Translations under genes and position numbers: made by a program
DNA from: an uncultured Pseudomonadota bacterium
GTDB lineage: Bacteria > Pseudomonadota > Alphaproteobacteria > Rhizobiales > Xanthobacteraceae
Length of the DNA: 32,000 bases
Assembly: GCA_963760995.1 (NCBI GenBank)
Contig: CAVXFJ010000004.1
Coordinates: forward strand, 967,128 to 999,127
Direction: 5' to 3'
Notes under the pieces: model-generated
Told to the model about the DNA's origin: nothing
The model's input: the letters and a program-made list of their open reading frames with translations, nothing else
Databases searched by the model: none
In this document: one piece after another, positions 1 to 32,000 of the stretch
Layout of the letters: each line of letters opens with the position of its first letter
How positions within the stretch are numbered: position 1 is the stretch's first letter

Positions 1-892
1 CGGGTTCAAGCGGGAAACAGTTTATAATGCCGGTTCCCACTTCGTCGTCCGGTACGTTGATGAGCTCGATATTCCACGCTTCGAGCTGCTTGAGAGTTTC
101 GTAGGGCATGACCTTGCGATAGGTGACCGCGAGGTTGGCCGCGACCATGGAGAATACGCAATCGAGATGCGTGAGCACGTATTCGGGCAGGAAGACCGGC
201 ACCACGTGGCGCACGCCGTTCATCTTCAGGATGGTCTCGACCTGCCGGAAGCCTTCCATATTGCCGCGATGGCCGACATTGAGAAGAATGTGGTAGGGAT
301 CTAGCCAGTCCATGCGGCCTTCGAAAATTCCCGAGCCGTGCACGGTGTAGATGATCGGAAGGCCGATCTCGGCGACCTTCTTGGTCCAGATCGCCTCTTG
401 GCCGCGCTTCCAGGCGAGCGCGCTACGGCCGATGATACAGCCATTGCCGATCATCAGCGGCGGCGGATAACCGGCCCCGCGGTAAGGCAGGTAGGCACCA
501 TCCATCTTGTCCGGGAAATCGGCAAAGATGATCTCGACGCCGTTGCGCTTCAGCGTATCCGTATAGGCTTCGTGCTGCTCGGCCATCAGCTTGAGATTGG
601 GCAGGTCGTCGTCTGACTCTGCGTCGCCGAAGCCCGGGATTCCATATTTGCCGCAGTAAAGGAAGTACTTCGGGTCTTGCTTGGTGACCTGGTTAATCTC
701 GGCGCGGCCGGGCCGCGAACAGAGCACGGTATGAATCTTGCCGATCTTGGATCGGGCGCCCCAGCGCCGACCCCACACCTTCTCGATCTCGTCGTCGAAG
801 GTGATGCTGTCTAGCCGCTCCGGGTAGGCATTCGGCCGATAGAGCGGGGCCTTTTCGAGTTGCAGCGCGTTCCAGTCAAGGTTGTAATTCAT
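1..892 (-). CDS. Amidinotransferase / arginine-deiminase-fold (guanidino-group-modifying superfamily) protein; C-terminus cut by the left window edge
   Basis: Absent from the ORF track because it runs off the edge. Hand translation of the reverse strand starts at the ATG complementary to 890-892, preceded by GGAGA. It gives MNYNLDWNALQLEKAPLYRPNAYPERLDSITFDDEIEKVWGRRWG...LLNVGHRGNMEGFRQVETILKMNGVRHVVPVFLPEYVLTHLDCVFSMV... with no stop for about 297 codons. The THLDCVF-type segment resembles amidinotransferase-family proteins. Confidence 0.6.
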   Translation of the reverse strand, partial: MNYNLDWNALQLEKAPLYRPNAYPERLDSITFDDEIEKVWGRRWGARSKIGKIHTVLCSRPGRAEINQVTKQDPKYFLYCGKYGIPGFGDAESDDDLPNLKLMAEQHEAYTDTLKRNGVEIIFADFPDKMDGAYLPYRGAGYPPPLMIGNGCIIGRSALAWKRGQEAIWTKKVAEIGLPIIYTVHGSGIFEGRMDWLDPYHILLNVGHRGNMEGFRQVETILKMNGVRHVVPVFLPEYVLTHLDCVFSMVAANLAVTYRKVMPYETLKQLEAWNIELINVPDDEVGTGIINCFPLEP

Positions 893-1259
893 GGTTGTCT
901 CCGTACTGGTCAGGCTAGATAGCGCGAAGACACCCAGCAACTAACAAGCGTCAGCCTTGATGAGAGGCGGGATTCACGACCGTCAGCCTGCGGGGCGCCG
1001 CGGCAGGCCGGCGCCTCGGCGACGGGCTTGTCGCGTCAGCGCATCGACATGCGCGACTGTTCCGCGTAACACTGGCAAGAAGAAGCGGAATCGTTGTCGC
1101 CTCCCCCGCCAAAGCGCGCCGGCATCGCTCTTGCTGTTCATTAACTGTGCTTAAGCGATTTGAGCATCGGCCACGCATGCGCGGACGCTATGATTGGCAG
1201 TCCATGTTACGTCGCGTCGAAGCGCATACTAATATGTTCGCAACGGCTGTGAAATCGTC

Positions 1260-2549
1260 ATGACCAATGAAGAACTGTACGAGCGCCGGAACCGCGCCAT
1301 TCCCCGCGGTGTGGCATCGGCGTTTCCCATCTTTGCCAGCCGCGCGACCGATTGCGAAATATGGGATGTGGAAGGCCGCCGCTACATCGATTTCGCCGGA
1401 GGAATCGCGGTGCTCAACGTTGGCCACCGCCACCCCGCTGTGATCGAGGCGGTGCGGCGGCAGCTCGATGCCTTCACCCACACTGCGTTCCAAGTGATGC
1501 CCTATGAGTGCTATGTGGCACTGGCCGAGGCGCTGAACGCGCTGGCGCCCTTTCGCGGGCCGGCCAAAACCATTCTGCTCACGACCGGCGCCGAGGCGGT
1601 GGAGAATTGCATCAAGATCGCGCGGGTCGCGACCGGACGCCGCGCCGTTGTCGCCTTCACCGGCGGCTTTCATGGCCGCACCATGGCGGCGCTTGCGCTC
1701 ACCGGAAAAATCGCACCCTACAAGACCGGCTTCGCGCCGCTGCCAGGGGAAATCTACCACGTCCCCTTTCCGAGCGAGGCGAACGAAATATCGGTCGTCG
1801 ATTCCCTGCGTGCGCTGGAATTTCTCTTTCAAGCCGACGTGGCTCCGACCGATGTCGCCGCTATCCTGATCGAGCCCGTCCAGGGCGAAGGCGGGTTCAA
1901 TCCGGCGCCGCCGGCGCTGCTGGTGGCGCTGCGCGAGCTTTGCGACCGGCACGGAATCCTGCTGGTCGCCGACGAAGTGCAGTCCGGATTCGCGCGCACC
2001 GGCCGCATGTTTGCGATCGAGCATGCCAAGGTTGAGCCCGACCTGGTGGCGATCGCCAAGTCGCTGGCCGGCGGCCTGCCCCTGTCGGGGGTGATCGGGC
2101 GCGCCAATGTCATGGACGCGGTCGGACCCGGCGGCCTGGGCGGCACCTATGGCGGCAATCCGCTGGCCTGCGCGGCCGCGCTGGCGGTGCTCGACGTCAT
2201 CAAGAAGCAGCGGCTTTGCCAGCGGTCCACCATCATCGGACGCCGGATCAAGAAGCGGCTGGACGGCGTCAGCGGGCGCAACGATATCGTGCCGCTGACC
2301 GGTCTGCGCGGAATCGGTGCCATGATCGGCATCGATGTGGTGACAGTCGACGGCAAGCCGGATGCCGCAACAACCAAGCGTATCCTCGCGGACGCAGCCA
2401 GCCAGGGCCTGATCGTGCTGTCTTGCGGCGCCTTTTCCAACACCATTCGCATCCTGGTACCGCTGACTATCTCCGACGCCATGCTCGACGAAGGACTGGA
2501 TATTCTTGAACGGACGCTTGTTTCGGTCCGCGCCGAAACGGCACAGTAG
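1260..2549 (+). CDS. gabT: 4-aminobutyrate aminotransferase-like class III PLP aminotransferase
   Basis: The 429 aa ORF is collinear with my recollection of E. coli GabT. Shared segments include RRNRAIPRGV, WDVEGRRYIDFAGGIAVLNVGHRHP, IEPVQGEGGF, ADEVQSGFARTG, the AKSLAGG PLP-lysine region, GGLGGTYGGNP and LSCG...IRILVPLTI. Confidence 0.9.
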   Translation: MTNEELYERRNRAIPRGVASAFPIFASRATDCEIWDVEGRRYIDFAGGIAVLNVGHRHPAVIEAVRRQLDAFTHTAFQVMPYECYVALAEALNALAPFRGPAKTILLTTGAEAVENCIKIARVATGRRAVVAFTGGFHGRTMAALALTGKIAPYKTGFAPLPGEIYHVPFPSEANEISVVDSLRALEFLFQADVAPTDVAAILIEPVQGEGGFNPAPPALLVALRELCDRHGILLVADEVQSGFARTGRMFAIEHAKVEPDLVAIAKSLAGGLPLSGVIGRANVMDAVGPGGLGGTYGGNPLACAAALAVLDVIKKQRLCQRSTIIGRRIKKRLDGVSGRNDIVPLTGLRGIGAMIGIDVVTVDGKPDAATTKRILADAASQGLIVLSCGAFSNTIRILVPLTISDAMLDEGLDILERTLVSVRAETAQ

Positions 2550-2620
2550 CGCCCGTGCCGCGACAAGGAATTATTCGCGGCGACCTAGATAAATCAAACG
2601 GTAATCAAAGAGAGCCGATC

Positions 2621-2920
2621 ATGACCCCCGCGAAACCGGAAAAGCAGGCGCAGCCCATGCTCCAGGCCGACAACGACCGCGTACGCGTCACCGAATGGCA
2701 ATTCGCGCCGGGTGCCGCGACCGGCTTTCATCGGCATCAATACGATTATGTGGTGGTGCCGCTCACCACCGGTGCACTGCGGTTAGTCGCGGGCGACGGC
2801 AGCGTTTCGACAGCGCAGCTCACCGCCGGCGTATCCTATTTCCGCCAGGCCGGAGTCGAGCACGAGGTCATCAATGCCAATGATTACAACTTCAAGTTCA
2901 TCGAGATCGAGATCAAGTAG
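2621..2920 (+). CDS. Small cupin-domain protein
   Basis: In-frame ATG at 2621 with an AAAGAGAG purine tract upstream; the track start at 2555 is a GTG. The sequence GFHRHQYDYVVVPLTTG...AGVEHEVIN fits the two-histidine cupin motif pattern. Confidence 0.7.
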   Translation: MTPAKPEKQAQPMLQADNDRVRVTEWQFAPGAATGFHRHQYDYVVVPLTTGALRLVAGDGSVSTAQLTAGVSYFRQAGVEHEVINANDYNFKFIEIEIK

Positions 2921-3509
2921 TCGCTTACGTACTTTGGCTTCACTATGAAGCAGCCCGCGCGCACTTGCTCCATTCAGAACAACGTACCTGTTCATTTCCC
3001 GGAAGCGATGATCCAGTGCTTTTGGCTCCCGCACTCCGCTTTCGCTGGGATTAGCGGACGCGGGTACTGTTCTGTCACGGTGAATCGAAGTCTCAGCGGC
3101 TTTCCGAAGGGGTAGCACAGCCTTTGCTGAAACTTCATTTTAGCGCCGCAGACCACCCCGCGCCGTCCGTCTGGATCCGCTCCTGGCTACCACACCGGCG
3201 CGGCCCTGGCTGCGTTCGGCGACTTCCTTTGCGGCCGCAATAGCCAGCATGCCCTGCTTGGGCGCGAAGACCCGCTTGAGCTCCGCCAACCCTCCGTTCT
3301 TATCAGCGGAGCAGTGAATGCAGGACCTGGGAGAATGAACACAAGCATTGCGCGCCGCTGCACCCTTTCATGAACGGGATTATCCCTTAGCTCGCGGGTA
3401 ATTGGCTTTGACTGCACACTGAAGCCAACGCGTAAGCACATTGCGGCATTTGGTGGCCGGCGTCGCCGCCGCAAGGACGCGAAGCCGTCGCTAAGTACGT
3501 TCTGACGGA

Positions 3510-4370
3510 ATGAGGCTTGACCGCACCGCGCCGTGCGACGTACCATTCGTAATAAGAAACGATGTTCTCACTGAAAGAACACTTGCTTTGTCCAAATACA
3601 AACGGCGAAAAGGGCTGAGCGTGCTGGAGACAGCGCTGAACATTGTTGAAGAGGTCGCCTACGCGAACGCAGAAGTCGGCGTGAGCGACATCGCCAAGGC
3701 CGTCGGCGTGGCGAAAGGTGCCGTCTACCGTCATCTTCAGACTTTGGTTCGTCGCGGTTATCTCGCGCAGAATGCGGATACCGCGCGCTATCGAATTGGG
3801 CTCAAGTTCTCTGTGCTGGGGCAGCGGGGCCCCTCAGGGCCCAACATTCTGAGCGCTTCCAAAGATCCAATGAGAAAACTGCGCGACGCCTTCGGAGAGG
3901 CGGTCGCCTTGTCGATCCCAGAAGAAGACGGCGCGCGCGTGATTGCGGCTGCGCGCGGAAGCAAAGACATCGAACTGGGCGTTCGCCTGAACAGGCTTCT
4001 TCCCTTTGACGGGTCCGCGCAGGGCCGGGTCATTCTTGCCTTCGGCGGGGCGCCGTCGTTCATGGACAAGAAGCGCCGCCTGCCCGCGAAGCTGGCAAAA
4101 CAATTGTCACAGGGACGTCGGCAGGGCTGGATCGACGCGCCGGATGAAGTTCTTCCCGGCATGAATGCGTTGGCCGTCCCGGTTTTCGATGCGAATGACG
4201 TCTGCGTTGGCGCGCTGGCGATCGTCGGACTTTTCGATACCGCCGATGTCAAGCAAAAGGGCTTGATCGAGCAACTGATTGCCTCCGCGCGCGAGATCTC
4301 GGTCAATCTTGGCTCTCGACACGGTGGCCGCCCGAACGGCAGCTCCCCGCGCGCTAAGAGCGGGGACTAA
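3510..4370 (+). CDS. IclR-family transcriptional regulator
   Basis: N-terminal wHTH LSVLETALNIVEEVAY...VGVSDIAKAVGVAKGAVYRHLQTLVRRGYL, followed by an effector-domain-sized C-terminus. The true start may lie downstream of 3510, at an in-frame TTG or GTG near 3590-3620. Confidence 0.8.
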   Translation: MRLDRTAPCDVPFVIRNDVLTERTLALSKYKRRKGLSVLETALNIVEEVAYANAEVGVSDIAKAVGVAKGAVYRHLQTLVRRGYLAQNADTARYRIGLKFSVLGQRGPSGPNILSASKDPMRKLRDAFGEAVALSIPEEDGARVIAAARGSKDIELGVRLNRLLPFDGSAQGRVILAFGGAPSFMDKKRRLPAKLAKQLSQGRRQGWIDAPDEVLPGMNALAVPVFDANDVCVGALAIVGLFDTADVKQKGLIEQLIASAREISVNLGSRHGGRPNGSSPRAKSGD

Positions 4371-4372
4371 CG

Positions 4373-5161
4373 ATGCCACCGATTTTTTCCTCGCCGGTCG
4401 TCAAGTCAACCATTGCCTTGGCGGTGATGTTGGTCGTTTGGCAGCTTGCATGCGTGCTGTTCAAGGTGCCGAGTTTCCTGCTGCCGACGCCGACGGAGAT
4501 TATGGCTCGGCTGATCGAAAAGCATGACCTCTATGTCAGCCACACGCTGGTGACTTTCTACGAGACGATTGGCGGCTTCATTCTTGCTGTTCTTGCCGGC
4601 GCGCTTGCGGCGACCTTGATTGTCGTCATCCCGTCCGTGCGCGATTTCGTCATGCCGCTGCTGCTCGTTGCGCAGATCGTGCCGAAGGTCGCGGTGGCGC
4701 CCATCATCCTGATCTGGTTCGGTTACGGCGTCGGCTCGAAATTGCTGATCGCGCTCCTGGTCGCCTTCTTTCCGATCGTCGTGAATATGGAGCAAGGCCT
4801 CATGTCGGTTGAACGTGACCTGCTCGAGCTCGGGCATTCGCTTCGCGCGTCGCCCTGGCAGATTTTCTGGAAGTTCAGGCTGCCGACCGCAATCCCTGGT
4901 CTTTTCAGCGGCATGAAAATCGCGATCACTCTGGCGGTCATCGGCGCCGTCATTGGTGAATTCGTCGGCGGAAACCGCGGCCTTGGCTATCTCATCATTG
5001 TCGCCAATCAGGAGCTCGACACGCCGCTGGCCTTCGCCTCGGTGCTCATTCTGTCGGTCGGCGGCTGTCTGTTCTATGGGCTGGTCGCGCTTGCCGAGCG
5101 TGTCATTGCGCCATGGGCGGGCGCCGACAACGCCACCGCGGAGCTTGCGAGGATGCGATGA
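4373..5161 (+). CDS. ABC transporter permease (NitT/TauT, SsuC/TauC-like family)
   Basis: 262 aa with multiple hydrophobic helices. It sits directly upstream of the ATPase and its stop overlaps the ATPase start (ATGA at 5158-5161). Confidence 0.85.
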   Translation: MPPIFSSPVVKSTIALAVMLVVWQLACVLFKVPSFLLPTPTEIMARLIEKHDLYVSHTLVTFYETIGGFILAVLAGALAATLIVVIPSVRDFVMPLLLVAQIVPKVAVAPIILIWFGYGVGSKLLIALLVAFFPIVVNMEQGLMSVERDLLELGHSLRASPWQIFWKFRLPTAIPGLFSGMKIAITLAVIGAVIGEFVGGNRGLGYLIIVANQELDTPLAFASVLILSVGGCLFYGLVALAERVIAPWAGADNATAELARMR

Positions 5162-5931
5162 CTTCCGGTCCGCACGACATCGAAGTCGTCGACGTTGCGA
5201 AGGATTACGCCGCGCGCGGCGGCGTGATCCACGCGATAGACGGCCTACGCTTTTCGGTGTCGGCGTACGAATTTGTCTCGATCCTAGGCCCCAGCGGCTG
5301 CGGCAAAACCACGATTCTGAAGATCATTGCCGGACTCAGCAGCGCCACGTCCGGCGAGGTGCGGGTCGCAAATCAGGTCGTCACGGGCCCCCGGCGTGAC
5401 ATCGGCATTGTGTTTCAGACGCCCGCGCTGATGCGGTGGCGCACCGTTCTCCAGAACGTTTTGTTGCCACAGGAAATTCTCGGGCTCGATCGGAAGTCTC
5501 TCGAAGTCCGCGCGCGTGAGCTGTTGGAGCTTGTCGACCTCGCCAAATTCGCGGATCGGCGGCCAGCGGAACTGTCGGGCGGCATGCAGCAGCGCGTCGG
5601 TATCGCGCGCGCGCTCGTGCACGACCCGCGGATCCTTCTGCTGGACGAGCCGTTCAGCGCGCTCGATGCAATGACCCGGAACCAGCTCAATATCGAACTG
5701 CTGCGGATTTGGAGTCAGCGCAAGAAGACCAGCCTCTTGGTCACCCACAGCATTCCCGAAGCCGTGTTTCTGTCCGACCGCGTGGTGGTCCTCACGCAGC
5801 GGCCTTCGCGCGTGGCAGAGATCGTGGACATCCCACTGCCTCGGCCCCGTACCCCGCAAATGCGTACGTCCGTTCCCTTCATCAAGATGGTCGATCATCT
5901 CGGTGGGTTGATCGGACTTGAGTTCATCTAA
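5158..5931 (+). CDS. ABC transporter ATP-binding protein
   Basis: Walker A GPSGCGKTT, signature LSGGMQQRVGIARAL and Walker B LLLDEPFSALD. The ATG at 5158 overlaps the permease stop and is preferred over the track start at 5113. Confidence 0.9.
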   Translation: MTSGPHDIEVVDVAKDYAARGGVIHAIDGLRFSVSAYEFVSILGPSGCGKTTILKIIAGLSSATSGEVRVANQVVTGPRRDIGIVFQTPALMRWRTVLQNVLLPQEILGLDRKSLEVRARELLELVDLAKFADRRPAELSGGMQQRVGIARALVHDPRILLLDEPFSALDAMTRNQLNIELLRIWSQRKKTSLLVTHSIPEAVFLSDRVVVLTQRPSRVAEIVDIPLPRPRTPQMRTSVPFIKMVDHLGGLIGLEFI

Positions 5932-5966
5932 GTGAAATCGAGTTAGCAAAGAAATGAGGAGGGAAT

Positions 5967-6953
5967 ATGCGTAAAATCGTAGTCGCTCTCGCGTTACTTT
6001 CCATGCAGGCCACTCCGTCGTTTGCCGCGGACAAGGTCACGTTCGCGCTGAACTGGATACCCTACGGTCTGCACTACGGCATCTATGCCGCTCAGGCGCT
6101 GGGCTATTACAAGCAGGCGGGCCTCGATGTCACCATCCAGCGCGGTTACGGTTCGGGCGATACCGTAAAGCGCGTCGCGGTCGGCTCGGCAGATATCGGC
6201 ATGGCGGACATGGCCTCCGTGGCCGTCGGTCGCACCAAGGGCTTTGCGGTCAAGGGCCTCGCGGTTGTGCTCGACCGCTCGGTTGACACCATCTTCTACA
6301 TCAAGGGTTCAGGGATCACGGGGCCGAAGACCTTGCCCGGTCACAAGCTCGGCGCCACCGTCGGCGAAACCGCCCTCAACCTGCTGCCCGTTCTTGCCGC
6401 CAACGCCGGCTTTGACGCGAAAAAGATCAACGTCATCAATCTCGCTGCGCCGGCAAAATATCCCTCGCTGGTGACGAAAAAGGTCGATGCAATCGTCGGA
6501 TTCACGACCGAAACGCCGGGCATCATGGCGGCCGCCAAGAAGGCGGGCGTCGAGGTGGGACGCATCCTCTACAGCAACTACGGCGTCGATTATTACTCGA
6601 TCACGCTGATCTCCAGTGACAGCACGATCGCCAAGAAGCCGGACGTGATCAAGAAGGTCGTCAATGCGACCATGCGCGGCTATGCCTGGGCGATCAACAA
6701 TTCGGACAAGGCGGCCGATATCTTCAGCAAGGACTTTCCGGAAAGCAGCCGTGAGCTGACATTGGCGCAATGGAAGATCGCCATGTCCAACATGGTGACC
6801 GACCGCACCAAAGCGAACGGCCTCGGTTACATCGATCCGGCCAAAATGAAGCAGACTCTTACGCTGCTACAGAAATATCAGGGCATCGAGAGCAGCGTGA
6901 AGCCCGGTGACATCTACAACAGCTCGCTTCTTGAGAAGGTCGAATTGAAATGA
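5967..6953 (+). CDS. Periplasmic substrate-binding protein of the NitT/TauT (NMT1/SsuA-like) ABC system
   Basis: Signal peptide MRKIVVALALLSMQATPSFAA, a GAGGAGGG SD upstream, and the typical N-terminus KVTFALNWIPYGLHYG. Confidence 0.85.
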   Translation: MRKIVVALALLSMQATPSFAADKVTFALNWIPYGLHYGIYAAQALGYYKQAGLDVTIQRGYGSGDTVKRVAVGSADIGMADMASVAVGRTKGFAVKGLAVVLDRSVDTIFYIKGSGITGPKTLPGHKLGATVGETALNLLPVLAANAGFDAKKINVINLAAPAKYPSLVTKKVDAIVGFTTETPGIMAAAKKAGVEVGRILYSNYGVDYYSITLISSDSTIAKKPDVIKKVVNATMRGYAWAINNSDKAADIFSKDFPESSRELTLAQWKIAMSNMVTDRTKANGLGYIDPAKMKQTLTLLQKYQGIESSVKPGDIYNSSLLEKVELK

Positions 6954-7882
6954 TGGAAGCCATGCACGATTCGCTCGGGAAGCCGGAATTGAAAGACCGT
7001 CCGGACCTCGAACTCTTGAATGGCGCGGTCGACATTCACATCCACCATGCCCCTGATCTCTACAACCGGATTCAGGACCCGGTGGAGACGGCGAGGGACG
7101 CCCGCGCGGTCGGGATGAAGGCGATTTGCATCAAGCGCCATAATTTTCCGACGCCGGCCCTCGCCGTAATGGCCATGAAACAAGTGCCGGAGGTGGATAT
7201 CTTCGGCAGCATCGCCTGCAATTGGCAGGTCGGCGGCGTCAATCCGATCGCCGTCGAATCCGCCATTAAGTTGGGCGCGCGTCAGGTTTGGCTGCCAACC
7301 GTTCACTCCGCCAACCACCCAAGCCTGACGGGCGTTGTCGGGCAGCACGGAAAAGGGCTTACTGTCAAAGGCGGCTTGTCCGAATACACGCGGAACAAGC
7401 GCGCCATCGAGCTTCTCGACAACGAAGGAAAGACGAGCCCCGAGTTGCATGAGATCATGCGGCTCGCGGCCGAGGCCGACATTATCTTCAATCTCGGCCA
7501 CATCTCCTTTCGGGAAATGATGGCGGTCGCAAAGGAGGCGGCGGGTCACAAGGTCCGCCGCATCGTCTGCGACCATCCCTTCTTCCTGAAATTGACCATG
7601 GAACAGACGTTGGCGCTCGCCGACCTCGGCGTCTTCATTAATTACACCGCGGGCGAGATTCTGCCCCGGTGGTGGCGGGCGTCGGTCGAGGACTTTGCCA
7701 ACTCGATCCGGCAGGTCGGTGTATCGCGCAGCGTTGTGTCCAGCGATGTCGGGCAGCTCCACAATCCGCCGATGGTGGAGGCGCTGCGGCTAACCGGCCA
7801 ATTGCTGCTGGAAGAGGGCTTCAGCCGGGCGGAGCTACGGACCCTCTTCTGTGAGAACCCGTCAGCGCTGCTCTATCCCTGA
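6950..7882 (+). CDS. Metal-dependent hydrolase, amidohydrolase-superfamily-like (HxH motif)
   Basis: VDIHIHHAPD near the N-terminus is the classic amidohydrolase HxH metal motif. The start overlaps the SBP stop (ATGA at 6950-6953), so it is co-transcribed with the transporter. Confidence 0.6.
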   Translation: MMEAMHDSLGKPELKDRPDLELLNGAVDIHIHHAPDLYNRIQDPVETARDARAVGMKAICIKRHNFPTPALAVMAMKQVPEVDIFGSIACNWQVGGVNPIAVESAIKLGARQVWLPTVHSANHPSLTGVVGQHGKGLTVKGGLSEYTRNKRAIELLDNEGKTSPELHEIMRLAAEADIIFNLGHISFREMMAVAKEAAGHKVRRIVCDHPFFLKLTMEQTLALADLGVFINYTAGEILPRWWRASVEDFANSIRQVGVSRSVVSSDVGQLHNPPMVEALRLTGQLLLEEGFSRAELRTLFCENPSALLYP

Positions 7883-7914
7883 TTGCATCAGTCATCCGTA
7901 GGTTCAACCCAATC

Positions 7915-8313
7915 ATGAAAAAGCAGATTCTCGAAGTCCCGACGCTCGCGCCGGCGCTGGGCCCGTTCACGCGGGCGATCAGTGCAGGCGATTTCCTCTA
8001 CATATCTGGCACCAGCGCCTTGTCGCATTTGCCCGGCTCGCTCATGAGCCGGGCGATACCCAGCGGCATCGAAGCGCAGACGCGCCAGACGCTCGATAAC
8101 ATCCGTGCTGTTCTGGAAGCCGCCGGACTTTCATTCAAGGACATCATCAAGGTGACGGTGATGCTTAAGAACACCGCCGACTACGAGCAGATGAATGCCG
8201 TGCGCGCCGAATATTTCAAGGACGCGGCCACCACGAGCTCGACATTCATCACGGACCTGGTCCGCGACGACATGCTCGTCGAGATCGAATCGGTCGCGTT
8301 GTATCAACGCTAG
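7915..8313 (+). CDS. ridA: RidA/YjgF/UK114-family reactive-intermediate deaminase
   Basis: 132 aa, with PALGPFTRAISAGDFLYISGT...ITVMLKN...EIESVA typical of the family. Confidence 0.8.
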   Translation: MKKQILEVPTLAPALGPFTRAISAGDFLYISGTSALSHLPGSLMSRAIPSGIEAQTRQTLDNIRAVLEAAGLSFKDIIKVTVMLKNTADYEQMNAVRAEYFKDAATTSSTFITDLVRDDMLVEIESVALYQR

Positions 8314-8334
8314 GCTTTGACCGGCAGGCGATCC

Positions 8335-8976
8335 ATGTTGCGATTGTACTACAGCCCTGGTGCGTGTTCACTGGCGCCCCATATCGCGCTTGAAGAAACG
8401 GGCTCGACGTATGACCCGATAGAGACGTCTATCGCCAAAAGGCAGAACAAGAGCGCCGGCTATCTGAAAATAAATCCGCGCGGAACCGTCCCGGCTCTGC
8501 AGGTCGATGGTGCATTGCTCACGGAAAACACCGCCATCCTGACCTATATCGGGCGACGCTTCCCCGACGCCAAGTTGCTGCCGGACGATCTGTTCGAGCA
8601 AGCGCGTTGCATTTCGCAAATGGCGTGGTTCGCCAACACACCGCATATCGCGCGCCGCCGTTTCATGCGACCACAAGCGTTCTGCTCGTCCGCGCATGAG
8701 GAAGAGGGCGTGCGAGCCAACGGCCATAGGCAGTTCTGGGAGGCCTTGCAGGAGGTCGATTCGCTGCTGACCGACCGAGAATGGATTGTGGGCGGCCAGC
8801 TCACGGTCGCCGACTTGCACGCGTTGGTTTTCTATCGTTGGGGCCTGCGCGATGGGCATCCCATGGACAAGCTCGCGTCTTACAAGAGGCTGGTAGGTCA
8901 ATTGCTGAAGCGGAGCGCAGTCCGCAACGTTCTTGGTCGTGAACAGGACACCGTTCTGCTGCCCGAGGCCTGCTGA
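8335..8976 (+). CDS. Glutathione S-transferase
   Basis: MLRLYYSPGACSLAPHIALEE...INPRGTVPALQVDG..LTENTAILTYI is a GST N-terminal thioredoxin-like fold. The ATG at 8335 is preferred over the TTG at 8317. Confidence 0.85.
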   Translation: MLRLYYSPGACSLAPHIALEETGSTYDPIETSIAKRQNKSAGYLKINPRGTVPALQVDGALLTENTAILTYIGRRFPDAKLLPDDLFEQARCISQMAWFANTPHIARRRFMRPQAFCSSAHEEEGVRANGHRQFWEALQEVDSLLTDREWIVGGQLTVADLHALVFYRWGLRDGHPMDKLASYKRLVGQLLKRSAVRNVLGREQDTVLLPEAC

Positions 8977-9110
8977 GCGCGCGGCGTTATTTACGGCTGG
9001 CCGACCGCGATCACCGCCGACACCAGTACGGCGGTGACGGCTTAGCCGAGGTCGCCCGTTCTCCCTGGTTCGTCGCCGTTACCGCAACCTTCTTGCTCAG
9101 CGCGACAAAG

Positions 9111-9643
9111 TCACGGGGAAGAAACGCCGACATCGCTACTGGCACCAAAACGGCGTGCGATCGCGGCGCTGCCCAGGAACGGCTCGTGGACAGCCTCTCC
9201 AGAGCAGCTGTTGTTCAACATCGGCCGGCGCATGCATTCGACGGGTTTCTGGGTCCCGTGCACCGTATCGACGTCCTGGCCACCACTGGAGATTTCCCAG
9301 AGGGTGGTCTGTTGCGATCCCCAGTCCAGTTGCCTTTATTGCGGACGGCATACCAACAGGGCTCATGGCGCGAGTGATAATCCCCGCGGCCGATCACCAG
9401 GCGTTCCTTCGCCCAAATAATTTGGGCTCGAATGATACCCGCCTCAGCCAGAAGCACGACCCTGCGCCGTTTCAGCAGATCATCCCAACTCAGCGTACTG
9501 GCGGTCCGACTAAAGCGCGCCACCAGATCAGGATCGGATCGACCATCCTCGGTGCACTCGACAAATCGCCTATTCAACTCAATCGCCACCACAAAACTCA
9601 TGCTCGCCGAATCCGAATGTATGCACCGCCCAGTCTCGGACAC
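9111..9643 (-). pseudogene. Frameshifted, truncated phage/plasmid-type DNA (N6/N4) methyltransferase remnant
   Basis: The ORF at 9215-9643 carries ...IIWAKERLVIGRGDYHSRHEPCWYAVRNKGNWTGDRN. A different reverse frame from about 9300 continues WEISSGGQDVDTVHGTQKPVECMRRPMLNNSCSGEAVHEPFLGS... to a stop at 9111-9113. HGTQKPVE plus FLGSG-like is the usual methylase order. The N-terminal DPPY region is missing. Confidence 0.6.
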
Positions 9644-9819
9644 TTACGATAACCGCACTAAATCCGCTCAGTGCGGAGGTTCGGAGACAAACGGCCCAAG
9701 AGTGAGAATTTCGGGCCTCAGCCGGTCCGCCGCGGTGCGGAGGTTTGCGCGCGAAGCCCGTGGTTATTGGCGATTTCAGCGCGCCAAAACCCCACGGAGA
9801 ACGTTGGTCGCATAAGGAC

Positions 9820-9834
9820 TGGCGGAGGGAGAGG
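9820..9834. repeat. Direct repeat copy A, TGGCGGAGGGAGAGG (att-like)
   Basis: Exact 14-mer shared with 12998-13011 and 26296-26309. The 15th base G is shared with copy C. Confidence 0.8.
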
Positions 9835-9906
9835 AACTGTATTTCAATGTTCTCTCGCAGATTTACGAACGACCTCGCGCTAATTCGCTTCCCAGGCGAT
9901 ATTTTA

Positions 9907-11760
9907 TCAAGGAGCCTTGTCTGACGTCTTGCTGTCTGAGGTCGTTCCCGCGAGCGCCTTAAAAGCATCGGGCTCCACAGGCGCGCCAAAAAGGTAGCCT
10001 TGGCCAAATGGGCAATTCATGGCCCCGAGGGCATCCCTTTGGGCTTCTGTCTCAATTCCTTCTGCAACGATATCGAGCCCCAATTCTCGGCCAATCTCGA
10101 TAGTGGCGCCGACGATAATGCGCTTGGCGGTGCTCTGCGACATTTCACTGACCAAGCCCTTGTCAATCTTGATCTCGGTCAGCGGATATCGGTCGATATA
10201 GCGAAAGGATGAATATCCGACGCCAAAATCGTCAACCGACAGGCCGACCCCGAGTTCTCGCAACTGATGAAGCATCGTCAGAAGTTGTGGCGTCTCCTCG
10301 GCCAGCATGCGTTCGGTAAGCTCAAGTGTCAGCCAGGCAGGGTCTGCACCGCTTTCTTTCATGGCGTCTTGAAGGGAGGCAACAATGTTTCGATGAGTCA
10401 ACTCGATGGCCGCGACGTTGACCGAGAAATGCAGTGGGGTCTGCCGGTGCCGGTTCACTTCGGCTGCGAAGCGAGCTACCTCGCGTCTGCCCCAGTGACC
10501 AATATCGAGAATCAGCCCGGTATCCTCGGCGAGTTCAATAAACCGGTCGGGACGCTGAAGCCCGAACACACCGTGATTCCAGCGCAGCAGAGCCTCGGCG
10601 CCGACAATCGCCCCTGTGCGCAGGTCAACGCGCGGCTGGTAGTGGAACACGAATTCGCTATTGGCGACCGCTTGCTGGAGTTCGTTGGTCATGCGTTGCC
10701 GCTGAACAGAACGGCGCTGGTCGGCAGCGTCAAACTCCATGACTTCACGAAGCGGAGTTTTCCGCGAGTGATGAAGAGCGGCTCCTGCCTGGCGAAGTAG
10801 AGAGAGGGCGTTGCCGCCGGCTTGTCCGATCGCGAAGCCAGTCGCGAACCTGACCTCGATGGAGGCGCCCGGAAGCGTGAACCGCTGGTCCAGCGCGATG
10901 CTGATCCGGCGCAGCCAAGCTACAGCCTGCTCGCGTTCGTCCACGAGGCAAGCAATGGCAAATTCGTCGCCTCCAGTGCGCGCGATCAAGGCGGGGCCAA
11001 GCGCCTGCAGCCGTTGTGCGGTCTGTTGCAGAAGTGCGTCGCCGACATCGAATCCATAGCTTGTGTTGATGTCCTGGAAATGCGCCACGTTGATCTTGAC
11101 TATTACCGGCAATTGCGTGGAGCGCGTCGACAACGCGTCAAACCGCTCCACAAAGGTATAACGGTTCAAGCTACCAGTGAGCTGATCGTGGTGCTCGGCG
11201 CGATCAATTCGCTCGGCCGAGAGATACAAGTCGGTCACATCTCTGATGAGGCCCACGAGGTAAGTCCTTTTGCCGGGAGCGGGGAACGGCAAAAGTCGGA
11301 TGGAGTTCCAGAAGAGGCGGCCGTCCTTGCGATAATTTCGCAAGGTGACGGCGATGGGCTTAAGCTCGGTGATCGCCTCTCGCATCCTGGCGATCTCTGG
11401 CTGAAGCCTGTCGCTTCCTTGCAAATAACGGCAGTTCTTGCCAATCACTTCGGTGCGGGAATAGCCCGTGATGGTCTCGAAGGCGCGATTCACATGGATG
11501 AGCCGAAGGTGCGGATCGTTGGCGTCCGCAATGAGCACTCCCTCGTCGATCTCCTCAATTAGCGCACCAATAGCTTCGGCTGACATACTGGCGAATTCGT
11601 TCGCGTGCTCTGGCTGGGCACGTTCAGTCCCTGTAAAACTGGGAAGAAAGCGATCGATCGCGATGAATTTTTTGCCCGTCATTCGCGGTTGAGTCCTCAA
11701 ATAACTTCCGGTGTTGGGCTCAGGAGCATTGCCGAGCGGGTCGGAGCGGGAACTGCTCAT
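9907..11760 (-). CDS. PAS-GGDEF-EAL c-di-GMP turnover protein
   Basis: 617 aa with a PAS-like segment (FETITGYSRTEVIGKNCRYLQG), a GGDEF site (RTGGDEFAI) and an EAL domain (EALLRW...DDFGVGYSS...KIDKG). The start could alternatively be the internal MTGKK. Confidence 0.9.
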   Translation of the reverse strand: MSSSRSDPLGNAPEPNTGSYLRTQPRMTGKKFIAIDRFLPSFTGTERAQPEHANEFASMSAEAIGALIEEIDEGVLIADANDPHLRLIHVNRAFETITGYSRTEVIGKNCRYLQGSDRLQPEIARMREAITELKPIAVTLRNYRKDGRLFWNSIRLLPFPAPGKRTYLVGLIRDVTDLYLSAERIDRAEHHDQLTGSLNRYTFVERFDALSTRSTQLPVIVKINVAHFQDINTSYGFDVGDALLQQTAQRLQALGPALIARTGGDEFAIACLVDEREQAVAWLRRISIALDQRFTLPGASIEVRFATGFAIGQAGGNALSLLRQAGAALHHSRKTPLREVMEFDAADQRRSVQRQRMTNELQQAVANSEFVFHYQPRVDLRTGAIVGAEALLRWNHGVFGLQRPDRFIELAEDTGLILDIGHWGRREVARFAAEVNRHRQTPLHFSVNVAAIELTHRNIVASLQDAMKESGADPAWLTLELTERMLAEETPQLLTMLHQLRELGVGLSVDDFGVGYSSFRYIDRYPLTEIKIDKGLVSEMSQSTAKRIIVGATIEIGRELGLDIVAEGIETEAQRDALGAMNCPFGQGYLFGAPVEPDAFKALAGTTSDSKTSDKAP

Positions 11761-11974
11761 GGCGTCTCAGCTACCAAGGCTCAGGAGGGAGCCGCGTACA
11801 CGGCGCGAAATAGTGCAGGGCGACCAGTGGCGGTACTCGTGCGGCTACGGGGCCGCTACCTCGCGAGGCTACCAGGATCGAGACGACAAGCAGCCGTGGC
11901 GTCCCGCCACAACCGGTGCTAGATTGTCGCTGAAATGGTTCGCAGAGATGGTGCCCGGTAAAGGTGGTGCCTGA

Positions 11975-12901
11975 ATGTCACGCCATGAGCGAACTGCCTC
12001 AGGTGCCGACCAGTTGCGCGACACCGGTCTTGGCCCTGTCGGCGACCGGGCTTGGGGCACGCATATCTGTCTGTTCTACGAGACACCCCAAGACCTGTAC
12101 GATGTGCACGCCGAGTATTTTGGCGCCGGCTTGGCGAACGGGGAGTTCTGTATCTGGGCGTTATCGGACCCGATCAACCGGGATAATGCCATCGAGGCGT
12201 TGCGCAAATCCGTTCCAGATTTCGATAAGCATCTGCGAGACGGTCAAATCGAATTCATCCCAGGCTACCAATGGTATCTCCGCGGCGATGAATTCGACCC
12301 GCAACGGATCACCGGCGGCTGGCATGCCAAACTTGACGACGCGCTCGCTCGCGGCTTCGACGGCATGCGGGTCAGCGGCAATGCCTTCTGGTTCGAGACC
12401 GGCCTCTGGACAACGTTTCGTGAGTACGAGGCCGAACTCGACCGTTCGCTTGCCGGCCGGCGAATGATCGTACTTTGCACCTATTCGCTTGCGGCAAGCC
12501 GCGCCGTTGACGTGCTCGATGTGGCTCGCACGCACAATTTCTCGATTGCGAAACGAGACGGCCGATGGGAGTTCCTTGAAACGCCGGAGCTTGCCGAAGC
12601 AAGGCGCGAGATCGGGAGGTTAAATGGCGCCATCGATATTCTCTCGAAACCGTTCCCCGGTAGTCGGCGCCTGACCCATCGAGAGCAGGTTGTGCTAGCT
12701 CAAGTCGTCAAGGGCGCCTCGAGCAAAGAAGCGGGTCGCAATCTCAAAATAAGTCCGCGCACGGTCGAGTTTCATCGCAAGAATATCATGCGCAAGCTCG
12801 GTGCGCGGAATGTCGTCGACCTTCTAGGAATCGTACTTGGGAGTAGTCCCCGACAATACAGCCTATCCAAGTCCCCCATAGTCGGTGAGCCTCAGCAATA
12901 G
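11975..12901 (+). CDS. MEDS-domain / LuxR-family HTH transcriptional regulator
   Basis: The N-terminus HICLFYETPQDLYDVHAEYFGAGLANGEFCIWAL resembles the MEDS sensory domain. The C-terminus LTHREQVVLAQVVKGASSKEAGRNLKISPRTVEFHRKNIMRKLG is a LuxR/GerE HTH. Confidence 0.8.
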   Translation: MSRHERTASGADQLRDTGLGPVGDRAWGTHICLFYETPQDLYDVHAEYFGAGLANGEFCIWALSDPINRDNAIEALRKSVPDFDKHLRDGQIEFIPGYQWYLRGDEFDPQRITGGWHAKLDDALARGFDGMRVSGNAFWFETGLWTTFREYEAELDRSLAGRRMIVLCTYSLAASRAVDVLDVARTHNFSIAKRDGRWEFLETPELAEARREIGRLNGAIDILSKPFPGSRRLTHREQVVLAQVVKGASSKEAGRNLKISPRTVEFHRKNIMRKLGARNVVDLLGIVLGSSPRQYSLSKSPIVGEPQQ

Positions 12902-12997
12902 GGTCTTGCTCGGGCTAAGACCGAGATCTCCTTGCAACGGAGCGCAATTGGCCGAACGAGGGAGAAACGGAGCGTAGTCCGGCGAAGTTCTGCGTCG

Positions 12998-13011
12998 TGG
13001 CGGAGGGAGAG
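12998..13011. repeat. Direct repeat copy B, TGGCGGAGGGAGAG (putative left att of the integrative element)
   Basis: Exact 14-mer located 180 bp upstream of the integrase start. Confidence 0.8.
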
Positions 13012-13190
13012 ACCGACCTCATAGCCTTCGGAGAGGTTCGGTAAGGCTCGGGGAGCTACCTCCAAGCCATTGGAATTGCTATTCTTTCTTGTAGACTTTC
13101 GTTCGGTACCATCCGAGAATCATCGGTGAGACCCGGCCTGTTTTCGCGTGCTGGCCGGGGTCGGATCGGGGTCGGGAGGTACGGCGGACA

Positions 13191-14468
13191 ATGCGGAATT
13201 CGAACAAGGCGGTGTTGACCGCGAAGCGAATTGAGCGGCTGGGCGCGGTCGGCCGTTATCCCGACGCCCGCGTGCCGGGCCTCTGCTACCAGATCAGCCG
13301 GACGGGCGGGCGCTCCTGGGTCTTGCGCTATGCGCTTCACCGTAAGGAACGGATGCTCGGCCTGGGACGCGCCGATCTAGTGTCGGTCGACGAGGCCCGC
13401 GAGCGCGCCTGGGCAGCGTGGAAATTGATCCTCGACGGCACCGACCCCGTCGAGCGAAAGCGCGCGACGGTGGTGACGCTCGGTGGCCTTACGTTTCAAG
13501 AAGCGTGTGACCGATACATCGCCTCGCACAAGGCCGGGTGGAAGAACGCGAAGCACGCGGCCCAATGGGGCGCGACGCTCTCCACCTATGCCTGGCCGGT
13601 CATCGGCGCGCTCTCGGTCGCGCAGATCGACACCGCTGCGGTCATGCAGGTGCTTGAGCAGGAGCCGGCAGGCTATCCAGGTAAAACGTTGTGGACCGCG
13701 ATCCCCGAGACGGCAAGTCGGCTGCGTCAACGGACGGAGGCAATTCTCGATTGGGCGAAGGCTAGAGGCTTTCGCACTGGCGAGAACCCGGCCCGCTGGC
13801 GCGGCCACCTCGACAAGCTCCTCCCCGCCCGCGCCAAAATTGCCAAGGTGGAACACCAACCCGCACTCCCCTACGCCGACATTCCGGCATTCATGGGTCA
13901 GTTGCGCGAGCGCGGCGGTGTCGCCGCACGCGCATTGGAATTCCTCATCCTGACCGCGTGCCGCTCGGGCGAGGTGGCTGGGGCACGCTGGTCCGAAATC
14001 GACCTGGGCGCGAAAGTTTGGATCATACGCGCAGAACGGATGAAAGCGGGACGTGAACACCGGGTGCCGTTGACCGACGCGGTCATCAAATTGATCGAGC
14101 GCATTCCATCAGAAGCCGATAGTGATTACATTTTTGTCGGCCCGCGCGCAGGCCATCCGATTAGTAACGCGGCGATGGCGAAGGTGATGAAGGAATTGGC
14201 GGCTCCATCGACCACCCCTGGCAGGATCGCGACCATGCACGGTATGCGATCGACATTTCGCGATTGGGCTGCCGAAATAACAAATTTTCCGCGCGAGGTT
14301 GCTGAGGCGGCGCTGGCGCATACGCTGATAAATAAAGTCGAGGCTGCTTACCAGCGGGGCGACCTGATCTTGCGCCGCCGTAAGTTGATGGAGGAATGGG
14401 ACCGTTATTGTCATTCACCGGTGCCTGCTGGCGATAGAGTTGTGCCGATGCGGAGAGTGGCGGAATGA
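13191..14468 (+). CDS. int: Tyrosine recombinase / P4-type integrase (N-terminal DUF4102-like arm-binding domain)
   Basis: LTAKRIERL...PGLCYQISRTGGRSWVLRY is the P4-integrase N-terminal domain. The catalytic region is LILTACRSGEVAGARWSEIDL...HRVPL...HGMRSTFRDWA...LAH...AYQRGD. Confidence 0.9.
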   Translation: MRNSNKAVLTAKRIERLGAVGRYPDARVPGLCYQISRTGGRSWVLRYALHRKERMLGLGRADLVSVDEARERAWAAWKLILDGTDPVERKRATVVTLGGLTFQEACDRYIASHKAGWKNAKHAAQWGATLSTYAWPVIGALSVAQIDTAAVMQVLEQEPAGYPGKTLWTAIPETASRLRQRTEAILDWAKARGFRTGENPARWRGHLDKLLPARAKIAKVEHQPALPYADIPAFMGQLRERGGVAARALEFLILTACRSGEVAGARWSEIDLGAKVWIIRAERMKAGREHRVPLTDAVIKLIERIPSEADSDYIFVGPRAGHPISNAAMAKVMKELAAPSTTPGRIATMHGMRSTFRDWAAEITNFPREVAEAALAHTLINKVEAAYQRGDLILRRRKLMEEWDRYCHSPVPAGDRVVPMRRVAE

Positions 14469-15022
14469 AACGACCGAAAAAAGTCGGCTATGCGGGCAAA
14501 GAAAGCGTCCCTAAGCATAAGCGCTGGTGGGGATCGGGTAAATCTGACCCAGCCGAGGCCAAGCGGATGTTTGGATGCGACCTAACAGGATTCGAAAGTG
14601 ACAGAGCAACAGATTTTGAGTGGCCGCTCCTGTCCGACGAACAAATTCACAGTCATGAGTTCGATGCGGTCGAATACGCCGACCGTACTGGCGATCCTCG
14701 CCGAGTTATAGAATTGGTGCGTGAAAAAGCCGGAAAGTTAGTTGCTGATTATTTGGAGCGCAAGTTGATCCATAAACGCACTCCAATCTACGATCGATCC
14801 CCGCCCGATACGCGTCTTTACAACGCAACAGCGAAGATTGAACAGCTCATTAAAGAGCAGGGCTTTTCTAAAGATGAAGCGATCAAGGAAGTCGTCCGTA
14901 GCGACCACATTCCAGATAAGACATTGCGAAATTTTTTGAGTGGAAAGCGGGGATCAGAACGTCGGATGAGAAAAGGTTTCCGAGGCGCGGCATCCAAGTA
15001 CCCCTCTGGTTCAAAACCCTAG
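14465..15022 (+). CDS. Hypothetical protein (185 aa), translationally coupled to int
   Basis: ATGA overlap with the int stop at 14465-14468. No family recognised. Confidence 0.5.
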   Translation: MKRPKKVGYAGKESVPKHKRWWGSGKSDPAEAKRMFGCDLTGFESDRATDFEWPLLSDEQIHSHEFDAVEYADRTGDPRRVIELVREKAGKLVADYLERKLIHKRTPIYDRSPPDTRLYNATAKIEQLIKEQGFSKDEAIKEVVRSDHIPDKTLRNFLSGKRGSERRMRKGFRGAASKYPSGSKP

Positions 15023-15043
15023 CTGTAATAACAAGTTAGCTTG

Positions 15044-15083
15044 CCGCCCCGATCACCCCCCTGTTCGGGGCGGTTTTGCTTTT
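15044..15083 (+). terminator. Rho-independent terminator
   Basis: 9-bp GC stem CCGCCCCGA (15044-15052) pairs with TCGGGGCGG (15065-15073), followed by TTTTGCTTTT. Confidence 0.7.
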
Positions 15084-15141
15084 CGACGAAACGCGCTTTC
15101 CTCCGGTTTAACTCGAACCCAACCGGAGCGTCGTTTTGCAG

Positions 15142-15351
15142 ATGAAAGAACACCTCAAATATCCGCGGCTAATGCGCATTCACGACGTAGCCGAGTTTTG
15201 TGGCCTACGGCCGACACAAATCTACGAGCATGCCAAGAAAGGCGATTTTCCAAAGCCGATCAAGCTGACCGAAAGCGGCCGAGCTGTGGCGTGGGATGAG
15301 GACGAGTTGATTGCCTGGCGCAATGCGCGCCTAACGGCGCGCGAGGCCTAG
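15142..15351 (+). CDS. alpA: AlpA/Xis-like HTH DNA-binding protein (excisionase or transcriptional regulator)
   Basis: LMRIHDVAEFCGLRPTQIYEHAKKGDFPKPIKLTESGRAVAWDEDELIAWRNAR matches the AlpA/MerR-type phage regulator pattern. The ATG at 15142 is preferred over the TTG at 15136. Confidence 0.8.
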   Translation: MKEHLKYPRLMRIHDVAEFCGLRPTQIYEHAKKGDFPKPIKLTESGRAVAWDEDELIAWRNARLTAREA

Positions 15352-15353
15352 TC

Positions 15354-15692
15354 ATGCCCGCAATGACACTACCTAAGACCCTGGTTCCTGGCGTGGACAA
15401 TCGCGTCGGCGAATTTTGGATTGCCTTCGATAAGGCAGGGCAACGGCGAAAAGTTGTTCCCTATCGTGTGTTTTATGGATTGCATGTCGATATCGTTCTA
15501 ACGGCCGATCACCGGTTCGTCGAGGAGACGGTCACGTATAGCTCGTCTGTAGTACCGCCTGAGACAGGGTGGCGCATATTTCTGGATGACGGCGATACTT
15601 TCGTATGGCGCCGACCACTTACGATCCGCTTGTTGAAGAGCGACACGTCGAAGCTGTTGCGCATGCTTGCTGCCGCTGAAAGGGGCGCGTGA
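15354..15692 (+). CDS. Hypothetical protein (112 aa)
   Basis: Starts 2 nt after the alpA stop. No family recognised. Confidence 0.5.
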   Translation: MPAMTLPKTLVPGVDNRVGEFWIAFDKAGQRRKVVPYRVFYGLHVDIVLTADHRFVEETVTYSSSVVPPETGWRIFLDDGDTFVWRRPLTIRLLKSDTSKLLRMLAAAERGA

Positions 15693-16657
15693 TGGGAGCG
15701 GTGAAAGAGCTCCTCTTCGCCCAAAGCGACCCGAGCATCCACGGCCCGAGAGCTATCCCGCGAATTGATGAAAGCCGCGATCTCACATGGGCCGAGATTA
15801 ATGATGCTACCCGAGGGGCAGTTGGCAAATTTTCTCTGCCCTGCCCATTTTGCGGTCCAGAAATGGCACACTCCTCACGATTTAGAATTGAGCGTCCCAC
15901 CCTCGGTTACGCGCGATGGTATTGTTTCTATTGCGGCGAAAGTGGGTCGCTGAGGCGCAATAGTCCTACCGATCCGAAAAACGAGGCGGCTGCCCGTCGT
16001 GCAGCGGTCGCACGCGAACAAGAGCAGAAAGCTGAAAGGACCGCGCGAGCACTTGCGCTATGGGAAGCTGCCAGCACGATAGTCGGTTCACTGGTAGTCG
16101 ACTATCTGCAGGCGCGCGCCATCCGCGACCTGCCGCCAGATGTCGACGCTGTGCTCCGGTATCACCCTTCTTGCTCCTTTGGGCGCGACGGACCGCGCCC
16201 ATGCATGCTCGCGCTCATGCGCGACGTGCGGACTGATAAGCCGCGCGCCGTGCACAGGACGTGGATCGGTAGTGGCGGCCGAGCACTTGGACGTATGGCG
16301 CTCGGCCCGATTGCCCGCGCTGCCGTGAAGCTGTGGCCGACTGGTGGGCCGAGCCTCGTCGTTGGCGAGGGCATTGAGACTGTGCTCGCCGCCGCTCTCC
16401 ATCTGGAGCGCGCTGACGGCGAGGCGCTGAGGCCTGCATGGGCGCTGACAGTCGCCAACAACTTGACCAGATTCCCGCTAATCCGAGGCGTCCAGCGCCT
16501 CGTAATCCTGACCGACAATGACGTCAGCGGTGTCGGTCAGCGCGCCGCTGAGACGTGCTCTAGCCGTTGGTGCGACGCCGGCCGTCAAACTGTGAAATTG
16601 ATACCGAACCGGCTTGGGGCTGACTTCAATGATGTATTGAAGGAAGCAGCCCTATGA
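15689..16657 (+). CDS. Zinc-ribbon plus Toprim-domain protein (primase-like module)
   Basis: CPFCGPE...WYCFYCGESG forms a four-Cys zinc ribbon. LVVGEGIETVLAA...LVILTDNDVSGVGQRAAE is a Toprim E...DxD pattern. Both the start and the stop overlap neighbouring genes. Confidence 0.7.
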   Translation: MMGAVKELLFAQSDPSIHGPRAIPRIDESRDLTWAEINDATRGAVGKFSLPCPFCGPEMAHSSRFRIERPTLGYARWYCFYCGESGSLRRNSPTDPKNEAAARRAAVAREQEQKAERTARALALWEAASTIVGSLVVDYLQARAIRDLPPDVDAVLRYHPSCSFGRDGPRPCMLALMRDVRTDKPRAVHRTWIGSGGRALGRMALGPIARAAVKLWPTGGPSLVVGEGIETVLAAALHLERADGEALRPAWALTVANNLTRFPLIRGVQRLVILTDNDVSGVGQRAAETCSSRWCDAGRQTVKLIPNRLGADFNDVLKEAAL

Positions 16658-18087
16658 GCCTCGCTGGCGACTTTTCTGAGCAATCCGGCTCTCCATCTCC
16701 CATTTTCTCGGAGAGCGACTTAGCTGATCGCTTTGCTGAGCGACATAAGGCAGAGCTCCGCTATGTCGCGGAATGGAGTCAGTGGTTTTGCTACAACGGC
16801 AAATATTGGAAGAAGGAAAAAACGCTGCTGGCGTTCGATCTCGTGCGTGCTCTCTGCCGCGAGATCGCTCGCGGATGTAACAAATCCGCTGAAGCCAAGG
16901 CGCTGACGAGCGGGAAAACGATCGCAGCTATCGAAAAGATCGCGAAAGCAGATCGGCGTCTCGCTGCCACCATCGACCAGTGGGATCGCGACCCGTGGCT
17001 ATTGAATACACCTGCCGGTGTCGTCGATCTACGGAATGGAAAGATGCGGGAGCATGACCCTGAAGACTACTTGACGAAGATCACCGCCGTGGCGCCCAAA
17101 GGCAAGTGCGCCTTGTGGAAGAGCCATTTGGCTGTTGTCATGGCCGACGACGCAGAGCTGATTGGATTTCTGCAGCGCGCGCTGGGCTATTCCCTGACCG
17201 GCATCACCCGGGAACACGCGCTCTTTTTCGGCCACGGCACCGGGGCTAATGGCAAGGGCACCACGTTTGAGACCGTCGCACACGTGCTTGGCGACTATGC
17301 TCGGACGGCGCCAATGGAAGTGTTCCAGTATTCGTCCATCGACCGGCACCCAACCGAACTCGCCATGTTGCAGGGTGCGCGCTTCGTGACGGCCAGCGAG
17401 ACCGAGGAAGGCCGGGGTTGGGCTGAGAGTAGAATCAAGACGCTCACAGGTGGCGACCGCATCTCTGCAAGGTTTATGCGACAGGATTTTTTCGAGTACT
17501 TGCCCCAATTTAAACTTTGGCTGACGGGAAACCATAAGCCGTCGATTCGCTCGGTCGATGAAGCAATCCGCCGACGCTTCAATCTGATCCCGTTTGCCGT
17601 GACGATTCCGCCCGATAAGCGCGATAAGGAACTTGTGTCGAAGCTGAAGGAGGAGAGCGCAGGGATTTTGGCCTGGATGATCCAGGGCTGCTTGCTTTGG
17701 CAGCAGAACGGCCTCAACCCGCCGCTGGCAGTGAAGCGGGCAACCGATGAATACTTGGCAGCCGAGGACGCGCTGCGCCTGTGGTTTGAGGAGTGCTGCG
17801 TCGTCGACGCGGCAGAGCCGGGTACGTTTACGAGCGAACTATATGAAAGCTGGAAACTCTGGGCCGAAAAGAATGGAGAATACCCGCGCAGCCTGAAAAA
17901 GTTCTCGTTGTCACTAGACGCCAAGAGCAAGGAGCTCGGGATCGAGAAGACGAATGACCTCCGGCGGAAGGGAAACATTTCTGAGTATGTCTGCGGGAAG
18001 ATTGTCTGGAAGGCTGTCGAGAAGCACGGGCGCGGATTTACCGGTGTTCGCCTCAAGACTCATCAAGAAAGCGAACCTCACATATGA
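16654..18087 (+). CDS. P4-family phage/plasmid primase C-terminal region / D5-like SF3 helicase
   Basis: 477 aa with WLLNTPAGVVDLRNG, a Walker A in FFGHGTGANGKGT, then ASETEEG and IPF...IPPDKRDKEL..KLKEE..GILAWMIQGCLLWQQNGL. This is typical of P4 alpha / D5 C-terminal proteins. Confidence 0.85.
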   Translation: MSLAGDFSEQSGSPSPIFSESDLADRFAERHKAELRYVAEWSQWFCYNGKYWKKEKTLLAFDLVRALCREIARGCNKSAEAKALTSGKTIAAIEKIAKADRRLAATIDQWDRDPWLLNTPAGVVDLRNGKMREHDPEDYLTKITAVAPKGKCALWKSHLAVVMADDAELIGFLQRALGYSLTGITREHALFFGHGTGANGKGTTFETVAHVLGDYARTAPMEVFQYSSIDRHPTELAMLQGARFVTASETEEGRGWAESRIKTLTGGDRISARFMRQDFFEYLPQFKLWLTGNHKPSIRSVDEAIRRRFNLIPFAVTIPPDKRDKELVSKLKEESAGILAWMIQGCLLWQQNGLNPPLAVKRATDEYLAAEDALRLWFEECCVVDAAEPGTFTSELYESWKLWAEKNGEYPRSLKKFSLSLDAKSKELGIEKTNDLRRKGNISEYVCGKIVWKAVEKHGRGFTGVRLKTHQESEPHI

Positions 18088-18090
18088 GTT

Positions 18091-18262
18091 CGCGCGGATC
18101 GCGCGCGTATTCCGGAATTTGAGCGTCACACTGGAAGTTGGGGTCCGCCGCGGATAGCGCGGATTTTCTATTATCGCCGTTTAGCGCCAAACATCTCTAA
18201 CGTCCTATTAAGGAAGTCCCGCGCGATCCGCGCGGATTCTGATTTATCTGGGCAATCCGCGC
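18091..18262. promoter_or_regulatory. Iteron-like array of (GC)GCGGAT motifs; putative origin or primase-helicase binding region
   Basis: The hexamer GCGGAT occurs at 18094, 18150, 18159 and 18232. Its complement ATCCGC occurs at 18226 and 18255. A perfect 12-nt palindrome ATCCGCGCGGAT lies at 18226-18237. An AT-richer stretch follows up to 18577. Confidence 0.55.
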
Positions 18263-18577
18263 CCCAGCCGAGACGACGCTGGACTGGACAATGTGATAGG
18301 AATATATCCCTACGATCAGGGTCCTTGATACGCCAAAATACTATGCCGGGAAAGGCGGCGGGCAACCCCTGGGTCTGCATCAATCAAAAAATCGTGGGTT
18401 ATTAAGTGTCGAATCCATTCCCTGTGCTCTCCGGCCACCCTACGCCGATTACGCGGCCTCCTATAGAGAGCCGTTCAACATCATCAATTCTATTCAACGT
18501 TTGATTTCTGGAATTAGTTGTACCCGACCTTGCGCACCGTACATTAAAATTGGAGCGGTCAAACGCGGAGCTCGGCA

Positions 18578-19552
18578 ATGGACATTGCACCGGTCTCGGT
18601 TCCCACGAATACGGGCGGCGTCATTGCGCCCGACGGTCCGCTCGCTAAACGACTAAAAGCCCTGCCCCCTTCCGCGCGGGCCAAGTTCGAGAAATTGCGC
18701 CGCGCCGAAATCAAGGCGCGCGCCGCAGTCGATGGCCTCACGGCGCAGATCGAGCGCGTCCGAGAGGCGCGGGACGACGCCGAACGCGACCTGCATATCT
18801 TTGATCGTCATAACCGTCACCCGCAATTCACCTATGAGGAAGACGCGGAAACAAAAGCCCGCCGACGTATTGAGGTACAGGCCCCCGAGCGGGTCGCCCT
18901 GGTCGAGGCTTTCGAGGCCCACAAGGCCGAGCTCCGGCGGTTGACCGAGGAGATGGCGGCGATCCCGCGCACGGATACCGCCCCCATTGCGGCGTGGCTT
19001 CTATCCCAGGACGCCAAATTGGTCGCGGTCGAGGTCAAGCTCGGCAAGAACGACACCCTGGAACGCAACGCCGCCGAACAGCGGCACGTGAGCGACGAAC
19101 TGGCGGCGGTCGGCAATGCGCCAAGGACTATCGCCGAGGCCAAGGCGGCGATGCGCCAGGAGATCGCCCGGCTCGCAGAAAAAGGCAGGCCCGAGGTCGG
19201 CGGCCTTTTCCACGATCAGCCCATTGAGTGGCCGACAGAGACTTTTCAAGCGGGCGGGTTCGGAGCGCATCAATACGTGGTCGCGGCCACCATCAAGGAC
19301 GCCTTCGCGCTCACCATCTGGGCGAACCATGATGCAATCATCAGCGCGCTGGACAAAGAGATTGAGCGCCAGGGCGACGACACCGGCGCCATCAGCGCCG
19401 AGGATCAATCCGCAAGGGTGGCCGCGCTAGAGGCGCAGCTCCTCACCCTCCAGCGTGAGGCCGAGGCGATAATCGACCGGCTGGAGGTGCCAGTTAAGCG
19501 CGCCTGCCTCTTACCCGAGGTCCTGCTCGGCGTGGAGCGGGCGAAGCAATGA
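18578..19552 (+). CDS. Hypothetical protein (324 aa), Ala/Glu/Arg-rich and probably coiled-coil
   Basis: Long ORF with GC-rich third positions. No family recognised. Confidence 0.55.
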   Translation: MDIAPVSVPTNTGGVIAPDGPLAKRLKALPPSARAKFEKLRRAEIKARAAVDGLTAQIERVREARDDAERDLHIFDRHNRHPQFTYEEDAETKARRRIEVQAPERVALVEAFEAHKAELRRLTEEMAAIPRTDTAPIAAWLLSQDAKLVAVEVKLGKNDTLERNAAEQRHVSDELAAVGNAPRTIAEAKAAMRQEIARLAEKGRPEVGGLFHDQPIEWPTETFQAGGFGAHQYVVAATIKDAFALTIWANHDAIISALDKEIERQGDDTGAISAEDQSARVAALEAQLLTLQREAEAIIDRLEVPVKRACLLPEVLLGVERAKQ

Positions 19553-19681
19553 TTATCTGCCGGCGCTCCGTCTTTTCATAGTTTCTGCGGCGCGACGGTA
19601 CGCCCTCGCACTATCGTGCGAAGGCGGGCGCGGCGGTGTTTCTCCTTCCGCCGCGCCACCTATTCTGCGGAGGGTCATCAG

Positions 19682-19957
19682 ATGATGCGAGCACAGAGCT
19701 TCGACCACTCCGACCTTCAACGCGCACTCGACGAGTACGCCGAGCGACACGGCCGCGCTCGGGCGGTCGCCGTCTTACAGGACACCACGGGCGCGCGCGA
19801 GGTTTCCGCAGTGCCAAAACCCCGGATCATCGTCGCAATGGCCGAGCTTATCGGCGGCTATTCGTTTGGGTCGCACCCGGTAGCTCGGCTTCACGCTCAG
19901 TTAGCAGCTATTCGCGAGAAAGCGTTTGCTGGGCGGGCCATCAATGCCCGGTCTTGA
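19682..19957 (+). CDS. Hypothetical small protein (91 aa)
   Basis: The internal ATG at 19682 is preceded by GGAGGG at a 7-nt spacing. The track start at 19616 is less likely. Confidence 0.4.
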   Translation: MMRAQSFDHSDLQRALDEYAERHGRARAVAVLQDTTGAREVSAVPKPRIIVAMAELIGGYSFGSHPVARLHAQLAAIREKAFAGRAINARS

Positions 19958-20160
19958 AGAATGGCCGACGAAGGCCATTGATGCTTTAGGTCGGAAATGA
20001 CCCACAACGGACGTAGTGTGTGTGTCGCGGCAATCGAAGCAAGGTCGATTTGCGTGGGGGTCGGGGGGCTTTATGCAGCGCGTTCAATCAATGATCAAAC
20101 CCAGTTCGGCAGCGCCGCCGTAAACTCAGATTGACCCATTACGGACTTTTCTATCCAATG

Positions 20161-20183
20161 AAAAGCGGCCCCGAAGGACCGCT
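20161..20183 (-). terminator. Rho-independent terminator of the 20207-20821 gene
   Basis: The reverse strand reads GCGGTCC-TTCG-GGGCCGC followed by TTTT. Confidence 0.7.
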
Positions 20184-20206
20184 GATCTCATACATCGATT
20201 GCCCGC

Positions 20207-20821
20207 TTAGGCTGGTTTGGGTGCTTTGCGCTGCCTAGGCCGACTAATCATTGTAAAAAACCCAAGTCCGCCTGCCAGGAGTGGCAATGTGGTAGGCAGT
20301 GGGACGGGCGAGACAGACCCAACCCTGATGGTAATGTTGTCGCCTGTCACGACGTTGTAGATTGTGTCGCCCAGATTGAGACCAAGACTGGAAAGTGTCG
20401 CACCGACGAACGTCATCGACCCATTCAGCGCCGAACCAAAAATATAGTCCGAAGACAGGAAGATGTGAGGTCCTGCCTTAGCAAAAAAATCACCAGACGA
20501 ACTCGTTGCAAATATGTTGCTAGTTGACCCATAGGGATCGGACGCGTTGGAAACGACGTTGTAATATCCGACCACGGATTGTGACGTGCCCAACGAGTTC
20601 CTAAAGAACCCTACCGTTGGCGAAATTTGTGGACCAAAGCTGAACGTAGGGGTGGTATAATCGATCGTTTCTCCAGACAAATCCATCGATCCGCTCAGGG
20701 TAGCGACAACGTCCCCGCCGGATTCCTGAAAGGCGATCAATACTGAAGCTTTCGCGGGAACAATCGCTAACATCGCCGATGCACAAAGGCCTGCGGCGAC
20801 CAATATTTTTCTAAACATCAT
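20207..20821 (-). CDS. Secreted protein with a VPLPA/PEP-CTERM-type C-terminal sorting signal
   Basis: Signal peptide MMFRKILVAAGLCASAMLAIVPAKA. The C-terminus is VSPVPLPTTLPLLAGGLGFFTMISRPRQRK, i.e. motif, TM helix and basic tail. GGAGGA lies 6 nt before the ATG at 20821. Confidence 0.75.
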   Translation of the reverse strand: MMFRKILVAAGLCASAMLAIVPAKASVLIAFQESGGDVVATLSGSMDLSGETIDYTTPTFSFGPQISPTVGFFRNSLGTSQSVVGYYNVVSNASDPYGSTSNIFATSSSGDFFAKAGPHIFLSSDYIFGSALNGSMTFVGATLSSLGLNLGDTIYNVVTGDNITIRVGSVSPVPLPTTLPLLAGGLGFFTMISRPRQRKAPKPA

Positions 20822-21362
20822 TTGAAATCCTCCCATTGTTTCGGTCCCACCCCGCTACTCGAGTACAAGTTTCAGTATGCCATCTGAATTTTCCAAAGAG
20901 TGAGCTGAACTTAAATCCACCCGATGCCTAGCTTGTTGAGATGGGATTGCCGCCATGAACGACCATATCGCCGCAAAATTCGACTTGGCATAAAATCGGC
21001 GTGAATAAGAGCGGCCTACGCGGACATGTCGTGTGTGGCGCCGGTAAAGATGTCGCAGCTCAAGCCTACATTCAATACTACTTCTAAGTGACTGGTGGGG
21101 ATTCCGCTTAATGTCCTACCGGTGCCGGTGATTATGACCGCGAGCGGAGCCGTTACGTCGTCAAACTTTGACAACCGAGCAACGGTCTACTTTTACACGC
21201 CGTATGGTAGCACACTCCTGCGACATAAATTCTTCGCAAATAAACTAAATCCTGCCGACTTGGTATAGACGGCGCCGCCATTAGCGGGCATGATGGCAAA
21301 GTGGCATCGTGTGCGTGATTGCGTCAGCCGTTGACGCTTTGACGCGTTGTTTGGGGCGTAAA

Positions 21363-22004
21363 ATGAAAACTAATTTGTTTAGTATTATTGCGTTGCTGTT
21401 TGTGTTCGGGATTGCCGAAAAAGCAAGAGCAAGCCCAATTGACATGAGCTACACTGTGACCGGTTCTCCGGGAAGTTGGGTCTATGATTTTTCTTTCACC
21501 AATAACCTTGGGAGCCCCAGTGAGATTTACTCTGTTGGGGTAAGGCTAAACAGCCCTGATTCTAGTAGTATCGTCTACCCAATCGGTTGGTTTGCAGGAA
21601 GTCCCGGAGGGTGGAATTGGTTTGGCTACGGTGGGTCAAATACCAATTACAATGCTCTCTGGGTTACCTGTACTACGGGAAGTTGCCCTTCAAATTGGCC
21701 AGTAAGTCAACCCGCAATTGGGTCTGGCCAAACAATGAGCGGCTTTCAAGTGATGGATACTGCTCAAAGTACATTAACCAGTGTGAGTTGGTATGCCGTG
21801 ACCTACGGTTACTACGCACCCCCGCAAACCGGATGCAGCTTTATATGCCAAGCCCCTTATAGCAATCCGGGATTTGAAGGTTTGGCGACACTTGCGACTT
21901 CCGAAACGCCTCTCCCGTCTGCGCTCCCGCTTTTCGCGTCTGGGCTTGGTGCTTTGGGTTTTCTCGGCTGGCGCAGGAAGCGGAAAACTCAGCTAGCAGC
22001 CTGA
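21363..22004 (+). CDS. Secreted VPLPA/PEP-CTERM-type protein, paralog 1
   Basis: Signal peptide MKTNLFSIIALLFVFGIAEKARA. The C-terminus is TPLPSALPLFASGLGALGFLGWRRKRK. Collinear with the 22405-23070 product. Confidence 0.8.
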   Translation: MKTNLFSIIALLFVFGIAEKARASPIDMSYTVTGSPGSWVYDFSFTNNLGSPSEIYSVGVRLNSPDSSSIVYPIGWFAGSPGGWNWFGYGGSNTNYNALWVTCTTGSCPSNWPVSQPAIGSGQTMSGFQVMDTAQSTLTSVSWYAVTYGYYAPPQTGCSFICQAPYSNPGFEGLATLATSETPLPSALPLFASGLGALGFLGWRRKRKTQLAA

Positions 22005-22028
22005 TCACTAACTTTTTTGTGGCACGGA

Positions 22029-22059
22029 GGGACCGCCGCAGCTGGCGGTCTCTCTTTTT
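22029..22059 (+). terminator. Rho-independent terminator
   Basis: GACCGCC-gcagct-GGCGGTC followed by TCTCTTTTT. Confidence 0.7.
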
Positions 22060-22404
22060 GCGATGTGTGCTGCAAGTGCGTCGGTCGCGAATGGCCCATC
22101 GCGATATTCCGCTGTGATGCAAAGCCATGTCCGGTCTTGGGGCAACAGCCGACATAGGGCGGCGCCGTGCGCTCAATGGGTCGGTAGCGTTTGACCCATG
22201 TGCCACATTAATCAAGACACTGGCCCTAAAACAGTTTAACGTGCGAGCGCGGTCAGGAAAATTGACCGAGAGTTGCATAAAAAATGGCGACTTGCCGAAG
22301 TCCCCGTTCCTTCAATTGGCAGCCGAGTGCCCATCGGCAGGCTTGACGACGCCTTAGCTCTTGCGCGTTCGCCATGGTGGCGCCGCCATCCGAAGGGGAC
22401 GACA

Positions 22405-23070
22405 ATGAAACCATTTATGAAGCTGACGCTGAAAGCGAAAATATTCGGTTTTATTGCGCTGCTGTTTCTGTTGGGGAATTCCGAAGCAACGCAAGCAAAC
22501 CCGGTCGACGTGAGTTACACGGTTTCCGGTTCTGCGGGAAACTGGGTCTATGATTTTTCAGTCACCAACAACCTTGGAAGCGGTACCGCGATTTACTATG
22601 TTGGGGCCAGCCTGCCTAATTCTGTTACAGGCAGCATTGTTTATCCTACCGGCTGGTATGCACCAGCCGTTACCAGCCAGAATTGGGGCGGTAATCCCTA
22701 CAATGGGTCAGGTACTGAGTACAATGATCTCTGGATTACCTGCTCCTCCTCGGCCGTTTGCAATAACCAATATGGAATATTCAATGGCCAAACCTTGAGC
22801 GGCTTTCAAATATCGGATTCTGGTTTGACCGCGCTGACGAGTGTAAGTTGGTTTGCAGTGGATGCCGGTTACTACGGTCCACCACAAACGGGTTGCAGCT
22901 TTATCTGTGGCGCTCCATATACCAATCCCGGGTTTGAAGGTTTAGCGATGGCCGCGATCTCAGGAACCCCGCTCCCTGCCGCTCTCCCGCTGTTCGCGTC
23001 AGGCTTGGGCACATTGGGGCTGCTTGGCTGGCGCAGGAAGCGGAAGAAGGACGCTGCGCCCGCAGCCTGA
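22405..23070 (+). CDS. Secreted VPLPA/PEP-CTERM-type protein, paralog 2
   Basis: Signal peptide ...IFGFIALLFLLGNSEATQA. The C-terminus is TPLPAALPLFASGLGTLGLLGWRRKRK. The ATG at 22405 is preceded by AAGGGGA. Confidence 0.8.
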   Translation: MKPFMKLTLKAKIFGFIALLFLLGNSEATQANPVDVSYTVSGSAGNWVYDFSVTNNLGSGTAIYYVGASLPNSVTGSIVYPTGWYAPAVTSQNWGGNPYNGSGTEYNDLWITCSSSAVCNNQYGIFNGQTLSGFQISDSGLTALTSVSWFAVDAGYYGPPQTGCSFICGAPYTNPGFEGLAMAAISGTPLPAALPLFASGLGTLGLLGWRRKRKKDAAPAA

Positions 23071-23097
23071 CCCAAATATTTTGTTTGTGGCACCGAA

Positions 23098-23126
23098 GGA
23101 CCGCCGCCTTGGCGGTTCTTTTTTGT
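23098..23126 (+). terminator. Rho-independent terminator, paralogous to 22029-22059
   Basis: GGACCGCC-gcctt-GGCGGTTC followed by TTTTTTG. Confidence 0.7.
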
Positions 23127-23149
23127 GCGCGGAAACGAATGACGCGATA

Positions 23150-23209
23150 TGGCCCATCCCAGCCATTCGCTAGTCGTCGGCAATTAGGCAATAGCGGAAG
23201 TGCGGCCTC
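23150..23209. repeat. About 60-nt intergenic repeat, copy 1
   Basis: TGGCCCATCCCAGCCATTCGCTAGTCGTCGGCAATTAGGCAATAGCGGAAGTGCGGCCTC. By eye most positions match 24421-24480. Confidence 0.7.
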
Positions 23210-23383
23210 ACCCTCAACAATGGACTGTGCTCGCGGTGCACTCCTGAACATCATTTAATTCTCTGCTCGAAGCAAAGGCCGAAGCTGCTCGGCTCGACTT
23301 TCACGCGCAAAAGAACTTTGTATTGCGTTTTCTTCAATGACCATTTCAAAACCCACGAGTAGAAACCTTCACGACAGCACAAA

Positions 23384-23788
23384 TCATAACGGTACTGGTA
23401 TCATTATATACCGCAGATGCGACTTTGGCGGCTCACAGGCAATGCCATCATTGTCCGCGTCATTGTGGCTCCAATATCCTGGTTGACCTCGTCGCGCAGG
23501 TGACAAACCCATAGCCTCAACCGCATTGCAGCTGGGAAACGAAATAAGGTGCTTCAAAGTTAGACCTACTGGCCACGGACTGGCTAGCAAGTACCAAACA
23601 AACGCAAAGCTACATATTGCAGTTACAACTGGAAACCACGACGCATAAATGAACTTTTTTAATCGGGACAATTGGTCCTGTCGGCGTGATACGCTGCTGA
23701 AGCGCCGTTTTAGCTCGCGCAGTCTTTTATCCGCGCCTGTAATATCGTTGTGAACAATGTTAGGTAGAAGCGATTTTTTTCCCGCCAT
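23384..23788 (-). CDS. Membrane-anchored protein with a C-terminal Excalibur-like calcium-binding motif
   Basis: TM helix WFPVVTAICSFAFVWYLLA. The C-terminal NDADNDGIACEP matches the DxDxDGxxCE Excalibur signature. Confidence 0.65.
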   Translation of the reverse strand: MAGKKSLLPNIVHNDITGADKRLRELKRRFSSVSRRQDQLSRLKKFIYASWFPVVTAICSFAFVWYLLASPWPVGLTLKHLISFPSCNAVEAMGLSPARRGQPGYWSHNDADNDGIACEPPKSHLRYIMIPVPL

Positions 23789-23845
23789 GGCTACCCCTCA
23801 CAGACATTTAACGCCAAAGCGCACACTGGAGCAGTCCGCACCGGC

Positions 23846-24238
23846 TTAATGTGTGAAAGGTCTCACGCTTTGGGCCGCAATTTCGTTATAGAACGTGTAG
23901 GACCCGACGTGCCGGACCTCCTGAAATACACCTTTCACCTCCAGTGGGTCGCCATTCATGATATTGGGGTGACCCCAAGTAAATACCTTTACGCCACCCC
24001 CTGCTGTGTCCCGAAGCTGGAAAGTTGAGTAATCATTGCCAGCTCGGGAGGTTGTTTCCCGGACCTCATCAGCAGTTCCATGGACAGAGACACTCTTTCC
24101 ATCGAACTGAGAGGGATTTGAAGCTATAGCGGCGACACTAGCGGGAAGAGTAGCAGGTTCGGCTGAACAGCCGACAGGGATGAGCAGCAGAAATGCATTC
24201 GCTAAGAGCCATGGACCTTTAGCTTTTATTTGTGTCAC
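23846..24238 (-). CDS. Putative secreted protein or lipoprotein (130 aa)
   Basis: GTG start with GGAG upstream. Signal-like N-terminus WLLANAFLLLIPVGCSAEP with a possible non-canonical lipobox. No family recognised. Confidence 0.5.
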   Translation of the reverse strand: MTQIKAKGPWLLANAFLLLIPVGCSAEPATLPASVAAIASNPSQFDGKSVSVHGTADEVRETTSRAGNDYSTFQLRDTAGGGVKVFTWGHPNIMNGDPLEVKGVFQEVRHVGSYTFYNEIAAQSVRPFTH

Positions 24239-24420
24239 CGTGCTCCCTCTCGCCTAACCTGTACATTGTCTTTACTAACATTCGATCAGCATGCCTGATC
24301 TATATAAAAGTAGGCGACATACAATTCGATAAACAAATTGTTTAAAAGGCAAAGCTAATTCGAAGCGTAGCATTTGTTCTGTCTGTGCCCTTAAACGCAA
24401 GAACGTGGGGTTGATGGCAC

Positions 24421-24480
24421 TGGCCCATCACTGCTATTCGCTACGTCGTCGACAAATAGACAATAGCGGACATGCGGCCT
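24421..24480. repeat. About 60-nt intergenic repeat, copy 2
   Basis: TGGCCCATCACTGCTATTCGCTACGTCGTCGACAAATAGACAATAGCGGACATGCGGCCTC. Confidence 0.7.
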
Positions 24481-24500
24481 CGTCTTAAATCTGCTCTCTC

Positions 24501-24843
24501 TCAAATCGAGGGCCGTCTCGCCAATGTCAGTATTCGCGGCCTACCATATCCATTGCAACGTCGGCAGCACAGGTCGCGCAATGCGAGACGAATCAAAGTC
24601 GCGCGGCTTCACTCACAAATCCAAATCGACAACAGTCTCGCAAGTGTCGCAGGCGATGACTATCCAAGGATGCTTTGCATACTTTGACGTTTGATTTTGC
24701 GATGTTAATTTTTTGCCGACCATCGTGCCGATTATCTGCCGGTCTATCGCCGATGATTTACCGCGACAGTGCCTGTCGGAAACACCTAGACTTCCGTCAC
24801 TGATTAGGGAGAGCGTGCACGGCCTCTCAGCTTTATCAATCAC
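24501..24843 (-). pseudogene. Decayed paralog of the 26626-26976 zinc-ribbon gene (in-frame stop plus frameshift)
   Basis: The reverse strand reads KHPWIVIACDTCETVVDLDL*VKPRDFDSS. After a frameshift it continues ALRDLCCRRCNGYGRPRILTLARRPSI*. The intact copy reads RHPWLVIACEGCGMVTDMDLRVKPRDPEAS...ALRDFRCPRCNGHGRPRVTALARSASI*. Confidence 0.75.
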
Positions 24844-25613
24844 TGAAGCCCTGCATGGTGTAGTAGTTCTTCAATTGCTATTCTAAAATCAGATTGAACC
24901 CTCTCGATATCCTCGTGGCGGGCAATAAAGAAACGGCCATGCGCGGAGACATGTCCAAGGTCTTTTAATTTTGGAAGAGCTTTTTTTGTATTCCGTGACA
25001 ATGGTAACGCTTGTTCATTACACGCCAATTCAACTAGTTTTGTTAATTGGAAGTAATTGCCGTCGGCGCTCTTAATCTTGTGAGCGATACCTTTTGTTTC
25101 GAAAGCCTCGATTATGCCGATCTCCAATAGCCGTCGCATCATGACCATGCTCGCATCGCGCCAACCATGTTGATAACAGCCGTTCAGTTGGCGACCGATC
25201 GCGATAATATAAGGACGCTTAAAATCATCGAGAATTGAGGGTGGAATGAAATTTATAGAGGATGTTGACGTTTGTGTCGGCGCGGCCGTTTTGCGGGAAA
25301 GTCGCCTCAGCGCGGATGTTAACTCGCGTTGAGCACGCAACCGATCTCCCGACGAAGCATTGTGATGGAAAACATTGGCCAGCAATTCGGCAAAGGCCGT
25401 AGCATCGCCTGTCGAGAGAGTTGGCAGCTGCTCGAACGCTTCCGTCGCTTGTGATTTCAGGTCGGCAAATTTATTTCCGTAATGGTTGTCTCCAGACAGC
25501 GATTTTCGATTTCGTCGCGCTTTTTTAGCAACTAACAGCGCCTGTTGAGTGAGATCTTGTAGCAAGGATACTGGCGTCACGTGGTCATCGTCGCTCAACC
25601 TGCGAGTAACCAT
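24840..25613 (-). CDS. Hypothetical protein (257 aa); the C-terminal half resembles DUF4145/HEPN-like domains (weak call)
   Basis: AT-rich ORF. GCYQHGWRDASMVMMRRLLEIGIIEAF ... LKDLGHVSAHGRFFIARHEDIE resembles the helical DUF4145 pattern, which normally ends in a GN..aH-type motif. The start lies 3 nt after the upstream gene's stop. Confidence 0.5.
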   Translation of the reverse strand: MVTRRLSDDDHVTPVSLLQDLTQQALLVAKKARRNRKSLSGDNHYGNKFADLKSQATEAFEQLPTLSTGDATAFAELLANVFHHNASSGDRLRAQRELTSALRRLSRKTAAPTQTSTSSINFIPPSILDDFKRPYIIAIGRQLNGCYQHGWRDASMVMMRRLLEIGIIEAFETKGIAHKIKSADGNYFQLTKLVELACNEQALPLSRNTKKALPKLKDLGHVSAHGRFFIARHEDIERVQSDFRIAIEELLHHAGLQ

Positions 25614-25616
25614 GTG

Positions 25617-26036
25617 TCACCAAGGAGAATACAGATAGGTATTGTTTTCGCCTTTGTGTCGGCGCAATACCTTGGCTTTGCATAGACGCATCAGCGGCGT
25701 GCTCAGCCCCGTAATTGCTATATGGTGCCCACGATTTCCGAGCTCTGCCTTAACTTCAGATATCGTTTTAGGCCTTTTGAAAAAGCCATCACCGAGCAAT
25801 TCTTGTAAATACTGGGTTGGCCCACCGCGCGCCGCTCCTCGCAAATTCTCGCGCCTCTTCTTAGCCGACACCTTTCGGCGTTTGGCCGGGGCATTGCTTT
25901 CTTCATTGTCCTGCTTGGTGCTCAGAAGGTCATCCAAGACTTTCTGGAAAGCGATTTGTTTCAACGAAGGGTCTGAAACCGAGTTCACCGCCTTCTCGGC
26001 CTGTTTCACCAACTGCTCATAATTGTCTTTAGCCAT
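25617..26036 (-). CDS. Hypothetical protein (139 aa) with a Lys/Arg-rich linker and a possible C-terminal winged-helix domain
   Basis: The internal ATG (complement of 26034-26036), giving MAKDNYEQLVKQAEK, is preferred over the track start at 26129. No family recognised. Confidence 0.5.
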   Translation of the reverse strand: MAKDNYEQLVKQAEKAVNSVSDPSLKQIAFQKVLDDLLSTKQDNEESNAPAKRRKVSAKKRRENLRGAARGGPTQYLQELLGDGFFKRPKTISEVKAELGNRGHHIAITGLSTPLMRLCKAKVLRRHKGENNTYLYSPW

Positions 26037-26295
26037 GGATTTAGCCCTATTGATTCTTCTACCAATGATAGCGCAGCCCCTCTTGCCAATCGAATCTCCG
26101 CAAATGAGGTTAAGCCCGGACGGCCTCACACTCGCATTCCGGCGGTCGGCTAGCGCCGAACTCGAACCCCTGTTTTCGCCGTGAGAGCGCCCAATAATTT
26201 TCCAATTACGTCGACTGAAAAGTAAGATTCACGGCGGGGTCTAATCGGGGTCGGCCGATTTAGCGGCCTCTAAGTCATTGAAATCACACAGGAGG

Positions 26296-26310
26296 TGGCG
26301 GAGGGAGAGG
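26296..26310. repeat. Direct repeat copy C, TGGCGGAGGGAGAGG (putative right att)
   Basis: Exact 14-mer shared with copies A and B, and a 15-mer shared with A. Confidence 0.8.
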
Positions 26311-26625
26311 GAGCCACAACCATCGACTATCCGATTGCTAAGCCAACTATTTTGTCTGCGGCAGCCCCTCTTGTACCCCCATATGTACCCCAACCGCTCG
26401 GCTCAGGGATTTTTTGGGCATTGATCAAGCAGAAGTCCTGATGATCCGGCCTAACGGGCTCGCCAAGCGAATACGAAGCTCGGTGCGAGCGCGACTTTTG
26501 TAATGTATTTTTCCGTCCGAAAGAATTCGTTGCTGAGATCCCTCCCCGACCGCCTCGCTCACCACTGCCAACGTTTGACGGCCATGCCGCCCCGCCCTAG
26601 CGTCGGCTCGGAGCCGGTCGAGGCC

Positions 26626-26976
26626 ATGGGCTATAACGCGCGAAACGACGAGGTAGGCGACAACGTCTCCCGCATGCGGGCCCAGTGGAGGGCCGAGTGG
26701 GACGCTTTGGCGACCGTGCGTCGCTTCAACGCGAGCCTTTCCGGAACCGGGTACGCGTGGTTCTGGCCGAAGATCGCCGCTGCGGTCGCCGCTAGGCATC
26801 CGTGGCTCGTGATCGCATGCGAGGGGTGCGGCATGGTGACCGACATGGACCTGCGCGTGAAGCCGCGGGACCCCGAGGCCTCGGTCCGCGTCGCGCTGCG
26901 CGACTTTCGGTGCCCGCGCTGCAACGGGCACGGCCGGCCGCGCGTCACGGCGCTCGCACGAAGCGCGTCGATCTGA
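26626..26976 (+). CDS. Small conserved hypothetical protein with a four-Cys zinc ribbon (CEGC...CPRC)
   Basis: A decayed paralog at 24501-24843 argues that this strand and frame is the real gene. The probable start is the MGYNARNDE ATG at 26626 rather than 26503. Confidence 0.65.
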   Translation: MGYNARNDEVGDNVSRMRAQWRAEWDALATVRRFNASLSGTGYAWFWPKIAAAVAARHPWLVIACEGCGMVTDMDLRVKPRDPEASVRVALRDFRCPRCNGHGRPRVTALARSASI

Positions 26977-27841
26977 GTGGAAGCCGGTTTGCGACCGAGC
27001 GAGCCCGTGCATCTTCGCTTCTTGACGAGCCGGCCGGGTCATCGGCCTGTACCAGGATGCTCGAGCCCTCCTGTCAGTCCGGCGGGAAAACCAAAAGGCA
27101 CATCCGGCTGACGCCCATTGTTCGGCACCAAAGAAGCGGTTGGCTAAGGTGCCGAACGGCCATTTCCATGGAACGAGAATCCACTCGAGCTCGTTCAATA
27201 ACAAGATTATCAAGAACCCGATGATCGCGATGACGAAAAGCCCGACATATATGCGCTCTCGAGCCTAACTGTGCCGGAGGCTAGTACAGGCTGAACCCTA
27301 GCGTCGGGGCCACAAGCAAATCCGTGGCCGCGACTTGAATTCGCATGCATTTGGCCCCCGTCGACTGAGCGACCCTAAAGCCGAGTTTGAACCATTTGCT
27401 TCTCGCGGGCGAGAAGGCGGTGTCGCGCCGGTGCGAAACCGGTTCATATTATTATTGAGTCTTATTATAGCTTTCAGCAGTCGGTTCTCACACCACAGGC
27501 TGCTGCCGAGTTAGGAGCGGACGTTAGGCGGAGGCCGTGGCTGGACGGCTCGTAATCCATAATTCGCAAAGCAAGACTGCAGTTGCGCAGCAGCACGAGG
27601 CGACCCAGAGAGGCTAGCCGTGCATGACGATTGATCAGGGTCAATGCCGGGCTGGCTCGAACTAATTAGTCTAACAAATTAGTTTTCGGAAGACGCCTAT
27701 CATGACGCTTTGAGCAGAGTAACGGCACGCAGAACATCCTTCATAGCTGCCATCATTCTGATGCCGTCGCTAGCCGCGCGGATTGCAACCGCGAAACGGA
27801 AAGCTTTACGAGACGCTGATCGCAATTTTTATTGGCCCCCC

Positions 27842-28963
27842 ATGCGCCTGAAGAAGCTCGCGACCATAGTCGGAGTCCTGATCATCGATATAGCGGTCGC
27901 GGTCGTGGCAATCGAGGCGTTAGCTTGGCTTTTGGGCTACAACCAAAGCGCCGGCAAATATCCCCACGGCCCTCTCGTCTTCCTGAAGGGAAGAGGGACG
28001 GTGATCGAACGGCATGGCAATGCGTTCACCTACGCTCCACACATGCAAGGCCGCAACGTCAACATTCATTATTCGGATGCGGACTTCGAAATCGATTTCG
28101 ACTACAGATTTCCAACCAACAATCTAGGCTTGGTGCAGACAAACGACGTTGTACCGGACAAGAAGTCGCTGCTCGTCGTGGGCGATTCCTACACCGAGGG
28201 CGTGGGCTCGCCGCCCTGGTTCGCCAAGCTCGCGCCCACGATAGAGAAGCACGGTCTGCAGCCGATTAATGGGGGCTTGCGCGGGACCGGCTTTCACATG
28301 TGGTGGCAGCTCATCCAGCATCTGCAGCGGCAAGGCCTGCAGATCGCCAAGCTGGTCGTCATCTTCACGTCTCCAGACTTCACCGCGCCACCCATGTCGT
28401 TTCCGGACGCTTATTTGAAGTGCCTTTCGGCGCCTGTTCTCAAAAATTGTAACCTCGAGGACTATTTCTTTATGCCGCTTCCGGGTCGTGACCAGTTACC
28501 GTTTTGGGTCGACCGGATCCGAAAAGCGCGAGCCGCCTGGGCCCTCGACGAGCAGACATGGATCGAGCAAAGATTAAAGGCGGCGATGCCAACGAGCTAT
28601 CGCATCTACGACTTCTTACGGCAAGAGATCGTGCCACCATCCGAGCCGACCGACGAAGAGACTGACGATGAAGCGTCGTCGCGCGCTGCCTTGCAGGCCA
28701 TGGCAAAGCGGTTCGGCATCGAGAATATTCTGTTCATTCATGTACCGATCAAAAACGAGCGAAGTCCGGAGCCGATCGGCTTGCGGGCTCGCTCCGCGAT
28801 CGCCGCGATCGGCGGCCAGTTTGTCGATGGTTTCCTGCGCTGCGGGCTTTCTCTCTCCGACTATCACGAATTCGACGGGCATCCGAACGAGGCCGGTTAT
28901 CGAAAGCTCACCATTTGTGTGACGCAGGCCATCGACCGTTTCGCGGCAAACCGGATTCACTGA
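27842..28963 (+). CDS. Membrane-anchored SGNH/GDSL-family hydrolase
   Basis: N-terminal TM helix LATIVGVLIIDIAVAVVAIEALAWLL. Block I is LLVVGDSYTEGVGS and block V is FDGHPNEAGY (DxxH). The ATG at 27842 is preferred over the TTG at 27710. Confidence 0.7.
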   Translation: MRLKKLATIVGVLIIDIAVAVVAIEALAWLLGYNQSAGKYPHGPLVFLKGRGTVIERHGNAFTYAPHMQGRNVNIHYSDADFEIDFDYRFPTNNLGLVQTNDVVPDKKSLLVVGDSYTEGVGSPPWFAKLAPTIEKHGLQPINGGLRGTGFHMWWQLIQHLQRQGLQIAKLVVIFTSPDFTAPPMSFPDAYLKCLSAPVLKNCNLEDYFFMPLPGRDQLPFWVDRIRKARAAWALDEQTWIEQRLKAAMPTSYRIYDFLRQEIVPPSEPTDEETDDEASSRAALQAMAKRFGIENILFIHVPIKNERSPEPIGLRARSAIAAIGGQFVDGFLRCGLSLSDYHEFDGHPNEAGYRKLTICVTQAIDRFAANRIH

Positions 28964-29086
28964 ACTCACGGCCTGCAACCGTCAGATGTGTTTAGGCGGG
29001 GACTGTCGACGGCGACGTCGTTGACGCAGATCAATGCCAACATTGCCGAATTTGGAGTTACTTATCGCCTTTCGATGGAGGACGAG

Positions 29087-29227
29087 ATGAGGACCAGAAA
29101 GACTGCTACAAAGCGTGGTTACGTTCGTCCGCAAATGCGCACCGTGGTCACCCCGAAGGAAATCCGGGACATCGACCAGCCGTGTGCCTTCGTCGAGCGG
29201 AAGAAGAAGAGGCGCGGCGGAAAATAA
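29087..29227 (+). CDS. Candidate small peptide or RiPP precursor (46 aa, MRTRKTATKRGYVRPQMRTVVTPKEIRDIDQPCAFVERKKKRRGGK)
   Basis: ATG at 29087 preceded by GGAGGA with a 5-nt spacer. The ORF lies immediately upstream of the radical SAM gene. A GC hairpin at 29238-29260 follows it. The peptide has a single Cys. Whether it is really coding is unproven. Confidence 0.4.
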   Translation: MRTRKTATKRGYVRPQMRTVVTPKEIRDIDQPCAFVERKKKRRGGK

Positions 29228-29237
29228 AACCCATGGT

Positions 29238-29260
29238 GCGGGCCGGCGATGTCGGCCCGC
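29238..29260 (+). promoter_or_regulatory. Stable GC hairpin between the small ORF and the radical SAM gene (possible partial terminator or attenuator)
   Basis: GCGGGCCG (29238-29245), loop GCGATGT, CGGCCCGC (29253-29260). It is followed by a C/T-rich tract rather than a clean T-run. Confidence 0.45.
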
Positions 29261-29304
29261 CCCCTTCTTCCCGGCATCATCCGCCATCCACCGAAGCTTG
29301 CGCC

Positions 29305-30924
29305 ATGAACGAGCGGGCAACGGTTTCTTCTCCCCACCTTCGCGATTTTTGCGTTTCGGGCCGTCACTACCTCGTAAACGGCTCGACCGGCCAGGCTTTT
29401 GAGGTCGACGACGGCGACGCCCGGCAATCCAAGTCAGCCATATCGTTCGGCGACCTGCGACAATTTGGCCATCTCGATGCCGCGGACAGCCGGTCGCTCG
29501 ATGCCAACCCGCCGCCTACCGGGATCGGCTCCGTCCTGTTGAACGTGACGCACCACTGCAATCTGGCTTGCGCCTATTGCATCATGGCGATGCCCGATTT
29601 GCAGCTGGCCTATCGCGACGAAAAGGGATCGCTGAACGAAAGCACCGGCAAGGCCAGCATCGATTTCCTGGCCAAGGCCGGCTATCGCGACGTCGTCAGC
29701 CTCACTTTCTTTGGCGGCGAGCCGCTGCTGAAATTCGATCTGATCAAAAAGCTCGTGGAATATGCCGAGAGCGAATATCCTGGGCGGTTCAGCTATCAGC
29801 TCATCACCAATGGCTGCCTGATGCGGCCGGAGATGTACGACTTCTTCCGCACCTACCGATTTTCGCTTCTCTGGAGTCTTGACGGCGAACCTGAGGTGCA
29901 CGATCGGCTGCGGCGCTTCAAGAAATCCGGCGACGGGAGCGTCTTCGCCCAGTCGTTCGCGGCGCTGCAGGATTTTCGCGCCGCGTGCCCGGAATGCCCC
30001 GTCGGCGTGAATGTCACCTATTTCAAGCAAACCGTGGAGCTGCCAGCGGCTCTGCATTTCTTCCACAGCCACGGCATCGAGGCAATTCGCATGGATCGCG
30101 GCCTGGTGCCGCGCGACAGCCCGCACGCAGTGGGCGTCGAGGAGACGGCGCGAGTCAAGGCGCAGCTCTCACAGGTCGCCGAAGAGTACCTCGATATGTT
30201 GTTGCGCGGCGAAGTCTTCAGCCTCAATCCCTTCGTCAACTACATGCGGATCATTTCGAAGCGCCTGCCGCGCTCGCGCGCCTGCAACAGCGGCTTGGAC
30301 TATGTGACCATTGCTGCCACCGGCGACATCTACTCCTGCTACAAGCTGCTTGGGCTCGCAGATTGCCGACTGGGCGACGTCTATCAGGGCTACGAGCGCG
30401 AGACGTCGATGCGGCTGTGGGAACGGCTGGATGTGGCCGAACGTCCGGGCTGTAGCAGCTGTTGGGCGCGATTCATCTGCGCCGGCGGCTGCGCCGCCGA
30501 CAACCGTCACCTCAACAATTCCTATGTCGCGCCGGCGCGGGAAAACTGCCTCATCTTCCTGCACGCGATCGAGCTTTCGATCCACATCTACTTCTCGCTA
30601 CTTGAGCGGGCCCCGCAGACCCTGAAGACCTTGCTCGCAGACGAGCATCTGCTCGACGAGGACCGTCCGCTGCGCCGCGGCGACTTTGGGCGCGCCGACA
30701 ACGACGGCAACTTCATCAATAAAGAAACCGGCGCAGTCTATCAGCTCAACGAAGCGGCGGCGCGGATTTACGCTTTATGCGACGGCGAGCATTCACTGGC
30801 CGACATCGCGTCGGCCGTTGCGGAGGACTACGACATCCCGCTGGGTCTGGCCTTGCTGGATTGCCGCGAGCAGATTTTCCGCATGGCCAAGACCGGGCTC
30901 GTCACCGTTCCGGCCGGATTGTAG
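29305..30924 (+). CDS. Radical SAM / SPASM-domain peptide-modifying enzyme with a fused C-terminal PqqD-like (RRE) domain
   Basis: CX3CX2C motif CNLACAYC at 29557-29580. Auxiliary-cluster Cys region CNSGLDYVTIAATGDIYSCYKL...RPGCSSCWARFICAGGCAADN. The C-terminal roughly 70 aa, GAVYQLNEAAARIYALCDGEHSLADIASAVAEDYDIPLGLALLDCREQIFRMAKTGLV, looks like PqqD. The ATG at 29305 is preferred over 29182. Confidence 0.85.
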   Translation: MNERATVSSPHLRDFCVSGRHYLVNGSTGQAFEVDDGDARQSKSAISFGDLRQFGHLDAADSRSLDANPPPTGIGSVLLNVTHHCNLACAYCIMAMPDLQLAYRDEKGSLNESTGKASIDFLAKAGYRDVVSLTFFGGEPLLKFDLIKKLVEYAESEYPGRFSYQLITNGCLMRPEMYDFFRTYRFSLLWSLDGEPEVHDRLRRFKKSGDGSVFAQSFAALQDFRAACPECPVGVNVTYFKQTVELPAALHFFHSHGIEAIRMDRGLVPRDSPHAVGVEETARVKAQLSQVAEEYLDMLLRGEVFSLNPFVNYMRIISKRLPRSRACNSGLDYVTIAATGDIYSCYKLLGLADCRLGDVYQGYERETSMRLWERLDVAERPGCSSCWARFICAGGCAADNRHLNNSYVAPARENCLIFLHAIELSIHIYFSLLERAPQTLKTLLADEHLLDEDRPLRRGDFGRADNDGNFINKETGAVYQLNEAAARIYALCDGEHSLADIASAVAEDYDIPLGLALLDCREQIFRMAKTGLVTVPAGL

Positions 30925-30951
30925 CGGGGGTCAATCCCAGGAGAGTCATCG

Positions 30952-31227
30952 ATGTCTCCACGCCGTCGACTTAAATCGTCTCTGCTGGTGACCGAAAAGA
31001 ACGAGCAACTCTTCGCGCTCGATACCGATAACGGGCGCGTGCACGAGCTCAATGTCACGGCCAAGGCCATTTTCGAGCTCTTTCGCGAGCCGTGCGAGGA
31101 AGAAGAAGCGGCCGCCGAATTCGCCCGCACCTTCGACGTTCCGTACGAGCAGGCGCTCGAGGACGTGCGCGACATGCTGGAGCGGTTCCGTAACAATGAC
31201 CTGCTCGAATTGAGCGCATTTGAATGA
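30952..31227 (+). CDS. Stand-alone PqqD-family (RiPP recognition element-like) protein
   Basis: 91 aa: EQLFALDTDNGRVHELNVTAKAIFELFREPCEEEEAAAEFARTFDVPYEQALEDVRDMLERFRNNDLL. AGGAGAG SD lies 7 nt upstream. Confidence 0.75.
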   Translation: MSPRRRLKSSLLVTEKNEQLFALDTDNGRVHELNVTAKAIFELFREPCEEEEAAAEFARTFDVPYEQALEDVRDMLERFRNNDLLELSAFE

Positions 31228-32000
31228 ATGGAGAATGCCTGACCATTCGCGTGGGCGACCAGACCTACGCACTGGAGAGCGCGGCGCCCGAAGACCTGGC
31301 TTATTTTGCGCGCGCCTATGCCGCCTGCCCTGGGAACCCCGCCGAGGTCACGGCCCGCTTTCTGCTCACGCACGTCGGAGCGCCATGGCAGGTGCATATC
31401 GGCGGCAAGATCTTCGCCGAGGGGCCGTTCGACCGGGTCGTGCGGCTGCTCGACTGGGAGTTGTCGCGGCGCGCTATCAAACAGGATTCGCCCTGTGCCG
31501 CATTCCACGCCGCTTGGATCGCGCGCGATCGGCAGGCGGCCATGCTTGCCGGCAAAGGTGGCGCTGGCAAGAGCCATCTTTGTCTGCAATTGGTGGACCA
31601 TGGTTTCGACTATGGTGCCGAGGATGTGACGTTCTGCAGCGGAAGCCGGCTGCTGCCGTTCCCGCGGGCTATCCAATTGCGCAAGAGCGACCCAATCCTC
31701 GAACGTATTGCGCCCGAGCGCCTTTTCGTCGGTTATGACGGCCGCATCTGCGTTGAGGTGCCGCGGCAAACAACTGCAATGGAAGCCGCCGCCGACAATC
31801 TGACGGTTATTTTTCTCGATCCCACGGCCACTACGAGCTCTGTGCAACCGCTGACCGCCTTCGAAGGTTTGCAGCGGCTGTTCGCGCTTTGCCACCGGCT
31901 GGACCGGGTCACCGCGCCCTTGTTCGACACGGTCGCGGGTCTTGCCGCGGCCGGCCGTATGTATGCCGTCCCGCAGCGCAACGCGGCGCATGCGATTCGA
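31224..32000 (+). CDS. HPr kinase/phosphorylase C-terminal-domain-like (HprK-related) P-loop kinase; 3' end beyond the window
   Basis: Not in the ORF track because no stop occurs before the edge. The ATG at 31224 overlaps the PqqD stop (ATGA). Hand translation gives MNGECLTIRVGDQTYALESAAP...AFHAAWIARDRQAAMLAGKGGAGKSHLCLQLVDHGFDYGAEDVTF..., open for 259 codons. It parallels the HprK pattern G.SG.GKSE.AL.L...GH.L.ADD. Confidence 0.75.
   Translation, partial: MNGECLTIRVGDQTYALESAAPEDLAYFARAYAACPGNPAEVTARFLLTHVGAPWQVHIGGKIFAEGPFDRVVRLLDWELSRRAIKQDSPCAAFHAAWIARDRQAAMLAGKGGAGKSHLCLQLVDHGFDYGAEDVTFCSGSRLLPFPRAIQLRKSDPILERIAPERLFVGYDGRICVEVPRQTTAMEAAADNLTVIFLDPTATTSSVQPLTAFEGLQRLFALCHRLDRVTAPLFDTVAGLAAAGRMYAVPQRNAAHAIR

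Follow-up and report, generated by a model that had tools for sequence, protein, structure and literature searches.

What pathway is encoded where a radical SAM gene stands beside an HprK-like kinase gene and two PqqD-type domains? This question was raised by the 3' end of the window, i.e., the whole stretch of 32,000 nucleotides that was analysed from an uncultured Xanthobacteraceae bacterium. The window end is read here as the first (5') half of a RiPP pathway, in which a peptide is made on the ribosome and then modified by enzymes. The pathway is uncharacterised and would work by the mechanism proposed below, with a probability of roughly 0.7. The features were as follows.

29077..29082, + strand: Shine-Dalgarno sequence GGAGGA of the precursor gene, read from the sequence, 4 nt 5' of ATG 29087
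29087..29227, + strand: precursor peptide gene, 46 aa (tblastn, metagenome scan, alignment)
29238..29260, + strand: GC-rich stem-loop in the gap between precursor and enzyme genes, 10-bp stem and 3-nt loop (fold prediction)
29305..30924, + strand: radical SAM/SPASM peptide maturase with C-terminal PqqD/RRE, 539 aa (Pfam/NCBIfam, PDB profile, fold)
29557..29580, + strand: CX3CX2C motif of the maturase, CNLACAYC, residues 85-92 (sequence)
30283..30549, + strand: SPASM domain, residues 327-415 (TIGR04085, 49.9 bits, cut-off 27)
30718..30903, + strand: fused PqqD domain, residues 472-533 (PF05402, 39.8 bits, cut-off 23.4)
30952..31227, + strand: free-standing PqqD-type RiPP recognition element, 91 aa (PF05402, 47.6 bits)
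31224..32000, + strand: HprK-like P-loop kinase, 258 of 267 codons in the window (profile against PDB, fold, locus L001)
31551..31574, + strand: Walker A of the kinase, GKGGAGKS, residues 110-117 (sequence)

Precursor peptide gene and its hairpin

The preliminary description had noted a very basic ORF of 46 codons with a strong Shine-Dalgarno sequence, and both traits were found. The product, MRTRKTATKRGYVRPQMRTVVTPKEIRDIDQPCAFVERKKKRRGGK, contains 16 K/R residues against 4 D/E. The start was placed at ATG 29087 and not at ATG 29075, which is supported by the homologous start in L003, having the second Met only. In L002-L006, tblastn located the precursor 5' of the radical SAM gene. A metagenome scan seeded with the peptide gave 10 loci, nine of which had the radical SAM gene directly 3', and the contig of the tenth stopped at the peptide. 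The two genes were together wherever the contig permitted. No match to the peptide was found among Pfam and NCBIfam models.

In 16 distinct precursor sequences, 12 residues were invariant, all inside the Y12-F35 block; T19, T22 and C33, i.e., the sole Cys, are among them. The common pattern was Y..P...T..T..E.RD..QPCAF, with no conserved Ser. C-terminal to C33, only A34 and F35 were conserved; the tail is basic and variable, and that of the window peptide departs from the common form CAFY-x-PGE. The conserved portion is unusually long. Its 24 residues were identical to the window at 15-23 positions (63-96%) in loci whose enzymes were 38-80% identical, and the block stayed in this range across phyla while the enzymes dropped to about 38-45%. 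It begins with a leader-type motif, Y12-x-x-P15-x-M17, and discrete lasso RREs and the LPP RRE recognise [Y/W]xxPx[L/V/I/F/A] (PMC13381572). Judged by this conservation, the ORF is a conserved precursor peptide gene.

The GC hairpin of the preliminary description was also present, at 29238-29260. It was not flagged by the terminator scan as an intrinsic terminator because it has no T tract, and the 80-nt segment around it folded no better than shuffled sequences (z = -1.4). In L094, L093 and L004, the same position after the precursor gene is taken by hairpins of different sequence. The stem-loop probably serves attenuation or mRNA stability and would keep precursor mRNA above enzyme mRNA; the missing T tract and the z value count against this step.

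Radical SAM enzyme and its likely reaction

The enzyme had been described as a radical SAM protein with CNLACAYC, a SPASM domain and a PqqD-like extension. All three domains scored above cut-off, i.e., PF04055 (42 bits against 29.5), TIGR04085 and PF05402. The ten Fe-S cysteines, C85/89/92 and C327/345/383/386/392/396/415, were invariant in 26 homologues. In the structure model (pLDDT 88), residues 462-529 form three strands followed by three helices, so the extension has a predicted RRE topology. The N-terminus is the remnant of a truncated CteB-like RRE, and the C-terminal domain also matched PqqC/D 5sxy in profile search. The family is small: 29 clusters reached at least 375 bits among 5.8 billion sequences, and the next match was at 179 bits.

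When the family profile was compared with PDB sequences, CteB (5wgg) came first at E = 1.7e-78 and 267.8 bits; the next solved relative reached 77.8 bits, and the anaerobic sulfatase-maturing enzyme (anSME) had E = 3e-14. Foldseek ranked CteB first and anSME second. In NCBIfam, the models of SCIFF (2e-56), PapB (2.5e-53) and QhpD (2.1e-51) ranked far above that of the sulfatase maturase (9.4e-21). An anSME placed by accident next to PqqD and kinase genes, as its SPASM relationship and second rank by fold might suggest, was rejected and is extremely improbable. The anSME model gave 74.3 bits against a cut-off of 349, and CteB was 64 orders of magnitude better in profile search. The neighbourhood is conserved across phyla with its own peptide, and no sulfatase lies nearby; the gene upstream of the cluster had no sulfatase match in Pfam or NCBIfam and showed a weak, sub-cutoff SGNH/GDSL match.

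CteB, PapB and QhpD form Cys-Thr, Cys-Asp and Cys-Glu thioethers (PMC8326336; PMC9413430). Because these closest relatives do so, the enzyme with its three Fe-S clusters is proposed to form a thioether from C33 to a carbon atom in a second invariant residue, for which D28, D/E30, E25 and T22 are candidates. In the known CteB, PapB and QhpD motifs, e.g., CX3D/E of PapB (PMC9413430), the acceptor sits after the Cys. Since only A34 and F35 are conserved past C33, the acceptor would lie upstream of it, unless the enzyme makes something other than a thioether. None of the models of named maturase families came anywhere near its curated cut-off (SCIFF, 191.7 against 425), so the reaction may differ. 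A C-C or C-O cross-link at F35 of cyclophane or streptide type, an epimerisation or an oxidation of Cys33, with the pathway otherwise unchanged, is thus a possible but doubtful alternative. It would suit the invariant A34 and F35 beside C33, and the models of the cyclophane-forming YhhB, DynA, DarW and HxsB also matched (E = 1e-15 to 1e-24). However, thioether-forming families matched at least 30 orders of magnitude better than C-C-forming ones, CteB was by far the best solved relative, and a thioether is the simplest reason for a single invariant Cys.

Among known systems, the SCIFF/ranthipeptide ones (CteB-CteA; PapB, QhpD) are close to the locus. These share a radical SAM/SPASM enzyme with three Fe-S clusters, for which CteB was best by both profile and fold, a small Cys-containing precursor encoded alongside, and recognition guided by an RRE. 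However, the enzyme here stays below half of the family cut-offs, and the precursor has one Cys instead of six and lacks CX3D/E repeats. The working RRE is C-terminal, whereas the N-terminal RRE of CteB type is truncated in this clade, and the cluster adds a kinase, one or more methyltransferases and a peptidase.

Free-standing PqqD protein and HprK-like kinase

A separate PqqD-like protein of 91 aa was present as described, and it passed the Pfam threshold like the enzyme extension, which agrees with the RRE assignment of both. The two domains were 28% identical. The best NCBIfam match of the 91-aa protein, below cut-off, was the lasso PqqD chaperone (E = 2.1e-10). In every related locus, its gene directly precedes that of the kinase. 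The kinase start, 31224, overlaps the PqqD stop as ATGA, and the two genes are translationally coupled.

For the kinase, the ATGA overlap and GKGGAGKS of the preliminary description stood, whereas the HprK likeness was weak by HMM alone (39.7 bits for HprK_rel_A, whose cut-off is 200, and E = 0.055 for Hpr_kinase_C of Pfam). The assignment was therefore confirmed by profile comparison with PDB sequences and by fold. The best profile matches were HprK 3tqf, 1ko7 and 1jb1, aligned over FHAAW...GxGGxGKS...GAEDV, and the model (pLDDT 93.4) matched ATP-PEPCK and HprK/P folds. Walker A, His and the acidic pair of HprK were kept in distant members of the cluster. The kinase subfamily is small and separate, with 6 representatives at E <= 1e-30 in 1.84 billion searched; in the wider superfamily, a fusion of PqqD and kinase was found (P0172). 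The gene runs past the window end, and its full length is visible in L001.

The Y12-x-x-P15-x-M/V/I motif would act as a leader signal of lasso/LPP type bound by the PqqD domains. Presentation to the kinase would be the task of the free domain, and the fused domain would tether the peptide to the radical SAM enzyme. The kinase would then transfer phosphate to an invariant hydroxyl, with T19 and T22 as the likeliest sites. In lasso and LPP precursors, Ser is the residue that HprK-like kinases phosphorylate (PMC13381572), and the lack of a conserved Ser in this peptide counts against the phosphorylation step. This lack, with T19 and T22 lying upstream of the only Cys, would also fit a protein that leaves no phosphate. 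The Thr would be activated for elimination and Cys33 would attack the dehydro residue in lanthionine manner, or the protein would only serve the free RRE as an ATP-dependent scaffold or partner. Class III/IV lanthipeptide synthetases likewise phosphorylate and then eliminate. Such a role is quite unlikely, since no lyase-type gene was conserved in the cluster among the compared loci, the retained HprK residues are those expected of a working phosphotransferase, and a ring made by Michael addition would make the dedicated radical SAM enzyme unnecessary.

The module of RRE and HprK kinase is characterised in paeninodin-type lasso peptides and the LPP family (2026; PMC13381572). The free PqqD-type RRE beside an HprK-like kinase, the YxxP-x-hydrophobic leader and the exporter are shared with them. 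However, LppS, which is signal-peptidase-like, an NTP transferase and an MsbA-type pump are lacking here, as are a lasso cyclase and a B2 protease. The radical SAM enzyme is absent from both known systems, and the peptide here offers no conserved Ser to phosphorylate.

Gene neighbourhood and related systems

The triad of radical SAM-PqqD, free PqqD and kinase was found together in every sufficiently long locus, i.e., in the window and in 13 loci, which come from ten or more distinct sources, so the neighbourhood proposed from the window alone is conserved. Of the three outcomes that the preliminary description had named as refuting its idea, i.e., a sulfatase maturase, a triad that is not conserved and PqqD regions lacking an RRE fold, none was observed. 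In the 13 loci, labelled Alphaproteobacteria, Desulfobacterota/Thermodesulfobacteriota and Negativicutes, the radical SAM gene is followed by genes of the free-standing PqqD, the HprK-like kinase and a methyltransferase. This gene order was kept in L002 (Desulfobulbus alkaliphilus), L003 (Blastochloris sulfoviridis DSM 729), L004, L005, L006, L083, L093, L094, the P0012 contig, L095/L096, L097/L098 and L099. The methyltransferase after the radical SAM gene is of class I, and a second methyltransferase and a GAF protein were present in most clusters. The recurrence of peptide, enzymes and gene order in unrelated genomes is far beyond chance, and by these comparisons the cluster is real, rare and widely scattered.

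The cluster had been said to continue past the window edge, and it does. L001, a near-identical strain from a second sample, shows the kinase, a methyltransferase and the start of an ABC ATPase. An M1/M61-type zinc peptidase, known here from relatives with its gene position past the window edge, follows in all eight loci that reach far enough. The five translated peptidases all carried HExxH-x18-E, with weak, sub-threshold Pfam M1/M61 matches. Most clusters end in a three-gene ABC-2 exporter, and L097/L098 have none, so export is not universal. In the proposed pathway, the methyltransferase would add a methyl group to the peptide, the zinc peptidase would trim the leader and the ABC-2 pump would export the product. 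We infer the methylation, like the thioether at Cys33 and the Thr phosphorylation, from family resemblance only.

Leader removal in RiPP pathways is a known role of M1 and M61 enzymes (PMC10885120). Like the AplP-like M1/M61 peptidases of class III/IV lanthipeptides (PMC10885120), the HExxH-x18-E gluzincin found in relatives has its gene together with those of the pathway, and it is plausibly an endo- and aminopeptidase trimming the leader. However, the Pfam matches are weak here and the gene lies outside the window.

An integrase, a primase, a D5-type helicase and a low-GC stretch were observed 11-16 kb upstream of the cluster. Compared with the 80%-identical relative L094, the window has a deletion of about 1.34 kb, which took out the genes of the first methyltransferase and of the GAF protein. 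Two lost genes, mobile DNA nearby and the unusual peptide tail could describe a decaying remnant that makes nothing. This is very unlikely, since the deletion is clean with the PqqD ribosome-binding site preserved, and all other ORFs are whole and keep their full set of catalytic residues. L001 shares the reduced architecture with one amino-acid difference over 242 aligned residues of the radical SAM protein, and the independent clade L097/L098 has the same order, i.e., radical SAM, PqqD, kinase and methyltransferase. On these comparisons, the window copy is a natural reduced version without the methyltransferase-GAF pair.

A modified peptide kept in the cell, or a cofactor derived from a peptide as PQQ and mycofactocin are, was weighed against a secreted product. 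The peptide block is more conserved than the enzymes, the reverse of most RiPPs, L097/L098 lack the exporter, and the C-terminal domain matched PqqC/D. The PQQ and mycofactocin systems likewise have a SPASM radical SAM enzyme with a PqqD-type domain or partner, a short and highly conserved precursor, and a zinc peptidase. Nevertheless, an intracellular product is unlikely. The exporter closes most clusters, the flanks differ in every genome with no conserved adjacent dehydrogenase or other cofactor-using enzyme, and the sparseness of the family better suits an accessory trait. Equivalents of PqqB/C or MftD/E/F, the Glu/Tyr motif and the C-terminal Val-Tyr motif are lacking here, whereas the kinase and methyltransferases, and in most cases an exporter, come in addition.

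The SynChlorMet cassette has two radical SAM/SPASM proteins and a PqqD homologue. Its ScmC (TIGR04249) and the NCBIfam 'HPr-rel-A system', i.e., kinase TIGR04352 and PqqD TIGR04353, are catalogued, uncharacterised pairings of HprK-related P-loop proteins and PqqD, resembling the pair found here. The window proteins matched weakly, with 39.7 against 200 for TIGR04352, 22.6 against 35 for TIGR04353 and 18.2 against 125 for TIGR04249. As these scores are far below the curated cut-offs, the cluster is a member of neither, and its precursor and accessory genes differ. In NCBIfam, no model except the generic SPASM domain reached cut-off for any component. The earlier claim that no characterised RiPP class pairs a radical SAM enzyme with an HprK-type kinase held in so far as no description was found in the literature, but the weak kinase match to ScmC gives the pairing some precedent. 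A small modified peptide seems to be the product of the cluster, made by a putative radical SAM cross-linking enzyme jointly with an HPr-kinase-like enzyme.

Precursor peptide and cluster content

The preliminary description proposed five items of a RiPP-like cluster, i.e., a small ORF with a Shine-Dalgarno sequence, a GC hairpin, a radical SAM-PqqD gene, a PqqD gene, and an ATGA-coupled P-loop ORF. All five were found on the plus strand, from 29077 to the window edge.

29077-29082, + strand: ribosome-binding site GGAGGA, 5' of the 46-codon ORF
29087-29227, + strand: precursor peptide ORF, 46 codons
29238-29260, + strand: GC stem-loop with a 10-bp stem
29305-30924, + strand: radical SAM/SPASM ORF, 539 aa, with CNLACAYC at residues 85-92
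30952-31227, + strand: free-standing PqqD, 91 aa (PF05402, 47.6 bits)
31224 to beyond the window, + strand: P-loop ORF with GKGGAGKS, in ATGA overlap with the preceding stop

Conservation marks the small ORF as a precursor gene, kept together with the modifying enzymes. In tblastn, the peptide was located just 5' of the radical SAM gene in 5/5 genome loci. A metagenome scan seeded with the peptide alone returned ten loci; the radical SAM gene was placed directly 3' in nine of them, and the tenth contig stops at the peptide. The peptide was directly 5' of the radical SAM gene in every locus whose contig reaches far enough. The hairpin was not recognized as a canonical intrinsic terminator by terminator scan.

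Sixteen distinct peptide sequences have 12 positions in common, i.e., Y12, P15, T19, T22, E25, R27, D28, Q31, P32, C33, A34, and F35. The Y12-F35 block showed 63-96% identity to the window, even where the enzymes were at about 38-45% identity, and the N-terminus and the tail after F35 were freely variable. The precursor has one Cys and no CX3D/E motif. A leader-type motif, i.e., Y12, P15, and M/V/I17, was present and invariant in the peptide set. Its Y-x-x-P-x-M/V/I spacing is that of the [Y/W]xxPx[L/V/I/F/A] motif, which is read by the discrete RiPP recognition elements (RREs) of lasso peptides and by the RRE of linear polyphosphorylated peptides (LPP) (PMC13381572). Family searches found no model for the peptide in Pfam or NCBIfam.

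Two peptide copies each were detected by tblastn in Sporomusaceae and Veillonellaceae loci. The Negativicutes clusters hold two different precursor genes (L005, 9767-9964 and 12155-12367; L006, 5245-5421 and 7477-7689), the second lying 3' of the radical SAM gene and 5' of the first methyltransferase gene. One metagenomic precursor (L092, 184-555) runs past the conserved block into a Pro- and Cys-rich tail of ~85 residues, which could have arisen by fusion or frameshift, or could be a different core.

Modifying enzymes and PqqD domains

The 539-aa protein had been described as a radical SAM/SPASM enzyme with a PqqD-like C-terminal extension, and both domains scored above cut-off, i.e., the SPASM domain in TIGR04085 (49.9 bits, cut-off 27) and the fused PqqD in PF05402 (39.8 bits, cut-off 23.4). 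The RRE fold expected for the extension was also predicted, as three strands then three helices at residues 462-529 of the structure model (pLDDT 88). The 91-aa ORF, likewise proposed to be PqqD-like, is a PqqD domain by itself (47.6 bits vs the PF05402 cut-off of 23.4). It scored 40.7 bits in the lasso B1-type PqqD model NF033530 (cut-off 70).

The CX3CX2C residues C85, C89, and C92 and seven SPASM Cys (C327, C345, C383, C386, C392, C396, and C415) were invariant in 26 sequences. When 5.8 billion sequences were searched, the radical SAM family comprised only 29 clusters at 375 bits or more, all with the C-terminal PqqD domain, and the next matches were SCIFF maturases at 179 bits. When genomes were scanned with the radical SAM alignment, most matches were unrelated SPASM enzymes and only L003-L006 belonged to the family.

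The best named NCBIfam models were thioether formers, i.e., SCIFF (2e-56), PapB (2.5e-53), and QhpD (2.1e-51). The nif11-type maturase model was level with them (1.5e-51), and the sulfatase maturase model gave 9.4e-21. All named maturase models were far below their own cut-offs. Against the PDB, the family profile matched CteB, the SCIFF/ranthipeptide thioether maturase (5wgg), at 1.7e-78 and anSME at 3e-14, and its C-terminal part matched the lasso RRE TfuB1. CteB also ranked first in Foldseek with the radical SAM model.

At the position of the CteB RRE, the N-terminus of the model holds a truncated remnant of three strands and one helix (residues 1-65; window 29305-29500; alignment A1, columns 60-100), whereas the more distant members of the family (P0016-P0029) are longer by 20-30 residues in this region. 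Together these suggest that, with the C-terminal PqqD domain already present, a complete N-terminal RRE of the CteB type was lost.

The full-length kinase, 267 aa, was obtained from the near-identical strain L001. The preliminary description called it HprK-like; the P-loop GKGGAGKS was present, but the family models alone were too weak, with weak matches to HprK-related kinase A/B and ScmC, and profile searching against the PDB and the fold were required. In the search of solved structures with the homologue profile, the HPr kinases 3tqf, 1ko7, and 1jb1 were the best matches, aligned from His through the P-loop to an acidic pair (FHAAW, GxGGxGKS, GAEDV). Twelve kinase homologues have FHAAW, Walker A, GAEDV, PFPR, and DGR in common, and the HprK-type motifs were kept in the most distant cluster members. 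The AlphaFold model (pLDDT 93.4) matched ATP-dependent PEP carboxykinases and HprK/P in Foldseek; these two groups form one fold class. By sequence motifs and predicted structure, the kinase is an HPr kinase/phosphorylase-like P-loop fold with a conserved His, Walker A, and acidic pair.

The kinase profile, searched against 1.84 billion representatives, found 3,616 relatives at E <= 0.001 and only 6 at E <= 1e-30. The wider relatives were sub-threshold HprK_rel_A-like proteins. One of them, P0172, was fused to a lasso-type PqqD, which gives an independent link between PqqD and kinase domains. Three kinase homologues (P0127, P0128, and P0134) carry PF27840 in the protein database's precomputed annotation. 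The window kinase gave no match to PF27840 in the Pfam copy searched. Pfam curators could already have this kinase subfamily catalogued as PF27840.

Cluster architecture in relatives and in the window

The typical gene order was precursor, radical SAM-PqqD, methyltransferase 1, GAF protein, PqqD, kinase, methyltransferase 2, ABC ATPase, two ABC-2 permeases, and zinc peptidase. It was kept in Desulfobulbus alkaliphilus (L002) and Blastochloris sulfoviridis (L003), a contig end sometimes cutting it. Contig ends permitting, the same order was found in a Thermodesulfobacteriota MAG (L004), two Negativicutes MAGs (L005 and L006), and loci L083, L093, L094, L095/L096, L099, and the contig of radical SAM family member P0012. 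The neighbourhood of radical SAM-PqqD, PqqD, and kinase is conserved, contrary to a refuting condition set in the preliminary description, recurring in L002-L006, L083, L093-L099, and the P0012 contig. The cluster peptidases have the motif HExxH-x18-E in 5/5 translated sequences; leader removal by M1 and M61 peptidases is known from RiPP pathways (PMC10885120). Because the flanking genes differ in every genome, the boundaries of the cluster are set.

A separate clade, L097/L098, has the precursor, radical SAM-PqqD, PqqD, kinase, methyltransferase 2, and peptidase only. Its reduced content indicates an invariant core of six genes, with two optional additions, the exporter and the methyltransferase-GAF pair. 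In this minimal variant, a B12-binding radical SAM gene was found directly 5' of the precursor (L097, 7625-9565; L098, 391-2331), and its product may C-methylate the same peptide. Loss of Tyr36 does not simply track loss of the methyltransferase-GAF pair, since L083 keeps the pair with Arg36 and L097, which is without the pair, has Thr36. Some sources are labeled as a Bacteroidales MAG and a Methylacidiphilales MAG, with enzymes 70-72% identical to that of the window. These labels may reflect mis-binning.

In DNA alignment of the window with the 80%-identical L094, homology begins at 29020. A clean gap of ~1.34 kb in the window (30917-30938 vs L094 2329-3668) removes methyltransferase 1 and the GAF gene, which are present in all close relatives. 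The other genes of the window copy are all intact. L001, which comes from an independent sample, has the same reduced form and runs on through methyltransferase 2 into the first part of the ABC ATPase gene. This 2.9-kb contig was the sole match in exact look-ups of the window PqqD and kinase (P0122), and the radical SAM protein, P0001, and P0006 gave no exact match.

The ORF at 27710-28963 encodes 417 aa with a hydrophobic N-terminus; it matched SGNH/GDSL lipases only weakly, below threshold, and matched no sulfatase model. It was rejected as a cluster member because related loci have no counterpart and the L094 homology starts only at 29020; it is probably unrelated to the cluster. A 387-aa ORF on the minus strand (30828-31991), in GC-rich DNA, is antisense to the PqqD and kinase genes. 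Most likely it is spurious, since it overlaps conserved plus-strand genes.

An apparent integrative mobile element, 11-16 kb 5' of the cluster, comprises a tyrosine integrase (13191-14468; with an arm-binding domain), a Toprim/DUF7146 primase-like protein (15689-16657), and a D5_N/DUF5906 helicase-primase (16654-18087). No tRNA gene marking an integration site was found in the window. The GC content was 0.49-0.53 at 20000-26000 vs about 0.60 in the rest of the window, and the ORFs of this stretch had no Pfam match except a PEP-CTERM-tailed protein (21309-22004). The stretch is probably foreign DNA of the same island.

Relation to named families and proposed pathway

By membership tests, the cluster lies outside the SCIFF, PapB, anSME, HPr-rel-A, SynChlorMet, lasso, and LPP families. 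The SCIFF maturase model (TIGR03974, CteB type) gave 191.7 bits vs a cut-off of 425, and SCIFF precursors have six Cys in about 45 residues, whereas the window peptide has one. The PapB-type ranthipeptide maturase model (NF047865) gave 181.4 bits vs 340, and Cys-X3-Asp/Glu repeats are absent from the peptide. An anaerobic sulfatase maturase was rejected at 74.3 bits vs 349 (TIGR03942), with no sulfatase among the neighbours.

On the kinase side, the HPr-rel-A system was rejected by both its kinase model (TIGR04352, 39.7 bits vs 200) and its PqqD model (TIGR04353, 22.6 bits vs 35). For the SynChlorMet cassette, ScmC gave 18.2 bits vs 125, the match being confined to the P-loop region. A lasso peptide cluster was excluded, as the Asn-synthetase-like cyclase and the transglutaminase-like B2 protease were absent among the called genes of related loci. 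The LPP family is like the window cluster in its discrete PqqD-type RRE, HprK-like kinase, and YxxP leader motif. However, its LppS, NTP transferase, and MsbA-type pump are absent from the related loci, where a gluzincin peptidase and an ABC-2 pump take their place (PMC13381572). The cluster has its cross-linking enzyme module in common with CteB systems, and its RRE and kinase module in common with LPP and paeninodin systems.

Literature searches on radical SAM with HprK/HPr kinase and on 'SynChlorMet' found no description of this architecture, the matches concerning lasso peptides and the LPP family. A compendium paper on about 15,000 RiPP radical SAM enzymes mentions no kinase. The cluster is a well-supported, uncharacterised RiPP family. 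It is a strong lead and no surprise in kind, because new RiPP families turn up often.

The comparison directly shows which parts the cluster has, how they are ordered and co-conserved, and to which families they relate, and a pathway can be proposed by analogy. The YxxP leader would be the ligand of the PqqD domains. Cys33 would be joined by the radical SAM enzyme, through a thioether, to an invariant residue on its N-terminal side, in the manner of CteB, PapB, and QhpD (PMC8326336; PMC9413430). The kinase would phosphorylate T19 or T22, in the manner of paeninodin and LPP kinases. Methylation, leader trimming, and export would be the later steps. Two findings count against this mechanism, i.e., no acceptor is conserved after Cys33 and no Ser is conserved in the peptide. 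Paeninodin and LPP kinases act on Ser (PMC13381572).

We tentatively consider, at a probability of roughly 40%, that the cluster represents a new RiPP class, in which a single-Cys radical SAM cross-link, an HprK-type Thr phosphate, and a methyl group are placed on one peptide. Both RREs would recognize a single lasso-like leader motif and deliver the peptide to different enzymes, and the near-invariant 24-residue block would reflect a conserved target in the cell or a role like that of a cofactor.

The system is accessible, with a short precursor and the full cluster in two cultured hosts, i.e., Blastochloris sulfoviridis DSM 729 and Desulfobulbus alkaliphilus. Its compact core of six genes with two optional modules could show how a single leader motif serves two RREs and how these set the order in which the enzymes act, a question opened by the 2026 LPP paper (PMC13381572). 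If the proposed chemistry is true, this would be the first known pathway joining radical SAM cross-linking and HprK-type phosphorylation on one ribosomal peptide, and the first HprK-type RiPP kinase with a non-Ser target. If the triple modification is true, a block kept near-invariant from Alphaproteobacteria to Negativicutes would point to a conserved target or cofactor-like role rather than to an arms-race antibiotic.

Follow-up and report, generated by a model that had tools for sequence, protein, structure and literature searches.

Several described systems share part of their gene content with the locus examined here. In the ranthipeptide/SCIFF systems (CteB and PapB, and QhpD acting on QhpC), a precursor of approximately 45 aa that is conserved along its length is encoded beside an RRE-bearing rSAM/SPASM enzyme. 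SCIFF peptides have six Cys or a Cys-rich core, and in the substrates of PapB and QhpD the Cys is found near Asp or Glu. PapB, QhpD and CteB make beta/gamma (non-alpha) thioethers to Asp, Glu or Thr (PMC10114670). In the NxxC family of RaS-RiPPs found in streptococci (NxxcA/NxxcB), NxxcB forms a beta-thioether between a Cys and the residue at position i-3 upstream, and Asp is tolerated as the acceptor (PMC9389541).

A second set of relatives is defined by accessory proteins. Phosphorylated lasso peptides of the paeninodin type (BsfA/BsfB1/BsfK) use a stand-alone B1-like PqqD protein together with an HprK-family kinase. Lasso-peptide leaders carry a YxxPxL recognition motif, B1 and the HprK-type kinase act on the linear lasso precursor, and the YxxPxL residues are dispensable for its phosphorylation (PMC10368454). 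A PqqD-family chaperone is also paired with an HprK-related P-loop protein in Haft's HPr-rel-A system (TIGR04352/TIGR04353) and in SynChlorMet (ScmC, ScmD), the latter also including the rSAM/SPASM enzymes ScmE/F. No open-access paper was found for HPr-rel-A or SynChlorMet, and the systems themselves are uncharacterised. In the PQQ (PqqA/PqqD/PqqE) and mycofactocin (MftA/MftB/MftC) pathways, a small invariant peptide is found with a PqqD-type RRE, an rSAM/SPASM enzyme, a peptidase and a methyltransferase.

The locus compared with these systems lies at the right-hand end of the window, by which we mean the whole 32,000-nt stretch of DNA analysed, from an uncultured Pseudomonadota bacterium. All features described are on the + strand. 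An ORF at 29087–29227, which closes with TAA (last nucleotide 29227), encodes the 46-aa product MRTRKTATKRGYVRPQMRTVVTPKEIRDIDQPCAFVERKKKRRGGK. It is followed by genes for an rSAM/SPASM enzyme (29305–30924), a PqqD-family protein (30952–31227) and a kinase-like protein (from 31224), arranged as the initial annotation of this DNA had described them. That annotation had put the ORF forward as a candidate precursor, and comparative genomics supports the proposal: the ORF is conserved, it is the first gene of the cluster and there is no other candidate substrate. We consider it very probable that 29087–29227 is a translated gene whose product is the precursor, or substrate, of a conserved RiPP-type pathway. 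This role is predicted from the genes around it and from the three RRE/PqqD-type domains that the cluster encodes.

Homologues of the peptide were sought in several ways. Eight called small proteins were recovered when a longer, 79-aa form of the product was searched against a word index of 5.8 billion proteins; in all eight the segment YVRPxMRTVVTPKEIRDIDQPCAF was invariant and the ends varied. Pattern scans of genomes and metagenomes found eleven more loci. The species-representative genomes containing the peptide were those of Desulfobulbus alkaliphilus DSM 24258, Blastochloris sulfoviridis DSM 729 and a Thermodesulfobacteriota MAG, and five metagenome contigs were added by the pattern scan. 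A HMMER profile search of 1.84 billion representatives yielded nine further clusters at E<=1e-10, with the motif present in all of them. As judged by these searches the peptide family is real, and the small number of clusters (nine among 1.84 billion representatives) indicates that it is rare.

Combining the searches gave 25 distinct homologues (alignment A6), which share the signature Y-x-[RK]-P-x-[MIV]-x-T-x-x-T-P-x-E-I-R-D-[IL]-[DE]-Q-P-C-[AG]-F. This corresponds to a conserved central segment running from Y12 to F35 (YVRPQMRTVVTPKEIRDIDQPCAF, 29120–29191). Ten residues (Y12, P15, T19, T22, E25, D28, Q31, P32, C33 and F35) are invariant in the 25 sequences, and V20, P23, I26, R27, I29 and D30 are near-invariant, position 30 being either D or E. 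A single Cys is found in 22 of the 25 and two in the other three. Identity in the core of the peptide was 71–96% across loci, as against values down to 37–45% for the rSAM enzymes, and 13 or 14 of the 14 residues of TPKEIRDIDQPCAF were retained in the peptide despite this divergence of the rSAM.

Among the 12 distinct DNA sequences for the 24-codon core, the third position was variable in all 24 codons, the first in 10 and the second in seven, and for the last 15 codons of the core the corresponding counts were 15, 4 and 2. Mean pairwise pS was 0.69 and mean pN 0.13. Variation concentrated at third positions and a pS far above pN are what strong purifying selection on a translated gene produces. 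On these alignments the 46 codons form a genuine gene, in which the 24-residue central segment is the part so constrained. The conservation is therefore at the level of the amino acids, and not at the nucleotide or structure level that the initial annotation had named as the sign of an RNA element. No match to the peptide was found in scans of Pfam and NCBIfam, or in Rfam over 26–32 kb at E<=1. The peptide motif and the cluster were absent from the open-access literature searched.

Outside the central segment the family is variable. The first ~11 residues vary and are rich in Lys, and the tail after C-[AG]-F is 4–21 residues long and of any composition, being basic in the window, PGE-rich in Desulfobulbus and TIYTVYR in one further locus (L015). 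A recount of the 46-aa product agreed with the composition first reported, namely 16 Lys/Arg, 4 Asp/Glu (net +12) and one Cys. The extreme basic charge remarked on at that stage is true of this copy but is not a family trait, as it is carried by the variable tails at both ends. Across the family the net charge spans +2 to +12, and the tails of orthologues may also be Pro/Gly/Glu-rich or hydrophobic. The very basic tails of this copy are read as lineage-specific decoration and not as the functional core.

The homologues also fix the start codon. A strong Shine-Dalgarno sequence, GGAGGA, at 29077–29082 is separated by 4 nt (CGAG) from the ATG at 29087–29089, a trivial correction to the 5 nt originally noted. 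In each of the 11 loci examined an AAGGAGG/GGAGGA-type sequence lies 4–9 nt 5' of the aligned Met, and the homologues begin at the Met that corresponds to 29087. The two alternative starts that had been suggested, GTG at 28988 and ATG at 29075, both exist but find no support among homologues, and these longer forms were rejected because the N-terminal extension is not conserved. An upstream in-frame 'ED' appears conserved because it is the translated Shine-Dalgarno sequence. Neither the 46-aa form nor those of 50 and 79 aa matched a called gene when looked up by exact sequence, and a practical point is that the public annotation for this contig lacks the peptide gene. No sigma-70-like promoter was found in a scan of 28600–29600, and there is no tRNA in the window.

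The 539-aa product of the gene at 29305–30924 matches the Pfam models Radical_SAM and PqqD, with a small beta-sheet domain at the N-terminus and a PqqD/RRE domain at the C-terminus. In 17 rSAM sequences the radical SAM motif CX3CX2C (C85, C89, C92) and the seven Cys of the SPASM motif for two auxiliary clusters (C327, C345, C383, C386, C392, C396, C415) are invariant. The score against the SPASM model TIGR04085 was 49.9 (cut-off 27), placing the protein in the rSAM/SPASM maturase superfamily. The best NCBIfam matches were the SCIFF maturase (191.7 versus a cut-off of 425), PapB (181.4 versus 340) and QhpD (175 versus 453), and on these scores the enzyme is related to the ScfB/PapB/QhpD families and is not a member of any of them. 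The best relative in the PDB was CteB (5wgg), with an E-value of 6e-43 by sequence and an identity of only 22–24%. CteB was also the top Foldseek match to an AF2 model of the enzyme (E 8e-28, TM 0.79). In this model (pLDDT 86) a short sheet of three strands and two small helices make up the N-terminal domain, and at the other end the PqqD domain is predicted to form a canonical beta3-alpha3 RRE.

The gene at 30952–31227 encodes a stand-alone PqqD-family RRE of 91 aa (Pfam PqqD, 2e-12) that resembles lasso B1 proteins. Its best NCBIfam match was lasso_PqqD_Strm (2e-10; 40.7 versus a cut-off of 70). A single-sequence phmmer search of the PDB was uninformative, and a profile search was informative, returning TfuB1 (6jx3, 6e-9) and TbiB1 (7e-4), both ahead of PqqD itself. 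With the N-terminal beta-sheet and the C-terminal PqqD domain of the rSAM enzyme, this protein brings to three the number of RRE-type domains in the cluster, all predicted peptide binders.

The HprK-related P-loop kinase-like gene begins at 31224 and runs past the end of the window at 32000, the full-length product being 267 aa. Its start overlaps the stop codon of the PqqD gene in the sequence ATGA in the window, L001 and L002, and the overlap is 8 nt in L015. The product matched NCBIfam HprK_rel_A at 5e-10, below the cut-off, and its profile matched HPr kinase (3tqf) at 4e-5. An AF2 model (pLDDT 93) was related by Foldseek to PEPCK and HprK/P folds (E 3e-6 to 1e-4), and the Walker A motif GxxGxGKS is invariant (G110, G112, G115, K116, S117). 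With an HPr kinase/PEPCK-like P-loop fold predicted by the model and an intact Walker A, the protein is a putative kinase.

The gene order is identical in seven loci (L002, L004, L005, L006, L007, L013 and L015), apart from the genes named below as variable. The peptide gene and a stem-loop are followed by the gene for the rSAM/SPASM-PqqD enzyme, by genes for a first methyltransferase and a GAF protein, which vary in their presence, and by those for PqqD and the HprK/ScmC-like kinase. Beyond the kinase are a second, NodS-like methyltransferase, a variable set comprising an ABC ATPase and two ABC2_membrane_6 permeases, and a candidate HExxH peptidase. The first methyltransferase and the GAF gene are absent from the window, L001 and L015, and the transporter is also absent from L015. 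The last gene encodes a protein of 380–418 aa with weak similarity to M1/M61 peptidases, in which HExxH is conserved in six loci. The cluster is found in Alphaproteobacteria (Blastochloris), in Desulfobacterota (Desulfobulbus and Desulfobacca-like genomes) and in several MAGs. L001 is a Logan contig near-identical to the window, and in look-ups of the window's PqqD and kinase the only match was a 2.9-kb Logan contig.

The peptide gene is the first gene, directly 5' of the rSAM gene, in eight loci, which is the generic position of a RiPP precursor. A small ORF conserved upstream of homologous rSAM genes, the arrangement expected if the initial proposal was correct, was found in all loci with enough flanking sequence (L002, L004, L005, L006, L007, L013/14 and L015/16). 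An all-versus-all comparison of every ORF of 18–120 aa in eight loci identified the peptide as the only small ORF conserved in all eight, the other recurrent ORFs being antisense or off-frame shadows of the large genes. No second small ORF was conserved in the complete clusters, leaving no rival precursor elsewhere in the cluster. In the loci recovered, the peptide gene was never found away from the rSAM cluster.

A GC-rich stem-loop (29235–29262) begins 8 nt past the stop codon of the peptide gene, before the rSAM gene. The arms of the inverted repeat (29235–29245 and 29253–29263) are 91% complementary and form a stem of 10–12 bp with a folding energy of −23.7 kcal/mol (z = −2.35), and one of 200 dinucleotide shuffles was as stable. 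The 8-bp GC hairpin previously marked at 29238–29260 is the centre of this stem. The sequence 3' of the stem is CCTTCTTCCC, which has no U-run, and the stem tail in the window, CCUUCUUCCC, does not give the combination of GC stem and U-run that characterises an intrinsic terminator. A canonical intrinsic terminator was rejected as a reading of the window hairpin on the ground that there is no U-run, and a terminator scan of the + strand did not call it. In the minimum free energy fold of 29225–29310, bases 29232–29246 alternatively pair with the region of the rSAM start codon.

A strong stem-loop (−22 to −40 kcal/mol) was found in the spacer between the peptide and rSAM genes in each of the nine loci examined. 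Those of L013 and L015 precede a U-run and have the features of an intrinsic terminator. The stems of L004 and L007 are similar in sequence to that of the window. When a fixed segment of ~145 nt was folded instead, the energy was no better than that of shuffles in L002, L004 and L005. Stem-loops that set the ratio of precursor to enzyme are known in other RiPP operons, and we infer a similar putative role here, as a conserved attenuator or stabiliser.

Set beside the described systems, the cluster most resembles those of ranthipeptides and SCIFF peptides, with a precursor of similar length and conservation beside an RRE-bearing rSAM/SPASM enzyme and, as in the substrates of PapB and QhpD, a Cys near Asp/Glu. 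The peptide differs in having a single Cys and does not match the SCIFF precursor model. The rSAM enzyme differs from SCIFF/PapB-type maturases in its additional C-terminal PqqD domain, as well as in its scores. Relative to SCIFF clusters, the lasso-type RRE, the HprK-fold kinase, one or two methyltransferases, the GAF protein and the HExxH peptidase are additions. With the NxxC family the peptide shares a Cys three residues downstream of a potential acceptor, in the form [DE]-Q-P-C, where a crosslink is predicted. However, NxxcB was not among the best NCBIfam matches, and the taxa, the leader and the accessory enzymes are other than those of that family.

The pairing of a stand-alone B1-like PqqD with an HprK-family kinase, and the motif Y-x-x-P-x-hydrophobic in the peptide, resemble those of the phosphorylated lasso systems, but here an rSAM enzyme is present instead. 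Membership of the lasso peptides was rejected because neither a cyclase (Asn-synthetase-like C) nor a B2 transglutaminase-type protease was found among the called genes or Pfam matches of the complete clusters L002, L004, L013 and L015. The Thr at position −2 of lasso leaders is absent in the corresponding register of YxxPx[MIV], where R27 lies at −2. The HPr-rel-A and SynChlorMet systems resemble this cluster in their PqqD-family and HprK-related proteins and, for SynChlorMet, in the rSAM/SPASM enzymes, but all cut-offs were missed. Scores against TIGR04352, TIGR04353 and TIGR04249 were 38.9 (cut-off 200), 22.6 (35) and 18.3 (125), respectively, with similar values for L002, and scores against the cut-off of 125 lay in the range 18–23.

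The PQQ and mycofactocin pathways have a similar set of components, but the rSAM enzyme of this cluster is closer to the thioether formers than to PqqE or MftC, and an exporter is present. The score against mycofact_rSAM was 54 (cut-off 265). The E-x3-Y and C-terminal VY motifs of PqqA and MftA are absent from the peptide, which matched no peptide model and so falls outside the PQQ and mycofactocin precursors. By the models that define them, the cluster is not a SCIFF, PapB, QhpD, lasso, PQQ, mycofactocin, HPr-rel-A or SynChlorMet system. It would work like a ranthipeptide/SCIFF-type rSAM RiPP system with lasso-style RRE and kinase accessories.

Two short motifs in the central segment suggest how the peptide may be recognised and modified. 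The first, Y-x-x-P-x-M (Y12–M17, 29120–29137), is a candidate RRE recognition motif by its likeness to the lasso YxxPxL, and Y-x-x-P-x-[MIV] is present in all 25 sequences. A YxxPxL-like motif would suit a B1-like RRE, and the stretch Y12–T22 was taken as the probable RRE-binding region. The second, D30-Q31-P32-C33 ([DE]-Q-P-C or 'DxxC', 29174–29185), contains the sole Cys and is the candidate site of the rSAM crosslink by analogy with the NxxC family. On the precedents of NxxcB, PapB, QhpD and CteB, the rSAM enzyme would most likely close one small thioether ring between C33 and D/E30, with D28 as the alternative acceptor. Enzymes of this rSAM/SPASM clan also make C-C or C-O links, or epimerise.

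A pathway consistent with these features can be proposed. Transcription of the operon would start 5' of the peptide gene, and the stem-loop beyond the stop codon would attenuate read-through or stabilise a short transcript, giving an excess of precursor over the enzymes. The RRE domains would bind Y-x-x-P-x-[MIV] and the beta-prone RTVVT stretch, and the CteB/PapB/QhpD-like rSAM/SPASM enzyme would form one thioether from Cys33 to a side-chain carbon of D/E30 or D28. The HprK-fold kinase, coupled to PqqD, might phosphorylate one of the invariant hydroxyls (T19, T22 or Y12), and the NodS-like methyltransferase would add methyl groups. In most clusters, though not in that of the window, the other methyltransferase and the GAF protein are encoded as well. 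The HExxH (M1/M61-like) peptidase might trim off the N-terminal part, which is variable and rich in Lys, and the ABC-2 transporter would export the product. In typical RiPPs the pattern of conservation is different from that seen here, where the expected 'core' is invariant and the C-terminal tail variable, and for this reason the boundaries of leader and core are uncertain.

Three other explanations of the ORF were considered. That it is non-coding, either a chance ORF or an RNA element such as a leader or attenuator of the rSAM operon, could be argued from its absence from the public gene set of this contig and from the structured spacer 3' of it. However, with every third position variable, ten residues fixed in 25 sequences and pS of 0.69 against pN of 0.13, the substitution pattern is that of a translated gene and excludes an element acting as RNA only. 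The start codon and Shine-Dalgarno sequence are also conserved, there was no Rfam match at E<=1 and homologues have been called by gene callers in other assemblies, leaving this explanation a negligible probability. We also regard it as very unlikely that the product is a small basic nucleic-acid-binding, ribosome-associated or regulatory protein whose gene merely adjoins the rSAM operon. The net charge of +12 and the Lys/Arg-rich termini of this copy are atypical of known precursors and would suit such a protein, but the charge sits in non-conserved tails, on which ground this candidate was rejected. Orthologues go down to +2, and the conserved part (EIRDIDQPCAF) is acidic or neutral. The confinement of the gene to rSAM clusters in the loci recovered also speaks against it, as do three RRE-type domains in a cluster that offers no other candidate substrate.

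The third alternative accepts the peptide as a precursor and differs as to the product, which would be a small peptide-derived cofactor or signal cut from EIRDIDQPCAF, following the logic of PqqA and MftA, and not an exported peptide antibiotic. The central segment is near-invariant across phyla while the enzymes fall to ~40% identity, and such invariance is typical of PqqA, MftA and SCIFF peptides and not of arms-race bacteriocins. The combination of rSAM/SPASM and PqqD is the architecture of the PQQ and mycofactocin pathways, and, like mycofactocin clusters, this one encodes a peptidase and methyltransferases. On the other hand, most of the clusters include a dedicated ABC-2 exporter, no conserved partner dehydrogenase or other cofactor-using enzyme lies nearby, members of the family are very scarce (~9 clusters at 50% identity among 1.84 billion representatives) and the scores for the PQQ and mycofactocin rSAM models are far below cut-off. 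We consider a cofactor or signal of this kind unlikely.

Our preferred reading therefore remains that the ORF encodes the precursor of a RiPP-type pathway, and the class to which it may belong can be suggested only tentatively. It would be an undescribed RiPP class defined by a near-invariant 24-residue core with a single Cys, an rSAM/SPASM-RRE fusion, a lasso-type RRE with an HprK-fold kinase, methyltransferases and an M1-like peptidase, and its product might be phosphorylated, methylated and cyclised by a thioether. The invariance of the core might then reflect a conserved target, or a role in signalling or as a cofactor, and not an arms race.

If this proves correct, the rSAM-dependent RiPPs would gain a new family of precursors and a new combination of enzymes, in which an rSAM/SPASM enzyme bearing an RRE at its C-terminus is joined by a lasso-type RRE coupled to an HPr-kinase-fold enzyme and by methyltransferases. 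The candidate modification sites are few (one Cys, two invariant Thr, one invariant Tyr and three acidic positions), and the cluster is carried by two cultured strains, Blastochloris sulfoviridis DSM 729 and Desulfobulbus alkaliphilus DSM 24258; with this short list of sites and strains in hand, the chemistry is directly testable. That the peptide hardly changes between phyla poses a question already raised by the SCIFF peptides, namely which conserved function it serves. The peptide would also provide a concrete substrate, outside the lasso peptides, for the widespread and uncharacterised gene pairs encoding PqqD and an HprK-related kinase.

The 5′ boundary of the cluster is marked by the gene for the 46-aa candidate precursor peptide (29087–29227, + strand), because the gene upstream of it, which encodes a 417-aa protein with a weak, below cut-off match to the GDSL/SGNH esterases (27710–28963), was not conserved beside the cluster in the other loci. 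Further upstream, genes for a phage-type integrase (13191–14468) and a D5_N/DUF5906 primase-helicase-like protein (16654–18087) were found, and downstream of them the GC content drops from about 0.60 to 0.48–0.54 (20000–26000). No tRNA gene was found within the window. Together, the segment at 13191–18087 and the low-GC stretch probably represent an integrated mobile element, located upstream of the peptide cluster at a distance of a few kb.

The low-GC stretch encodes two PEP-CTERM-tagged proteins and one protein with an Excalibur calcium-binding domain (21309–22004, 22273–23070 and 23384–23788, the last on the − strand). An ORF of 157 aa with a Cys-rich C-terminus (CxxC...CxxC) is located at 26503–26976 (+ strand) and had no family match. 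A decayed, inverted partial copy of this ORF (24504–24678, − strand) shares 61–63 % amino acid identity with it and carries a stop codon and a frameshift. Two orphan ORFs (24840–25613 and 25617–26129, both − strand) sit between the two copies.

Among the homologues of the 46-aa peptide, three family members (P0041, P0042 and P0045) have two Cys rather than one, the additional one being part of the variable tail at the C-terminus (…GAGCDKKK, …GIGCEKKK and …DNNCT). In the MFE fold of the spacer between the peptide and rSAM genes (29225–29310), the simple GC hairpin is replaced by a structure spanning 29232–29307, in which CAUGGUGCGGGCCGG pairs with the region of the rSAM start codon (GCGCCAUG). 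If formed, this predicted alternative fold could occlude initiation of rSAM translation. In the rSAM protein itself, C492 (encoded at about 30778–30780), which is additional to the 10 cluster-binding Cys, lies inside the C-terminal PqqD domain and was invariant among 17 orthologues.

The stop codon of the stand-alone PqqD gene overlaps the start codon of the kinase gene in the sequence ATGA (31224–31227). The same 4 nt overlap recurs in the homologous loci L001 and L002, and in L015 the overlap is 8 nt, an arrangement which suggests that the RRE–kinase pair is translationally coupled.

Most of the homologous clusters include genes for methyltransferase 1 and a GAF protein between the rSAM and PqqD genes (at 12001–13315 in L002, for example). 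In the Desulfobacca-like cluster only (L013/L014), an additional ORF of 131 aa, with no Pfam match, is present between the rSAM and methyltransferase 1 genes (11749–12144). The methyltransferase 1 and GAF genes are absent from the window, where the gap extends only from 30924 to 30952, and likewise from L001, a near-identical Logan contig, and L015/L016, and are therefore accessory rather than core components of the cluster.
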